A DNA stretch of 64,000 nucleotides from a virus: IMG/VR virus record IMGVR_UViG_3300008448_012223; one strand, 5' to 3'. Each line of letters begins with the position of its first letter. Positions within the stretch are counted from its first letter, which is position 1. A model generated the notes under the pieces. That model saw only the letters and a program-made list of their open reading frames with translations, was not told where the DNA came from and ran no database searches. Below are positions 1 through 64,000 of this stretch, piece by piece. The position numbers and the translations under genes were made by a program.

Positions 1-60
1 TAATTGTCATTTTACTCCTAAGTATTTTGTTTTTGACGGATGATAACTAACTACTGATAA

Positions 61-249
61 CTAAAATTTAAACCAGTCAACTGTTGTTTTAGGTTTTGGC
101 AGTGTCGTCCAGTCTATAACCTTGCTAAGTTCGGCAATTAAAATTGTCCGATTCCATCGTTGTGTTGGAAGTCCATATTCAGATGCTAATTTTCTTAATT
201 CGGTCATTTTCAAAAAACTTAGTCGATAATGAGCTATATCCTGCAACAT
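61..249 (-). CDS. Small hypothetical protein, Rho-N/HeH-like helical motif
   Basis: 62-aa ORF with AGGAG-like RBS; LKMTELRKLASEYGL...LIAEL resembles Rho-N/HeH motifs. Confidence 0.5.
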   Translation of the reverse strand: MLQDIAHYRLSFLKMTELRKLASEYGLPTQRWNRTILIAELSKVIDWTTLPKPKTTVDWFKF

Positions 250-317
250 ATTTTTTACTCCTGTTAAGTTGTTGATAGCAACTAATAACTGATAACTGAT
301 AATTAATTGATTAGTTG

Positions 318-995
318 CTAATTGTCACAGACTACCCGAAAACCATTAGTGCAGTATTTGAAGTCACCGAAAGAGTTTATGCAAAACGTAGAGTCGCAAC
401 ATCCATCATGGGATAGATAGGAGCCACCCCGTAGTATTTCACTTTGACACCATTCGTAAACATTGCCACTCATATCGTATAATCCCCAAGCATTAGGTAA
501 TTTTTGTCCTACAGGATGAGTTGTGTCTTCAGAATTTCCACCATACCAAGCGTAATCTCCTGATTGGCGATAATTATTACCAAAATACCAGCGAGTAGTA
601 GTCCCCGCGCGGCAAGCATATTCCCACTCTGATTCTGTGGGTAAGCGGTAATTCTTACCAGTCACTTGACTTAGTTCTTGACAAAAAGCTATGGCATTGT
701 TATAACTAACACTTTCCACTGGATTCTGAGGATTGCCTTGAAAGTGGGAAGGATTAGTTCCTATTACCGCTTCATATTGTGCCTGAGTCACTGGATATTT
801 TCCTATTGCAAAAGTTGCGTCAGGAACTTTTACCATTTCAATCTGAATTGCGAGTTTAGGGTCCAAACCCGCAAGTTTAGCTAATTCAACCAGATCATCT
901 GTATCTGCATCAGCAAGACGCAGATGCAGTTCTTCAACTTCTCGAATAAAATCTGTATCACTCATTTTTGCTTCTAAATAATTGTTAGTTGACAA
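318..995 (-). CDS. FGE-sulfatase (SUMF1)/C-type lectin-fold protein with N-terminal extension
   Basis: Motifs KYPVTQ, NPVESVS, RLPTESEWEYACRAG, PNAWGLYDMSGNVYEWC, RGGS, GFRVV. The real start may be the second Met (MSDTDF). Confidence 0.9.
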   Translation of the reverse strand: MSTNNYLEAKMSDTDFIREVEELHLRLADADTDDLVELAKLAGLDPKLAIQIEMVKVPDATFAIGKYPVTQAQYEAVIGTNPSHFQGNPQNPVESVSYNNAIAFCQELSQVTGKNYRLPTESEWEYACRAGTTTRWYFGNNYRQSGDYAWYGGNSEDTTHPVGQKLPNAWGLYDMSGNVYEWCQSEILRGGSYLSHDGCCDSTFCINSFGDFKYCTNGFRVVCDN

Positions 996-1025
996 CTAAT
1001 AGCTGATAGCCAAGCGAACGCAGAG

Positions 1026-1733
1026 TTAAGAACTGTAATCATCTATGTGATCCAGAGACGTTTGAAAACCAGACCAGTATATAGCGGTCAGAAGCTTTCC
1101 TTTTTCCTCTTTAGTCTGTAGATTCTCTAGGTATTCTATTACTTCAAATAAAATCATGTCTTTATACGGTTCAGGCAACTGTGCTTCCCACATCTCCTCA
1201 GCTAATAGTATTGGTCTAATAGTTTCTGCCACTCGAAAACCGATACTGTCGTAGCGGCTGCCGCGGCGTATGTAGTCGATGCGAAACGAACGGAAGTTAA
1301 GAGGATCGGTGCAGTAGGAACCGCCTCGTATTACAACCTGCTGGCACCATTCCCAGACGTTGCCGCGCATATCATAAAGTCCCCAAGCATTGGGCTTCTT
1401 CTGTCCTACAGGATGAGTTGTCTGCTGAGAATTTCCTTTATACCAAGCATAATCTCCATAATAGTCGCTAGTTGTCCCCGCACGATAGGCATATTCCCAT
1501 TCAGCCTCCGTTGGTAAGCGATATTGTTTCCCTGTTGCTTTACTTAATTTCTGGCAAAAAGTTTCAGCATCATCATAGCTGACATTTTCTACTGGATTTT
1601 GAGGATTACCTTGAAAATAAGATGGATTAACTCCCATTACCGCCTGATATTGTACCTGAGTCACTGGATATTTGCCAATCCTAAAACTTTTAATTTCTTG
1701 ACTCGCTGGTATCTCTACCATTTTAATTGCCAT
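1026..1733 (-). CDS. FGE-sulfatase/CLec-fold protein with C-terminal helical extension
   Basis: RLPTEAEWEYA, NAWGLYDMRGNVWEWC, RGGS, GFRV; about 65-aa tail shared with 1805..2578. Confidence 0.9.
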   Translation of the reverse strand: MAIKMVEIPASQEIKSFRIGKYPVTQVQYQAVMGVNPSYFQGNPQNPVENVSYDDAETFCQKLSKATGKQYRLPTEAEWEYAYRAGTTSDYYGDYAWYKGNSQQTTHPVGQKKPNAWGLYDMRGNVWEWCQQVVIRGGSYCTDPLNFRSFRIDYIRRGSRYDSIGFRVAETIRPILLAEEMWEAQLPEPYKDMILFEVIEYLENLQTKEEKGKLLTAIYWSGFQTSLDHIDDYSS

Positions 1734-1804
1734 TTCTTACTCCTAAGTGCTTTATTTTAACAACTGATAGCTAACTTTTTGGGAGGGGCCCTACCCTAAT
1801 CATC

Positions 1805-2578
1805 TTAATCATCCAGACACGCTTGAAACCCTGACCAGTATATAGCAGTTATAAACTTCTCTTTTTCCTCTTTAGTCTGCATAGTCTCTAGATATTCTAC
1901 TACTTCAGATAAAATCATATCTTTATACGGTTCAGGTAACTGCGCTTCCCACATCTCTTCAGCTAATAGTGTTGGTCTAATAGTTTGTACTACCCGAAAA
2001 CCGCCATTGTTGAAGCGGAGCCCGCTGGGAGGGCTGCTGTCGCGATTCGCGGAACGGCATAAATAAGGAAGGTCGTTCCAGGAACCGCCCCGCAGACAAC
2101 CATCTTCACACCATTCCCAGACGTTGCCAATCATGTCATAGAGTCCCCAAGCATTAGGTAATTTTTGCCCTACAGGATGGGTTATCAGCCAAGCATTAGG
2201 TGATTTTGCTGCGCCTACAGGATAGGTTATCAGCCCAGAGTTGTCTTCGTACCAGGCGTAATCTCCTAATTGATTAGCATCATCTCCGAAATAATAGTCA
2301 GTAGTAGTCCCAGCACGACAGGCATATTCCCATTCCTCTTGTGTAGGGAGACGATACTTATGGCTAGTCACTCCATTTAATTTTATGCAAAAGGCTTGAG
2401 CGTCTTCCCAACTAACCATTTCTACTGGATTTTGCGGATTACCTTGAAAATAAGATGGATTAACTCCCATTACCGCCTGATATTGCTCCTGAGTCACTGG
2501 ATATTTACCAATCTCAAAACTACCGATTTTTTGATCCTGACTTGATGGTACCTCTACCATTTCAATTTTAATCATCAT
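1805..2578 (-). CDS. FGE-sulfatase/CLec-fold protein with C-terminal helical extension
   Basis: Same motif set; internal duplication LITYPVGAAKSPNAW/LITHPVGQKLPNAW. Confidence 0.9.
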   Translation of the reverse strand: MMIKIEMVEVPSSQDQKIGSFEIGKYPVTQEQYQAVMGVNPSYFQGNPQNPVEMVSWEDAQAFCIKLNGVTSHKYRLPTQEEWEYACRAGTTTDYYFGDDANQLGDYAWYEDNSGLITYPVGAAKSPNAWLITHPVGQKLPNAWGLYDMIGNVWEWCEDGCLRGGSWNDLPYLCRSANRDSSPPSGLRFNNGGFRVVQTIRPTLLAEEMWEAQLPEPYKDMILSEVVEYLETMQTKEEKEKFITAIYWSGFQACLDD

Positions 2579-2636
2579 TTTTACTCCTAGCTTTGTTTTT
2601 ACTGATAACTAATAACCAACTGACGCTAAAAGATAA

Positions 2637-2927
2637 TCAAAGCAACTTAAATCCTTTTTTTGTGCCTTTGTCCGATCCAAATTCTCGCACAGCACCTTTT
2701 AGGGATTCTCTTACAGAAGCCCTTGACATTCTAGACTTTTTCCCTAGTTCCCAATTGACTACACTTGCATTTCCACAAGCGTCAACACTTTCAAGACTCT
2801 CAAACCAACCGTCGTTTGTGTGAGCGTAAGATACCATTACAGCACCATTAGGAAACAGGGTGCCACTAAATTGATATTCAGTATCGTCAAAGTCTTTAGC
2901 GAGAAAAGTGACTTGTTGAATGATCAT
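2637..2927 (-). CDS. Hypothetical protein
   Basis: 96-aa ORF with the same leader style as its neighbours. Confidence 0.65.
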   Translation of the reverse strand: MIIQQVTFLAKDFDDTEYQFSGTLFPNGAVMVSYAHTNDGWFESLESVDACGNASVVNWELGKKSRMSRASVRESLKGAVREFGSDKGTKKGFKLL

Positions 2928-2956
2928 TATTTTTACTGCTGATAACTAATAATTGA

Positions 2957-3514
2957 CTAATTGTCACAGACTACCCGAAAACCGAGATTGTTGTTTTGGT
3001 AGTCGCGGCGATAGTTGTCGTAATGGCAGTAAGCGGAACGGCAGAGATCAGGATCGCTGTACCAAGAACCCCCCCGATTCACGCCGTCTTCGCACCACTC
3101 CCAAACATTGCCGCTCATGTCATAAAGTCCCCAAGCATTGGGTTTTTTCTGTCCCACAGAATGAGTTGTCCCCTGAGAATTTGCGTAATACCAAGCGTAA
3201 TCTTCTAATTGATTAGCATCATCACCGAAATAAAAGCGAGTAGTAGTCCCTGCACGACAAGCATACTCCCATTCCGCTTCTGTGGGGAGGCGATAGGTTT
3301 TCCCGGTTATTTGACTCAATTTTTGGCAAAAGGCTTGAGCATCATTCCAACTAACCTTTTCTACCGGATTTTGGGGATTGTTTTGAAACCGAGAGGGATT
3401 GTTTCCCATTACTGCTTCATATTGCGCCTGAGTAATTGGATATTTCCCAATCGCAAAACTACTAATTCCTTGATCCTGACTTGATGGTATCTCTACCATT
3501 TCAATTTTAATCAT
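2957..3514 (-). CDS. FGE-sulfatase/CLec-fold protein, DGR-like variable C-terminus
   Basis: Full motif set; ends GGSW-(26 codons)-GFRVVCDN. Confidence 0.9.
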   Translation of the reverse strand: MIKIEMVEIPSSQDQGISSFAIGKYPITQAQYEAVMGNNPSRFQNNPQNPVEKVSWNDAQAFCQKLSQITGKTYRLPTEAEWEYACRAGTTTRFYFGDDANQLEDYAWYYANSQGTTHSVGQKKPNAWGLYDMSGNVWEWCEDGVNRGGSWYSDPDLCRSAYCHYDNYRRDYQNNNLGFRVVCDN

Positions 3515-3558
3515 TATTTTTACTCCTAAGATATAACTGATAAATAATTGATTAGTAA

Positions 3559-4119
3559 CTAATTATCACAAACTACCCGAAAACCGTAAGCGTTGAAGTT
3601 GTCGTTGCGGCGGACGTTAAAGAAGTCGCGAATCGCGGTACGGCAGTTATTAGGAAAGTCGGCCCAGGAACCGCCCCGCAGCACAACTTCTTGGCACCAC
3701 TCCTCAATATTGCCGTGCATATCATAGAGTCCCCAAGCATTAGGTAATTTTTGCCCTACAGGATGGGTTGTTTCCTGAGAATTTCCCCAATACCAAGCGT
3801 AATCTCCTAATTGATTAGCATCATTACCAAAATAATAGACAGTATCAGTTCCCGCACGGCAAGCATACTCCCATTCCGCTTCTGTCGGTAAGCGATAAGT
3901 TTTGCCGGTCATTTCACTCAATTTCTGACAAAAAACTTGGGCATTGTTCCAACTTACACTTTCCACTGGATTTTGAGGATTGTCTTGAAACCAAGAGGGA
4001 TTGGTTCCCATTACTGCTTCATATTGTTCCTGAGTCACTGGATATTTACCAATCGCAAAACTACTGATTTTTTGATCCTGACTTGGTGGTACCTCTACCA
4101 TTTCAATTTTAATTGTCAT
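3559..4119 (-). CDS. FGE-sulfatase/CLec-fold protein, DGR-like variable C-terminus
   Basis: Full motif set; ends GGSW-(26 codons)-GFRVVCDN; RBS TAGGAG. Confidence 0.9.
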   Translation of the reverse strand: MTIKIEMVEVPPSQDQKISSFAIGKYPVTQEQYEAVMGTNPSWFQDNPQNPVESVSWNNAQVFCQKLSEMTGKTYRLPTEAEWEYACRAGTDTVYYFGNDANQLGDYAWYWGNSQETTHPVGQKLPNAWGLYDMHGNIEEWCQEVVLRGGSWADFPNNCRTAIRDFFNVRRNDNFNAYGFRVVCDN

Positions 4120-4354
4120 TTCTTACTCCTAGTTTTGTTTTTGATGGATGATAACTGATAACTGGAAACTGGCATCTAACTAATTTCTATACTGTCAGCA
4201 AAGCCATAAATATCCATAAAATGCTCTTTCCATTCCTCTGATTCATTTTTTAGTCGCTTATTTTCCTGTTGCAGTAGCCAAACCGAGGATTCTAAATCGT
4301 GAACTTTTTGTTTTAAGTTGCCAATCCATGCTTCGTTGTATTCTTTGCTCTGCT

Positions 4355-4873
4355 CTAATTCTTGATTTTTTTCTCCAGAATTTCATTTTTTGTTTCTAGT
4401 TCCTCAACTAATTTGCTTAAGGTAGAAGCTTTGGTATGTATAGTTTGTGAGTGGCGTATTAAACTAACAGTCCAATCATGCAGTCCAGAAGATTCATCTA
4501 TAGGTACAGGTTCAGGTTTACTCAGCAGCATATCGACACTGTCAGAGAGCGATAATTCATCATCGGTTTTTAATTTATTGTCAGATTCCTGATTTTCTGG
4601 CGTGTACTTGCAATAATCTAAATAGTCCCACAGGTCATAAGGAAAAAGAAACTCCCGAACTTCTTCACTAAAATCTTCTAGAGCGTCAAAAAGCTTTTGA
4701 GTATCATAACCTGCTAAGTAAACACCTTGTTTTTTGACAGTGAGGTAATCACCGTTATCAGTCACTGATAATATCACGTGGCCTCCCTCAAAATATCTTT
4801 GGTTAATTTCATTGAGATTGTTTTCGATACGCTTGATAAGCGTCGTTCTTTCGTAAAAATTAATAGAAGTCAT
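4355..4873 (-). CDS. Hypothetical protein
   Basis: 172-aa ORF with GAGG RBS and C-terminal coiled coil. Confidence 0.65.
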   Translation of the reverse strand: MTSINFYERTTLIKRIENNLNEINQRYFEGGHVILSVTDNGDYLTVKKQGVYLAGYDTQKLFDALEDFSEEVREFLFPYDLWDYLDYCKYTPENQESDNKLKTDDELSLSDSVDMLLSKPEPVPIDESSGLHDWTVSLIRHSQTIHTKASTLSKLVEELETKNEILEKKIKN

Positions 4874-4939
4874 GTCTTGTTACCTCTTGTGTGTTTGTTT
4901 ACTTGATCCTGTCTTACGATATTCTCCCAGAAATATCAA

Positions 4940-5140
4940 CTATTTGAGAGAATTATTTCTGTTAATCCCTTGCTTTTTGATTATCTCAGGATGCTTATCA
5001 CAGATTAAAGCTATTCTTGTCAGCGGTACGTCTGATAGAGAGTGATCTTGTAACTTAACAATATTTAAGACAGAAGATTTTAAAACTTCAAAATCTTCTG
5101 ATCTAAGAAACATAATTAAGATTATAAAGTTGCAAATCAC
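4940..5140 (-). CDS. Hypothetical protein
   Basis: 66-aa ORF overlapping the upstream stop. Confidence 0.4.
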   Translation of the reverse strand: MICNFIILIMFLRSEDFEVLKSSVLNIVKLQDHSLSDVPLTRIALICDKHPEIIKKQGINRNNSLK

Positions 5141-5730
5141 TCTTGAGGTAAAAAGAAAAATCCTTTAATTGATGGAAGACAATTAAAATTAACAGGCAAA
5201 AAAACAACTTTTATACCATCGCAATACCAGCCATCATCATGTAAAAAAGTAAATCTTTTATCAAGATTAGCACCTTTGGTATAAATACACTTACTTTTGA
5301 TGTACTCAAGTACATCTTGCGCTTTTTCTATGCAGTCATCAAAAGCTTTTTCTATTTGATGTGGTTGATATGGTCCGATAATAATTTCTTGACTATCGAC
5401 CCGGCAACATTCAGCGTAAAACTCCCCTAAGATACCGCTAAGACTAGGATGCAAGTAGATCGTTTCTTCATTTCTAGTAGCCGTAGCAGGAACGACAGCG
5501 ACAACAGAATCCGTCCAGACATCTTTTAAAGAACACCAAGAATCAAACTTAATATTATCTGTATCGACAAAACCTTGTTTGCTTAATGCCCATTTTATAG
5601 TTTTTTCACAGGGATTACCGTCTTCCCCGATAAAAGGAGGTTTTGCGTTCCACATATTAGCTAACGATACCGTTTTTGCGCCCAATCTTTTGTATATGTT
5701 CATAATCTTTGTTAATGCTAGTGTTAACAT
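5137..5730 (-). CDS. Hypothetical protein
   Basis: 197-aa ORF. Confidence 0.65.
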   Translation of the reverse strand: MLTLALTKIMNIYKRLGAKTVSLANMWNAKPPFIGEDGNPCEKTIKWALSKQGFVDTDNIKFDSWCSLKDVWTDSVVAVVPATATRNEETIYLHPSLSGILGEFYAECCRVDSQEIIIGPYQPHQIEKAFDDCIEKAQDVLEYIKSKCIYTKGANLDKRFTFLHDDGWYCDGIKVVFLPVNFNCLPSIKGFFFLPQE

Positions 5731-5771
5731 AAAACGGGAAATTATTCCCGTTTTGACTTAATTGCTTGTTA

Positions 5772-6047
5772 CTAAATGCTGTAAAAGTGATAGCCACCTT
5801 TTATAGCCTCTACGCTGAAATGAGCGTTATTGTGTTTGTAAGCATCGTATATCTCTTTCGCCGTCGGCAACTCTAGAGACAAATCAACTAAAGCCGTCAC
5901 GCTGTAGAGTGTGTCGTGGATGCCACGAGCTAAACCTCCCGCAGGAACCATAACTAGCTCTGAAACATAGATAGTGGTGTAATCTAGAACGTCAGTCATA
6001 TTATGACCGTGTTTTGTGTGAATAGCCTTTGTTATAAAACTAGCCAC
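5772..6047 (-). CDS. Hypothetical protein
   Basis: 91-aa ORF with a non-ATG start. Confidence 0.5.
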   Translation of the reverse strand: MASFITKAIHTKHGHNMTDVLDYTTIYVSELVMVPAGGLARGIHDTLYSVTALVDLSLELPTAKEIYDAYKHNNAHFSVEAIKGGYHFYSI

Positions 6048-6095
6048 GCATAGTTTTAGTTAGTGCGTGCCTGCCTAATACCTGCCTAATCCTGT

Positions 6096-6554
6096 ATGTG
6101 TAAATTACAATCAACGATGTCTCTTATGAGCCCACCAATTACTATAGTAATAACGGATACGCCCAGCGACCTCATCGCTGTAGATGGAGGTAATCTATCA
6201 GAGGCTGCTAGTGCTATTGGTATACGTGACAAGATAGGTAGCCTTCAGGGAGAACAGCGACTAAGTGCATTAGTGCTTAAAGATGTTCCTCCTGGCCCGC
6301 CTGGTCCGCCTCTATTAATTAAAGGTAATCTTAATTCTGCAGGCGATCTGCCTACTAACCCCTCTATAGGACATGGTTACCTAATTCAAGGTATTCTTTA
6401 CACTTGGTCGGGTATAGAGTGGATTAATGGCGGACAACTACAGGGCCCTATTGGGCTATCCGCTTATCAAGTAGCCCTGAGCAACGGTTTTGTTGGAACT
6501 GAACAAGACTGGCTAGAAAGCTTAAAAAAACAATGGAATAGCACTAACTGGTAG
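6096..6554 (+). CDS. Collagen-like phage tail/virion accessory protein
   Basis: PPGPPGPP, QGPIGLSAYQVA...GFVGTEQDWLESLK are typical of phage collagen-repeat fibre proteins. Confidence 0.7.
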   Translation: MCKLQSTMSLMSPPITIVITDTPSDLIAVDGGNLSEAASAIGIRDKIGSLQGEQRLSALVLKDVPPGPPGPPLLIKGNLNSAGDLPTNPSIGHGYLIQGILYTWSGIEWINGGQLQGPIGLSAYQVALSNGFVGTEQDWLESLKKQWNSTNW

Positions 6555-6559
6555 AATTT

Positions 6560-7132
6560 ATGACAACTTTTAAAGCATTTCGAGAAACGGCACTCCCTGG
6601 AACTCTTCAGCCTTATGCGATATATTTTGTAGCTCCGGCATCAAAGCCGAATTATGTCGAAATTTACGTTTCCGATGCTACTGGCTCTTCTGCCAAAAGA
6701 GTTCTCACTGACACTGATATTCAGGCATTAATTAACGCTTCGATTTCTGGTTTAGGCGGGGAAATGCCAGTCGTAGCTGATATAGCAGCAAGAAATGCTT
6801 TAGCTTCGACACTCACCAGAGACACTCAGGTTTTAGTGTTAAATGCAACTGGAGATTCCACAGTAACAAGTGGTGCAGCCACTTATTTGTACCGATTTTC
6901 TACGACTTCTTGGATTAAATTAAACGAAGCTGAATCAATGGATTTAGTTTTGCAGTGGGCAAATATTCAAGGTCGACCAACTAGCTCGGCTTCTGCTATT
7001 GATGCGGCCGTGAGTAATAGCCATACCCATACCAATAAAACTCAGCTTGATAAAATTGGGGAAAATGCTAATGGCTTGTTAACTTATAGCAATTTGCTTC
7101 CTACAACAGGCTGGAATAGTGTAGCTTGGTAA
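6560..7132 (+). CDS. Phage virion/fibre-associated protein
   Basis: VVADIAARNAL...YLYRFSTTSWIKL and HTHTNKTQLDKIGE...LLTY motifs seen in phage fibre modules; tight operon spacing. Confidence 0.6.
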   Translation: MTTFKAFRETALPGTLQPYAIYFVAPASKPNYVEIYVSDATGSSAKRVLTDTDIQALINASISGLGGEMPVVADIAARNALASTLTRDTQVLVLNATGDSTVTSGAATYLYRFSTTSWIKLNEAESMDLVLQWANIQGRPTSSASAIDAAVSNSHTHTNKTQLDKIGENANGLLTYSNLLPTTGWNSVAW

Positions 7133-7133
7133 G

Positions 7134-7634
7134 ATGAGTGAATTTAGAGCACAAAAAGTAATCAGCAGTTTGCCCGCGTTACAAGCAAATACTCTTTATT
7201 TTGTCAGAACGGGTGACGGGTTTGATTTATTTTGTAGTGATCAAACTGGTAGCGTTGCTCACAAACTAAACGATGGAGATGCACGCATTCAGCGAGAACC
7301 TTTTTTATTGCGAGGTGCAAACACTGGCAGTGTGGCCATTACTTTGCCTATTTTTTACACGGAGAATATAACGTTACTGAGGATTGTAAACGCTCAAAAT
7401 ACTTTAACAGGATCTAGCGGAAGTGCTGTAGTTAACCTGCTTTTTGGTAGTGGGGCGAGTTTTACTACGATTCCGGGATTAGGCAGCAGAACGATCACGA
7501 CAAGCCCTACGAATCATTCAGTTAGTGGTAATGGGCAATTAATCACTGCTGCTCAACAGATACGAATCGAATTTGCTTCTTTTACAAGTGGACCCGTTGA
7601 CGTTGGCTTAACATTTGAATATTCACGAGGATAA
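7134..7634 (+). CDS. Phage virion/fibre-associated protein
   Basis: N-terminus (LPALQANTLYFV) resembles that of the upstream gene; beta-rich. Confidence 0.55.
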   Translation: MSEFRAQKVISSLPALQANTLYFVRTGDGFDLFCSDQTGSVAHKLNDGDARIQREPFLLRGANTGSVAITLPIFYTENITLLRIVNAQNTLTGSSGSAVVNLLFGSGASFTTIPGLGSRTITTSPTNHSVSGNGQLITAAQQIRIEFASFTSGPVDVGLTFEYSRG

Positions 7635-7636
7635 TT

Positions 7637-8068
7637 ATGTCTAATAGCTTGACCGCTCAAAGTTTATTTTTAAATAGCCCTGATTATTTGGAAAGATACC
7701 AAATTGCTTTAACAAATGTAGCTGGGACTTTTAATGAAGTATCAACTAATCAAGCTTTCTTTGATAGCCAGATTAAGCCTAGCTTGATTAATGATCAATC
7801 CGTCAAGGTTTATGTTTACAAAAGGATTTTGTCAGAAATGATCGTTTTTAATCCTTATGTTAAGTTAAATGTAGCTAAGTTAGGCATGACCGCCGCTGTG
7901 TTCGGAGAAACCCCAAGACTTGCGGTTTCTGTTGATAATGAAGGGAAATTAAATCCGATTGCTGAATCGGCAATTTTACAAGCAGTGACAGAACAATTCA
8001 ATGACGACAATTTGTTATCTCAATTGTTAAGTCAAGATATCCTTAAAATAACAGCACTTTTTAACTAG
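7637..8068 (+). CDS. Hypothetical protein
   Basis: 143-aa ORF in the same operon. Confidence 0.65.
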   Translation: MSNSLTAQSLFLNSPDYLERYQIALTNVAGTFNEVSTNQAFFDSQIKPSLINDQSVKVYVYKRILSEMIVFNPYVKLNVAKLGMTAAVFGETPRLAVSVDNEGKLNPIAESAILQAVTEQFNDDNLLSQLLSQDILKITALFN

Positions 8069-8070
8069 CT

Positions 8071-8853
8071 ATGCTAATAATTGATGCCAGTCCTCAGTTA
8101 TTTAATCCTCTTATAGCCAGTCCTTTGCTGTGGCTAGATGGATTTGATTCAGCTACTTATTCAAATGGAATCTGGGCGGACAAAAGTGGATTTGGCAGAA
8201 ATTTTTCTGGCGGCTTTGTTAATTTTCGTCCAAGTTTTTTGTCAAACGGAATTAATAGCCGAGGAAGTTTATCTTTTGATGGGGTAAATGATCGTTTGCA
8301 AAGGATTCCTGAAGCATGGGCTTATCAATACCCACTCACGATATTTGTCCTCTTTCGGGCTTCAAGTTATGTGCCTTATAGTTCTTTGCTAGATTTTTAT
8401 GGAGATGTATCCGGTATTACCGCTGGGTATACTTTATTAATCAAAAATAACTTAAGAAGTGCGATTTATTGCACGAGTACGAGTGGACAACCTAATTATG
8501 ATGGCAGTGGAGCCGTGAGTTATTCTTTGAATGAAACTCACCTTTTTGTAGCCACAATTACTAATAATAGAATCGAATCTTGGGGGAATGGTGCTGCGGA
8601 CGGACTTTTTTCTTTCACCCAAACATTAAGGACTAATCTAGGAACCAGCCCTCTAATAATAGGAGCTAGTACTCTCTTTACTCGATACAATCCTGTTTTG
8701 AAAGCGACAGTATTTATTGTACCTAGTGATTTGAGTGCTACTAGAAGGCAAGTCCTTGAAGGGCATTTCGCCTGGGAAGCGGGAATAGGTTCGCGGCTTC
8801 CTACAAATCATCCTTTTAGGACGACTCGACCTTTACCTAGTAATTGGGTGTAA
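8071..8853 (+). CDS. LamG/concanavalin-A-like domain virion protein (putative receptor-binding)
   Basis: LWLDGFD...WADKSGFGRN, INSRGSLSFDG.ND.L and a terminal LE.HFAW..GI...LP.NHPF motif. Confidence 0.7.
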   Translation: MLIIDASPQLFNPLIASPLLWLDGFDSATYSNGIWADKSGFGRNFSGGFVNFRPSFLSNGINSRGSLSFDGVNDRLQRIPEAWAYQYPLTIFVLFRASSYVPYSSLLDFYGDVSGITAGYTLLIKNNLRSAIYCTSTSGQPNYDGSGAVSYSLNETHLFVATITNNRIESWGNGAADGLFSFTQTLRTNLGTSPLIIGASTLFTRYNPVLKATVFIVPSDLSATRRQVLEGHFAWEAGIGSRLPTNHPFRTTRPLPSNWV

Positions 8854-8938
8854 TGTATCTAATTTTAAATATCATCCCATCCACTTAATCCAGAAGACAT
8901 GATATAGCTGGTGACAATCTCAGGGTTAGAGGATTGAT

Positions 8939-9058
8939 AAAAAGGTACTTTCTGCAAATCAAAAACGCGCCTTCTCTACTTTTTCAGAAGCAATTCTGTC
9001 TAAGCAAGTAATCTCTGTGAACCAAGAATCCCCGCTCTAAAAAGACGGGGAGTGTCAG
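8939..9058 (+). mobile_element. Remnant right end of an IS200/IS605 (tnpB-type) element
   Basis: GTGAACCAAGAATCCCCG-CTCTAAAAAGA-CGGGGAGTGTCA subterminal hairpin; residual frame ends ...VNQESPL*, like cyanobacterial TnpB termini recalled from memory. No intact transposase. Confidence 0.6.
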
Positions 9059-9176
9059 TGCATGCTTCTAAACAGCGAGCAGTAGAGTGATATTCTAGAA
9101 GCAGATAGAATGCTTGATATAATGAATGCTAATCATACAGCCGCATAGGAAGATTATAGAGTAACTATCTGTTTAA

Positions 9177-9210
9177 TTAATAGCACACAAATTGACTCGT
9201 GTGCTATTAA
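9177..9210. promoter_or_regulatory. 12-bp inverted repeat upstream of the nuclease gene (operator/terminator)
   Basis: TTAATAGCACAC-10 nt-GTGTGCTATTAA is a perfect stem. Confidence 0.5.
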
Positions 9211-9253
9211 TAGTTGTATGCTATTATTAGAATAGTTACTTTAGAATTTAAAT

Positions 9254-10180
9254 ATGCCAGTTGCACTACCAGATTTATCTACGGCCATACTTAAGGAGTA
9301 CCCTAATTGCGCGGGCCCTATACTAGATCAATTAGTTCATTGGGTTGATGAATACGAACTTACCTGGGTACCTGATAGAGACGGTAAAGATGCTTACTTC
9401 TTAATGCCTGAAATAGCGCAAAGACTCAAGATGTCGGTTAGCAATGTCAGGAACTTATTTAACCCTATTGTGCGCGCCTGGGCAGATAAACCTGGCCTAC
9501 CTAAACCGCGTTTGATTAAATTAGATGCTGTAGCTATTAAACTATTTCAAAGAGCACTATATACTTATTACGATGTCAATTACTATAATAATCACTTATG
9601 GGTATGTAATTGGACAGCGGCTTATGGGCGCATAGCTCTCTATAATAACATTAGGCTGGGCCCCACTCTCTCTCGCAGTGTAGAGGGAAGTAAGACAATA
9701 CCTGCACCATCTATACGTAACGTAGGCCCCACTTATAACTCTGAGCTTGAGATACAGATGGATCTAGTATTATTAGCTAGTTATACTACTAACCCCTTCA
9801 CTAGGGAGTTAACAGTAATCAACACACTAGAGAGTCGGGCCCGCACTCGTCGCTTTGATCTATGCCGTTCTAGTAATGGTAAGACACAGGTCATTGAGAT
9901 TAAGATTAACCCTATTGGCGTAGAGGACGTAGTATCTACTATAGCTGATAAGGGTTATATAGAACTGGCCACTAACCACTTCGACACGCCAGTTGAGTTC
10001 ATATTTGTGGGGCCCAGCATTACCCCTCAAGCACAACGTCTATTGCACGAGCCTGTTTCATTTATGACTGTACGACAGTTGCGCGATATGCTATTCCAAG
10101 AAGCACTAGATAACACTCCTGCTGAAGGTCATTGGTATATACATAAGTGCAAGGAGATGCTACCCCGCTTATGGAGCTGA
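9254..10180 (+). CDS. Putative DNA-binding protein with C-terminal PD-(D/E)XK nuclease domain
   Basis: SELEIQ...RRFDL...VIEIK spacing; HTH-like N-terminus (MPEIAQRLKMSVSNVRN). Confidence 0.65.
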   Translation: MPVALPDLSTAILKEYPNCAGPILDQLVHWVDEYELTWVPDRDGKDAYFLMPEIAQRLKMSVSNVRNLFNPIVRAWADKPGLPKPRLIKLDAVAIKLFQRALYTYYDVNYYNNHLWVCNWTAAYGRIALYNNIRLGPTLSRSVEGSKTIPAPSIRNVGPTYNSELEIQMDLVLLASYTTNPFTRELTVINTLESRARTRRFDLCRSSNGKTQVIEIKINPIGVEDVVSTIADKGYIELATNHFDTPVEFIFVGPSITPQAQRLLHEPVSFMTVRQLRDMLFQEALDNTPAEGHWYIHKCKEMLPRLWS

Positions 10181-10194
10181 TTGGCTATTGATAT

Positions 10195-10224
10195 CCCTCC
10201 CTCCCTGCTGGCAGGGAGGGAGGG
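10195..10224 (+). terminator. GC-rich hairpin after 9254..10180
   Basis: CCCTCCCTCCCTGC-TG-GCAGGGAGGGAGGG palindrome 15 nt after the stop. Confidence 0.6.
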
Positions 10225-10298
10225 GATTGATTGTATGTAGTTGAGAGTGAGGCGGGCCCCTCGTGATATACTATACTGTGCCGTATACACGCCTCTTA

Positions 10299-10589
10299 TC
10301 AACGTAGTAGTTTATCTGTATATGCCGTTGGCACTATTAGTGCCGTAGAGCCATCAGTATATACTAACTTATGCAATCTGATCATAAACCCATCCTCGTG
10401 TTCTGTATACTGTAGCTTCAGTGTGTCGAACAGGTATCTCATCAGCTGGGCACTGCGGGCCTCATTATTGGGCCACATCACCATATTAATCTCTACGCTG
10501 ATGATGTGCTTTGTGAAGCACGCGTACTTCTTAATGTTGATCTGTTCGTCTGGTGATGGATATAAGGCGTAAGAGGTTAATACTTTCAT
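10299..10589 (-). CDS. Hypothetical protein
   Basis: 96-aa ORF with an AAGGAG RBS. Confidence 0.65.
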   Translation of the reverse strand: MKVLTSYALYPSPDEQINIKKYACFTKHIISVEINMVMWPNNEARSAQLMRYLFDTLKLQYTEHEDGFMIRLHKLVYTDGSTALIVPTAYTDKLLR

Positions 10590-10647
10590 AGCTCTCCTTA
10601 GTATTGTAGATTGTATCCCTAATGGGGGGGCCTATATTAATTCTGAA

Positions 10648-10720
10648 TGCAGGATAGCGGGATCGAACCGCTCTAAGCCGTCTTATGAGGACGGTGCCTC
10701 CACCTATCGGCCAATCCTGC
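10648..10720 (-). tRNA. tRNA with CAT anticodon (Ile2 or elongator Met)
   Basis: Cloverleaf: acceptor GCAGGAT/ATCCTGC, anticodon arm CCGTC-CTCATAA-GACGG, T arm AGCGG-TTCGATC-CCGCT, discriminator A. Confidence 0.92.
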
Positions 10721-10937
10721 TTGTGGTGCGACCCTAACTGGGGGGCCGCGTTTATCTAGTATGCCCGTTACTTACCCTTTCTGATTAACCTCTTTGTATT
10801 CCTGTCCCACGCCGCTACATAGAAACTATGTAACAGCCTGTTAAGCAAAATTACAAGGAAGATTAATCCACCAATCTGCGAAAGCAATAAAATCACCATC
10901 TTCCTCCTGAGTTTAATCCTCTATAAGGTTTACCGTA

Positions 10938-10990
10938 TGCAGGATAGTGGAGTCGGTTACATCATTCTACCTATCCTTATTGTGGCGCGG
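10938..10990 (-). pseudogene. Decayed third tRNA copy
   Basis: TGCAGGATAGTGGAGTCG matches the tRNA 3' end and CCTATCCTTATTGTGG resembles the 5' end/flank; the centre is missing. Confidence 0.4.
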
Positions 10991-11048
10991 GCCTCGTTAT
11001 TATGGCGCGGGCCTCGTTCTATATACTACAACTATTAAGTCTACAGTG

Positions 11049-11261
11049 TTATAGCCTAGATGTAGAGTAGTGTAACACACTACTACATGTATCGTCGGCG
11101 GGCTCTCCAGCAGACATGATTGATACCCATACCAGCGCTATGACGTATATTAACGCGACAAGGCCCCATCTATCGCGGGGCCCTACTTTAGGAATTAGAT
11201 ACATCAGGAATACTATGTACACGGTAAAGACTGCATTTAATGCTAATACTGTTATTGACAT
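11049..11261 (-). CDS. Small membrane protein
   Basis: 70 aa, two hydrophobic stretches, AAGGAG RBS. Confidence 0.6.
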   Translation of the reverse strand: MSITVLALNAVFTVYIVFLMYLIPKVGPRDRWGLVALIYVIALVWVSIMSAGEPADDTCSSVLHYSTSRL

Positions 11262-11663
11262 GCAATTATCTCCTTAATAATTAAGTGGGGACTCCCTACT
11301 ACTTACTCTTGTCTATCTCTCTGGCTCGCATTTGATAGCTTAATGTTTATTTAAATATGGTTAAATATGGCGATATTTGCCGTATTTTCATCGCTGTATT
11401 AAAAACCACAATTATTATTGTTTGAATTGTTACATACTCTAACTGTATGTTATGGGCATATTTATCTGAGGTGAGAGAAGCTGTGGAATATTTAATTGAT
11501 AAGTATAACTTATCAATATACAATACTACACTATATACTAAGTGACGCTAGCATAGATTACAATCAATAGTTAATAGGTTTGTCTCAGGGGGTAGAATGG
11601 CACTTTGATAGTCATTGATAAACTATTCTTATATAGCGTTGTGGGTTTTGCCCTAACGCTGTA

Positions 11664-11736
11664 TGCAGAATAGCGGAATCGAACCACTTTAAGCCGTCTT
11701 ATGAGGACGGTGCCTATACCAATCGGCCAATTCTGC
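11664..11736 (-). tRNA. Second tRNA with CAT anticodon (Ile2 or elongator Met)
   Basis: Near-copy of 10648..10720 with acceptor GCAGAAT/ATTCTGC (compensatory change) and an identical anticodon arm. Confidence 0.92.
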
Positions 11737-12031
11737 TTATTGGGAGACCGTAGCTGTGGTCTCATAGTCTATTATTTAGTAGGTGCTCCTATGGGAGGCC
11801 TCGCTTGTGCTAAGGCCCCTAACCCGTAGTAGTGGCCCGCGGGCTTATCACCCCTCATATTGAGCTATTACTTGCTCGAGGGCCATGGATAGTGCGGGCC
11901 CGCACTATAACTCTACACGGTAGCTTATCACGCTATTGACCTTGATCTTCTCGTTCTTGAACTAATCACAACTGCGTTAGGCTCGAATTCACCGTATGCT
12001 TCTACACTGGTATCTATTACGTAGCTCAGCG

Positions 12032-12226
12032 CTACGCTCCCACAGTGAAATTAGTCTGGCCCGCGTATAGCAGCTGTGCGTCTTCTACACGATAGTATAA
12101 GGCACTGTTACTGTAATCGGCCGGGCCCGCAGCACATAGTCGCTGTAAGTCGTCTACACAGCAGAATAAGTCTGAGTTAATGTGGCGCGCCTTGATATCT
12201 ACGTTGTTTATGCTCAGGTTAATCAA
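12032..12226 (-). CDS. Hypothetical protein
   Basis: 64-aa ORF abutting 12233..12463. Confidence 0.4.
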   Translation of the reverse strand: MINLSINNVDIKARHINSDLFCCVDDLQRLCAAGPADYSNSALYYRVEDAQLLYAGQTNFTVGA

Positions 12227-12232
12227 TGACGG

Positions 12233-12463
12233 TTATTTACTTAGAAGCTCTATTAGATAATCAATGGAACGGATACTATATTCCTTATTCGAGCCCTTGG
12301 CCCGCCAGCGGTTACGCGTCGGATAGTAGTAGTAGAAGCGGCCCTTAACGTTAATGAGTAGGGACCCATTACCAACAGAGGACCATTTAATGCCGTGTTT
12401 ATCTAGGCACTCCTTAGCGTGATCAAACTCAGGGAAGTTTTCATTATTCATGGGCTCATCCAT
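12233..12463 (-). CDS. Hypothetical protein (paralog of 13060..13263)
   Basis: YYYYPTRNRWRAKGSNKEY is shared with 13060..13263. Confidence 0.7.
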   Translation of the reverse strand: MDEPMNNENFPEFDHAKECLDKHGIKWSSVGNGSLLINVKGRFYYYYPTRNRWRAKGSNKEYSIRSIDYLIELLSK

Positions 12464-12479
12464 TTTAATTAATAGGGTA

Positions 12480-12508
12480 TTGACAGGGTGGGGGCCCTGT
12501 GCTATAAT
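12480..12508 (+). promoter_or_regulatory. Consensus sigma70 promoter
   Basis: TTGACA(12480-85)-17 bp-TATAAT(12503-08) with TGn extension; ACAGGG...CCCTGT inverted repeat over the -35/spacer. Confidence 0.85.
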
Positions 12509-12514
12509 ACACGC

Positions 12515-12850
12515 ATGTGTAACATCTGCAGACGTAAGGCGAAGCTTTATACTGCGTACGCCGTGCCCCTAACTCACGAGAGCACGAAGGGAATGAGGCC
12601 AGGACTGCCTCACTACCACCTGGGTACCCGACACCCACCTACCATCGATAAGGTGATGATGGCAGGTAAGTCAAACGGCATACCGATAGGTATGTGGCCC
12701 CACACGGGGCGGAGGGGATGACCCCTTGCAGGCGGGAGGGGGCAGCGCACGCAGGTAATGAGAGCCACGGAGCAGCGACCGACTGGGGGGAGGGACTCCC
12801 GTAAGGGAGTTAGGCCTATCCTCTCCTCAGGATGACATATAAACCGCCCT
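12515..12850 (+). ncRNA. Candidate structured non-coding RNA
   Basis: At least six hairpins directly downstream of the promoter; no convincing ORF/RBS. Confidence 0.55.
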
Positions 12851-12930
12851 TGGCGATTCCCCCAATTGGGTGAAGTTGTTTATTAGACGCTGTAACCAAT
12901 AAATTATTGGCCTCCCCGATAACGCGGGGG

Positions 12931-13061
12931 GGCCCGCCACAGGCCCACAACAGCTAACTTAATCCCTACTAGGGATTGAAACTCCAGGATGGGCCCTACT
13001 AATTAACTAACGGCCCCCTCTGATTAGCTGTTGTGGGCCTGTGGCGGGCCGTTAGTTAATT
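12931..13061. repeat. Interlocked inverted repeats (27 bp and 15 bp)
   Basis: 12931-57 is the reverse complement of 13024-50; 13001-15 is the reverse complement of 13047-61. Confidence 0.9.
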
Positions 13062-13263
13062 AAGTGTATTTGGAGAGGAACTTTACTAGGTGGTCGATAG
13101 AGTGTGAATTATATTCTTTATTGCTTCCTCTGGCCCGCCACCTCTTACGGGCTGGGTAGTAATAGGAGCGCCCCCTCACTGTAATTGATAGGCGCCCAGG
13201 TGTATCTAATCGCTCCTTAGCGTAATCTAGCTCATTACTCTCATTATTCATCAGCTGTTCCAT
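13060..13263 (-). CDS. Hypothetical protein (internally deleted paralog of 12233..12463)
   Basis: MNNE...AKE.LD...YYYPARKRWRARGSNKEY. Confidence 0.6.
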   Translation of the reverse strand: MEQLMNNESNELDYAKERLDTPGRLSITVRGRSYYYPARKRWRARGSNKEYNSHSIDHLVKFLSKYT

Positions 13264-13738
13264 TATATTGGCATATATATACTATTATTTGGCCGCCTAG
13301 ACTATCGTATGGCACTATTGTGTCCATTATTCTCATTGGGGCCCGCGGATAGTCCCTGTTCTATACCTGCTCTGCCCCTCACCCTTATGGGAGTGGTTAT
13401 AAGGAGGGGGGCCACCACGGAAGGGTTGGCGGTAATACCTACACGATCAACATAGTTCAGTCGTCCTGTCCTTGTCTTCCTTATATTGATAGTCCACGAG
13501 GAGGGAGGGCCGCTCTATAATCAGGCGGGCCCCCCTCTACCGCAGGGCCCACTGTGTTATAACATCGCGGGCCCCATATGCATTAGTATATGACAGTAGT
13601 TGAGCTGAGCTACACCGGTTCCTTATACCGTAGCAGGGCCCACCATCGTGACAGTATGGCCTCAATACTGAGCTACACCGGCCGCGTACCGTTATACCGC
13701 GGGCCTTATGTTAGTTGACTGTATCCTCAATGTTGGGG

Positions 13739-13767
13739 TTGACACCACTGCAGCGGCGTGGTATAAT
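13739..13767 (+). promoter_or_regulatory. Consensus sigma70 promoter
   Basis: TTGACA(13739-44)-17 bp-TATAAT(13762-67) with TGn extension. Confidence 0.85.
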
Positions 13768-13979
13768 GGATGTATTGGATTATAGAGGTGCGGCTGCTAG
13801 ACTATTTAGGCCCATCTTGCTAGCATATCCACAAAATTAGTCTTAATAATCACCCCCCCTTCACAGAGATGCGGCCGGTGCCCAGATAGCACCACTTATG
13901 GCCATCGAGGGTTGTACTAGGTAACGGTAATTACCTCCTAGAGCCCGGGCCTTCCTCGTTAATTAGTACATCGGCATTA

Positions 13980-14008
13980 TTGCCACGACGATAATTTTGA
14001 TGTATAAT
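13980..14008 (+). promoter_or_regulatory. Sigma70 promoter
   Basis: TTGCCA(13980-85)-17 bp-TATAAT(14003-08). Confidence 0.75.
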
Positions 14009-14021
14009 GTATATATGCTAG

Positions 14022-14306
14022 TGCTCACTGAATATCTGGCCAGTGAGCATGATCTAGACCTACTGAATATCTGGCCAGTAGGTTGAACCTATCCCTAGAT
14101 TGCGACCCCGGCCTCCGATGGAGGGGGGGACCCGCGATCAACGGATAATCAAATGCCCTATAGATGGCGTCCCGGCCTCCGATGGAGGGGGGATATGCAT
14201 CTGTAGGGCATTTTCATTTACTTATCCCTGGGGCCCCCCTTCCCCCTTCCCCGGCCTCCGATGGAGGGGGGGATCGAGGAGGGGCCGGCCGCAGGGATAA
14301 GTAAAT
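14022..14306. ncRNA. Multi-arm structured leader/ncRNA upstream of the HNH gene
   Basis: Twin hairpins with the identical loop AATATCTGGC; three CCCGGCCTCCGATGGAGGGGGG modules, each capping a longer stem. Confidence 0.55.
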
Positions 14307-14362
14307 GCCGGGAGCCTATCTCGTGGGGGCTGCCCGGCATAATTACACATAGAAACCTCTCT

Positions 14363-14392
14363 ATTATAGCACATGGAGGCACATGGAAACAA
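14363..14392 (-). promoter_or_regulatory. Antisense sigma70-type promoter overlapping the HNH RBS/start
   Basis: Minus strand TTGTTT-18 bp-TATAAT with TGn extension. Confidence 0.5.
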
Positions 14393-15069
14393 AATCAAGT
14401 AGCGGATTCGAACCTCGCCCATCTTACCACGCCATGCATATTATGCTAGGTGGGGCCCGCCGCTATCTCGCGGCTGCCACTATTCACACCAATGCCAGTG
14501 GCTACCAGTACGTCCTCGCTAAGGAGAATAAGCGGCTATTCGATTACCTCGAGCACTGTCGCTTCTTCGCGTTCCACTGCACTAACCTCCGTAAGGAGCT
14601 GGTATATGTTCACCAGATAGTCCTCTACATTGATAGGCGGCCCGCCGCTGGTTGGAGACGAGAACGCCGTGGTGAGGTCTGCCGCGCGGGCCTCATGGAA
14701 GTACATCACCTCGATGGTGATACCTCTAACAACGACTATGGTAATCTCTGGTACGTGAGCCCCATCGAGAATAAGCTTCTGGCCCACGCTACTCAGAATC
14801 CTGAGGTTATCGCTGACCCCGCTCAGTGGGTAGTGCACTACGGTACCGATAGCGGTGATATACGCCCCCTCGCTCAGTTCACCCACCTGCTCGAGCGCAC
14901 ACTACAGCGCACTATGACGCGATTGGGCCTCGATTGGGCTCAGGAGAGGGTGCAGCGCTGGTGGCGGGGCCTACCTACTGATGCAGCTCGTCATCTCTTG
15001 GCCGGCCTTAGATCTACTATCGACCCCCTACTTGATATCTTCCGGAGGGAGCAGGCCGCCTGCGCGTGA
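14383..15069 (+). CDS. HNH endonuclease
   Basis: YVHQIVL...EVHHLDGDTSNNDYGNLWYVSPIEN; GGAGG RBS. Confidence 0.85.
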   Translation: METKSSSGFEPRPSYHAMHIMLGGARRYLAAATIHTNASGYQYVLAKENKRLFDYLEHCRFFAFHCTNLRKELVYVHQIVLYIDRRPAAGWRRERRGEVCRAGLMEVHHLDGDTSNNDYGNLWYVSPIENKLLAHATQNPEVIADPAQWVVHYGTDSGDIRPLAQFTHLLERTLQRTMTRLGLDWAQERVQRWWRGLPTDAARHLLAGLRSTIDPLLDIFRREQAACA

Positions 15070-15084
15070 TGCTGTTGCACGCAC

Positions 15085-15324
15085 CTATCTTGAAGCTGTT
15101 CTCTCAATTACGACGGGCCCCTCCTCGAATAGGTCATCACATAGCCGCTGACAATCATAGATCACGTACTGACTGACGGCAAACGCGCTGTCTGCCACCA
15201 TCATGTAACCCCCCTCTCCATCTGGCCTGATTATACCGCTCCTCTCTAGCTCCTCTGCCTCCTCTATAGTAATGGGGGCCAGGTATCTACCGTCTGTGGC
15301 TCGTATTGTATATTTAGTTTGCAT
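15085..15324 (-). CDS. Hypothetical protein
   Basis: 79-aa ORF; start uncertain (ATG at 15304 also possible). Confidence 0.6.
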   Translation of the reverse strand: MQTKYTIRATDGRYLAPITIEEAEELERSGIIRPDGEGGYMMVADSAFAVSQYVIYDCQRLCDDLFEEGPVVIERTASR

Positions 15325-15724
15325 ATGATTTATTTAGTCTTGTACTGCTGGCCCGCGCTGCTCTCTCTGTAGCAGCCTTCATTATCTTATCGTCTAACTC
15401 TCTGTAAAACTCTATGTCCCCTAGGGCCATGAAACAGCTCATCGCTTCTACTAAGTCGGGCCTCTCTCGGAAGTATTCTACTTCCCCTCCTCCCTCTAGA
15501 TACCTCCTCAGTAATCTCGCTATCTGTATACCTTCATCATTGGCCTCTGTCCATAGGCTCTTGAACGCTGTCGTACATATATTAATATCGTGCCCCATCT
15601 CTCGGGCCTTCGTTAATGTGTATCTCTCTAGTAAGGCGTATCGCATTAGAATGGGGAGATGGGCCGGGCCATACTCCTCTAACCATTCTGCTATTACCTC
15701 TAGTGCTGTGTTTAGTTTACTCAA
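15314..15724 (-). CDS. Hypothetical helical protein
   Basis: 136-aa ORF. Confidence 0.65.
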   Translation of the reverse strand: MSKLNTALEVIAEWLEEYGPAHLPILMRYALLERYTLTKAREMGHDINICTTAFKSLWTEANDEGIQIARLLRRYLEGGGEVEYFRERPDLVEAMSCFMALGDIEFYRELDDKIMKAATERAARASSTRLNKSYAN

Positions 15725-15812
15725 TGTATTACACGCCCTCTGCTATGGGCGGGGTTGACCCGCTAGTAGCCGCGGGCCAAGTAATTTATAGCTAGGCTAC
15801 TCTAGTTCTCTA

Positions 15813-16319
15813 TTAGTACTGGAGAGTTACATGGTTGAAACAGTCGGGAGCACTTGCTTCATACGCTGCTCCACTTGCTCCCTTAGTTCCTGCCTTCTTA
15901 TTGAAGAGCCTATTTATCTCTTCCTCATTCACAAGGGTGTCATCACTACTCCAGGCCTCATAATAAACGGAGTCAATGTCGTCCTCCATGATTATGATAT
16001 TACCCTCAGCCGTGGGTTTTTTGGTTTTACATTCAATCACCATTACAATGAATGGGCTATTATTCCCATACATCTTGTAGCCATCGGCTATGTCCTTGGC
16101 TATATAATTGCTATGCGGGAACACTAGGTTGACAGTTAGCCCAGTGGCCCGTTCACTGACGTCGATAGAACGGCCGTTTGCTAACTTCAAATGATAGTCT
16201 TGCGCTTCAACGCAAGTTCCAGTTAACACGGCATTGCCGCTGCGGCTAGTCGTAAATGTAACTTGTTTGGTTTCATTCGAACGGGTTAATTTGATTCTTA
16301 GTTTCATTCTTGGTTTCAT
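15813..16319 (-). CDS. Hypothetical beta-rich protein (family with 16426..16950 and 21054..21701)
   Basis: Clear tandem paralog of the next gene. Confidence 0.8.
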   Translation of the reverse strand: MKPRMKLRIKLTRSNETKQVTFTTSRSGNAVLTGTCVEAQDYHLKLANGRSIDVSERATGLTVNLVFPHSNYIAKDIADGYKMYGNNSPFIVMVIECKTKKPTAEGNIIIMEDDIDSVYYEAWSSDDTLVNEEEINRLFNKKAGTKGASGAAYEASAPDCFNHVTLQY

Positions 16320-16425
16320 GGCAGTCCTACTTAATTATTTGATGGGGTAACCCTCTACTAGGTAGAGGGTCCTTGCGACCATTCTTCCCCGCGGCAGGCC
16401 GTGTAATTTATACTCTAGCTCTCTA

Positions 16426-16950
16426 TTAGAGTCTCTCTTGGAGAGTTACCTTACGGCTGAACCAGTTGGGAGCACCTGAAGTAGGAGCACTTGCTTCACG
16501 CGCTGCTCCACTTGCCCCCTTAGTTTCTGCCTCCTTATTGAAGAGCATATCTAGCTCGCGCTCATTCACGAAAGTATCGTCATTCCATGCTTCATAGTCA
16601 ATTGACGCAATGTCGTCCCCCATGATGATTATATTGCCCCCGGCTGCGGGCTTCTTAGTTTTACAATCAATCACCATTGTGATGAATGGACTGCCATTCC
16701 CATGGATACGGTAACCATCAGCTATGTGATTGGCTATAGTATCAGTATCTTGTGGTCTGAATACTAGATTAACAGTCAGCCCAATGGCCCGCTCACTGAC
16801 ATCAACGAGGCTACCATCTGACAGGTTCAACTGATAATTACTAGCGTCTACCACGGTGCCGGTTAGCACCGTGTTGCCATTCTTAGGGCTAGTAGTAAGT
16901 GTTACTTGCCGGGTTGCGTTGCTGCGCGTCAATTTGATCTTGAGTTTCAT
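16426..16950 (-). CDS. Hypothetical beta-rich protein (paralog)
   Basis: KLKIKLTRSN...VLTGTV...GLTVNLVF...IADGY shared; GAGG RBS. Confidence 0.8.
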   Translation of the reverse strand: MKLKIKLTRSNATRQVTLTTSPKNGNTVLTGTVVDASNYQLNLSDGSLVDVSERAIGLTVNLVFRPQDTDTIANHIADGYRIHGNGSPFITMVIDCKTKKPAAGGNIIIMGDDIASIDYEAWNDDTFVNERELDMLFNKEAETKGASGAAREASAPTSGAPNWFSRKVTLQERL

Positions 16951-17157
16951 AATATACCTCGGTTAGTTGGTTAATTGATTGGGGTCTCTTAGTAGTGCGG
17001 CCACTCTTCTATGCGACGGGCTCCGTGATACGGCCAGACTTGACGACTCGTCCCCCCTGCGGGGGCCTTCCTCATCTGCGGTCGTGCCTCGCGCACTCTG
17101 ACCACCAGCTCTCGATGGCGTGGTTTAATTTCCAGGCTATACAGATCGATTGGATAA

Positions 17158-17391
17158 TCAGACATTCCCTACCCCCCAGTAAATTGAGTTACCTACTCGA
17201 CTCTCTACACCATTAGGTGATAGTATGATACGCGCATTGCTCCGCTTGGAGCTCGATAGATAGAGCGCGCGGGCCAGGAATGCTACGATTACTAGTACCG
17301 CTACACTATGTGTGATGACCAGCACGGCCACCATGAACATGAACAGTGATAGATACGCTACGTGACGCGCATCTAATTCTATAGGCTCCAT
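17158..17391 (-). CDS. Small membrane protein
   Basis: Start moved to MEPIELD (GGAG RBS); two TM-like segments. Confidence 0.55.
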   Translation of the reverse strand: MEPIELDARHVAYLSLFMFMVAVLVITHSVAVLVIVAFLARALYLSSSKRSNARIILSPNGVESRVGNSIYWGVGNV

Positions 17392-17494
17392 ATAGCTCTC
17401 CCATGGTGTGGTTAATGGATGGGTACACCCAGTGCCGCCGATTAGGCCGCAGTCGATGCCCCTAGTGCCCCACTGGGGCATCGACAATGGGATA

Positions 17495-18538
17495 CTAGGA
17501 GCCCCATTGGCTTATATAACTGACGACTATTAGTATGGGGAAGGGTAGCATCTTATCTATCCCTGATATCTCCCCTACCATATACATCAGTCCTAGACAT
17601 ACGGCCCCCGGTAGGAATAGAATACTAACGTGAGCCGATGCCATCAACACGACCAGCGCGGCCGCCGTTACACCTAGATTGATAAGGCGAGTGGGGCCGG
17701 CGTGTAACCAACGTTGCCACATGGGGCTCCTTATCATCCAGATGGTCAGCCAATAGGCTGATAAGAATAGGGGCGTCAGTAACACTACTGCGCCGACGAA
17801 GGCGGGCCAATGGAATTGGTTTACATCCGTTAGGGCCAGGTAGGAGCTCATGGCATCTCGCCCGCTACTATTACCTAACATGACTAGTCCCAATGATATG
17901 CCCCGCACAACGGCCTCGAGATAAGATTCAGTCTTACCATCGGGGGCGGCTGCGGCTACAGGTAACCCAATAGCGAGGAATGGTCCTAGCGACATAGCGA
18001 TGCTCAGTGCATTGCTGGTCTCACAGTCCCCAGTCTTACGTCTAGCGGGGCATATTAGGCTGGCCATAACGTAGCCCCCCATACCCAGGATGGTAGTAGC
18101 GTGGGGCTGACTATGCAGGAACCATAGGAAGATAGCCGTGATAACGGCTAGACCTACCATCTCGGCGCGGCTCCAGCACTGCACTAATATGAAGATGGCC
18201 ATCATTAATGGCGTTATCCACATATGAGATACACCGAGGTATTGGTCCATAACTATTATGCCTAGACTGGCTACTATGCCCCCAATTAGGCTGGTGATTC
18301 GTATTAGCAGCGAGGCCGATGCGTCATATCCGCTAGTGGCGGTAACTACTCGCATACCAGTGAAGGCCGGGTTACTCATGCGGGCCTCACTGGTGATAGT
18401 GCCAACTATCACTATAGCTAATACGCCCATCGCGTTATCACCGCTTATCAGCGGCATAAGGGCCATTAGCAGTATCTCGATACTAAGATATGGTATCAGA
18501 GATACTATGAGGGCCATCAACGCTAATACGATTGTCAT
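17495..18538 (-). CDS. Polytopic membrane protein (possible transporter-like)
   Basis: 347 aa, many hydrophobic segments. Confidence 0.75.
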   Translation of the reverse strand: MTIVLALMALIVSLIPYLSIEILLMALMPLISGDNAMGVLAIVIVGTITSEARMSNPAFTGMRVVTATSGYDASASLLIRITSLIGGIVASLGIIVMDQYLGVSHMWITPLMMAIFILVQCWSRAEMVGLAVITAIFLWFLHSQPHATTILGMGGYVMASLICPARRKTGDCETSNALSIAMSLGPFLAIGLPVAAAAPDGKTESYLEAVVRGISLGLVMLGNSSGRDAMSSYLALTDVNQFHWPAFVGAVVLLTPLFLSAYWLTIWMIRSPMWQRWLHAGPTRLINLGVTAAALVVLMASAHVSILFLPGAVCLGLMYMVGEISGIDKMLPFPILIVVSYISQWGS

Positions 18539-18543
18539 GTGAC

Positions 18544-18852
18544 TTACCCATTTAAGGTAATGATGGTAACGTTAATTAACGTGCCGTTACTAACGTTACC
18601 CGTTACTTGTATAAACCTACCGCTGCGTACTCCCCTAGCCAGGATAAGTATACTGCACCTGCTAGTGCCCGCACCCTCGTATAGGAGGACGTAGGCATGG
18701 TTGGGTAGGAGAGGGTTAGAGTATGTAGTGCTCTTAGCCCAGGCCTTCTCAATTGTCACGTAGGAGCCATTATGGCGCCTTATATCGCATAGGCCCACTG
18801 GTATGGGCGGGGGCCTATTCCCTAGTATAAGGGCGAGCACTGTATCTAGCAC
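18544..18852 (-). CDS. Hypothetical protein
   Basis: 102-aa ORF in the operon. Confidence 0.55.
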   Translation of the reverse strand: MLDTVLALILGNRPPPIPVGLCDIRRHNGSYVTIEKAWAKSTTYSNPLLPNHAYVLLYEGAGTSRCSILILARGVRSGRFIQVTGNVSNGTLINVTIITLNG

Positions 18853-19423
18853 GTTTTATGGCCTCATTGAACTCGGTCTCGTCAACGAAGGTCATAGTAT
18901 GAACTATGCCCTCGTCCCATTCGATGATGGCATATACGACACCGCCGTGTTGTAACGCATGATTGATGGCCCGCACGTCGAGCGCATCTATTTTTAGACT
19001 TAGGTTAGTTATAGCATAGTAACCAGAACCAGGCTCGGTCTCCCGTAAGGGCTCCTCTATTCTGAGGAACCGCTTCTTGAGCCTAGGGCTACTCACACTA
19101 TCGTAGTCTAGATAAGTACGGTTATAAGTGCCCTTTAACTCACCATTCTCTATATCACCTTGTATAGTTAACCACTCGCCTATCTCAGGCGGGGGCCCAT
19201 CTAAGGGCACATATACATAACAGCCTCTCTTATTAGAGGCAAGCAAGGGATCGGTGAATGCGACCACCCGAACTCTATCTACTACCTTGTCACTATTAGC
19301 ACTACATACGGAAGGCCTTGCCTTCGATAGGTTAGATGCTACGTCAGCGAATGCAGCTACGCCGACCAGTGCCATTGCACATAGCATTAAGGCACTTAAG
19401 GGTTTTCTTTCCATCGGAAGCAC
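18815..19423 (-). CDS. Hypothetical exported/membrane-anchored protein
   Basis: N-terminal hydrophobic signal-like segment. Confidence 0.6.
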   Translation of the reverse strand: MLPMERKPLSALMLCAMALVGVAAFADVASNLSKARPSVCSANSDKVVDRVRVVAFTDPLLASNKRGCYVYVPLDGPPPEIGEWLTIQGDIENGELKGTYNRTYLDYDSVSSPRLKKRFLRIEEPLRETEPGSGYYAITNLSLKIDALDVRAINHALQHGGVVYAIIEWDEGIVHTMTFVDETEFNEAIKRARYSARPYTRE

Positions 19424-19581
19424 TCTTTGACAGAATAGACTTCTTTATCCCGTACCCAAGACGGTACCTTCTCCAATTCGGACTGGACTACTGGGGTCCA
19501 CCAGTAGTAGTGCCCGTCACTGAATTGACCCATACATGGGTCTTGATCTTTACGACGGGAGCAGGATAAGCAGAGGCTCAT
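19396..19581 (-). CDS. Hypothetical protein
   Basis: AGGAGTAAAAAATG leader like that of the FGE genes. Confidence 0.55.
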   Translation of the reverse strand: MSLCLSCSRRKDQDPCMGQFSDGHYYWWTPVVQSELEKVPSWVRDKEVYSVKECFRWKENP

Positions 19582-19611
19582 TTTTTACTCCTGATAGGTT
19601 TTACTAACCGA

Positions 19612-19977
19612 TTACTTCTCTAAGCGTTTAAAAACATCAATCTCTTCTTTGATGCTTTCCTCTGTCTGCCGCTCAAGGGCCTTTATTCCTTGATTTAAGG
19701 AATCCGAAATAGTCTTACAGGCCTTGTCGTATCTTTTAACACAAATCCAGCGGCCATAATAACAGCTTTCAGAGTCTGTTATGTATCTAACCACAAACTG
19801 TAACCACTGGTATTTTTGGTAGCTGACTTCTGCGTAGAAGGCATATGAAAAATTAGAGAAATCACATTCTTCTTCAGAGGCATTAAATACCTTTAAAACG
19901 TGACTCTGAAACTCTTCAAATGACAGCAGTTGTTTCTCTGCTGATACGCTATTCTGAAACTCTTCATATGACAACAT
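19612..19977 (-). CDS. Hypothetical protein (paralog of 20432..20779)
   Basis: Duplicated LS(Y/F)EEFQ motif. Confidence 0.75.
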   Translation of the reverse strand: MLSYEEFQNSVSAEKQLLSFEEFQSHVLKVFNASEEECDFSNFSYAFYAEVSYQKYQWLQFVVRYITDSESCYYGRWICVKRYDKACKTISDSLNQGIKALERQTEESIKEEIDVFKRLEK

Positions 19978-20016
19978 GACAACATAGCCTCTATTATCTG
20001 ATTGCTGATAACCAAT

Positions 20017-20379
20017 CTAGAGCTTTTGTAAAAACAGGTACCCTACAGTCCCAGGGTTAGATTTATCCCGGACTAACCCTCCAGGGGTAAGGCAGTCCAC
20101 GCGACCTATCTTAGCGGCCGCGGCGGCCACCAACCCTAACACGATGTAATAAACCCCTTCCTGGGGTTCGGGTAGTCCCTCGATCTCTCCGTAAACAATG
20201 GACTCGATGGCAATACCATCGATTTCCCCCGTGACTATTGAAACTCGTGGGAGAATCCCCGACGGAGGGATCTCTTTGAGAATTTCAACAGTTTCAGCGA
20301 GAAACTGGTTCTTGGAGTCTTGCTCGACCCCCTGTCTAGAGACGAGGGTGATTACATCAGGCGTGGCGTTAACGACCAT
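20017..20379 (-). CDS. N.TP(H)-family small protein, possibly Crn4-like ring-nuclease family
   Basis: Start at MVVNATPD (TAGGAG RBS); PPSG.L.RV, YGEIEGLPEP..GVYYIV..LVA, LVRD motifs. Confidence 0.55.
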   Translation of the reverse strand: MVVNATPDVITLVSRQGVEQDSKNQFLAETVEILKEIPPSGILPRVSIVTGEIDGIAIESIVYGEIEGLPEPQEGVYYIVLGLVAAAAAKIGRVDCLTPGGLVRDKSNPGTVGYLFLQKL

Positions 20380-20431
20380 TCTTTTGACTCCTAAATAATT
20401 GTTAGCTGATAACTGATAACTAATTACTTTT

Positions 20432-20779
20432 CTATTTTTTAAAAACAGCAATTTCTGTTTTTTGCGAAACAATTTCTATTGCTTCTACTAAAGAATCCGA
20501 ACCTTTGTCTTTTTCTTTTACGACACTCCAACGGCCATAACTGCAAGCGTCAGGGTCTATTGAGTATTTGACTGTAAAAAATAACCACTGGCAGCCAGTG
20601 TAATTAATTAATGCCAAGAAATGATAAGAAGAAGAGCAAAACTTACACTCCTCTTTAGAGGCATTAAATATCTCTAAAACGTGACTCTGAAACTCTTCAA
20701 ATGACAGCAATTCTTTTTTTGAGGTACCCTGAAACTCTTCAAATGACAGCATAACACCTCTAAGATTAAATCTTGACAT
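20432..20779 (-). CDS. Hypothetical protein (paralog of 19612..19977)
   Basis: LSFEEFQ repeat; near-identical HVL..FNAS.EEC.F segment. Confidence 0.75.
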   Translation of the reverse strand: MSRFNLRGVMLSFEEFQGTSKKELLSFEEFQSHVLEIFNASKEECKFCSSSYHFLALINYTGCQWLFFTVKYSIDPDACSYGRWSVVKEKDKGSDSLVEAIEIVSQKTEIAVFKK

Positions 20780-20798
20780 CTGATAGCTGATAACTAAC

Positions 20799-20978
20799 TT
20801 AAGACTTTTGTAAAAACAGGCACCCTAAAACAGTCCCAGGGTTAGATTTATCCTGGACTAATGCCCCGGGGGGCTAAACAGTCCACGCGACCTATCTTAG
20901 CGGCCGCGGCGGCCACCAACCCGGATACGATGTAATAAACTCCTTCCTGGGGTTCGGGTAGTCCCTCGATCTCTCTGT
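20799..20978 (-). pseudogene. 5'-truncated second copy of 20017..20379
   Basis: Near-identical 3' 180 nt (EIEGLPEPQEGVYYIV...TVLGCLFLQKS*) with no 5' half. Confidence 0.8.
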
Positions 20979-21053
20979 AGTAGAATGGTATACACGCCCC
21001 TCTACCAGTAGAGAGGCGTATATCGGCCGACCTCCGATAAGGTCAGCTGATTC

Positions 21054-21701
21054 TTATTCCATAGGATTGGTGCTTGCGGCAGGGGCCGCCCACTCTGCAT
21101 CGTTACCTGCTGCATCCGCTGCTGCTCGTGCAGCAGCGAGTCGGGAAGTACGTTCTAATTGCCGGCGCTCCTGCCGAGCATTATTCTGAGACCGCGCTGC
21201 TAAGAGCCAGGCATCCATCGCGGGCTTTGATTCAAAGCCTAGGCCGCCGATAGATGTCTTATTTACTTCCATTCCCTCTATCCCGCAGGAGTAGAATGTG
21301 ATACTATGGGTATCCATCCCATTTACGGTTAGTACGGAGAAGCTGGGCTCTCCGACTTCAAATAGGATGGAAACGCCCCCTCCCATCATATCTGCGATAT
21401 TATCAGTAATGGTTTCAAATTGGTCCGGTGTTACCCGGACTTCTACCGTAAGACCAGCTAACTGGCCATTGTCAATAGGGGAGCCCTGGTGGGTGACATT
21501 ACTAATCTTCGTAACTGTGCCCACTAATCGGACAGTCCCATCGGCGCATTCTCTGTTCCAGATACGCCCTTGGTATTTAGTCGTAAATGCTATTGAGTAT
21601 AGCATAAACGCCTTGACTGGTTCCTGTGGTTTAGGTTCCGCTGCCTTAAATGCGTCCACAGCTGAGCGAGTGGCTTTGGCGGTAGTGCGTGATGGTCTCA
21701 T
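21054..21701 (-). CDS. Hypothetical beta-rich protein, distant relative of 15813/16426
   Basis: RLVGTV...GLTVEV...I.DNIAD pattern; Ala-rich tail. Confidence 0.8.
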   Translation of the reverse strand: MRPSRTTAKATRSAVDAFKAAEPKPQEPVKAFMLYSIAFTTKYQGRIWNRECADGTVRLVGTVTKISNVTHQGSPIDNGQLAGLTVEVRVTPDQFETITDNIADMMGGGVSILFEVGEPSFSVLTVNGMDTHSITFYSCGIEGMEVNKTSIGGLGFESKPAMDAWLLAARSQNNARQERRQLERTSRLAAARAAADAAGNDAEWAAPAASTNPME

Positions 21702-21735
21702 GGCTAATAAGTTAATAGGTAATAATTAGAGGTTA

Positions 21736-21925
21736 TGTCCCTCCGTTGGGGAGTGGCATCGGCTACTTTCGCAGCTCGAGCACCATAAGCTCCTCCGCTG
21801 GGGAGTGGCTAGTGCAGCTAGTGTAGCTATCGCGACTAGTGCGACACAAGCCCCTCCGTTGGGGAGTGGCTAATATAGCTATGGTAGCTATCGCGATAAT
21901 AGCTCTTCTGAAAGGGAGTGGCTAA
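21736..21925. repeat. Four imperfect hairpin repeats CCTCCGTTGGGGAGTGGC
   Basis: Copies near 21740, 21792, 21853 and a degenerate one near 21903; period about 50-60 nt. Confidence 0.85.
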
Positions 21926-22142
21926 TGAAACTAACGCAGCTCTTGCTGGATCCTTAGGGAGTACGCATAACAGATAGTTTATTGCCACCGCTAATAGAAT
22001 TCGCCGTCACGAGCATAAGCCGCCGCTAGTAACATTCGCTGTCATGAGCAATACTGGATACTACCTATCATATGGAGGGAAGAGCTCCACTAAAAGAAAA
22101 AGGGGCCAGGTGGCCCCCAGGGGTCATATGACCCCATTGTAA

Positions 22143-25100
22143 TTAGAAATCAGGATGATCTTCAGCTTCAGCGAGCTCTAGTTTGTAGTCGCCGAGGTCG
22201 AGATGTACAGCAGTTGCGATTTCCAACAGCTGCTTGAGCTGGGGGTTCCTGACATGATTAGAGAGTTGGAACTCACTTACCATTTGGAACACACTAACTG
22301 GAACGATCTCATCAGCGCCATAACTAGCTGCGTCATCCTGGGTCATAGGAGCCACAGGATCATAGCCCTGGCCAGTACGACGGAAGGCTCCGTATATGGC
22401 AGACGACATGATAAGGCCCTCGCGAGTGAAGTTGCCCCGTTCGAGAGCACCGTATGTGAGAGTACGGGCACGAGCCTTTATAAGCTGGTAGATTACCGCG
22501 GGCTCCTTAGCTAGTTTAGCAGGCATAAGGCCAGCCATAGCCTGAGCAGGAGGTACACCACTTCCTTGGCGATCCGTATCCGCAAGCTTAGTAGAGTTGG
22601 CAGAGTAGTATAACCTGTCTTGCGCCGACTTATACATAGGTACGCCAGCAGCCCAGGCGCGGGCTGCCTGTACTAAGGTCGCCATGAAGATCTTAGCCTC
22701 AGGGGTATAGCCCCCGAGACCCATGTTTTCATAGACGAAACGCCAAGCTATAACACACGCCTTGAGTGCGTCGGTATCGACGCCGCTAGCGCGGTACATA
22801 CTATCCCATGCCTGGAAGGCAAGTGCGGAACAGATACCATAGCCAGCACCTACGGCCCCTTTGTAGTGCATATGCACCTCAGCAGCGTCGCTGACGTACT
22901 TATTGACAGCGATAGCAGTAGCTACAGCCTTATCCCATTTAGTGAGGGATTTCTTGCCCATCTTATCTTCATAGCTCATGAAGGCGAAGAACGGCAGGTC
23001 ATCTGCTTCGTAGCAGTAGAAGTAGCCGCCCATGCCCATGAGACTAGCATTGATAGTGAGGGCACTCTTAGCGTTAATACCATACTTGTGAGCATTAATG
23101 CCGCCGCACTGATCACCATCAGCATCACCTTCGTTAACGGCGTGCCATAGGAGGGGGTTGACCGTATAGTGTGCGACGAAGGCATCAGTAGTAGAGAACT
23201 TGACGCGGCCACATAGGATGAAACCCATAGGAGTACGTTGTACCCCAATAACCTGGCCCTCTTCAACGCCAAGCATACGCACCATAGGGCAATCGGGGTG
23301 CATGAGAATTACAGGCACGCCATCAGCGCTATGAAGCAGTGGGCTATAGCTCGTCTTGACCTTACCAACGACCACATTGCCGGCGCGGGCTATACTTTTC
23401 AGAATGCCCTGGGATTTAACCATAGTGTTACACCATGTGCGTAAACCACGGCTGACCTTAGCAGTCATAGAGTAGATTTTACTATCCAAACCACTCTGGT
23501 CTTCAATCCCTACATCAGTAACGTAAGCCAGCAGAGTTAGAAGGTCTAACATAATGCCAGTAGCGGAGGCGCCAGAGAAGGTACCGAATGCACTCAAGGC
23601 CTTACCATTGATATGAAGAGAGACTTCATTGCCGTTGTTCTGGGCAACGATATCCACTCCATTGGGGTAGGCGGTAGCAAAACGGCCTAGCAGCTCGCGG
23701 TCACTGCCGGGGGTGCTATCAGAAACGTAGTCGTTAACTACACCGATAATGCCCCGTAGATGGTCACGCCCTTTAGTAGTGCTGATGTTAACACAAGCAG
23801 CACAGTCTTTAGATGTGATCATGCTAACTATGGACATAACGTTATCGTACTTAACTTCCTTCATGAGCGCTTCGCCCCAAGCGCGGTTCTGTAGAGCCAC
23901 AATACCGATCTGCTCCATAGTCATCTTGGAGAATGCTACGGACTCACGAGGAGTAGCTATCTCGATATCGTACGGCAGATAGCCGTATATAACTTCGACG
24001 GTCTCTTCGATACGGACGCTGGTATCGTCTATATCGATTACATTGATATCATCGTTAGCGACTACAGACGAGATGGAATCCCACAGGTCGCGGGCCATAT
24101 CAAAGGAGATGACCTCTTTAACACTGTTGGCTCGAGCCCACTCAGTAAAGGCATTAGTCTTAGCCATGAGATCAATGACTTTACCAGTATCATCGATGGT
24201 GAGAAGCGCACCTTCGGGAGTATAGGTGCAGCCCCCCTTCTCAATGGCAAACATCTCTATGAGTGCGGGCCATCCCTTGGTGGTCTCGTTATTCAGGATG
24301 ATATCCCAGGGTTGAGATAATCCTTTAACGTCATAGGGAAGAGTGGTAAGCTTCTTCCCTAGACCGCGGAGTTTGAGGACCTGGTCGCGCCCTACCATTT
24401 CAGTCTCAAGTCGAATGGTGACGCTATCAGCGCGGCCCTCGACGCCATTACGCGTGACAGTCCCGCCTATTACGCGGATGTCCTGCGCGAACGTCTCGTT
24501 CTTGACAATGCAGTACTTGCCCTGCATAATACTGATGATAGGGTTACCAGGAGCATAAACCTGGCCCTCTGCCTTCGCTATCTTACCTTCTATGACTTCT
24601 ATGAGCTTACTCGTGGGGTCATCTAGATCAGCAGCCATAAGAGCGCGAACTGAGCTAGGAATACGGAGTACGTGAAACTCCTTAGTAATGGTCTTCGGTA
24701 CGGTGTATTCGAACTCGAGGTCGCGACGTATAGCAGCAACACCGCTGCCAAAGCCAAAGCGACTATTGGTGAATGCAGTGCGTAGATAGAGGCCACCACC
24801 ACAACTATAGCCGCCATCACCTAAATCAACGCGAAGTAGGCTATCACGACGATCTATGATCTCAGCACGGGTGTATTTACCCGAGCTAGGCGGACGGTTG
24901 TACACCTTAGTGGGCTTGCTGAAGTCATGGATGGAGTATATCTTACCATCCTTAAGCCCAAGGAACATGGCCTTGGCGCCCTTACCTACAGCGATCCACT
25001 TTGTATTGTACTTATCAGGTGCTGCTATGATGCCGGCCTTGAGCGACAATTCGAGATCGCTGGGAGCAAGATTAGTGTTCTCTACTTGCAGGAAGGGGAA

Positions 25101-27224
25101 GGCCTTATCCCAAGGCTTGAACACGATAGGACGACTCATACCGCGATTAATCTCAAACAGAGATTGGCCCTCTTTAGGCTGAGCGCCGTAGTTGATGTCC
25201 TCGCGCCACAGGTTGGTTATCTCGTTGAGGATAGCACGCGCACCAGTGGCGTTATACGCTACCTTCATACAGAGTGCCACAAGGACTACACGACCACTGT
25301 AGTCCTTGCCTCCGACTTTGACGAGTTCATTAGCGATGCGACGCTGACGACCATCATTGACGGTACCTGTACTAAAGTTGAAAGTAGTGCTGCGGTTATT
25401 ACCCTTGATGACAACACAGGGGCCCTCAACACTAACAATACGGTGCTGCTTGACACACAGACAGCCTACGAGAGCGGCCAGGTCATCACCAGACCACGTA
25501 GCTAACTTAGTGAGGAAGTGCTCACTATACATGTTAACTAAGCATTCGGTCTTAGTAGCATAGGTATGCTTGTCGGCTTCGTAGGGAATAGACTTAGTCA
25601 CACCTAAGTTAATGACCTTAGGATTCATCTTAGAGTCTGTGGTGTAAACAACACGGTGGTCTAGAAGCGCAAGGAACTTCTTAGACATACGGCTGTTAGG
25701 AGACACGACATAGAGAATCGGACCTTCAGGCAGAAGGTCGAAGTTATTAGCCCCAAACAAGCGGGCTAGCTCTTTACGAGCTGTCGTGATGCGCGCCTCC
25801 TGCTTAGGAGACACGACTCCACCGAGAGTACTAGGGTCAGGAATTAACATCTCGATAATGCTTTTCATAGTACTAGGGTCATTGGTGGTATTGGTAGAGG
25901 AGCTATCACTCTCTAACCCCTTAGTAGGGGCTCCTGTGTTAGAGAGCGGGCGGGTAGGAGTTACTGCTGCGGGCGCCGCACCAATAAGACCATCAATTGC
26001 TTGAATGGTTAGCGCAACAGCATCATCGTTGTTGACACTATTGTTAAAGACGAATTCCCAGTCTAATAACGTATTAGTGTCATCATATCCAACGGCTTCA
26101 GCATATTCGCCATAGGTCTTATAACCGAGTACACGATCATCGAGACCTACGACTTCACGACAAATCGCAGGATCTAAACTGTCTACTACATCCATCCATG
26201 TATCATCAGGACCAGGTGCTCCGCTTTCTACAAACGCGGCCATGAGGTAGTGGGTGCATAAGAGGCGGGCCACTAACGCCGGGTCGTACATAAGCAGGGC
26301 TGCTTCGTACTCGTCGTTCTCGTGTTCAGTACCCTCGTAGAACGATTTAGTGGCATGCCATTGAGCGAAGCCAGCCTTCATGGCGGCTTTGGATACAGCG
26401 CCAAACTCTAGGTCTTCAGTAAGACCTAGAGCTTGGCAGTGGTGAACAAGCTCATGAGTCACTGTGTATAAATTGTTGTAGTCGGGTATAGTGATGACAC
26501 CATTACAATAAGATGCTATGCTCCCTTGTACGAAGGTGACACCGCATAGTTTGCCTATGGCTATCATGCGGATAGCCGGTACGTCACTTGGTAATTCTGG
26601 CATTACAACGCTCACACAACGTTTAACGCGTGCTGCTTTATTGGCAGCTTTAGCAGCTTTAGCGGTAGATAAAGCCGTTTTATCGTTTTTAGTTTTGTAC
26701 TTCTTGCCCACACAAGTGCGGCCGTTGCCGCGGTAGTTTACGCGGCCTTGATTAAGAGCAGCGATAATACTACCAGCAGCATTATTAACTACGGTAGCAA
26801 CGGCTTTAGCGCCGGTGCCGGTGCTAGTAGGACGCGCGGGGCGCGAGGGACGCGTAAATAATGCACTGACAGCGCGCAGTATAGGTTTGGCCTTACGTTG
26901 TTGTAAGACAAGTTTGTCTACGACGTTACGGCCGCGTAACACGTGTTTGCGGGCGGCTGAGGCTGCGGCAGCTGCGGCACGACGTAGCGCACGCCGTGCT
27001 GATTTTACAACGCAGGGGCGTTGGCTTTGAGGTAAGGAGCGTATAGGGCGGCCGGCTGACGCTATACGACGAGAGCGACGGCGTACTACGCGATTAGCGC
27101 GACGGCTCGCTATCTGCTGGGCACGGCGCCCAGGGCCTACGCGTCGTGCAGTAGTGCGAGTACCTGCGATAGCGGCGCTGATAGAGGCTACAAAAGATTG
27201 GAAGAAGACAAAGTTGACATTCAT
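22143..27224 (-). CDS. Single-polypeptide two-barrel (DPBB) RNA polymerase candidate with basic N-terminus and zincin motif
   Basis: beta-like VTIRLETEMVGRDQVLKLRGLGKK...WDIILN; beta'-like VIGVQRTP...VNPLLWHAVNEGDADGD (DADGD at 23112-23126); HELVH at 26442-26456. Confidence 0.8.
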   Translation of the reverse strand: MNVNFVFFQSFVASISAAIAGTRTTARRVGPGRRAQQIASRRANRVVRRRSRRIASAGRPIRSLPQSQRPCVVKSARRALRRAAAAAASAARKHVLRGRNVVDKLVLQQRKAKPILRAVSALFTRPSRPARPTSTGTGAKAVATVVNNAAGSIIAALNQGRVNYRGNGRTCVGKKYKTKNDKTALSTAKAAKAANKAARVKRCVSVVMPELPSDVPAIRMIAIGKLCGVTFVQGSIASYCNGVITIPDYNNLYTVTHELVHHCQALGLTEDLEFGAVSKAAMKAGFAQWHATKSFYEGTEHENDEYEAALLMYDPALVARLLCTHYLMAAFVESGAPGPDDTWMDVVDSLDPAICREVVGLDDRVLGYKTYGEYAEAVGYDDTNTLLDWEFVFNNSVNNDDAVALTIQAIDGLIGAAPAAVTPTRPLSNTGAPTKGLESDSSSTNTTNDPSTMKSIIEMLIPDPSTLGGVVSPKQEARITTARKELARLFGANNFDLLPEGPILYVVSPNSRMSKKFLALLDHRVVYTTDSKMNPKVINLGVTKSIPYEADKHTYATKTECLVNMYSEHFLTKLATWSGDDLAALVGCLCVKQHRIVSVEGPCVVIKGNNRSTTFNFSTGTVNDGRQRRIANELVKVGGKDYSGRVVLVALCMKVAYNATGARAILNEITNLWREDINYGAQPKEGQSLFEINRGMSRPIVFKPWDKAFPFLQVENTNLAPSDLELSLKAGIIAAPDKYNTKWIAVGKGAKAMFLGLKDGKIYSIHDFSKPTKVYNRPPSSGKYTRAEIIDRRDSLLRVDLGDGGYSCGGGLYLRTAFTNSRFGFGSGVAAIRRDLEFEYTVPKTITKEFHVLRIPSSVRALMAADLDDPTSKLIEVIEGKIAKAEGQVYAPGNPIISIMQGKYCIVKNETFAQDIRVIGGTVTRNGVEGRADSVTIRLETEMVGRDQVLKLRGLGKKLTTLPYDVKGLSQPWDIILNNETTKGWPALIEMFAIEKGGCTYTPEGALLTIDDTGKVIDLMAKTNAFTEWARANSVKEVISFDMARDLWDSISSVVANDDINVIDIDDTSVRIEETVEVIYGYLPYDIEIATPRESVAFSKMTMEQIGIVALQNRAWGEALMKEVKYDNVMSIVSMITSKDCAACVNISTTKGRDHLRGIIGVVNDYVSDSTPGSDRELLGRFATAYPNGVDIVAQNNGNEVSLHINGKALSAFGTFSGASATGIMLDLLTLLAYVTDVGIEDQSGLDSKIYSMTAKVSRGLRTWCNTMVKSQGILKSIARAGNVVVGKVKTSYSPLLHSADGVPVILMHPDCPMVRMLGVEEGQVIGVQRTPMGFILCGRVKFSTTDAFVAHYTVNPLLWHAVNEGDADGDQCGGINAHKYGINAKSALTINASLMGMGGYFYCYEADDLPFFAFMSYEDKMGKKSLTKWDKAVATAIAVNKYVSDAAEVHMHYKGAVGAGYGICSALAFQAWDSMYRASGVDTDALKACVIAWRFVYENMGLGGYTPEAKIFMATLVQAARAWAAGVPMYKSAQDRLYYSANSTKLADTDRQGSGVPPAQAMAGLMPAKLAKEPAVIYQLIKARARTLTYGALERGNFTREGLIMSSAIYGAFRRTGQGYDPVAPMTQDDAASYGADEIVPVSVFQMVSEFQLSNHVRNPQLKQLLEIATAVHLDLGDYKLELAEAEDHPDF

Positions 27225-27285
27225 GGTATTACTAGTAATGTAGAACCACTAAAAGAAAAAGGGGCCCAAGCAGGGCCCTTTTTAC

Positions 27286-28032
27286 TTAGTCAAGTAGACC
27301 GTTTATATCTGCACGTGTTTTATCAACAGTACCTGCGGCTGCTTCTGTTGTAGCTTCTGCTGTTGCTGCTGCGGCTGCTTCTGTTGCTGCTGCGGCTGCG
27401 GCAGTTGCACGAGCTGTTGCAGCAGCCTCCCGTTTGCGTTTGCGGGCGGCCGCTTTACTATGTAATTGTTCCACAGTTACCACGTTAGATTTTGCCGTCC
27501 CCTCAAACCCGTCCAGTATAGACGGGTCTATCTTCGGGCGCATGACTTCCCGATGAAGTTGTATCTCCGCACCTTCAAGGTGAAAGTACTGGGTTATTGT
27601 GCCCTTGTATTCTGTTTCGCGTCCAACGCAGAGGTCTTCTGCGTTGAAGCTAACTTTTACACTTCCACATGATGAGCTTTCCCAGTCGTCTTCGAAATCT
27701 GTAGATAACTCTACAGACATAATAATATCATCGCTGGCGTCTCCGGTCAGACGCTCTACAAACTTGGACGTAGATAAGCTACGGCCATCGGAGGTAGTGA
27801 GAGGTACCTCCCCGTTCTTATTGGATATCAGCCGGAATTCTAGCCAGTAGCTAGATAGATCCAAGCGGCGTTTGATAGCGCCATTGTGCACGTAAGCAAG
27901 AATGCCAGGTTTAGTGTTGACACTCTTGCTTACGTTAAGAGTAAATACGTAGTTTTTCACAGTAGAGTTGGTGGGGTTAGAAGGGTTAGAGGAGTTAGAG
28001 GAGTTAGAGGCTTGATTGTTGTTGTTTCTCAT
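27286..28032 (-). CDS. Hypothetical protein, beta-rich core with Ala/Thr/Glu-rich tail
   Basis: 248-aa ORF with its own cassette element at 28057. Confidence 0.8.
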   Translation of the reverse strand: MRNNNNQASNSSNSSNPSNPTNSTVKNYVFTLNVSKSVNTKPGILAYVHNGAIKRRLDLSSYWLEFRLISNKNGEVPLTTSDGRSLSTSKFVERLTGDASDDIIMSVELSTDFEDDWESSSCGSVKVSFNAEDLCVGRETEYKGTITQYFHLEGAEIQLHREVMRPKIDPSILDGFEGTAKSNVVTVEQLHSKAAARKRKREAAATARATAAAAAATEAAAAATAEATTEAAAGTVDKTRADINGLLD

Positions 28033-28096
28033 TGTGTATACTTGGGTGTATAAAACTACTAAAAGAAAAGGGGCCCCCGCTCAGGCCCCTTAACTA

Positions 28097-28231
28097 CTAC
28101 TCTTTACCTATCTCGCACGCCGTCACGGGGGAGTCCCCATGACAAATGCCTACGTATACCCCACCAACGATAGCGGCATTAGTGGCAAGAATTACCACAA
28201 CAGAAATTATGTAAGCTAGTGTATATTTCAT
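28097..28231 (-). CDS. Micro membrane protein family A (44 aa)
   Basis: MKYTLAYIISVVVILATNAAIVGGVYVGICHGDSPVTACEIGKE; AGGAG RBS. Confidence 0.75.
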   Translation of the reverse strand: MKYTLAYIISVVVILATNAAIVGGVYVGICHGDSPVTACEIGKE

Positions 28232-28397
28232 AATCTCTCCTAGGATTAATAGATCACTAGAAGAAAAAGGGGCCAATTGTTGGCGCACTTAACGAACTAA
28301 GGCGTTGAGCTTCATTTATCTTTTCTTTAACACGCTATCATTTAGAAACGAGGGCCCGTCTCTGTTTCTTATTCAAGATAGAGGCGGGCCCATAGCA

Positions 28398-28550
28398 TTA
28401 GTCTATTAGAGTAATAATCTCTAAATCACCATCTGGTACAACGTACCAGCGATGACCATCAAGGTCTAGATGACACGCTGGACCATCTACAGACCGACGT
28501 TGAATCGTCAAACGATTCAACACGTGAAGATAAGTGTGATAAGGGCACAT
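28398..28550 (-). CDS. 50-aa protein family B
   Basis: MCPYHTYLHVLNRLTIQRRSVDGPACHLDLDGHRWYVVPDGDLEIITLID; GGAGG RBS; paralog at 29559. Confidence 0.75.
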   Translation of the reverse strand: MCPYHTYLHVLNRLTIQRRSVDGPACHLDLDGHRWYVVPDGDLEIITLID

Positions 28551-28757
28551 AGATTTACCTCCTAGAGTAAATGTTCACTAGAAAGAAAAGGGGCCGCCCA
28601 CCCAACAGCCCCTTAACTACACGACTAGCTACAGACTACGCAAGAGAGCGTGCCCCTCCTCTTCCACTTGATGGGAAAGAGCGCGAGCCTCCATCATTAG
28701 AGCGAGGCAGGTTGTCACTAGAAGAAAAAAGGGGCTGTGGTTAGCAGCCCCCTAATA

Positions 28758-29189
28758 TTATTCAGGTAAATCTACAGAGGGAGCCCAACCCGCCTCTAAC
28801 ATCGACACGTAATCAATGTCGGAATGGTAGTTCCGTTCAACATAGACTCCTTCACCCCGCTGGTAGCGGCAGAGGGGTAGGGATACATACTTGAGAGGTC
28901 GGATGAATGCATAGTTACCCTCATCCCAGGTAGCCACCTCCCAGTAAGTAGCCCACTCAGGAATTACTTCCGCTGTGGGTATCTCTACTTTCCATACGGT
29001 CGTGAAGGCACGGCCAGGATTGAGCTTGACCAGCTGCTCTTCACAGACGATTATCTCTCCTCCATTGTAGGAGACCTCTATACCTACCTTCTTGGCCAGA
29101 GAAGATAGGATACCCGCTAGACGAGGCGGGCAAGGTAGCTTCATGTTATAGGAGTTGGGATTGAAGTTCCACGTGTCACGACACTCCAC
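28758..29189 (-). CDS. Hypothetical protein
   Basis: 143-aa ORF; start uncertain. Confidence 0.6.
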   Translation of the reverse strand: MECRDTWNFNPNSYNMKLPCPPRLAGILSSLAKKVGIEVSYNGGEIIVCEEQLVKLNPGRAFTTVWKVEIPTAEVIPEWATYWEVATWDEGNYAFIRPLKYVSLPLCRYQRGEGVYVERNYHSDIDYVSMLEAGWAPSVDLPE

Positions 29190-29258
29190 CTTGATGGTGT
29201 CGGGACCTACCGCCAGAATGCGGTAGTTGAAGTTACCGATGGCCCCGGCTAAAGAAGA

Positions 29259-29495
29259 CTACCAGTTGTCGTGCCCTCCGGAAGCAGCGAGAGAGGTGAT
29301 TTCTTCTTCGTTAAGACGAGCCTTGAAGTTTCGTATTACCGCATCGCGTGTCTTAGCGATGTCGGCTTCAGATAGAGTCGGGGGCTGAGGACCGCCCATG
29401 AAATAATACGAGATGAATGCCCACGTCGTTGGGTGGACGTAGACGCCCGCCGCCTGTAGTGCGGCGTAGATTGACGCCGCTAGGATTTTGTACAT
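29259..29495 (-). CDS. Hypothetical protein
   Basis: 78 aa, AGGAG RBS, cassette element at 29519. Confidence 0.7.
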   Translation of the reverse strand: MYKILAASIYAALQAAGVYVHPTTWAFISYYFMGGPQPPTLSEADIAKTRDAVIRNFKARLNEEEITSLAASGGHDNW

Positions 29496-29558
29496 ATGCT
29501 CTCCTGGGACTAATGAATCACCAGAAGGAAAAAGGGGAGCATATAGCTCCCCATAGTG

Positions 29559-29711
29559 TTAGTCTATTAGAGTGATGACCTCGAAGTCACCATCTGGTAG
29601 AACGTACCAGCGGTGACCATCCAGGTCTATGTGACACGCAGGACCATCAACTGTACGTAACTGGATAGTGGTATGGTTGATAATGTGCAGATAGGTTTGA
29701 TATGGGCACAT
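29559..29711 (-). CDS. 50-aa protein family B (paralog)
   Basis: MCPYQTYLHIINHTTIQLRTVDGPACHIDLDGHRWYVLPDGDFEVITLID; AAGGAG RBS. Confidence 0.75.
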   Translation of the reverse strand: MCPYQTYLHIINHTTIQLRTVDGPACHIDLDGHRWYVLPDGDFEVITLID

Positions 29712-29786
29712 GATAATACTCCTTCTAGAGTAAAGGTCACTAAAAGGAAAAAGGGGAGCTATATGCTCCCCTTACTAATTAACTAC

Positions 29787-30083
29787 CTACACCCCACGGC
29801 AACGTCCAGCCTTCTTAGCTGCTTGGCGTAACGCCTTGCCGTGATAACGACGCCAACGTTTAGACTGGTTATAGCTTTGGTGGAAGGAGCCACCTCCCCA
29901 GAAGCCCGCATCCCAACGAGCATTGTCAGGCTCACCAGGACCGTAGAAGACGTGACGGCTACTACGTACCACCGTCCCACCACGATGCTGGCTACCCCAG
30001 CTCTGACGAGCCACACTAGACTCGTAATTGTAAGCAGCAGTAGCACGAGCAGCTACGGTGACATTAGTGGTGCAGTTTAACAT
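29787..30083 (-). CDS. Basic hypothetical protein (98 aa)
   Basis: Start MLNCTT downstream of the cassette element at 30108. Confidence 0.6.
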   Translation of the reverse strand: MLNCTTNVTVAARATAAYNYESSVARQSWGSQHRGGTVVRSSRHVFYGPGEPDNARWDAGFWGGGSFHQSYNQSKRWRRYHGKALRQAAKKAGRCRGV

Positions 30084-30147
30084 GAGCTGTTCTCTTGGAC
30101 TAGTGTTCACAGGAAGGAAAAAAGGTGCATTGCTGTCCCTCTGTTAT

Positions 30148-30987
30148 CTATTTCTTACGAAGCACGGGCTTGGCCTTAGCCCGATACCCCAGTCGCTCGA
30201 TCAATTGCATGAGGTACTTGAGCTGACATTTGGGGTTGCCATCTACCGCTAGGTAATATTCACCCCAACGATAGACGGCAGATGCCACGGCTCCTGATTT
30301 GAGAAGTGAACGGAGAGCCTCATTCTCTCCAATCTTCTTAAGGTCAAAAGACTTCTTGTTAAGGAAGTCAATGACGGGTTGGTAGCCCGCCATTTGTTTA
30401 GCGTGCTCAGGAGACGCAAGATACGCTTCCTCCGCCTGTGCCTTATCCTCTTCCTTTTGCTTTTTGTCTGTTTTCTCTTCTACCCAGCGTAGATAGTCGG
30501 GTATAACCTCACGCTCGATAATATCGCGGTAGTAAGCGGCGGCCTCCTCCTCACGCCACTCATAGTGCTCCGTAGTAGTAGGGCATTCTACTACTAGGTG
30601 CGTCATGTCTACCTCTACCTCTCCGTTAGAGAGGTAGATGCACCGGGCTTCTAGACGAGCCGCTTCATCTAGAGGAGAAGTGACAAGCCCATTTTGGTCC
30701 CGCCAACGACGTACGCGGACGGGAATGCGTAACAATGCAGGAGTCCACTTCTGACGAGTGTAAGAGCAATCTACCGACGGAATGTCCTCGTAGTACCCCT
30801 TAGAGGGATGAGTCCCTCCGTCTATTATTTCCACTACCTCTTCCAAGGTAGCGATGGCACGTTCTTGGCAGGCTGATGCTGTGTAGTATTCTACACGGTA
30901 TAAGTAATCAGCTCCTACTTTAATGCCTATAGACTCGTCTAATTTGACGAAGCGGAATGTATAGCCAGCCAGCTTGATAGATTTCAT
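30148..30987 (-). CDS. Hypothetical protein
   Basis: 279 aa, AGGAGG RBS. Confidence 0.75.
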   Translation of the reverse strand: MKSIKLAGYTFRFVKLDESIGIKVGADYLYRVEYYTASACQERAIATLEEVVEIIDGGTHPSKGYYEDIPSVDCSYTRQKWTPALLRIPVRVRRWRDQNGLVTSPLDEAARLEARCIYLSNGEVEVDMTHLVVECPTTTEHYEWREEEAAAYYRDIIEREVIPDYLRWVEEKTDKKQKEEDKAQAEEAYLASPEHAKQMAGYQPVIDFLNKKSFDLKKIGENEALRSLLKSGAVASAVYRWGEYYLAVDGNPKCQLKYLMQLIERLGYRAKAKPVLRKK

Positions 30988-31166
30988 AGTCTCCTCCTTG
31001 GAGATAAGTTCATGAAAGAAAAAAGGGGCCTCGGGCCCCTCCTTACCTACTCTACTTATTCAGCTCCGCTCACTCACGGCGGAGCTTCTCTATTTCCTGC
31101 CTTACCTGTTCCATCTCGTGGCTTTACGCCGCAAGATCAATAACAGGAGCGGGGCGGCGTTGTTGA

Positions 31167-33137
31167 TCAGTTATGACTGATCACATAGACGCGCTTAGCA
31201 TCCGTGTAATCTTGATAGTCTTTTGGTAGAAGAGACCGTCCTACCTTAAGTGGCTCGCCCCATGCGTCGAAGGCACCATAGAGATCCCCGTTTGCTCCGA
31301 GGAGCACCCGATTGACGAAGGCATTATAGAGATACCCGTCTGCTCCGAGGCGCACCCCTTTGATGAACCACATCTTAAGAATCTTCTGGGCTATCTCTTC
31401 GTAGAGAAGAATAACCGTGGGCTCTCGTTGCCCTAGCCCAAGTGCTTCGCAATTATCGAAGCACAGATCCCCGGACTGGTTAATCCAGGTCCAGGACTGC
31501 GCTATTATTCCTGAATTATCCTCGAATATGAGGAATCCGGAGTTGCGCTTTTCTTGCCCATACCAAGCGCAGGTTTCCCCAGCCCCGTCTGGGTGCTGGC
31601 AACAGTTAGTATATTCACCGAGGAAGAGCCCTCGCGTATCCTCCCGGGGGAGGAAGTAGGCGCGGATTCCATCCCGGGTAGCATCAATCCCCGAAAGGAA
31701 ATCTGGTATTTGTAGAGAACGTATAAAACGCCCCTCGTAGTAGTTGTAATCCCGCGCAGATACACCCCAATTGGCGCACTCCAGGGCAAACCCCTGGTGG
31801 TTAATACTTGCGTACTTACGTGTCTTACATACCGTCACCAGTAGACGGAATGGCAGAGAGCGCTCCTCCACGCTCAGTTTGTGCCAGACTCGGCATATTA
31901 AGCCGAGTTCAGAAAATGAGGTGGAGCGCTGGCGTAGGCGCTCCCCCTGTGCGAATAGGAACTCGCTCAATCCCTGCCCGCCGAGGGGTAGCCAGTAAGT
32001 GGCGTCATGCTCGCTGTAGCCGAGCTTGGCCATCTTAGTGAGCCACTCCTCAGAGCGGCTTCCGAAAGTTGTTACTAATGGGACGAGGTACTCTGGAGGA
32101 TTCTCCCGTAGTAGCAATAGCTTATTAGCTACTGCTACCTTCAGGGTGGGTATATACCCCTCCTCCCCAAATATAGTTTCTTCGTTCTCTTTAAAGGCTT
32201 TGAGCAAAGGGCGCTCAATAGCCCAACTAAGTTCCCCGTACAATTTACGGAGGGCTAGGCGCTTGTGGCCATTAAGCCATAAGTACTGGGCTATGGCCGT
32301 GCGCCCCGAGTGGCACACCTCATTAAAGCGCTGCCAGAAGGCAGCGATGCGTTCGGTACGGGAACGACGGCGCGCCCGATCCCACTGTCCCCCCTCCTCT
32401 TTCCAGAGGACCCCAGCAAGGGCTCGGAGGTCTGGGCGGGACTTGTACATAGTTCCCAGCCGTACGGCTAAAGATTTGGGAATCTCTGTGTTATATTTCC
32501 ATGTCCGCGCAGCTGGGATTAGATCCCATACGTTACCAATGCGGGTGGGAACAGACATATGAACCAGTACCCGCTTAACCCAAATGGGTAAGCGGTTATA
32601 GTTTGGGGTAAGCGCTACCCTTAACACTTTACTGTGATCCGGTTGGTAACCGGAGTTCCATACCCGCCCAGGGGTGCGGACATCCTCCCATAGAGGGAGG
32701 ATGCGCTTGACCTCCCACCAGTACTTAACACCTAGATCTACTAAGTGTTCAGCCAGCTGAGGAGTTCTTAGCTCCTCGAACCAAACCCCTTCTTTCTCAT
32801 AAGAGAGTCCGATACCCTCGTTTAAACGAAGGTATCGGATAAGGCGCAGGCGCACCATGTGCGCCTCCTTTGCTTCCTCCAAGCTTACTTCTCGGGTGAT
32901 GACCCGAGAGATAATCCAGCGCTGGGAGCTGGATAGACTATTCCACTCCTCCCACTCACTCCAGGGAGTATGTGGATTGAGTTCCAGCCACTGCCGGAAC
33001 TCAAGTAGAACGTTATAAAGAGAGAAATAGTAGGGAGCGGGGTCAGCTCCTAACTCAGCTTGTGCCTCCCACTCAAGGGAGTAGGCAAGCTGAAGGCGAG
33101 CCGCCTTGGTTTTGGCGGATTTGATAAACTTAGACAT
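31167..33137 (-). CDS. PcfJ-related GNAT-like domain protein
   Basis: C-terminal LG.YTNCCQH..GAGE.CA..G....GFL.F....IIAQSW.W.....L.FDN.E pattern. Confidence 0.6.
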   Translation of the reverse strand: MSKFIKSAKTKAARLQLAYSLEWEAQAELGADPAPYYFSLYNVLLEFRQWLELNPHTPWSEWEEWNSLSSSQRWIISRVITREVSLEEAKEAHMVRLRLIRYLRLNEGIGLSYEKEGVWFEELRTPQLAEHLVDLGVKYWWEVKRILPLWEDVRTPGRVWNSGYQPDHSKVLRVALTPNYNRLPIWVKRVLVHMSVPTRIGNVWDLIPAARTWKYNTEIPKSLAVRLGTMYKSRPDLRALAGVLWKEEGGQWDRARRRSRTERIAAFWQRFNEVCHSGRTAIAQYLWLNGHKRLALRKLYGELSWAIERPLLKAFKENEETIFGEEGYIPTLKVAVANKLLLLRENPPEYLVPLVTTFGSRSEEWLTKMAKLGYSEHDATYWLPLGGQGLSEFLFAQGERLRQRSTSFSELGLICRVWHKLSVEERSLPFRLLVTVCKTRKYASINHQGFALECANWGVSARDYNYYEGRFIRSLQIPDFLSGIDATRDGIRAYFLPREDTRGLFLGEYTNCCQHPDGAGETCAWYGQEKRNSGFLIFEDNSGIIAQSWTWINQSGDLCFDNCEALGLGQREPTVILLYEEIAQKILKMWFIKGVRLGADGYLYNAFVNRVLLGANGDLYGAFDAWGEPLKVGRSLLPKDYQDYTDAKRVYVISHN

Positions 33138-33203
33138 AGAATTGTCCTCCTGGGACTAAAATTCACCAGAAGAAAAAAGGACCTTATCAAGACCCCTTAA
33201 TTA

Positions 33204-33347
33204 TTATTTATTTACCTCCTCACAGAGTGAAGATTTCAGGTCTCCGTAACAGGCCTCTACGGCTATTCCGCCAACAATGGCGGAGCAGCTAAATGTTAAT
33301 ATTATGATAGAGACAATATAGACGATATCGTACTTACCTAATTTCAT
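33204..33347 (-). CDS. Micro membrane protein family A (47 aa)
   Basis: MKLGKYDIVYIVSIIILTFSCSAIVGGIAVEACYGDLKSSLCEEVNK; AGGAGG RBS. Confidence 0.75.
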   Translation of the reverse strand: MKLGKYDIVYIVSIIILTFSCSAIVGGIAVEACYGDLKSSLCEEVNK

Positions 33348-33415
33348 AATTCCTCCTAGGATTAATAGATCACTAGAAGAAAAAAGGGGATAAAGCATAT
33401 CCCCTTTTAATTAAA

Positions 33416-33931
33416 TTACTTTAACCAGCTTAAGTCTAGCTGGTAATAGAGAAGTTTATCACTCTTCTCTATTGTCTCGAAGAGACCATAGAGGCACTCC
33501 TCGAGATGATCTCGGTCCACCCGGCTAGTCAGACCGAGCCCCTCCCAGGTAGGCTGAGGGGGTTTAATCTCTACCAAGCAGGTCTTGGTGATGCCAACAG
33601 CCAAACGAAGACTGTCGGTACGGCATAACTGGCCCAGCTTCTTATCTACTGCCTCGGCGTCGGTAGTAAGCTGAAGAGCCCATAGCTCGCCAGTATACTG
33701 GCGGACTATTACGTCCACCTTGTATACCCGGTCTAGTACTCCCCAATCATCAGTGGGGACGAGACGACGAAGGACACCGCCTCGGGAGTTGAGCTCTAGA
33801 TGTTCACCCGCGAGATCACGCGCCTGGTTATACAGATAACCCGTATTCCATATCTCTCGGGGCTTCGGACACTCGAAGCCTAACTCTTCAACTAGGCGTA
33901 ACACTACTTTCTCCATCTGTAAACCATTCAT
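33416..33931 (-). CDS. Possible PD-(D/E)XK-like nuclease
   Basis: D...LDRVYKVDVIV...ALQLT spacing. Confidence 0.45.
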   Translation of the reverse strand: MNGLQMEKVVLRLVEELGFECPKPREIWNTGYLYNQARDLAGEHLELNSRGGVLRRLVPTDDWGVLDRVYKVDVIVRQYTGELWALQLTTDAEAVDKKLGQLCRTDSLRLAVGITKTCLVEIKPPQPTWEGLGLTSRVDRDHLEECLYGLFETIEKSDKLLYYQLDLSWLK

Positions 33932-33996
33932 GATGTACTCCTAGGATTATAGATCACTAGAAGGAAAAAGGGGCCCCCGCCCAGGCCCCTTAACTA

Positions 33997-34131
33997 CTAC
34001 TCTTTGTCTACCTCACATAGTGAAGACGGTAGAGGTCCATAACAGGCCTCATGGTATACTCCACCAACGATAGCGCCGCATACGCCAAGGATGACGGCAA
34101 CAGCCGCTATGTAAGATAATGTGTATTTCAT
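33997..34131 (-). CDS. Micro membrane protein family A (44 aa)
   Basis: MKYTLSYIAAVAVILGVCGAIVGGVYHEACYGPLPSSLCEVDKE. Confidence 0.75.
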   Translation of the reverse strand: MKYTLSYIAAVAVILGVCGAIVGGVYHEACYGPLPSSLCEVDKE

Positions 34132-34200
34132 AATCCCTCCTAGGGTTATAAGATCACTAAAAGAAAAGGGGCCTTACCAAGGCCCCTTATTTATTATTTA

Positions 34201-34344
34201 TTATTTATTCACCTCCTCACAGAGTGGAGACTTCGGGTCTCCGTAACAGGATTCCACGGCTACTCCACCAACAATGGCGGAGCAAGTAATTGTTAGGAAT
34301 AGCATACATACAATGTATGCTATATCATACTTATCTAGCTTCAT
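34201..34344 (-). CDS. Micro membrane protein family A (47 aa)
   Basis: MKLDKYDIAYIVCMLFLTITCSAIVGGVAVESCYGDPKSPLCEEVNK. Confidence 0.75.
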   Translation of the reverse strand: MKLDKYDIAYIVCMLFLTITCSAIVGGVAVESCYGDPKSPLCEEVNK

Positions 34345-34404
34345 ATATCCTCCTAGGAGTTAACTTCACTAGAAGAAAAAGGGGCGCAGTGCCCCTTCTA
34401 TCAA

Positions 34405-34725
34405 CTACTTAACAAGGATGTAGTTGATGTTGAACTGGAGTATATCCTCCTCCGTCCATCGTTCTCCTTCTGCCAGCCGCCGGGGGCTGACAAATAAACA
34501 TACAATATACTCGGCCCCCGAGGGCACCTGTACCCGATTCACGGGTATGTTTACTCCGAGACGGGCGGAGAGGAGCTCCGCCGTAGAGAGGTGTCCGAGA
34601 GCACTTGTCCACTCAGTAGTGGAGAGGAGAGCGCGGGTCTCTTCCTCTGAAATACAAGTACTAGTGATAGCCCCACCCGGCGTGGTAGGGTAAAGGGAGT
34701 TTGGGAAAGAATTAAGAACGTACAT
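34405..34725 (-). CDS. acrIII-1: AcrIII-1 (DUF1874) viral ring nuclease, anti-type III CRISPR
   Basis: Y.LNSF N-terminus, SALGH45.ST..LLS, NR64V, R83LAE86G; spacing matches SIRV1 gp29 H47/R66/R85/E88 as recalled. Confidence 0.85.
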   Translation of the reverse strand: MYVLNSFPNSLYPTTPGGAITSTCISEEETRALLSTTEWTSALGHLSTAELLSARLGVNIPVNRVQVPSGAEYIVCLFVSPRRLAEGERWTEEDILQFNINYILVK

Positions 34726-34794
34726 AATCTTCCTCTAAGGTTTAAAGTTCACTAGAAGAAAAAGGGAGCATTACACTCCCTAAATTACCCCAAG

Positions 34795-35139
34795 TTACTT
34801 GATATAACCTGGGTTCCAGTTAATTACTGGTTCGACGACGAACTCACCGCCGAATATTACCATCTTAGACCAGACTATGCGTCTGGTTGGTAATGCAACC
34901 TCATCGTAGTAGTTTGGGTCGTCTTCGACGTACCACCAGGGGCGGTGGGCTTCGACGTTCCCGTCGAAAGCAAGGATGAAGACTGACCCGTATCCTCCAC
35001 GGGCGAAGTCCTTGGCCACTGCCAAACTGCGGCTGGCATAAAGAACTTCGCTACAACGATCCCAATCTAAGTGATCGTTGGTATGACCACGATAGGCGTA
35101 GTCATACTCCCTGGGAAGATGTTTATATATACTCATCAT
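34795..35139 (-). CDS. ADP-ribosyltransferase-like protein (R-S-E type)
   Basis: YRG...YASRSLAVAKDFA..G.VF...DEV. Confidence 0.5.
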   Translation of the reverse strand: MMSIYKHLPREYDYAYRGHTNDHLDWDRCSEVLYASRSLAVAKDFARGGYGSVFILAFDGNVEAHRPWWYVEDDPNYYDEVALPTRRIVWSKMVIFGGEFVVEPVINWNPGYIK

Positions 35140-35214
35140 AGGTGTTCTCCTGTGGACTAGTGTTCACAGAAAGAAAAAAGGGGCATTGCTGCCCCTTAAT
35201 TATTATTTATCTAC

Positions 35215-35358
35215 CTATTTATCAGTCTTACACATTGACAGTGCGGGGTAGTCGTAGCAGACAACCCGGTAGAAGGCGCCAAGAATTAGACCATTCACGC
35301 CGAGCACGAGTGCAGCAGCCACAATTAAACCGAGTATATCGTCTTTGATAGATTTCAT
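35215..35358 (-). CDS. Micro membrane protein family A (47 aa, divergent)
   Basis: MKSIKDDILGLIVAAALVLGVNGLILGAFYRVVCYDYPALSMCKTDK. Confidence 0.7.
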   Translation of the reverse strand: MKSIKDDILGLIVAAALVLGVNGLILGAFYRVVCYDYPALSMCKTDK

Positions 35359-35422
35359 AATGTCTCCTCCTGGAGATTATAGATCACCAGAAGAAAAAGG
35401 GGCCCTGCCCAGACCCCTTTTC

Positions 35423-35560
35423 TTATCTCATGTTTATATACTCCTGACGCACAGTCGGTATATTCTGGCCGTCTCCACGTTCTGGTAGCTGGCTGGCCAA
35501 TACCGTCATGAAGATAATAGGAATTACTACGACGCTGATAATTAGAGCTAATGATTTCAT
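35423..35560 (-). CDS. 45-aa membrane micro-protein
   Basis: MKSLALIISVVVIPIIFMTVLASQLPERGDGQNIPTVRQEYINMR; AGGAG RBS; first cassette of the array. Confidence 0.65.
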   Translation of the reverse strand: MKSLALIISVVVIPIIFMTVLASQLPERGDGQNIPTVRQEYINMR

Positions 35561-35646
35561 ATACCCTCCTAGGGTTATAGACCACTAGAAGGAAAAAGGG
35601 GCCAATTGAAGGGCCGGGTGGGGGAGGGGATATACCCTATAATACG

Positions 35647-35744
35647 CCCAAATACCGCCAGCAAGTTTATGGAATCTAAGAGCTCTAGGTATTAATACGT
35701 ATACACCCAAATACCGCCAGCAAATATCGAGAATCTAGAAGCTC
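35647..35744. repeat. Two approximately 40-bp direct repeats, period 59
   Basis: CCCAAATACCGCCAGCAA at 35647 and 35706, each followed by GAATCT..AGCTC. Confidence 0.85.
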
Positions 35745-35748
35745 AATA

Positions 35749-36426
35749 ATGAGGCAGAGAGGTGTAGTAGTATGGACCAGTTATATAGGAGGTAATGGTA
35801 TGTTAGAGGACATCAAGGGAGCGGTTAGGGTAGAGAAGTTGAGTGAGATACAGGTAAGGGAATTACAGAGGAGGCTAGGGATACAGCAGACAGGAATAAT
35901 GGGGCCAATGACGAGGAAGGCCTGGGAGGACTGGAAGAGGAGTAAGGGTATGGGGGAACCGGGGTTAATAGGGCCGGGTTCTATAGGTCTATTACTAGAG
36001 GAGATAAACTGGACGGATATGACGAGTAAGGTGAGTAAGTACTTCACAGTGAGAGAAGTAACGAAGGGGGAGGCGGCGCGCATACCAACGAGTAAGGTCA
36101 TCCAAGACAATATAATGAGACTAGCTAAGGAGTTAGATAAGATAAGGGAAGAGTGGGGTAAGCCCATTATAGTAACGAGTTGGTATAGGCCCCTTGCGAT
36201 TAACAGGGCAGTAGGAGGAGTGGATAATAGTCAGCATATAGAGGGGCTAGCAGTAGACATAGCGCCCATAGACCCCGCCGAGCTAATCGAGTTCGAGAGA
36301 TGGTTAGACGAGCATTGGTATGGGCCGCTGGGGTGGGGGGCCCAGAGTGGGAGGGGCTTCACGCACCTAGGGTTAACGAGGGGGTGGAGAGCAGGAGGAA
36401 AGAAGGGGCCCCGCTGGAGATACTAA
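35749..36426 (+). CDS. Peptidase M15 endolysin with N-terminal peptidoglycan-binding-like domain
   Basis: VTSWYRP..INRAVGG..NSQH..G.AVDI...FTHL; the real start may be MLEDIK. Confidence 0.88.
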   Translation: MRQRGVVVWTSYIGGNGMLEDIKGAVRVEKLSEIQVRELQRRLGIQQTGIMGPMTRKAWEDWKRSKGMGEPGLIGPGSIGLLLEEINWTDMTSKVSKYFTVREVTKGEAARIPTSKVIQDNIMRLAKELDKIREEWGKPIIVTSWYRPLAINRAVGGVDNSQHIEGLAVDIAPIDPAELIEFERWLDEHWYGPLGWGAQSGRGFTHLGLTRGWRAGGKKGPRWRY

Positions 36427-36483
36427 TGCCTACCCCTCCCCATACAAGACAAGGAGCATTAGCATACTAATACAAGTAGAAGT

Positions 36484-37239
36484 ATGCTAAGAAACATTGA
36501 TAGAGCAATGCGGCTGCAAGAGTTAAATAGTCAGCAGGTGCGGGAGCTACAACAGGAGCTAGGTGGTTTAGTAGTAGATGGGGTAATGGGGCCGAGGACA
36601 GAGGCTAGGTGGAAGGAGTGGAAGGAGGCAAATAATCAAGCGGAGCCCGACCTAATAGGGCCAGGCTCTGTGCGTCTATTATTATCAGATGATGAAGTAA
36701 TGACGAGAGGAGAATACGATCTAGCGTTAGCCCCCGCCTCTAAGAGAGATAGAGATCGATACTACAGGCCCCTAATGGCAGCGATGGAGGAGTGTAATAT
36801 AAAGGAGCCCGCGCGTATAGCGATGTTCCTAGCTCAGCTGATGCACGAGTCAGGGAACCTACGCTACGATGAGGAGATATGGGGGCCCACACCAATACAG
36901 AGGGGATACGAGGGCAGGAGAGACCTCGGTAATATAAAGGTAGGAGATGGGCGAAGATTCAGGGGTAGAGGTTTATTTCAGTTAACGGGCCGGGCCAATT
37001 ACCAAAACATGGGGAATATGCTAGGGCTACCGCTAGTAGATAGCCCAGAACTAGCAAAGGAGCCCGTCAACTCAGCACGCATAGCAGCGCACTACTGGAG
37101 AACACGGGGGCTAAATGAAATAGCAGACAAGAATGATATAGACGCATTCAGGCAGGTAACGCGACGTATCAATGGCGGGCTGATAGGGTTATCAGATAGA
37201 CTAGAACACTGGAAGAGAATACAGGCAGTGCTGACATGA
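36484..37239 (+). CDS. Glycoside hydrolase family 19 (chitinase-like) lysozyme
   Basis: FLAQLMHESG.LRY.EE, YEGRRDLGN...GDG..FRGRG.FQLTGR.NY, TRRINGG. Confidence 0.92.
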   Translation: MLRNIDRAMRLQELNSQQVRELQQELGGLVVDGVMGPRTEARWKEWKEANNQAEPDLIGPGSVRLLLSDDEVMTRGEYDLALAPASKRDRDRYYRPLMAAMEECNIKEPARIAMFLAQLMHESGNLRYDEEIWGPTPIQRGYEGRRDLGNIKVGDGRRFRGRGLFQLTGRANYQNMGNMLGLPLVDSPELAKEPVNSARIAAHYWRTRGLNEIADKNDIDAFRQVTRRINGGLIGLSDRLEHWKRIQAVLT

Positions 37240-37646
37240 TAACAGGGAGGTTCCGTATATATCCGAGTAGAGACAACTATATGCTAGAGGAGGATAGTCA
37301 CTACTATGAGGCCCGCATTCACGACACTGTGGGATCTCTACTATTATGGGGGCACCAGAAGAGAGGGGGTCATACAGTAGACTATAAGGCCATAGTAATA
37401 CCAGACTATAATGTAAATGAGGATGGCTATATACATAGTAGAGTGGGATGGGTGGGGTTATGTCTCCCTTACCTAGATGCCGGTATAATAGCGCATGAGG
37501 CTCTACACATAGCCACATCATATCTGAGACTGAAGGGTCTACTTAAACTAGGAGAGGATATAGATGATGATGAGGAGATACTAGCATATACGCTAGGTAC
37601 GGTAATGAGCCAGATAGGGACATACATACATAAGAGATACAGTTAA
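37236..37646 (+). CDS. Hypothetical protein with HExxH motif
   Basis: IAHEALH...DDEEILAY. Confidence 0.6.
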   Translation: MITGRFRIYPSRDNYMLEEDSHYYEARIHDTVGSLLLWGHQKRGGHTVDYKAIVIPDYNVNEDGYIHSRVGWVGLCLPYLDAGIIAHEALHIATSYLRLKGLLKLGEDIDDDEEILAYTLGTVMSQIGTYIHKRYS

Positions 37647-37706
37647 TGTTATTACGGGAAGCGCTTAGTTCACTTAGGAGTTAATTTATCATTTAGGAGT
37701 TAATTT

Positions 37707-38627
37707 ATGACGTTACCTATTGTCGGCTCGAGATACGGATACGCAACTTATGGTTGGCGTACATCTGCGGTTGGCGGAGTATATTTTAATATGCCTAATT
37801 TTCTTTTATTCCTGGATGCTATTGGCATCACATCGACACATCGATTTGTCAGAGCGGATGGGACGCTAATTAATCTTCGATTTCCAGAAGTTGATACTGA
37901 TTTAATCCAGTTGGGAGATGTAACTGAAAGTCTTAGCCAGGGGCGGCATAGGGTGTCAATGGAACGTGCTAATAATAATGTTGGAACTAACCCATTTTTC
38001 TGGTCGCTCTTAGGGCACACCTATGCCACAAAAACTCAACTTAACGACACAAGATCTACAACAATAAGCCCGTATAGCGCAGCCTCAGGATACTTCTACG
38101 CCTGTGCCGATGATAAGGGGATTGCTATGTTCGCGGCGACTAATACTGGATTAACTACATATAGTGGCCAGACATCTTTTCACTATTTTGGATACTGCGA
38201 GGATCCAGCATCCGTAGCTTATTTTGGCAATAATAACAGCTATCCACTGGACTATGTTGGATCTGGCGGTAGTAATTTTATAAGATACAAAGATATGGTG
38301 GTACCTGGAGGAGGAGGCGGCGCGCAACCCTCTCAACCTGTGGTAGTTATTGGATCTATTAATTGCGTCACTCCTACTCCTGGTGCCAATATTACCGATC
38401 TTATGTTTAGAGATAGCGGCACTACCGATTACGGCATTAATTATCCACTGGGAATAGCGAGGCCGTTCTTATTATTTAGTAACCAAAATCTAGAAGTGAA
38501 TAGTCTAGTAAGGGTTATGTCAACCCCACCGACACCAGAAGATCACTTTCATATAGTAGTTAGCGCTGTTTCTGGTGGCGGCAGCATATTAATGCCAATT
38601 ATTACTGAAAATTACTCTCTGCCATAG
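37707..38627 (+). CDS. Putative virion/tail-associated protein
   Basis: Beta-rich, Gly/Thr/Ser/Asn-rich; codon style differs from the flanking genes. Confidence 0.55.
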   Translation: MTLPIVGSRYGYATYGWRTSAVGGVYFNMPNFLLFLDAIGITSTHRFVRADGTLINLRFPEVDTDLIQLGDVTESLSQGRHRVSMERANNNVGTNPFFWSLLGHTYATKTQLNDTRSTTISPYSAASGYFYACADDKGIAMFAATNTGLTTYSGQTSFHYFGYCEDPASVAYFGNNNSYPLDYVGSGGSNFIRYKDMVVPGGGGGAQPSQPVVVIGSINCVTPTPGANITDLMFRDSGTTDYGINYPLGIARPFLLFSNQNLEVNSLVRVMSTPPTPEDHFHIVVSAVSGGGSILMPIITENYSLP

Positions 38628-38679
38628 TAGATTGATTGAGGGCGCAACACTTAACCTTCTCAAAGTCAATCAATACTAA

Positions 38680-39393
38680 TCAGCCTTGAGTTAGATCTGG
38701 CATAGCTGACTTAAGCTTATTGAATACCTGTATCTTATGGGCCACGCCGTGTACCGGTATGACTATGTTCTTACCTGTATTACCATTACATTTAAGGCAC
38801 GCGCTACACTGAGTCTCGTTAACTGAATAGAGACAGGCCTGCTCTCCCCTAATAGGTAGCTCACCATCTATAGCAACCCGATAGGTAGCCCAGCCCATAG
38901 AGTGGGCCAGCTTTAAATCCTCATATGACTCTACACTAGCATGGAGGTAGTTGCGCCACTCAGGGTCACAATCACGCCATCGATGAGTATAGCCAGTCCA
39001 TCCCGGTGCCTTATTAATCAGAGGTAGCCAGGCAGAGAGGGGCATCATAGCTGGATCGCCATAGGCTCCCAGGCGCAGGGGGAATGGTAACGTAGTGTTC
39101 TTCCAAGTATCGAGATCACCGCGTTCCCACATACGCCAGATGTTATTAGAGGCCCGCGGATCCACATAACACACCCGTTTCCGCAGAGGACAATCACCGC
39201 ATATACTACTATCAGCACCAGACTGTATATTAGATATAGGCGAGCCCTCCTGACGCAGAATATATGTCTGTATCATAAAGCCCGTCTTACGGTTCATACT
39301 GGGGCGCTGGAATCCACTGGCGAGAACTACTATAGGTTGGCTGTCCCATAGAGAAAGGCCACTCCATATCACGAGGGTACTACTTTTATACAT
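38680..39393 (-). CDS. Radical-SAM-related/gp88-like Fe-S protein
   Basis: CGDCP....CYV, LRLGAYGDP, GYTH.W, ASVE, CSACLKC. Confidence 0.45.
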   Translation of the reverse strand: MYKSSTLVIWSGLSLWDSQPIVVLASGFQRPSMNRKTGFMIQTYILRQEGSPISNIQSGADSSICGDCPLRKRVCYVDPRASNNIWRMWERGDLDTWKNTTLPFPLRLGAYGDPAMMPLSAWLPLINKAPGWTGYTHRWRDCDPEWRNYLHASVESYEDLKLAHSMGWATYRVAIDGELPIRGEQACLYSVNETQCSACLKCNGNTGKNIVIPVHGVAHKIQVFNKLKSAMPDLTQG

Positions 39394-39420
39394 AGAATAT
39401 AGTCTAGAATGGATTGAAGT

Positions 39421-39786
39421 ATGGTATTGTCATTGAAAAATATGCACACACAACTCGAAGATTGTGCTAGTCAACTACTAGTAGCAGCAGTAATCAAGAG
39501 AGATGAGGAAGCCACTGAGGCTATTCTAGATGTCATCGCCCTATTATTCACCGAGGCCGAGCAGATAGAACTAGCAGTTCATATGGCTTACAATAGCCTA
39601 GATGAGAGTGGATGTGACTGGCTTCAGGAGCAGATAGAATTGCTAGACTGTCCCTCAGCCGAGGTTAATCAGGAGGACTCGATGCGAGCACTAGAAGACG
39701 AGGGTATCTTTGTAATAGAGCAGGCCCTAGAACACACGTACGGTAAGTCGGAGCATGATGGTGAAACTAATACGATTCTTAAGTAG
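39421..39786 (+). CDS. Acidic hypothetical protein
   Basis: 121-aa ORF. Confidence 0.6.
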   Translation: MVLSLKNMHTQLEDCASQLLVAAVIKRDEEATEAILDVIALLFTEAEQIELAVHMAYNSLDESGCDWLQEQIELLDCPSAEVNQEDSMRALEDEGIFVIEQALEHTYGKSEHDGETNTILK

Positions 39787-40036
39787 TTTACTAGCTCTAG
39801 CACGCCTACTGAGTCGAGCTCATCTTACATGGGCCGGCCCGTATCTCACAGTAGACTACGAGGGAGTGATAATCCGTGTAGGTCAGGGGGAGTTGAGTAT
39901 AGATACCAGTAATCATATGATGATTAATTGCAATCACAAGGAGGATAGTAGACCAGATGTTTCCAGCGTGCAGGATAGGAGATATGGTGAGAAGCATATG
40001 CCCCAGGATACCCGACGGGCCTTTCTACACAGGTAG
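39755..40036 (+). CDS. Hypothetical protein
   Basis: 93-aa ORF overlapping both neighbours. Confidence 0.4.
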   Translation: MMVKLIRFLSSLLALARLLSRAHLTWAGPYLTVDYEGVIIRVGQGELSIDTSNHMMINCNHKEDSRPDVSSVQDRRYGEKHMPQDTRRAFLHR

Positions 40037-40214
40037 TCCTGATACTATGATTAATGGTAGACCCGCCATACGAATAGGAGACAAGTCAGTGCCGGGCCCT
40101 GCTATCACTGGCAGCCCGCGCACATTTATTAATGGCATACCCGCCGTGAGTATTATAGATCAGGTCTTCTGTGGCGTTATAATAACAGGTAGTGAGGATA
40201 CCTTCATAGACTGA
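39957..40214 (+). CDS. PAAR-repeat baseplate spike-tip protein
   Basis: PACRIGD, TGSPDTMINGRPAIRIGD, TGSPRTFINGIPA, CGVIITGS..TFI. Confidence 0.88.
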   Translation: MFPACRIGDMVRSICPRIPDGPFYTGSPDTMINGRPAIRIGDKSVPGPAITGSPRTFINGIPAVSIIDQVFCGVIITGSEDTFID

Positions 40215-41158
40215 TGCTTACATTTAATAGAGATCCACAGCCTGCCACCATAAGCTCACCCCCCACTACTACTAATGCCGTCATACAGCAGTTCAATAGT
40301 GAATTGGAGGAGGAATGGGTAGTAGGAGAGCAGCAGGTTACCACACAGGGGGCCCGCGTGTATAGTAGACGATATCACGAGATACGCTTCAACGAAACAG
40401 ATCTCGTACGATTAGATATGGTCAGCCTGGGTCAATATTCTCGTGTGTATGAGGCAGACCACTACTATAGACTCATACGCCCCTTCTACGAGGACGTATA
40501 CTCTAGCTCAGTGTCTAATCCCTATAATATGGGCCCGCCCAGTGATAGTGATTTTCTGCAGTGGCAGAAGCGTATTAATACGTATAGGCAGGAGAAGCAC
40601 TATAGACCTAAGTGTGTGGATACGCTAGTATGGCGGCGTCCCGCTGACTGGCCATCACTAGGAGAGGGCCTTGATGCAGGCGGTAATCCCATTGAGGTAC
40701 CCACTCAAGAGCAGGGGACCTTTCCTACTACGCCCTATGTATTACCTCTAGTCAATGCAGGTAAGAGGGTGGCCGCCCGTGTAGTCGTAGATCCCCCCGT
40801 ATCTCACACGGTAGAGATACTACAGACTCCTGATGGGCCGGCCCAGGTAGTCAGTGGTATATTCTTATTGCACTGGCCTATTATACGTATTAAACTACTA
40901 GAATTATTACTAGAGGCCCCCTGTACCGTAACCGTGGAGTTCTGGGGAGAGTATCTATTCTCTCGCTTCAGTCCTGAGATAAATCACTCAGGAGAGAGCG
41001 ATATACTACAGCACCCCGTAGGCTCTAGTCTAGAGACCAGATTATTACCCCCCAATAGGAGCAGTATGCCGCAGAACTTCTGGAATAACGGTGGGGATAC
41101 AGCCCCATTAGTAGATAATTACTGGGCTCGCCAGGGGAATGGATCATGGACAAGCTAA
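40214..41158 (+). CDS. Hypothetical protein
   Basis: 314 aa, translationally coupled to PAAR. Confidence 0.75.
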   Translation: MLTFNRDPQPATISSPPTTTNAVIQQFNSELEEEWVVGEQQVTTQGARVYSRRYHEIRFNETDLVRLDMVSLGQYSRVYEADHYYRLIRPFYEDVYSSSVSNPYNMGPPSDSDFLQWQKRINTYRQEKHYRPKCVDTLVWRRPADWPSLGEGLDAGGNPIEVPTQEQGTFPTTPYVLPLVNAGKRVAARVVVDPPVSHTVEILQTPDGPAQVVSGIFLLHWPIIRIKLLELLLEAPCTVTVEFWGEYLFSRFSPEINHSGESDILQHPVGSSLETRLLPPNRSSMPQNFWNNGGDTAPLVDNYWARQGNGSWTS

Positions 41159-41385
41159 TACTACTAGCGCCACTAGATAAGGTGAAGTTAGAGGAGTTGG
41201 AGCCAGAGGACATGCGCCAGCTCCTACATTTATATTACCTAGATACACCGGCTGATATAGATATCCTTAGGATTAGAATAAGTAAAAGATTACTACGCGG
41301 AGTTAATCGTACCTATCTTCAGCACCTTAAGCTACTATATGTTTACTTAGGACACTACCTTAAGAAATCAGGAGTTATACATTGA
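41146..41385 (+). CDS. Hypothetical protein
   Basis: 79-aa ORF in the operon. Confidence 0.55.
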   Translation: MDKLILLAPLDKVKLEELEPEDMRQLLHLYYLDTPADIDILRIRISKRLLRGVNRTYLQHLKLLYVYLGHYLKKSGVIH

Positions 41386-41636
41386 CTTATATATCAATTA
41401 CATTTTCACAGCATCAGTCTCTTGATTGGTCACATACAATAGGAGAGGATGCCTTTGGCTGGCTACAGACAGCGGAGGAGGACAATATTATAGTAGAGAA
41501 GTTAGAACCATACGAGGCAGTACTAGCCATAGAAGACGATATAGGCGATAATATAGGATATATATGCGCCATGCTGATGGAGCGGGGCATATTAGAATTT
41601 AATGTTCACGTAAGTCCTACTCAATTAGCATGGTAA
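41382..41636 (+). CDS. Hypothetical protein
   Basis: 84-aa ORF in the operon. Confidence 0.55.
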   Translation: MTYISITFSQHQSLDWSHTIGEDAFGWLQTAEEDNIIVEKLEPYEAVLAIEDDIGDNIGYICAMLMERGILEFNVHVSPTQLAW

Positions 41637-41905
41637 CACTCTCAGACTATAGACTCACATACGAGATAACATCACTACCGACTATAATATTCGCTGGGAT
41701 GACCGCTGCGGATGAGCCATTTCACTTCACTCGCTTTGAGGTGCCCCCCATTAATGGTCCCATCGAGTGCCGCTTTTTACTATTCGATAAGTCAGGTAAT
41801 TTGATAGAGTTATCTAATCAATATGTGCACAGTACTGCGCTAGTGGCTACCTGCAATATAGTGCCACTGCGTATGATAGAAAAGCTAGTTAAACCAGATC
41901 CATAG
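41630..41905 (+). CDS. Hypothetical protein
   Basis: 91-aa ORF converging on the giant gene. Confidence 0.55.
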   Translation: MVTLSDYRLTYEITSLPTIIFAGMTAADEPFHFTRFEVPPINGPIECRFLLFDKSGNLIELSNQYVHSTALVATCNIVPLRMIEKLVKPDP

Positions 41906-44900
41906 AGTAACTCTCGCTCTCATTTCGATAGGCCATACTATTAGGACGGTCTACTGTTAGGTCGCTCATATAGAGGGCGTCATAGGTGTCGTATTCATCA
42001 CCATTGAATATAGTTTGTACGAAGAACTCAACAGGGGAGCCCGCGTCATCTACGACCTCGGTTTCAGCATTATCCTCTCGTTCCATGCGAGCTCTATTCA
42101 TACTCTCTTGAGTAGCGCGTATACCGGCGCTAACAGCATCTAGAGCTACGGGGGCTACACTACGCTGCATACTGACCTCTAACCCACGATGGAGTAACTT
42201 ATTTACGAAGCCTGCTGATACGAGACTCAATGCCCCCGTGATGACGTTGCTAGCTACATTACGCAGGCCCGCGAATGGGTCAGAGTCTATTGTGGGAGCC
42301 TTACCGAGTGTCTTCTCTACGAATGGGTTGATGATATAGCGGCCTGCCAGTTGAGCTGTTGCGCCAAAGGCTATCTCCTGTGCTAGTAGCATACCGACAC
42401 CAATTGTATAGTCCTCGTGTAGTTGACCTGCTAGGCGTCCCTTGAATCCCATACTCATCAGAGTACCTGCGGCGAAACGTCCCAACTGGTTACCTGCTGG
42501 GGCGCTTACGTAGGCCATAGCGCCTAGCATATTACCCATAGTCTGCTGCATTGCCTCGGGGCGGGCTCCGCCACTACTAATCATATCTCCTGCCAGTGCC
42601 ATTAGGGGGAATAGAAGTACATCCATTATATTACCGGCAGTATTGTTAAGAATAGGTAGATCATCTGCTACGCGCAAGAGGGGGCGGTCTGGTCGCGGGC
42701 GAGGATCCAGTGGGTCCACATCAGGAGGTGAGCCGGCCAGTAGATAATCGCGCCGACGAGCTGCTAACTCCTTAGCCCTATCTGGGGCGACACCCATATC
42801 CTGTAGTAGTTTTATATAGCGCGTATCGACGTCACGGCTCTCATAGTCTCGTAGCTCCTCTACTAGTCTATCGGCTGTATCTACCTGCTGACCTAGTGCT
42901 GTAGCGCGAACATAAGTAACCAATCGACTAGTGGCTATCTCATCTGTGAGAACTGTCTTCTGAATAAACTCTATTATCTCCTTATCAGCTGGGCTAGGGG
43001 TGCCGCTATTGAGTAACACACTAAAGATATCTGCTATTTCATAGCGCTTACCATCAGCGTGAGTGAAGGTATCCATAAGAGACTCGAGGGCCCGTGCTAC
43101 CTGCTCAGGCTCGTTTATCTTCCCGGCCGATACAGCCTGTAACAGTGATCTAACTAGCGGACTAGCTCCTAAGCCAGTAGGGTCACCAGCGGCAGTAATC
43201 AGATCCTGACCGAGTACATCCTCTAGTTGTCCTCCGTATAGTGTGGAGCGGGTACTATCATTAATAGCGAAGCGCAGTAGTTTACTGCCATCAGTATTAG
43301 CCCAGAGTGATGCACTCTCCCTACTACGTAGGAAGTTCATAGCTAATATACGCTTAGTATTCGTACCCATATCCTGGAAGCGCTTATCTCCTATTACATC
43401 ACGAGTGAAGTTCTGGAACTCTTCTACTTCTATCTCCATCTCGGTGAGGCCATTAGTGATGCCACCTGCTATGAGGGCATCTATCTGAGCGGCCCGCGCG
43501 GGCTCGCTATTTATGTAGGTCTCCACACTCTCTGCTAGGCCTCTACCAGAGCTAATGGGGTTACCTGCCTTATCGGTTGGCATAGCCCGCTCAAAGGCGA
43601 ATACAGCCGCCATACCTACTAGGTCCTGTCGTAGTTGATAGCTGGCTATGAGGGCGCGGCTATGAGTACCTATCTCATCTCCTCGCAGTACACTCAATCG
43701 ACGAGATAAATCTAACTGCTCAGCCTCTCCAATGGAGAGTTTAGTCAGTAGATCATTAATCTTAGAGTCCTGAGCATCATTAGTAGCTGATGCCAGTAAT
43801 TCTTTATGAGCTTCTATATACGCATCTAACTTAAATAGAGGAGTTATAGACGGTAGTAGTTTACTCATATCATCCACTACACGCTGGCGCTCCACATCAT
43901 CGACGGCATCTACAAAGCGCTTATGGTACTGCGATAAGTTCTCTAGGAACTCAGCGCCACCCATCTTAGGCTTAATAGCATCCCGCAGCATTTGTTGTAT
44001 CTCTTGCAGGAATGTGCCTACCTCGCCTACCTCTGTCCTACTCTGGCGGGCCAGTCTCTGTATATCCGCTATCTTACTATCGGCCTCTAGGTTAGCATCA
44101 CTCGCGCTCATGCCACTTGCTATACCCTGATCGATTAGTATACGACGTATGTCATCCTGTAGGGCCGAGCTATTCTCTAGTGCGTGTGATACAGCCATGA
44201 TGGGGGAGCGCTCGTATAGCATACCCACGGTAGTATTATATGTCTTACCGAGGATTACACTACCTGCCTGACCCAGTACCTTCTGCATCATATCAAATTG
44301 ACCGCCGCTCATGACACTACCATCAGCGCGCTTCATGTACTTACTGAGATTATCGCGAGCATTAACAGCAGTTAATTTATGCAGGAAGTCATATGCCTTC
44401 TCTTCCTGATCGTTACCTGTAGCGCTCAGGATATCATGTAGACTAGCCCGCACGAATGGCCCTATATCAGGATTATTAACGAGATCGGTTAGTATGTTCT
44501 GGTCTGTAGAGGTAGATAATCTATTAACTATATCAACTGCACTATCGGTTCTACTCTGCTGTATTAACTCTAATAGGGATTCGTGAGCTGGGTGTATACG
44601 CGCGTATACATCCTCCATCATACCGAAGAGACCGCGGGCCTGTTCTACTAGTACCAGGGCATGTTCTATACCTCTCTGTTCCAGCATACCCTTATCTAAT
44701 TTCATATAGCCCGCTACCCAGCTATACACTGAGTCGGTATACTCATTCCAACTAGCATTAGTGGTTACCTGCTGTATAGTATCCAGTAGAGCACTGGCAC
44801 GCGTCTCTAAATCGCTAGCTTGCTTCTCTAGAATGGTACGCTTAGCGGGATCAGCAGCCTGAGATGCCATCTCCCGCCGCTCCTTAGCGCGTTCCAGCAT

Positions 44901-47900
44901 ATCATCGCGCTGCAACTTCATCTGAGAGTAATTGAAGAATATAGCGCTGAAGGTATCCCCGTCGAAGTCTCCTAGGTTACTGGCTATAAAGCTGATGGGA
45001 TTAAGTAGAGTCAATGACTTATTACGAGTATCATCAAAGAAGTTAAAGCCACTGCCAGTCAGGTCTCGGTATATGTTATTGATACTATTGAGTGTATCTA
45101 ATCCGAACACCAGCTTATCGAGATGGGTGTTCCCAGGGGGCGGGCTACGTTGAATCCAGGCTCTCGTTAACTCCAGCTCAGTGAAGAATATACTCATATC
45201 AGCCTGCAGAGTACTATTCATTATGAATAATGAATCGCGCGCTGCACGATTAGCCATAACTGGATCTAGTTCCATTGCATAGGCGGCGTTTGCATCACTT
45301 ACCAGCTTCCTATACTGAGTTATGAGAGCCACGCCTCTATTATGTAAATCAGTGCCCCGCGGGCTCTTACCTTCTAAATACGTATCTACAGCAGAGGTTA
45401 CGTCATTAATAGTTCTCTCTAGACTATCTAGTCTAGTAGAGAATGTATTCAGCATCTCAGCACCATCCTTACCACGCGTATCGCTGAAGAAGGATAGGTC
45501 TATGGGATTCTTACGTGCACGACCCTGTAGTAGATCCAGGTTATCAAACCTATTACCTAATGCATTAGTGTCAATGTAGATCCGCATATTATCAGGTATG
45601 ATAGAGCGGGCCGGGCCCTGACTACCTATCATGAGCCCAGAGATAATAATAGGTAAGTGACCCAGATCTCTATACTTATGAGTTTCAGCTCCAGGCAGAG
45701 ATTCCAGTATTGTGCCCATCTCGGCTTCACCTAGAGTAGATACCAGAGAATCCCCGCTACCGCTGAATTTCATGCTACTGAATCTATCCATCTCGGCCTT
45801 AATTTCTATCTCTAGATGAGCGTATTCAGCTGCCTGTAAACCAGGAGCCAGTTTTTCTATACCGGCTATCCTACTCTGGAAGTTCTTACTTTTATCTACT
45901 ACTGTCTCCAGCCCATACATGCCCGCTATACTGAGTCCCTCGGTTATAGCATATATCTGCTGTTGTATTAACCTACGACCAATTCTCTTATCACCTGATT
46001 GGCCAATAACAGACAGGTTATTCTTGAGATGGTCTCCTAATCTAGTAAGTATCTCCTCTCGTGTCTGACTACCTCGCGTACCGAAGCGCTCCATAGTGGC
46101 CTCTGCTAGTACGGCGCCACGCACAGGTACATACCAGCTAGCGGCCCCTACGCCAGTAGTACCTGTCACGCCTATTTTATTACCAGTGATAGGCTGCAGA
46201 TATGCGCTCGCCAGGTCATTATAAACGCGGGCCTCATAGGTGCTATTGAGTTCCTGGAACCTAGTCAACTCCTGTATCTGGAAGTCACTGAGGCCCTCTA
46301 GTTCAATAGTAGTCCTCGAACTAGACTCAATGGCTACCTTCTCGAAGATATCACGTACTGTACTACCGGGGGCCAGCATAACCCATTTATCTACTGTAGC
46401 AGCAGCTATCTCATTCTCGTGGCTACCGAACTGAATACCTGCTATTCTCACATCTTCAGGACTCAGGATAAATCCCCTCTCCTTAATAGCTGTATTGAAT
46501 ACAACGTTATTTCCCTCTATACGGAAGGAGGGAAACTCATAAGCTATACGACGAAGATTCTTCTGGCCCATTGACTGCACGGTAGCTTCAGTGGCCTCTA
46601 CACCCAGTACTTTATCTCCTGCTAGACGCCAGCGGGACGCATGGGCATATATATCATTCTTCAGGACACGAAGTGACTGGCGTACTACATTACGTAGAGT
46701 ATCTCTATCAGTCCCCGCAGGTTGGCCCATCCATGTCGCTATCTCATCAAGTATAGTATGAGTAACATTAGTAGTATCAGGGCCCGACCCTCTAGTATAC
46801 GACACCATGTCAGTATCACTGGCACTCTCGAGTAGAGACAATGCAGTGTGGAACTGCCGGTATCGCTCGCGTAGATTAGTTATATCGCTTAGTGGGGCCC
46901 GCGCATCGTTATACACTCCTAGTAATATCTCTCCTAGCGTAGAATTAGCATGGAAGTCTAGACCAGCCAGGTCATACATAGGAATATCATCCACCGCCAT
47001 CTTATTGGGGTCTGCCCCTATAGCCATCTTCATGACGCCAAGGATAGCCCTACGCATACTATCAACACTACCATCACGCTTGAATTTATCCACGTTAGCC
47101 ATGAAGGGACTAGATACTATATGCTGCATTTCTAGTTGCGCAGTGTCCTTACTACTCAATGGCACCTTAGAGCTACTACCCATCACGGCATTATATAGCA
47201 CTACATAGCGAGAGTAATTACTCAATCTATCGAGCATAACGGCCACGTTTTCCTGGCCTACGCTTATCTCATCTGCCTGCGTAACGCCTGCTATAACGCT
47301 CATAGCCGCATACGCATGACGAGATATACTATCGCTACCAGTCACTGGCGTAGTATTGAGCTCTAGGGTATTATTAAGTGACATGAGCTGCATCATAATC
47401 TCTAGGTTACCGGCTATAGCAGCGCGCTCAAAGCCGCGACCCATAGCCCCAGTATCTACATAACCCCTGCGCGCTGCATCTGCTGCATCTACTATCAGAC
47501 CTACCTTATTAGATAATGACCCACTACTAGTTCCACTACGCAGGGCTGTCATTATCTCTGATATATCAATGGCCCCTAGAACAGGACTCTGTAGTCTATT
47601 AATAGCACCGTCGCTCCCGCGTACTAGCTTCCTACCTATTTCGAGATGAGGGGAGCCATCTCCTAGCTTATCACTCTGCATAAGTTCCAGCATAGTAGAC
47701 ATATAGAGGTCACGATAGTAATTACCGAGCCGCCCCTGCGCTGCCAACTGTGCTATTTCTATATAGACAGTGTCTATATTGATATTGCTATTATTACTAA
47801 AGAGACGCGAATCAGCTATGGAAAGGAGAGCGGCCGCTATCTGCTGATCATTCCGTTCTAGTACCCCCCGACGAAATAGCTCCCCACCATTATAGGTAAG

Positions 47901-50900
47901 TAGGGTGGCCCCGTGATTGAATGCGTAGCTCTTCAGGTTAGTGGGGCTGACTATATACTGGATGTCCTCTATCTCGAGGGCACTATGGTAGCCCCCTTGC
48001 TGTATAGTGGGGAACACCTCACTACGCATAATATCCTCGCTCAGGAACACAGGGACTATCTTAGCCAGACCGCGCTCCGCTTCTACCCTTCGAGAGCCAC
48101 CTTCAAGTAGAGTGCGTAGGAATTGTATCTGTACCTGCACTTCATTAGTAGCATCGCTACCAGTCAGCCTACTAACCTGTAGTAGCTGCTCAATAGCGTA
48201 CTCGCCGCGTATACCGGCTGCGGCACTAGTAGCCATAGCGGCCCCCATATTAGGATTACGAGATGTACTCTCTATCTGGCCTAGAAATACGCGCATCTCA
48301 CTACGACTAGTGATAGCCTGCTTACGGCGTCCCTCTCTATCTAGTAGATAGTAGCGTTGTTCTCCCTCATCGAATACAATACGGTCGTCGCTACTCACTA
48401 CTATATTATCGAATGTCCAGTCCCGCCCCAGTAGACTAGCCTTACTACTCTTAGTAGCCTGATCTAGGAAGCCACGTCTTACCCTATGTAGTGGGTTAGC
48501 ATACGCGTAGTCACTATAGGCCCCCTCTAGCGCCATAATCATAACAGTAGGGCGGGCCCGTCCAGAGCCTATCAATCCCCGCTCTCTACTAGCGAAGAGC
48601 TGAGATTGCACTATAGTAGCGCGGAATAGCTCAGCCAGTACGCTATCATCCTCAGTGGGTATATCCTCACTATCAATACCCAGGCGGTCGGCCAATTCAT
48701 AACGTATAGCCTCTAACTCTACAGCCGCCTCACTACTCATAAAGCGCGATATTCTACCACTGAATATAGCACCATAGCGATAACCATCATCTACGATACT
48801 ACTATCTAGTCCACGTGCCTCTAACCCCGCGCGCAGGTCAGCTAGGTATGCGTCTTGATACGTGCTGCCCTGCAGTACATCTACATCGCTACCACCGTAG
48901 CGGGCCCTATACCTAACGGGAGTCAACTCAGGTATGACCTTACCGGTATCAGTGGGACTAACTAGCTCCAGCACCTGGGTGTAGCTCTCACTTATATCCA
49001 TGAGGGGGCGCATGCCAATCACGTTCTTGAGACGCTGAGGCACCTGATCCGGCTTATTGGGATCAAAGAAGAACCTGAGTAGGTTATCGCCGCGGGCATC
49101 GAACTCTGCTTCTAGCAGGGAGCGGTCTATACCCAAATGACTCACTGCCTTCATGTATTCGCTCAGCTCATCTCGCCGTATGATATCCCCCACACCAGTA
49201 CTGCGTATGATGGATAGGTCGAAGACCTCACTGGCAATGGCACGGCGAGATAGAGGTAGCACATTATTATAGGCAGTGAAGTATTGACTCTCATCAGTAG
49301 CCGTAGGGCTCACGTTACCTTCAGCAACTCGTACAAAGAGGAAGTCATCGCCTACACCGAGGTCAGATACCGGACCTATAGGCAATGGGCTAGCAGTATA
49401 AGCAAAGGCACTCAGGTTACTAAAGGTAGTCTCATTAGCCTTAATACGACGTAGCGCAGCATTAACTATAGATATACCGGCAGGCTGCCTACCTTGACCA
49501 AAGCCATAGGCTACTAAACGATTACTTGCTTGTGTAGAACCATAATTACGAGCCTGCGTAGGAGTGAGGAACGCAGCGAATGCGCTATCATGTATCTCCT
49601 TTAACCTCTCGCGCACATCAATATTATAACGACTATCATTCTGGGATTCGATAAACTTGAATAACACATCAGCGAACATGGGGCCCTGATCCATAATCTC
49701 ATATAGCTTATTAGCGGCAAGATTAAGGGCCCCCCTACGGTGTGCCTCTAGGTCTATTATAGGCTGGCCTTTCTCATCTATAGACCGCGCATAGGTAAGA
49801 AATATGTTAGATAGTTCCTCGAAGGCCACTCTACGACGGCTATCAGTACGAGATATACTCGCTAGGTCTCGTATACGATCTAGATCGGGGTCACTAGAGT
49901 AGAACAAGGAAGTCAGGTTACTGAGGCCCTGCTGTACTCTACTAGTACCCTCGTCCGTGGTTAGATCGAGACCACTCACGCCCAGTAGCTTCTCGAAGAA
50001 GTTCATGGCACTCTGATACTGAGCGCCGGAGTCACGCTGTACGGCCTGGGCGGCGCGTATATTATCAGGGCTATAGTATCTCTGGTACTCTATAAGTGGG
50101 GCCCGCACTAAACGAGTAGTCTCACTCTCTAACGCAATAGAGCTCATGAGGCCCACTACTACATCCAGTGGATTAAGGCGCAGGCGTCTACGAGGATCCA
50201 GACCCACACCACGACCATCACGTTCTATAGCCAGCTCCATACGCATTGTGCCAGTATTGAACAGCTCAGCTGACTCTATCTGACGACCCCCGCTTATATC
50301 TATGAAGGCAGCGGGCCCCCGTCCACTAGCGTTCTTATAGGCACCCCATCTATATACACGCTGAGTAGGTAGGCCCTTATTGAGTGTTAGAGTAGCACCC
50401 TCTAGATTAAGACCATCGTAGTCTCGCTGTATGCCTATGACCTCAGAGCCGACAGCCGCATTAACTCTCTCTATTTCATTGATTAGGTCCAGTATGGCTC
50501 TTCTATCTACTCTATTACTATACATAGACCTACGGTCCCGCCCACTATAATGAGTCTCACCTATTCGTTGTATTCCCAGGGAGCTCTGTAATTTATAGAA
50601 GGCTCGCGCGTATTCTCTATTCTCCTCATCACGCTCCTCACTAGAGAGACTGAGAGGGCTTGTCCCCCCCACCCTATCGTAAATTATATTGATCTCCTGG
50701 TTAACGAGTTGACGGCTCAGGAGATCATCACTATCTGCCAAAGAATTAAGACCATAGTTACTAGATCCCTGGCTACCACCCAGGATATCGAAGGCTTGAC
50801 GATTGTCTATATTCTGCATGCCCAGCCCGGCCCCTTGATTTATGGCGTCATTCTCGTAGGTCGCTAGGTATGCCTTAACGTGGCTGCGCGGTACTGCGGT

Positions 50901-52577
50901 CGGCTCTATATTACCACTAGCTATAGCTAATAGCTGCCGGGCCATCCGCTGACGGCCCTCGAGATCTCCACTATAGAAGCCATATCTATCTAATACGTTA
51001 GCCATATCACTAACACCAGTGCCCCGGTTCTCTCTAACCCATCGAGCCACGTCGTAGTTAGAGTCAGATAACTCAGCAGCTAGTCTTTGATTACCCAATA
51101 GTAAGCGACTCATAGGGTCCTGTACACCCTCTCGATAAGTATGTATATCTACACCTATACGAGCGCGCCCCTCTATAGCTAGATCTAATACCTTAGCCTG
51201 AAGTTTAGAGTACTCCTGCTCCTTAGCCTCTAGATACGCTTGGTAACCAGATAGTGTTCTCTCCGACTCAGGACTCTCCCCCATCTCCCCCTTAAGCTGA
51301 CTTGCCATCAGGGACTTATCGTGCTTGAGCAGGAACACCTGATTGAGTACCATATAGAGACGGCCCGTCTTACCATCGATAGTAGGCGTCTTAGTCAGCT
51401 CATCTACGTGGCGGCCTAGCGCAGTATTAATATCACCAGCACCACCTATATTATCCTGCCCCGTGAATAGAACTCTATCACCGCCCTCGAGTCTATCCAT
51501 GACATCGCGGGCCTGTAGATATAATTTATCAGCCCGCGTCATAGTACCAGGCAGTATACCTCTATCGGCATCCTGTATTTGACTATAGGTCAGGTTAGTG
51601 CGTATAGTCCGCGTGAACTCTACATTAGAACCTGCCTGTTCTAGCGATTGTCCTAGTGGCCGCGTCACGTTCATCGTACCTATGAGAGCGGCCCTATCAC
51701 TAACGAAGAACTTAGGGTGATTACGTCTATCAGCCCATTGGATATCTATATCTACATTACTCCCGAAGCGGTCCCGTAGATAGGACAGCCGTCTATAAAA
51801 CATAATGTTGGGGCCCAGGATATCATAATTCTTACGAGAGTCCCCATCAGTCTCAGATGGGGCAGCCATACGAACTACCACACGGCCCCTCTGGCCACTA
51901 CCAGCCATTCTCTCTACAGCTTCACCCACCATATCTATAGCGCGCTCATTCTGGAACTGATAGATGTCTATACGCAGTTCTCTCTCTGCTGTATCTACTA
52001 GCGCGGCAATAGGTAGTAAGCCGGGCCGTACATTATAACCATCATCAGATAGTAGATCCAACATGCTAGAGCGATTCTCTAGTAGTAGGCGGCGTTCATC
52101 GTCTATGCCCTCTAGGTTAGACTGCATAGTGAGCTGATCTCGCTGGGCCATCCAATTAAGCATATCATCAGTCTGGCTACGGGCAGGAGTAGCTGTACCC
52201 CCCATACCTGCCATGTATTCGAAGTGCTCCTGACGAGCGGGGCCCTCCATACTATCCCACAGACTCGAGATAGCAGCTCGACTACTACTAGTATCAACTA
52301 CCCTATCATAGAAAGCATCAGCTAGCACCATCTCCATAGAGGCGTCGGTACCAGGCGGTATAAAGTTAGGGTCCATTAATACTTCTAGAGGATTATAGCC
52401 CTGTAGTAATCTACTGCGCGTATTCTCAGGGATACGGTAGAGGGCATTCCAACGAGCACTGTCATTAAATCGATTACTAGAGAATAGTGAGCTATTGATA
52501 TCCATCAGTAGAGTACAAAACCTATTAAATATAGCTATAGCTGAAAAACTGCCTACTTTAGCGGGCAGTGGCCTCAT
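41889..52577 (-). CDS. Giant protein: tandem PLD-like domains plus single-chain two-barrel RNA polymerase (virion RNAP candidate)
   Basis: NHPKFFVSD...IGTMN and SHVKAYL...GSSN...NQE; beta-like VQIQFLRTLLEGGSRRVEAERGLAK...IQYIVSP; beta'-like WIQRSPP...LNPISFIASNLGDFDGD (DFDGD at 44955-44969). Confidence 0.8.
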   Translation of the reverse strand: MRPLPAKVGSFSAIAIFNRFCTLLMDINSSLFSSNRFNDSARWNALYRIPENTRSRLLQGYNPLEVLMDPNFIPPGTDASMEMVLADAFYDRVVDTSSSRAAISSLWDSMEGPARQEHFEYMAGMGGTATPARSQTDDMLNWMAQRDQLTMQSNLEGIDDERRLLLENRSSMLDLLSDDGYNVRPGLLPIAALVDTAERELRIDIYQFQNERAIDMVGEAVERMAGSGQRGRVVVRMAAPSETDGDSRKNYDILGPNIMFYRRLSYLRDRFGSNVDIDIQWADRRNHPKFFVSDRAALIGTMNVTRPLGQSLEQAGSNVEFTRTIRTNLTYSQIQDADRGILPGTMTRADKLYLQARDVMDRLEGGDRVLFTGQDNIGGAGDINTALGRHVDELTKTPTIDGKTGRLYMVLNQVFLLKHDKSLMASQLKGEMGESPESERTLSGYQAYLEAKEQEYSKLQAKVLDLAIEGRARIGVDIHTYREGVQDPMSRLLLGNQRLAAELSDSNYDVARWVRENRGTGVSDMANVLDRYGFYSGDLEGRQRMARQLLAIASGNIEPTAVPRSHVKAYLATYENDAINQGAGLGMQNIDNRQAFDILGGSQGSSNYGLNSLADSDDLLSRQLVNQEINIIYDRVGGTSPLSLSSEERDEENREYARAFYKLQSSLGIQRIGETHYSGRDRRSMYSNRVDRRAILDLINEIERVNAAVGSEVIGIQRDYDGLNLEGATLTLNKGLPTQRVYRWGAYKNASGRGPAAFIDISGGRQIESAELFNTGTMRMELAIERDGRGVGLDPRRRLRLNPLDVVVGLMSSIALESETTRLVRAPLIEYQRYYSPDNIRAAQAVQRDSGAQYQSAMNFFEKLLGVSGLDLTTDEGTSRVQQGLSNLTSLFYSSDPDLDRIRDLASISRTDSRRRVAFEELSNIFLTYARSIDEKGQPIIDLEAHRRGALNLAANKLYEIMDQGPMFADVLFKFIESQNDSRYNIDVRERLKEIHDSAFAAFLTPTQARNYGSTQASNRLVAYGFGQGRQPAGISIVNAALRRIKANETTFSNLSAFAYTASPLPIGPVSDLGVGDDFLFVRVAEGNVSPTATDESQYFTAYNNVLPLSRRAIASEVFDLSIIRSTGVGDIIRRDELSEYMKAVSHLGIDRSLLEAEFDARGDNLLRFFFDPNKPDQVPQRLKNVIGMRPLMDISESYTQVLELVSPTDTGKVIPELTPVRYRARYGGSDVDVLQGSTYQDAYLADLRAGLEARGLDSSIVDDGYRYGAIFSGRISRFMSSEAAVELEAIRYELADRLGIDSEDIPTEDDSVLAELFRATIVQSQLFASRERGLIGSGRARPTVMIMALEGAYSDYAYANPLHRVRRGFLDQATKSSKASLLGRDWTFDNIVVSSDDRIVFDEGEQRYYLLDREGRRKQAITSRSEMRVFLGQIESTSRNPNMGAAMATSAAAGIRGEYAIEQLLQVSRLTGSDATNEVQVQIQFLRTLLEGGSRRVEAERGLAKIVPVFLSEDIMRSEVFPTIQQGGYHSALEIEDIQYIVSPTNLKSYAFNHGATLLTYNGGELFRRGVLERNDQQIAAALLSIADSRLFSNNSNINIDTVYIEIAQLAAQGRLGNYYRDLYMSTMLELMQSDKLGDGSPHLEIGRKLVRGSDGAINRLQSPVLGAIDISEIMTALRSGTSSGSLSNKVGLIVDAADAARRGYVDTGAMGRGFERAAIAGNLEIMMQLMSLNNTLELNTTPVTGSDSISRHAYAAMSVIAGVTQADEISVGQENVAVMLDRLSNYSRYVVLYNAVMGSSSKVPLSSKDTAQLEMQHIVSSPFMANVDKFKRDGSVDSMRRAILGVMKMAIGADPNKMAVDDIPMYDLAGLDFHANSTLGEILLGVYNDARAPLSDITNLRERYRQFHTALSLLESASDTDMVSYTRGSGPDTTNVTHTILDEIATWMGQPAGTDRDTLRNVVRQSLRVLKNDIYAHASRWRLAGDKVLGVEATEATVQSMGQKNLRRIAYEFPSFRIEGNNVVFNTAIKERGFILSPEDVRIAGIQFGSHENEIAAATVDKWVMLAPGSTVRDIFEKVAIESSSRTTIELEGLSDFQIQELTRFQELNSTYEARVYNDLASAYLQPITGNKIGVTGTTGVGAASWYVPVRGAVLAEATMERFGTRGSQTREEILTRLGDHLKNNLSVIGQSGDKRIGRRLIQQQIYAITEGLSIAGMYGLETVVDKSKNFQSRIAGIEKLAPGLQAAEYAHLEIEIKAEMDRFSSMKFSGSGDSLVSTLGEAEMGTILESLPGAETHKYRDLGHLPIIISGLMIGSQGPARSIIPDNMRIYIDTNALGNRFDNLDLLQGRARKNPIDLSFFSDTRGKDGAEMLNTFSTRLDSLERTINDVTSAVDTYLEGKSPRGTDLHNRGVALITQYRKLVSDANAAYAMELDPVMANRAARDSLFIMNSTLQADMSIFFTELELTRAWIQRSPPPGNTHLDKLVFGLDTLNSINNIYRDLTGSGFNFFDDTRNKSLTLLNPISFIASNLGDFDGDTFSAIFFNYSQMKLQRDDMLERAKERREMASQAADPAKRTILEKQASDLETRASALLDTIQQVTTNASWNEYTDSVYSWVAGYMKLDKGMLEQRGIEHALVLVEQARGLFGMMEDVYARIHPAHESLLELIQQSRTDSAVDIVNRLSTSTDQNILTDLVNNPDIGPFVRASLHDILSATGNDQEEKAYDFLHKLTAVNARDNLSKYMKRADGSVMSGGQFDMMQKVLGQAGSVILGKTYNTTVGMLYERSPIMAVSHALENSSALQDDIRRILIDQGIASGMSASDANLEADSKIADIQRLARQSRTEVGEVGTFLQEIQQMLRDAIKPKMGGAEFLENLSQYHKRFVDAVDDVERQRVVDDMSKLLPSITPLFKLDAYIEAHKELLASATNDAQDSKINDLLTKLSIGEAEQLDLSRRLSVLRGDEIGTHSRALIASYQLRQDLVGMAAVFAFERAMPTDKAGNPISSGRGLAESVETYINSEPARAAQIDALIAGGITNGLTEMEIEVEEFQNFTRDVIGDKRFQDMGTNTKRILAMNFLRSRESASLWANTDGSKLLRFAINDSTRSTLYGGQLEDVLGQDLITAAGDPTGLGASPLVRSLLQAVSAGKINEPEQVARALESLMDTFTHADGKRYEIADIFSVLLNSGTPSPADKEIIEFIQKTVLTDEIATSRLVTYVRATALGQQVDTADRLVEELRDYESRDVDTRYIKLLQDMGVAPDRAKELAARRRDYLLAGSPPDVDPLDPRPRPDRPLLRVADDLPILNNTAGNIMDVLLFPLMALAGDMISSGGARPEAMQQTMGNMLGAMAYVSAPAGNQLGRFAAGTLMSMGFKGRLAGQLHEDYTIGVGMLLAQEIAFGATAQLAGRYIINPFVEKTLGKAPTIDSDPFAGLRNVASNVITGALSLVSAGFVNKLLHRGLEVSMQRSVAPVALDAVSAGIRATQESMNRARMEREDNAETEVVDDAGSPVEFFVQTIFNGDEYDTYDALYMSDLTVDRPNSMAYRNESESYSMDLV

Positions 52578-52633
52578 AGGATTATATCAATCAGCTTATC
52601 TGATATCTTATAACATATACATGGAGAGACGTT

Positions 52634-52996
52634 ATGCACACCATCAAGTTACCGAAGGGCCAATTCGAGGTTAGCTTCAAGCCGCCCCTGGTTCACGACC
52701 GCCGCGAGATGATCAAGAATTATAATAAGGAGTGCGGCCTATTACCTGAAGAAGTACTAGCTATTCGTTGTATTGTTAACATCAATGGCCGGGTCCTGGA
52801 TAGCGATGCCTACGACTACGAACCCGATGGTATCATTGACGACTGGTGTGTCGAGGACCAACAATACTTTATGGAGGTATTTAGTAGCCTATATCTCATT
52901 GACGATAAAGGGCGCGAGAAGGCCCAAGCGGAGGCAAAAAAGCTTATGGGTGTTTCCACGCGAGCTACGACTACAAAATCGAAGCAAGTCATCTAA
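52634..52996 (+). CDS. Tail-assembly-chaperone-like protein
   Basis: 120 aa, acidic, with an A AAA AAG slippery site near the 3' end. Confidence 0.6.
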   Translation: MHTIKLPKGQFEVSFKPPLVHDRREMIKNYNKECGLLPEEVLAIRCIVNINGRVLDSDAYDYEPDGIIDDWCVEDQQYFMEVFSSLYLIDDKGREKAQAEAKKLMGVSTRATTTKSKQVI

Positions 52997-53427
52997 ACAT
53001 TCATCTAACGTACTTCCACCTAATAAACACTGAGTTATTCTGTAAGAATGCCGCGCTCCAGCGTATAGCCGACCCTCTGCTACAAATTGCCGGCAGTATA
53101 TTCCCTAGTGCTAGGTTTATAGTATCGCCGCCACCTGACCCCTATCTACCTGTTATTAAACATAACTATGTAGTTCAGGTGGCGCAGAACTATACCAAGT
53201 ACTATCAACTAGAGAAGTGGGTTATAATAGCTAGCGTCACTGGTATAGGATTGCAGGAGTTCATTCAGCAAGACGAATATATGCAGGAGGCCGCCTATCA
53301 AGCGGCGTCTAACTATATTCAGAATCAGAATAAAAAACAAAAGCAATCCCTAGAAGAAATGACTAAATCTTTAGAGAATATGAACTCTAACCCACTATCT
53401 GAGATTAAAAGACCCTCATTCTGGTGA
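52936..53427 (+). other. -1 frameshift extension of 52634..52996 (includes the 53179..53427 ORF)
   Basis: The -1 frame is open from 52909 to 53427; slippery heptamer at 52936-52942. Confidence 0.6.
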
Positions 53428-54764
53428 ATATGGAAGTACGCAATGCCCCCACGCCAGCAATACGCCGGCGCACTATCTACGCTATGGAGCACCTAGGCCT
53501 AGCCACTAGTTATCTATCTGAGGATGGTGGCTATAAACGAGCAGGTAAGCCTACCTACCAGCAGCTGAGTGCCTGGGATGAGGCAGCGCAGGTGGAGCCT
53601 ATCATAGCGCAGGGCCTCGACTCTATAGCACTGAGCGTGCTTAATAAGGTCGGGCCCTATCAACACGGGGATAAACGCATTAAGAAGTTCATAGATGACC
53701 AACTACGCAATAGGGCCAAGACATGGATATCTCATTGCGTGAAGTCTATTATGACGTATGGCTTTAGCCTAAGCGAGCAGATATACGCCCACGGCACGCG
53801 TGATAATATGCCGGCTACGGTGCTAGATGACATAGTTAATTATCACCCACTACAGGTCATGCTCATCACTAACGACAATGGCCGTATAGTGGATGGTGAT
53901 ACAGTAACAGCTAGTCAATACAAGTCGGGCTACTGGGTGCCCCTGCCTCCCTATAAAATAGGAGACCCCCCTAAGAGAGTAGACGTGGTAGGTAGTCACG
54001 TACGGCTCCCTAGTCACAAACGGCTATTCATTAACTACAACACTAAGGGCAATAATCCCTGGGGTACCAGCTGCCTCACTAGCGTGCTAGACTACTCTAT
54101 CTTTAAACGGGCCTTTCGAGATATGATGCTCATAGCTCTAGACCGCTATGGCACCCCCCTCATATACGTAATAGTGCCGCCCGGTAATACAGGCGTAGTA
54201 GAGGAGGCCCCCGATGGTACAGAGATAACCACTACTATAGCGGAACAGGCAGAGGACGCACTCCGGCGTCTGAGCACCGACTCTGGTTTAGTATTAACAC
54301 AGCTCAGTAAGGAGCAGCCGGTACAGGTGGGGGCCCTAACTACAGGTAATAACTTCAGTGACTCATTCGAAAGAGCCATATCACTCTGCGATAGCAATAT
54401 GCTAATGGGTATGGGTATTCCTAACCTACTGGTGCAAAATAGAGAGACTACCTTTGGTACAGGCCGGGCCAGCGAGATTCAACTAGAGCTCTTTGATGGT
54501 AAGATCAACAGTATATTCGATACAGTGATACACGCCTTCACTGAGCAGGTCATAGGCAATCTAATCAGGTTGAACTTCGACCCCGCACTATACCCACTAG
54601 CTAGCAACACGGGCTATATAACTCGTTTACCGGGGAGGGCCACTGATCTAACAGCACTAATAGAAGCCATTAAGCATATGCACGACATGGGCTTCCTAGT
54701 AGATGGAGATAAGGATCACATACGTTCCATTACTGGATTACCTGATGCCATTAGTTCTATATAG
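53424..54764 (+). CDS. Portal protein (Mu gp29/DUF935-like)
   Basis: IM.YGFS.SE.IY, DRYGTP, typical size, position before the protease/capsid genes. Confidence 0.8.
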   Translation: MNMEVRNAPTPAIRRRTIYAMEHLGLATSYLSEDGGYKRAGKPTYQQLSAWDEAAQVEPIIAQGLDSIALSVLNKVGPYQHGDKRIKKFIDDQLRNRAKTWISHCVKSIMTYGFSLSEQIYAHGTRDNMPATVLDDIVNYHPLQVMLITNDNGRIVDGDTVTASQYKSGYWVPLPPYKIGDPPKRVDVVGSHVRLPSHKRLFINYNTKGNNPWGTSCLTSVLDYSIFKRAFRDMMLIALDRYGTPLIYVIVPPGNTGVVEEAPDGTEITTTIAEQAEDALRRLSTDSGLVLTQLSKEQPVQVGALTTGNNFSDSFERAISLCDSNMLMGMGIPNLLVQNRETTFGTGRASEIQLELFDGKINSIFDTVIHAFTEQVIGNLIRLNFDPALYPLASNTGYITRLPGRATDLTALIEAIKHMHDMGFLVDGDKDHIRSITGLPDAISSI

Positions 54765-55155
54765 GCTTTACACGATGACGTAGATCGTTCTGCCGCGCTC
54801 GGTATGCTAGGTGCCAGTCTCGCAGTATGAGGTGTTTACAGTAACCTCGCTGAGGGCAACTACAGTCTGCACCATGTATTTGATAGATATTACCACGAGG
54901 TGACTCTACTATCTCACCTCCCTCAACTGCAGTATAAGTGTAGCCCTCAGTTAGCATACGGCCGGCCAGGTAATTATAGTATGTAGACTCGAGCGTACCT
55001 TGTAGTAGAGAAGCTATACTTATCTTATACGGCCTGGCACTCAACCCCTCATCGAGATTAAAGACCAGATAGGTATCTTTAATAGTCGCGTTACGAATAC
55101 GGCGAACTAGAAGTCGCTCTAGAGCCTCTAAAGCCAATATTCTTTCTAATTGCAT
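54757..55155 (-). CDS. SWIM zinc-finger protein
   Basis: Start MQLERIL with AGGA RBS; CSCPQRGYCKH. Confidence 0.7.
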   Translation of the reverse strand: MQLERILALEALERLLVRRIRNATIKDTYLVFNLDEGLSARPYKISIASLLQGTLESTYYNYLAGRMLTEGYTYTAVEGGEIVESPRGNIYQIHGADCSCPQRGYCKHLILRDWHLAYRARQNDLRHRVKPI

Positions 55156-55192
55156 ATTTCCTACCTTTAGTAATGTCAGTTGATACAGGCTA

Positions 55193-56572
55193 ATGAAGCC
55201 ACCAGCAATTACGCTTATGCCCGAAACTATTGATACCTCTATTGTAGAGGATAATTTAAGTATAGATAACCCTACCTTTGAGATATCAGGGACCCCGCCT
55301 AGCGCAGCCGAAGCCCCATTGGCTGAGACTACGCCTATCGAGGTTGAAGCGGTCAGAGAGTGCACTGATGACTTCTGTCCAGTCAACATAGAGCATAACG
55401 GGCCCAGACTATTCAGCTCAGCTGCCGTAGGAGACGCCAGTATAGAGCTATTAAAGGGTAAGCTAAGAGTACCGCAGGCCAAGATAGGTACTTGGAAACA
55501 CAACACCTACGGTGAGGTAACCTTCACCATAGAAAAATTCACAGAGGCCATCACTAACTTCGAGAATGATGTACTAGGCTTTGAGCCATACCTTACATTC
55601 GGCCACCCTATTGAGAGCTTCGACGCTGATAGCTACAATGAATTCATAGAGACCGCAGAAGCACTTGATGCTCAGCGTAAGCGTGGGGACCTCGAGCAAT
55701 TACGCATTGAGGGCGACATGCTAGTGGGATACTATACACCTAAGCCAGAAGCCTATGATGCAGTTAGCAGGGAAGAGTACGAATACAGCTCAAGCGAATT
55801 CATGACTAATTTCACTGATAAGAAAACAGGAGTTAATCGAGGAACTGTATTAGTTAGAACTGCATTAACTAATGCTCCATTCATTCCTCATAGAGAGAAG
55901 GTAGTGGCACTTAGCCAGAGCCCACAAACAATAGCCGGAGCAGTGTTTAAATTAAGCGCAGTTATACCTGAACAAACAATTTCTAGTCAAACAACTATGT
56001 CGGATGAGATTATTATGGAAACTACTGAGATTCCCGGGACTCCCGAGCCCGTCCCGGCAACGGAGCCCTCACTAGTAGCGGCTAAAGATGCCCTTGATAA
56101 CATGCGCCTTAGTCTAGAGGCGGCATACGAAGAGAAGCTAGCAGCTATGACTAAGGCTCAGTCTGATGTAATAGCTACCCTCACTAGGCAGTTAGAGACT
56201 ATTGAGGAGAAGCTATCGATGACCCAATCTGTAGCTCAGGCCTATTCTACTGAGGTAAGTGTTAGAGAGAAGGCCAACCGTGCTAAGCGCTTACAAAGCA
56301 GAGGCGTGCCTCCTGCGTTAATTGAGCGTTTCAGTTTATTAGCCGATGCACTCCACGGCGGTTCTCGTGTTATCAAGCTTTCTACAGAGGCTGGCGGCGA
56401 GCGCGATGTAACCGAGGAATTAGAAGAGCTATTAAATATTGCTGTTAACAGTCAGCCCGTAGTAGTGCAACAGTTTGGCCAGAGCGCAGCCACCCGCCCA
56501 TCTGGTCTAGAAGCCCAGCTCCACGAGCTAGCCCAGAAGAACTGGGATTCAGCTAAGAAATCCAAGGTCTAG
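55193..56572 (+). CDS. Prohead protease/scaffold (Mu gpI-like)
   Basis: GTWKH..YG, LTFGH, Y.Y.SSEF...DKKTG...G.VL...ALTN.PF followed by an acidic coiled-coil scaffold. Confidence 0.8.
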   Translation: MKPPAITLMPETIDTSIVEDNLSIDNPTFEISGTPPSAAEAPLAETTPIEVEAVRECTDDFCPVNIEHNGPRLFSSAAVGDASIELLKGKLRVPQAKIGTWKHNTYGEVTFTIEKFTEAITNFENDVLGFEPYLTFGHPIESFDADSYNEFIETAEALDAQRKRGDLEQLRIEGDMLVGYYTPKPEAYDAVSREEYEYSSSEFMTNFTDKKTGVNRGTVLVRTALTNAPFIPHREKVVALSQSPQTIAGAVFKLSAVIPEQTISSQTTMSDEIIMETTEIPGTPEPVPATEPSLVAAKDALDNMRLSLEAAYEEKLAAMTKAQSDVIATLTRQLETIEEKLSMTQSVAQAYSTEVSVREKANRAKRLQSRGVPPALIERFSLLADALHGGSRVIKLSTEAGGERDVTEELEELLNIAVNSQPVVVQQFGQSAATRPSGLEAQLHELAQKNWDSAKKSKV

Positions 56573-56598
56573 TCCTAATTTACTAACTTCCCACTAAT

Positions 56599-57912
56599 AT
56601 GGCAGATATTCCGAGCCCCAACCTTCAAGCACTTATCAGCAGCCCCTACTTAGTAGACAACACTACGTTCCCTCGGGAGCCTGTATACACTGAGTTAGCC
56701 CGCTCTATTCTCGCTAAGTTACCTGAGACCCCTCTCAGCACTGTATTCCCCGATGAGACTATCGCTGAGCGCATTGTCATTGCTGAGCATGTCATCGAAG
56801 GCGTCAATACTATTTTCCCTGTGGTTGAATGGGGTGCACCTGACCTATTCGTTGATGACGACGGTTATACAGTGTATCGCCAATCCTACCAGCCTCTCCC
56901 TATCCGTCAGTCGATGTACATGAGTTATGCCCAACTCAATAACACTGTGAGAGAGGGCACTACTAATGAGCGCGCTACTGCTGCTGAACAGATTGAGAAG
57001 AAACTCACCCGTCAAATGCAGAAGCACCAGTTAACCTGGAACGTGTTCCGGGCTGCTATGATGCTCGGCGGCATCCATTACACTGATCCTCGTTCTGGAG
57101 TTCGTGTTAAGGCCCCCGCGCACATCCCCGCGCGCAACTTCTTTGGCTTCAACGTTACCCAAGGTTACCGTGGCCGTAATGAGGCACGTTTATTCCGTAA
57201 CCTCATTGATTTAAACGCAGGCGGTACTCCCAGTTCAGGCATCCCTATCACTGATCCTCAGTTTGCTCTCTCCAACTTCGTGCGTCGACTAAACCGTTGG
57301 TTTAAGGATACCAATAAATCGGATATCACCGATATGTATATTGGTCCCGAGATGCGCGATGTTATCCTCATGTCTGAAGAAGCTCGTCTCGCACAAGGCG
57401 GTATTATCCCTAGGCTCGGCGCAGTGTTTGGAGACAGCACAATTGACTCCAACGGCAGTGGTGGGTCCTTTGGTCCCCTCCCTGCTGGTGGATTAGGAAC
57501 TGGCATGGGCCTAGTATTAGGTACCCGCGGCGATATCGTCTCTATTGCGGGAGTCAACGTTCACGTAGTAGATACTATCTACAAGGACCCCGTTGATGGC
57601 GTTGAGAAGCGCGTATGGCCTAAGAACAAAATTGTAGCTCTCAGCTTCCGCGATAGCGATGGCAACGTAGAAGCGCCGGGTAGAACTCAGTATTGCTCTA
57701 GTGAAAACAGTATTGATAGCCCTGGCTTATGGACTCGTACTGTTACTGATGTTCCTCCTCCGGCAGCACCTGGTATCGCGGTTCAGATGGGTAATGCCGG
57801 TCTTCCCTACTTCAAGTTTCCCTATCGCGTCTGTCATGTAACTCCCTGTACCGTACAGCAAATCAATGAGCGTCTCGGTATCCAAGGAGAGCTATTCTTC
57901 CCTGGTTTGTAA
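56599..57912 (+). CDS. Major capsid protein (Ma-LMM01 major-head-like)
   Basis: Position after protease/scaffold, high-expression codon style; sequence recalled as the Ma-LMM01 major head protein. Confidence 0.85.
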   Translation: MADIPSPNLQALISSPYLVDNTTFPREPVYTELARSILAKLPETPLSTVFPDETIAERIVIAEHVIEGVNTIFPVVEWGAPDLFVDDDGYTVYRQSYQPLPIRQSMYMSYAQLNNTVREGTTNERATAAEQIEKKLTRQMQKHQLTWNVFRAAMMLGGIHYTDPRSGVRVKAPAHIPARNFFGFNVTQGYRGRNEARLFRNLIDLNAGGTPSSGIPITDPQFALSNFVRRLNRWFKDTNKSDITDMYIGPEMRDVILMSEEARLAQGGIIPRLGAVFGDSTIDSNGSGGSFGPLPAGGLGTGMGLVLGTRGDIVSIAGVNVHVVDTIYKDPVDGVEKRVWPKNKIVALSFRDSDGNVEAPGRTQYCSSENSIDSPGLWTRTVTDVPPPAAPGIAVQMGNAGLPYFKFPYRVCHVTPCTVQQINERLGIQGELFFPGL

Positions 57913-57940
57913 TTCCTCACCCCCCACATATCTTTAAACT

Positions 57941-59047
57941 ATGTCTATCCACAACGTTTGGCAGGCCCTCCCTGGAGCGCGTAAGCCGATCTACGATACG
58001 CTGTATGTGTTGGGTGGGGTAACTACCGCCCCCACCGCAACTGTACAGGCCTCTCCTAACGAGGACACGATTAACTTCACTGGTGGGACCATCGAGTTCG
58101 ATGGTATTCCTATCTCTCTCAATGGCTTATCTCTTGATTTCGGTGCTCTTGGCTCTCTTGTAGCACAGGGACAGCGCTTTGTAATTAGCGCAGTACCCAG
58201 TTACTTAGAGCCGGCTGATAAAACTGCTGCTGTCGCCGCTGGTGTCAATTACTTCGTTAACTATGATGCTAACCTTGAGGCCTACGCTGATGTATTCATC
58301 AGTCCCACTGTCGAGGCTGCTGTAGCCGCTCTTGGTGGTATTGATAATGTGCGTAACCGCGTATTCAAGGGATCGGCTAGCGCAGCTGATATTGTAGCCT
58401 TCAACAATTACGAAGAAGAGCGCGCTAAGAGTACCAGCCGTCCCTATGCTCCTTATCCTCTCGTCCCTTCTGGCGTGCGCCTAGTTCTCAGGGAAGTAAT
58501 TCCCCAGACCAATGCACCATCCCAGAATCTCTTAGAGAACATTACCTCTACTGCATTTCTTGAGTTGAGTGCTCAGGTACCTGAGTTCCCTGCAGTCCGT
58601 AAGGTATTTACTAAGGCCGACGCTGTAGCCCGCTACAACACCGCTGGTAAATCCTTCTTAATTAAGCCCGGCACTGCATTCCATTACGCTAACGTTGGCA
58701 ACGCTAATGCTGGTACCGCGAGCACTGCTATTGCTGACATCAATAACATCAACGCTGCGTCCGGTACTCACGTCTCTGTGTTTGAGTATTACATGCCCAG
58801 CACTACTGCGTCTGCTCAGACTGGTAGCGAACCGGCTATCCAGCGCGTATTAACTCGTTCTGACTCTACATTACTAGGTCGCATCAATCCAATCTACTTA
58901 GCGAATGAGGCTCCTATGCGTAAGGTCGGAAAACCAGGCGACTCTCGCCTGACTAAATGGGCTGATCCCACTGATCTAGTTGAAGTGACTGTAGGCCCAT
59001 CTAATGCTCTCACTATCTCCCGCACTATCTACAGAAGCTTAATCTAG
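57941..59047 (+). CDS. Second major head/decoration protein
   Basis: Follows the capsid gene, Ala/Thr-rich; recalled as the second Ma-LMM01 head protein. Confidence 0.7.
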   Translation: MSIHNVWQALPGARKPIYDTLYVLGGVTTAPTATVQASPNEDTINFTGGTIEFDGIPISLNGLSLDFGALGSLVAQGQRFVISAVPSYLEPADKTAAVAAGVNYFVNYDANLEAYADVFISPTVEAAVAALGGIDNVRNRVFKGSASAADIVAFNNYEEERAKSTSRPYAPYPLVPSGVRLVLREVIPQTNAPSQNLLENITSTAFLELSAQVPEFPAVRKVFTKADAVARYNTAGKSFLIKPGTAFHYANVGNANAGTASTAIADINNINAASGTHVSVFEYYMPSTTASAQTGSEPAIQRVLTRSDSTLLGRINPIYLANEAPMRKVGKPGDSRLTKWADPTDLVEVTVGPSNALTISRTIYRSLI

Positions 59048-59064
59048 TAGTGTGATGCCTATAT

Positions 59065-59091
59065 AAGACGCTAGGAGAAATCCTAGCGTCT
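59065..59091 (+). terminator. Hairpin after the head genes
   Basis: TAAGACGCTAGGA-GAAA-TCCTAGCGTCTTA-like stem with a GAAA loop. Confidence 0.7.
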
Positions 59092-59161
59092 TATATTATA
59101 GAGACCCCACTCTTTAGGGCGTCTTTATGTGTTAAATTGTTGATATCCATTTTCTAAGTAT

Positions 59162-59794
59162 ATGACTACATTAGTACTGACCATCCTAAGTCCCTTTGAC
59201 TATGAGTTCGGGGGCAAAAGTCGCGCTTACTTCACAGGAGATAGACCTCACTTCGACCTCAATGATGTACAGGCGAAGGAGGAGCTCAAGTTTCTAGTTA
59301 GCCCGCAGTCTATTCATCTAGATTACTTCTATCTCGATGAGTACCAACAGGGCTATAAGGAATTAATGGATGAAGTAAACCGCGAGGGCGCTAACTACGA
59401 TTACATTGAAGGCGAGGTTACCCACGGCGTCTCTACTCAAGAAGAGAGTGTTATCAGTTACGAAGTATATGATATCCCGGTGGGCTTACCAGGAGAGCCT
59501 CTAGTACCTATTGAAGAGAAGGCCCCTGAGTTAGGGGAGTCTGGTATGCCTCCCGCAGAGCCTGAGATTTACAATGAGGACGATGACGAGACTACGGTCT
59601 TCTTGACAGCAGATGGAAAGGAGATTGAGGTTAGCACCGTTAATAGCCCTACCCTCATTAATGCTGCTAATTTAGATAGACGAGCCCAGTTAGAAAAACT
59701 GACATCTGACAAAATCAAGGATATAGCTGTAGAAAAGGGTATTCGTTTCATCGGTAAGGCGCGTACTATTGATGCTCTAATGAACCTTGAGTAA
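59162..59794 (+). CDS. Acidic hypothetical protein with C-terminal HeH/Rho-N-like motif
   Basis: LEKLTSDKIKDIAVEKGI...KARTIDAL. Confidence 0.7.
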   Translation: MTTLVLTILSPFDYEFGGKSRAYFTGDRPHFDLNDVQAKEELKFLVSPQSIHLDYFYLDEYQQGYKELMDEVNREGANYDYIEGEVTHGVSTQEESVISYEVYDIPVGLPGEPLVPIEEKAPELGESGMPPAEPEIYNEDDDETTVFLTADGKEIEVSTVNSPTLINAANLDRRAQLEKLTSDKIKDIAVEKGIRFIGKARTIDALMNLE

Positions 59795-59806
59795 CCGGAG
59801 GTTACA

Positions 59807-61684
59807 TTGAACAGTTTTGGCCAGAGTGGTCCCATCCGCACCTATATAGAGACTAACCGCGAGGCATTCCTCGATATGGTAGTCTCTCACAGTGTTCTAT
59901 TATCAGCCTATAGACGACGGCAGGATGAGGTAGTGGCTGTAGCGCTGCAACAGGCTTATCCGCGCATGGGCTTGATACTGAGCGCAGCCCGCGCTCTGGA
60001 TAACACGTATCTATTCGGCGATACGTATCCCATAGTATTCCAGCGAGTAGTCGAGATACTCAGCGATTCTAGCGGTCCATTCCAAGAGGGTCTACTGGCC
60101 ATAGCAGCTACTCTCACTGCTAGTCGTCTAATAGCCTCCATTCCTATTGATGCTAATGTTAAGAATATAACGCTAGCGGAGAATCTAGAGAAGGCGGCTA
60201 TAACCGATCTAGAGCGTATCATAACTCTCTATAAGGATGGTTTAGTATCAGGAGACGGGGCACGAGAGCTAGATATTGATAAGGAGCGCACTCTCTACTT
60301 TGCACTCAATCTCGACCTAGGCTCACTATCCTATTCTGACTTCACATCTATTAACCTAGATACGAGCCGGCCCAACTCACCAGTACGTCAATTAGAGACA
60401 CTGCATATAGATAGCGATAACTATAGCTATGTATATCTCTACTTATCTAATAAAACGGGCCCCACCGATGGATACGTAGTAAGTAACTCTAGTGCGGTAG
60501 AGGTCATAGTGCCTATGGTAGATGGCTATACTATTCACGACGTCATATCTAGTGTCACTATGGCTATTAATAATGCTACGCTAGGCGCACTAGACTGCAC
60601 CAACCTATTGGTGGGCCCTAATAGTAAGAGGCCCCGCTCCGTACAACTAGACATAGATAGTAAGAGTTATTTCCCGAATGAGTTACCTAAGCGCACGAAG
60701 GCCTCTGTATGGTTCGAGACGGTAGGTATGAGTATGGGAGTACGGCGCCACGATGCCACTATTGGTAAAGAGCTGGTGATAATGTCGGCCCATACTATAG
60801 CGCTTAGCGTTATATTACCAGGCTATCTAGGCGAGTGGGCCGCAAGCTCTACATACGCTATTAGTAGTATAGTCAGATATAATGGCCTATTCTACCGAGC
60901 GCTAGTAGCAGGTCTAAATCCAGCTCCTCCCAGTGCACGGTGGGAAGTTGTTACTATAACTCCTGCCGTGGCTATAGCAGCCCGTACCTCTAGTGAGTAT
61001 CACATCCCAGGGCTACTCCATAGTACGGAACCCGACTTTAGTTCTATGGGGGAATGGGGGAGTCGTTCTCTTATACTCGAGGTCAAGGAGGGCAATTATA
61101 AGGCTATGGAGCCCACACCGACTACCGATTATGAGCTCAATACGTTTTACTTCAGAACTACGGGCCCCTTAGAAGGGACCGTACGACTTCGTATTAGTAG
61201 TAGTCAGCCTACGGAAGAGAGTTATACATTCTTAGATACGGACGATACATTACTCATAGAGGTAAATGGTTTAACACCTATGGCACTAGTAGAGACTCTA
61301 CTACAGGCTACATACTCTATAAGCCCTTACACGGGGGTACTAGGCGCTATACATATTGATAGAGATGGCGTGCCGGGCATAACCTTCACGTCTTTCAGAG
61401 AGTCAGCTCTTGAGATAAGAGAGATAATCGATCTACTAGCAGGAGATGATGGCTTCCCTAGCAAACTCGAGGTAGGAGTAGGAGATGAGGTAGCCAATAG
61501 ATCAGCCTATACAACGAACCCCCGCTCTCTAATCATAATGGCTAAGAAGCAAGATAACTTGAATGAGATTAAGGCCGCCATACTAGACCCTAATAAGGGG
61601 GGCGGTAAGGTAGTTAGAGTAACTACAGGAGATATGAGCCCGCGCCTCCAGGATGTATTTGACCGTCTCAGGAGACTAAAATGA
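59807..61684 (+). CDS. Structural protein with CBM5/12-like module (neck/head-tail candidate)
   Basis: TTG start with GGAGG RBS; W..SSTY...IVRYNGLFYRA......PP...W. Confidence 0.65.
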   Translation: MNSFGQSGPIRTYIETNREAFLDMVVSHSVLLSAYRRRQDEVVAVALQQAYPRMGLILSAARALDNTYLFGDTYPIVFQRVVEILSDSSGPFQEGLLAIAATLTASRLIASIPIDANVKNITLAENLEKAAITDLERIITLYKDGLVSGDGARELDIDKERTLYFALNLDLGSLSYSDFTSINLDTSRPNSPVRQLETLHIDSDNYSYVYLYLSNKTGPTDGYVVSNSSAVEVIVPMVDGYTIHDVISSVTMAINNATLGALDCTNLLVGPNSKRPRSVQLDIDSKSYFPNELPKRTKASVWFETVGMSMGVRRHDATIGKELVIMSAHTIALSVILPGYLGEWAASSTYAISSIVRYNGLFYRALVAGLNPAPPSARWEVVTITPAVAIAARTSSEYHIPGLLHSTEPDFSSMGEWGSRSLILEVKEGNYKAMEPTPTTDYELNTFYFRTTGPLEGTVRLRISSSQPTEESYTFLDTDDTLLIEVNGLTPMALVETLLQATYSISPYTGVLGAIHIDRDGVPGITFTSFRESALEIREIIDLLAGDDGFPSKLEVGVGDEVANRSAYTTNPRSLIIMAKKQDNLNEIKAAILDPNKGGGKVVRVTTGDMSPRLQDVFDRLRRLK

Positions 61685-62379
61685 CAGATCTCAGGATAGA
61701 GAACTCACTATACGACATCAGCCGCCGTCTATTCGCATATTTATCTAATCACCCCCTACTCTACTACCCACTAGTAAAGCACCCTGTCACTGGAGACGTA
61801 GTGAATATAGAGTACTGGAGACAGGCAGCGGGACTAGCCACACAACCGGGCCTCGTTTGTTCTATATTCCCTAATAACGAAGCGGAAACTAGCACACCTC
61901 ATAGCTCTATGGGTTATGAGGTTAGTAGTGTATATAAGCCCCATACTATGGGAGGAATGGGGGGCTACGAACAGGCCTGCTTTAACTTCATAATACGGTT
62001 CTCTATGCAAGAGGTTAGCTTCGATGATCTCGATATAGAAGAGTGCCCTATACTTATAACTGATAATTTAGAACCACGCTTGCAAGAACCCATAGTATCT
62101 ACTGCTAGGCTGGCTATTAGTCCTCCACTAGCTATTATCAGTAATTACATGGAGCTAACGCGCCTTGCATTATACGATAATGAACACAGCATAGCGCTAC
62201 CAGGCGATAATATACAGGTACTGAGTAGTAATTACTCAACTAGTAAGTGGGAGGACAATGGTAACGTTTACTTTCATCAGGGTAGTCTATTAATAGCTCT
62301 AGATAGCTACGTCAGCAAGGGCTGGCGGGATAGATTAAGACAACCCTTAGAGAGATTTACCATACTAGATCCTACTTGA
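61681..62379 (+). CDS. Putative tail terminator/neck protein
   Basis: 232 aa immediately upstream of the sheath; inferred from synteny. Confidence 0.5.
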   Translation: MTDLRIENSLYDISRRLFAYLSNHPLLYYPLVKHPVTGDVVNIEYWRQAAGLATQPGLVCSIFPNNEAETSTPHSSMGYEVSSVYKPHTMGGMGGYEQACFNFIIRFSMQEVSFDDLDIEECPILITDNLEPRLQEPIVSTARLAISPPLAIISNYMELTRLALYDNEHSIALPGDNIQVLSSNYSTSKWEDNGNVYFHQGSLLIALDSYVSKGWRDRLRQPLERFTILDPT

Positions 62380-62430
62380 GTCTATCTAATAACTGATAAG
62401 ACTACTAAGTCCCTACGGATATATAGATAA

Positions 62431-64000
62431 ATGGCTCGCGCCCCCTTTATAGAATTTCAAGATACTAATGTAGGTTTAGCCTTGCCGCGGCCGAACGTAT
62501 TGAATCGGATCGCCATCATAGACCGATTTAATCGGGGGCCGGCTAACCTCCTGACCTACATTGGTAACTTCTCGGACTTTGCGTATCGCTATGGCTCCGA
62601 CACTAGTCCAGGTTCATTACAGTACCAGGCTGTATATGATCAATTCACTAATCCAGAGGATGCTAACATTGCCCTAGTACGAGTTACTGGTCGGGGCCGC
62701 CCTGCTTCTGCATCCCTCACATTCTCTGGTGTAGCGAGAGTTAATAACACTCTCAATATCCACACCAATTTCGTGGGAGAGGTCATTGCTCGCGAGGATG
62801 CAGCTGCTGATATAGCGTGGCCTACGCTCACTAATACTGCCGTAGCGCCTGTAGTCAATAGTAAAGAGACAGTAGCCGCAGAGGGCCCGTATACTGGTTC
62901 TACCAGTGGCCGATATTTCCTTCGTGTTGATGATGTCGATGCTGGTGTAGCTACTATTAAATGGCAATTTGTACCACTGGGTCAGAATCCACTTAACTGG
63001 GCAGCTGTCACTACGAATATTAGTGTTAATATCGCTGCTGGTGTAGGTAGTTCTAGTAACATTCTCATCCCACTAACTAGTAATAACATCAGAGTTCGTT
63101 TCGGCACTGTAGCCGGTGCAGCCCTCAATATAGTAGAGGGTAATAGCTGGAGTATTAGAGTTAACAAGTATGTAGTCTCTGTACCCATCTCCAGTGGCAA
63201 CCTACCTAACCAGATTGTCACTAGTCTGATCAATGCCTCTACAGGTGTGGAGCCCTTTGGTGAAATTACTCGTAACTCTCAGGACAACGGAGTAGTCATT
63301 CAATTAGAGCCCTCCCTCACTGGTTCTATCAGCAATCGCTTCTCGTTCTACGTAGAGGCAACTGATAACACCACTAATAGAGGATTTACCACTAGCCCTG
63401 CATTAGTCACTACTACTCTGAATCCCTCTACTCATTTCACTTCATTCCAGGGCGGATTGGATGGTCCTCGTAGCGCATTCCGTGATTTCTATACCTTCAA
63501 TGGTACCCCTCTCCTGCGTCTCCAGGCAGCCAGCGAGGGTAGCTGGGGTAATCAAGTTACGGTTAGTATCTATCCTGTGAGTAATAGCGAGTTTCGCCTT
63601 ACTGTACAAGACCTAAATGGTAGTGCCTTCAACCCGCCTCTCGCTGATGAAGTTTACACTGTTAACTTAGAGGATACAAACGAATCAGGTGAATTAAATG
63701 CACTCCTAGATTCGAAGTTTATCCGAGGTTTCTTCTTACCTAAGTCCATCGACTCTATTAATTACGACGCTACTTTAGTACGTCAGTCACCGCTGAGACT
63801 AGCCCCGCCTGACGAGAGTGAGACTGATGTTGAGAACCCTACCCACGTGGACTTTTATGGTCCTAATGTGTTGACGGATGTAACACTAGAGAATGGATAC
63901 GATGGGCCTCCTGTAACTAATGATGACTATGTTAGCATCATCCATACCCTAGAGAACCAACCTGTGCATATTCTCTTAGTGGGCACTACTAACGTAGGTG
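62431..64000 (+). CDS. Contractile tail sheath protein (g91-like), truncated by the window end
   Basis: MARAPFIEFQDTNVG...FNRGP...ANSEG.WGN-type sheath pattern. 63086-63104 and 63198-63217 each match the g91 qPCR primers, as recalled from memory, with one mismatch (132-bp span). Confidence 0.88.
   Translation, partial: MARAPFIEFQDTNVGLALPRPNVLNRIAIIDRFNRGPANLLTYIGNFSDFAYRYGSDTSPGSLQYQAVYDQFTNPEDANIALVRVTGRGRPASASLTFSGVARVNNTLNIHTNFVGEVIAREDAAADIAWPTLTNTAVAPVVNSKETVAAEGPYTGSTSGRYFLRVDDVDAGVATIKWQFVPLGQNPLNWAAVTTNISVNIAAGVGSSSNILIPLTSNNIRVRFGTVAGAALNIVEGNSWSIRVNKYVVSVPISSGNLPNQIVTSLINASTGVEPFGEITRNSQDNGVVIQLEPSLTGSISNRFSFYVEATDNTTNRGFTTSPALVTTTLNPSTHFTSFQGGLDGPRSAFRDFYTFNGTPLLRLQAASEGSWGNQVTVSIYPVSNSEFRLTVQDLNGSAFNPPLADEVYTVNLEDTNESGELNALLDSKFIRGFFLPKSIDSINYDATLVRQSPLRLAPPDESETDVENPTHVDFYGPNVLTDVTLENGYDGPPVTNDDYVSIIHTLENQPVHILLVGTTNVG

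Follow-up and report, generated by a model that had tools for sequence, protein, structure and literature searches.

We identified gp080, a giant phage protein that very probably contains a highly diverged two-barrel (cell-type) RNA polymerase behind a PLD-type domain. The window, a stretch of 64,000 nucleotides analysed as a whole (IMGVR_UViG_3300008448_012223), belongs to a Microcystis-infecting relative of Ma-LMM01 and MaMV-DC, and its open reading frame of 3562 aa at 41889-52577 on the minus strand, present as the sequence-only reading had described it, is the gp080 of this phage. Along the chain, a PLD domain with two HKD sites would be followed by a beta-type barrel with a flap of cellular style, a catalytic barrel accompanied by bridge-helix and trigger-loop elements and, at the C-terminal end, a hydrophobic domain (Table 1). 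As the best explanation overall, we lean towards gp080 being a virion-packaged, early, single-chain two-barrel RNA polymerase with a PLD head, and gp064, a protein of 1693 aa, being a second enzyme. In Ma-LMM01 gp080 is currently annotated as hypothetical, and the name of UniProt A0A7J4 mentions only a PLD domain; our literature search, with subscription papers outside its coverage, found no paper that gives Ma-LMM01 gp080 or gp064 a polymerase role. Viruses of toxic Microcystis blooms are studied mainly with Ma-LMM01 and the MaMV phages as models, and published work describes these phages as lacking an RNA polymerase and leaves their temporal control unexplained (PMC9927357, PMC4103541, PMC5780444). 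With one, and probably two, phage polymerases, this question would become directly testable in cultured phages.

Table 1. Features of the window discussed in the text, with the basis of each assignment
Feature	Position	Strand	Basis
Single-chain two-barrel polymerase candidate, 1693 aa (Ma-LMM01 gp064)	22143..27224	-	Motifs; ESM Atlas
Intergenic element, 19 copies: GC hairpin, T-tract, second hairpin over Shine-Dalgarno site	22056..35633	-	
PAAR protein, conserved other flank of gp080 (PAAR cluster)	39957..40214	+	Pfam; same order in relatives
gp080 ortholog, giant protein, 3562 aa	41889..52577	-	ORF translation
Hydrophobic segments near C-terminus, about 240 and 115 aa before end	42168..42650	-	Hydropathy
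LGKxYN (aa 2776-2781) and RDxIKxK (aa 2865-2871), invariant blocks after catalytic loop	43962..44285	-	
Catalytic (beta-prime-type) barrel motifs, R2477-x-x-P and DFDGD	44928..45170	-	Invariant motifs, alignment only
Putative first segment of catalytic barrel, aa about 2125-2150	46128..46205	-	Alignment; by eye against RpoC 345-355 (inference)
Beta-type double-psi barrel (DPBB-B), aa about 1330-1560	47898..48590	-	AlphaFold; Foldseek and VIA-align; motif comparison
Beta-flap-like (SBHM) insertion in DPBB-B, aa about 1368-1489	48111..48476	-	Structural alignment of model
N-terminal PLD-superfamily domain with two HxK half-sites, aa about 172-700	50478..52064	-	Pfam PLDc_2; invariant residues
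Portal protein, in conserved neighbourhood	53424..54764	+	Pfam Portal_Mu
Major capsid gene (gp086 ortholog), after portal	56599-57912		

Every motif that had been quoted for the protein is present in the order given: the blocks of beta-like type lie at aa 1344-1361, 1482-1497, 1503-1508 and 1539-1545, those of beta-prime-like type at aa 2130-2136, 2474-2480 and 2525-2541, and DFDGD at aa 2537-2541, which is exactly nt 44955-44969 as read. Of 99 full-length homologs, 96 contain the pattern D-[FYWH]-D-G-D, versus 3 of 99 shuffled sequences, and two motifs downstream of it are found in 77 and 75 of the 99 versus 2 and 0 when shuffled; these motifs are therefore beyond chance. D1356, R1497, K1506, K1549, R2477 and D2537/2539/2541 are invariant in an alignment of 19 sequences (21-47% identity), and the catalytic-type residues remain so across the approximately 90 clusters of the family. 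Relative to Ma-LMM01, synonymous codon changes exceed non-synonymous ones in both barrels (24:7 and 5:1). As in two-barrel polymerases, the catalytic D-x-D-x-D loop has a conserved Arg upstream, and DPBB-B supplies two basic residues and one acidic residue (R1497, K1506 and D1356). Compared by eye within the structurally matched range, D1356, R1497, K1506 and K1549 would correspond to D814, K1065, K1073 and R1106 of E. coli beta. The LGKxYN and RDxIKxK blocks are placed as a bridge helix and a trigger loop might be, judging from their order and from the D-x-x-K motifs of YonO and gp66, and the putative first segment of the catalytic barrel is loosely conserved.

The AlphaFold model of aa 1330-1590 (pLDDT 82.8, pTM 0.71) has the DPBB-B fold, and its matches are uniformly RNA polymerases. 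The top 50 Foldseek matches in the PDB were all RNA polymerase chains, led by Pol III subunit 2 (E 3.1e-4, prob 0.99), and the top non-self matches in BFVD were poxvirus RNA polymerases. A Foldseek-independent search of 48,161 chains likewise placed polymerases in all ten best positions (Z 5.9-4.0), comprising beta/Rpb2-type chains, an isolated beta-flap, the phiKZ nvRNAP and QDE-1. Model residues 1-255 align to Rpb2 729-1025 over the whole segment (Z 6.4, rmsd 6.8, 197 aligned), and residues 39-160 align to the isolated beta-flaps 3tbi_B (Z 5.0, rmsd 3.3, 87 aligned) and 3woe_A (Z 4.9, rmsd 3.1, 86 aligned). With structural Z scores that are middling (5-6.4) and high rmsd, the predicted fold matches the barrel with flap seen in beta/Rpb2 of multisubunit RNA polymerases (cellular, poxvirus and phiKZ/AR9), whose beta/Rpb2 chains are its best structural matches, flap inside the barrel included. 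These enzymes have separate subunits and 6-14% identity to gp080, and the virion and non-virion enzymes of phiKZ type are likewise multisubunit, unlike the single-chain gp080.

The claim of a two-barrel enzyme thus stands on two kinds of evidence, fold prediction and fold search for the beta-type barrel with its flap, and invariant motifs for the catalytic barrel. Of the segmental AlphaFold/Foldseek check that had been proposed, DPBB-B was recovered but the DPBB pair was not: in a 1198-aa core model, built with 20 alignment rows, both barrels failed (pLDDT <50 in the motif regions), and the fold search with it matched helical bundles only and no polymerase. The barrel pair is half shown because the catalytic barrel did not fold in the model. 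An N4-type palm core was also considered; the modelled segment is of DPBB type and the invariant motifs are of two-barrel type, the rest of the chain having no confident model. In another reading, which seems to us highly improbable, the motifs are coincidental and gp080 is a structural protein or an ejection protein that carries a PLD enzyme plus an unrelated acidic loop for metal binding. It would agree with the failure of the 1198-aa model to match a polymerase and with the sequence searches: no polymerase came up when the polymerase regions were searched by sequence or profile against Pfam, PHROGs and PDB, and a catalytic-block profile (115 sequences) searched against RpoB, RpoC, YonO, gp66, gp96, gp64 and 248 decoy ORFs found nothing significant (RpoC at E about 1). 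For aa 1330-2900, ESM Atlas had no usable match. Against coincidence, an independent segment 1000 residues upstream folds as a beta barrel with a flap, with the expected invariant residues in order.

Two parts of the protein had been overlooked in the earlier account, the N-terminal two-HKD PLD domain and the C-terminal hydrophobic segments, and both are present. The former has the hallmark of the PLD superfamily, two HxK half-sites that are each followed by an Asn and a Glu (H287/K289/N303/E320 and H566/K568/N607/E628, all invariant). Pfam PLDc_2 matches gp080 at E 8e-5 with 22.9 bits, below the cut-off of 27, and is matched in 14 of 18 family members (best 5.7e-8); by a strict pattern, two HxK sites were found in 70 of 99 homologs versus 0 shuffled. 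Weak PDB profile matches of this region were PLD4 and a virion nicking-joining enzyme (E 0.045-0.11). The arrangement of two half-sites per chain is that of the PLD phosphodiesterases (Nuc, PLD3/4, Tdp1, poxvirus K4), from which gp080 differs by its fusion to a polymerase and by a second half-site without the motif Asp. The most likely role of the PLD domain is that of an active DNA/RNA phosphodiesterase. Speculatively, it may nick or resect DNA to yield a single-stranded template, as preferred by crAss gp66; a phospholipase role at entry is an alternative. As for the C-terminal segments, 80 of 99 homologs reach a hydropathy of at least 1.5 somewhere in their last 450 aa, a value that is rare elsewhere along the chain, and the segments are possibly membrane-inserting. 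With the architecture of gp080, the single-chain two-barrel enzymes gain a PLD fusion and a flap of cellular type, which bears on polymerase evolution.

In the literature we found no transcriptase with a PLD fusion, and this speaks for a reading in which the two-barrel core is real but makes no mRNA, gp080 being instead a primase, a template-independent or RNA-dependent nucleotidyltransferase, or the nucleic-acid-processing partner of the PLD. Moreover, a fold is informative on family but not on substrate, RdRPs and PolD also have two-barrel cores, and host transcription appears sufficient in published data. We nonetheless regard it as improbable: gp080 retains several features of DNA-dependent RNA polymerases (the three Asp, the arginine of R-x-x-P and the flap), and the phage encodes a DNA polymerase and a primase of its own. 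Because of this phage DNA polymerase, a replicative role for gp080 as DNA polymerase was rejected.

Carriage of gp080 in the virion is, in our judgement, plausible and somewhat more likely than not, considering its flanks (PAAR and portal/capsid), the size of full-length family members (3000-5400 aa), the hydrophobic C-terminus, the timing of expression, and the precedents P23-45 gp96 and phi14:2 gp66. As had been noted, gp080 adjoins the head module, with the portal gene beginning at 53424 on the opposite strand (Pfam Portal_Mu). In all eight relatives with flanks listed by Pfam hits or shared gene order, distant clade included, it sits between PAAR and portal/capsid genes. This neighbourhood is not diagnostic of a virion enzyme, because yonO also lies near terminase and portal genes. 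Our literature search for virion proteomics of these phages found none. In Ma-LMM01 RNA-seq, gp080 and gp064 both have middle kinetics, and gp080 mRNA goes from FPKM 0 at 1 h to log2 FPKM 7.3 at 3 h and 8.5 at 6 h (PMC5780444 Table S3). Between 3 and 6 h it rises only about 2-fold versus about 4- to 140-fold for the flanking structural genes (PMC5780444), which fits a middle gene. Another point against the virion-packaged, early reading is that the published Ma-LMM01 analysis predicted sigma70-like promoters in silico for all classes. A gene in the structural module that is not expressed early is what a virion RNA polymerase would have, a combination non-exclusive to virion enzymes, as yonO illustrates.

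Could gp080 instead be an active two-barrel enzyme of non-virion type, which in the middle phase transcribes the flanking late structural operons, like YonO in SPbeta? In that case gp064, which has an Arg-rich N-terminus and a position beside the early cluster, could be the packaged or early enzyme, or the host polymerase would serve the early genes. We consider this unlikely, although several observations agree with it. Late transcription is unexplained in Ma-LMM01, which has no late sigma factor (PMC4103541). The middle-class gp080 mRNA, present at 3 h, precedes the 6-h surge of capsid genes, yonO likewise adjoins head genes, and gp080 homologs occur in contigs without a detected gp064. On the other hand, a cytoplasmic late enzyme needs no giant size, hydrophobic C-terminus or PLD head; YonO has 839 aa and P23-45 gp64 has 616 aa. 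It also counts against the non-virion reading that low-copy virion proteins, too, can show low, flat mRNA.

The closest precedent, omitted from those listed by the sequence-only reading, is P23-45, in which gp96 is a virion RNA polymerase fused to a tape measure and gp64 is a non-virion RNA polymerase (bioRxiv 10.1101/2022.12.01.518664, PMC10770324); a virion and non-virion pair of single-chain enzymes is, as a general idea, already known from this phage. Both phages have two single-chain two-barrel enzymes, candidates in the present case, with the smaller one in a separate small-gene cluster with repeated intergenic motifs, and both gp96 and gp080 are giant, contain DFDGD and hydrophobic segments, and are encoded in the structural module. 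However, gp080 has no detectable sequence similarity to the P23-45 enzymes. The polymerase of gp96 is compact, N-terminal (aa 327-1124) and without a clamp, whereas the gp080 core lies mid-chain over about 1550 aa, with a PLD head and a flap; the phages themselves are a Thermus siphovirus and a cyanobacterial myovirus, respectively.

By analogy with gp96, gp080 might be a polymerase fused to a tape measure, with a helical C-terminal part that would serve both as a ruler for the tail and as a channel through the membrane. PAAR/baseplate genes adjoin gp080, its C-terminus has hydrophobic segments, and Ma-LMM01 is without an annotated tape measure. A tape measure spans about 0.15 nm per residue, and the stretch after the last polymerase motif has only about 660-700 aa; a tail of >200 nm (260 nm in MaMV-DH01) would probably call for more. 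Where gp96 has a tail-length region and a peptidoglycan hydrolase, gp080 has hydrophobic segments, a short C-terminal region and no match to a tape-measure or peptidoglycan-hydrolase family, so a tape-measure fusion has little probability. Separately, gp098 and gp120 are candidate tape measures.

Among other known enzymes, the virion RNA polymerase gp66 of phi14:2 (PDB 6VR4; bioRxiv 10.1101/2020.03.07.982082) resembles gp080 in being a large single-chain two-barrel enzyme encoded in a structural gene block; only the barrel of gp080, and not its flap, aligns with it (Z 3.8, rmsd 4.5, 91 aligned). It differs in its podovirus-type Crassvirales origin, its DFDID motif, its length of 2180 aa, no reported PLD and no second phage polymerase. 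SPbeta YonO, a non-virion late single-chain RNA polymerase (PMC5467207), also has both barrels in one chain and a gene close to head genes, but it is smaller and without a PLD or a hydrophobic tail, and the flap insert has been described as absent from YonO-like and RdRP-like enzymes (PMC7824862). N4, which had been invoked as a precedent, holds as a functional analogy only, since its vRNAP is T7-type and not two-barrel (PMC7824862); as a structural relative it was rejected.

The 1693-aa protein is, by its motifs, likely a second two-barrel enzyme, as had been proposed: DADGD stands at aa 1367-1371, and ESM Atlas matched its features to an RdRP-family cluster (0.95). It is distinct from gp080, with a best BLASTP E of 0.51 and no detectable shared sequence. 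gp064 was found in the contigs of 5 of 12 relatives and was not detected in one complete relative; follow-up contig searches (PF05183, single-protein) also missed the positive control. The gene adjoins the early cluster (gp054-063), and its own signal at 1 h is log2 FPKM 1.6 versus about 5-8 for the early class (PMC5780444), which counts against a simple cascade, the time points being coarse for placing gp064 among the first-transcribed genes.

The full two-polymerase cascade is graded by us as tentative and less likely than not. In it, gp080 would be made at a low level from mid-infection, as seen for the Ma-LMM01 mRNA, and a few copies would be packaged into the virion. These would be ejected along with the DNA while their hydrophobic tail engages the envelope, and would transcribe the first genes, the gp054-063 cluster beside gp064, without the host enzyme; where a phage has gp064, this second enzyme might then perhaps transcribe some of the later genes as a non-virion polymerase. 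More doubtful still is a wider scheme in which a widespread cyanophage-like myovirus family injects an active PLD nuclease, a flap-containing two-barrel polymerase and a membrane-inserting tail, with the nuclease preparing the template and a second enzyme continuing the cascade from hairpin cassettes. If true, virion polymerases would have a third independent design in the PLD-polymerase-tail polypeptide, whose structure would stand between those of single-chain and cellular enzymes. The cassettes in question are the 19 copies of the intergenic element, a candidate terminator/promoter cassette, one copy of which lies directly upstream of the 1693-aa gene.

The window region shares ~95% DNA identity with the Microcystis phages Ma-LMM01 and MaMV-DC and their relatives, and the window is from a Fukuivirus. 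Its 3562-aa and 1693-aa ORFs are gp080 and gp064 in the Ma-LMM01 numbering, both annotated as hypothetical; in UniProt, Ma-LMM01 gp080 is named as a PLD-domain protein only. RNA polymerase was said to be missing from the genome of a close relative (PMC9927357), and a review describes late transcription as being without known means (PMC4103541).

The motifs that the sequence-only reading quoted from gp080 were all found, in place and in order. A homolog search returned 19 close proteins, and 96 matches among 50%-identity cluster representatives form two clades, nearly all 3000-5400 aa long. The acidic loop is retained in 96 of 99 full-length members (3 of 99 when shuffled), and two blocks C-terminal to it in 77 and 75. 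Within the close clade the beta-like residues D1356, R1497, K1506 and K1549 never vary, and matching basic residues are still recognisable in the distant one. Members at L012 and L019 have N-D-F-D-G-D or L-D-Y-D-G-D for G-D-F-D-G-D, with all three Asp retained. One homolog (L009:9383-20491) is encoded by two ORFs of 1471 and 2231 aa that break within the flap region, through sequencing error or a real split.

Sequence methods did not show gp080 to be a two-barrel polymerase, and fold prediction on the whole 1198-residue core of a 48%-identical ortholog (20 alignment rows) failed in the barrels. For aa 1330-1590 of the window protein (42 alignment rows) the prediction was confident (pLDDT 82.8, pTM 0.71). 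For this model, Foldseek against the PDB gave RNA polymerase chains in every one of its best 50 rows (lowest E 3.1e-4), for the most part second-largest subunits. When 48,161 chains were searched independently, the best ten rows comprised beta/Rpb2 chains, two isolated beta-flap domains, the phiKZ enzyme and QDE-1, followed by crAss gp66 and designed double-psi barrels. Re-alignment with Rpb2 729-1025 covered the whole segment (Z 6.4, rmsd 6.8, 197 aligned). Such Z values are middling taken alone; the match carries weight because the hits are uniform in identity and cover the whole segment, and because the invariant residues by eye coincide with beta D814, K1065, K1073 and R1106. At the level of predicted fold, gp080 contains one barrel with a flap insert, which is notable because YonO-like and RdRP-like enzymes are described as lacking the flap (PMC7824862). 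The proposed pair of barrels is thus borne out for the beta-type one, and we infer the catalytic one from the motifs R2477-x-x-P and DFDGD only. Overall, gp080 is very probably a two-barrel polymerase.

Both ends of gp080 hold features that had been overlooked. Residues 172-700 carry two HxK half-sites together with the partner Asn and Glu residues, none of which varies, and 14 of 18 family members match Pfam PLDc_2; judging from these motifs, the region is a PLD-superfamily domain. Since the distant clade has kept both half-sites too, the fusion is a family trait and the head is probably catalytically active. Hydrophobic segments lie close to the C-terminus in 80 of 99 members.

Was this enzyme carried in the virion, as proposed? 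In every relative with listed flanks, across ~20% identity, its gene has PAAR on one side and portal/capsid genes on the other. In Ma-LMM01, log2 FPKM at 0, 1, 3 and 6 h was 0, 0, 7.3 and 8.5 for gp080 and 0, 1.6, 7.5 and 8.0 for gp064 (PMC5780444 Table S3). Position, huge size, hydrophobic tail and silence at 1 h speak for packaging and recur in the virion enzymes P23-45 gp96 and crAss-like phi14:2 gp66. Middle-gene kinetics speak against it, and so does the non-virion YonO, which likewise adjoins head genes. On balance, we lean towards packaging. gp080 would work most like gp96 or gp66, with membership in neither family claimed; its PLD head, flap and long inserts set it apart. Several relatives (L004, L069, L070) have a ferritin-family gene flanked by scaffold and portal genes, and in L069 a Tad6 anti-defence family gene sits beside the giant gene. 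Ma-LMM01 encodes a second giant adjoining terminase (gp120, L005:32619-41315, 2898 aa), without D-x-D-G-D and a candidate ejection or tape-measure protein.

No similarity was detectable between gp080 and gp064, the candidate second polymerase. The latter has conserved basic and acidic motifs of its own, and the ESM Atlas matched it to an RdRP-family viral cluster with a score of 0.95. In L070 and L071 the gp080 gene has a gp064 homolog nearby, and a probable one occurs at the distant-clade locus L043. Of the contigs of 12 relatives, many of them incomplete, 5 had gp064, as did one of the two complete ones; the candidate pair is therefore common, though not necessarily universal. gp064 adjoins the 1-h early cluster gp054-063 but falls outside it, which is at odds with a simple cascade, an objection qualified by the coarse sampling of the time course. 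The full two-polymerase cascade seems rather doubtful, and such a two-enzyme single-chain scheme would not be new, being known from P23-45. At L071:27355-31016 the gp064-like polymerase seems to be spread over two adjacent ORFs, a beta-like one of 751 aa followed by a beta-prime-like one, with a cassette copy between, possibly a natural split into two subunits. The gp064 N-terminus (26800-27224, minus strand) combines a hydrophobic stretch with a very Arg/Ala-rich segment, and a 1883-aa ORF in L043 starts similarly.

Features of the window
Feature	Position	Strand	Remarks
Two tRNA-Met genes	10648-10720, 11664-11736	-	within duplicated block
Three degenerate repeats	21766-21939		about 52-61 nt; upstream of gp063 ortholog
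Intergenic cassette	22056-35633	-	19 copies, before mostly small genes

Whole shuffled windows gave 0-5 cassette matches, against 19 here. Every copy has a GC hairpin and a T-tract, usually with a second hairpin pairing the T-tract with the Shine-Dalgarno site: TAG with CTA in eight copies, TGG with CCA in three that may share a single origin. In seventeen cases the cassette is followed by an ORF of 44 or more codons, gp064 included. Ma-LMM01 has 7 copies around gp063-gp067, where cassette-preceded genes are weakly expressed at 1 h, and five distant relatives (L009, L013, L069, L070, L071) show the architecture in other letters. The cassette reads as a candidate terminator with a start site after it, such that transcripts reading through would be blocked for translation; either phage polymerase could possibly use it. 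It is reminiscent of the promoter-stem-loop cassettes that shuffle in T4-type phages. The degenerate repeats have a Ma-LMM01 counterpart, 42-bp tandem repeats directly 5' of the strongest early cluster, and are candidate early promoters or an origin.
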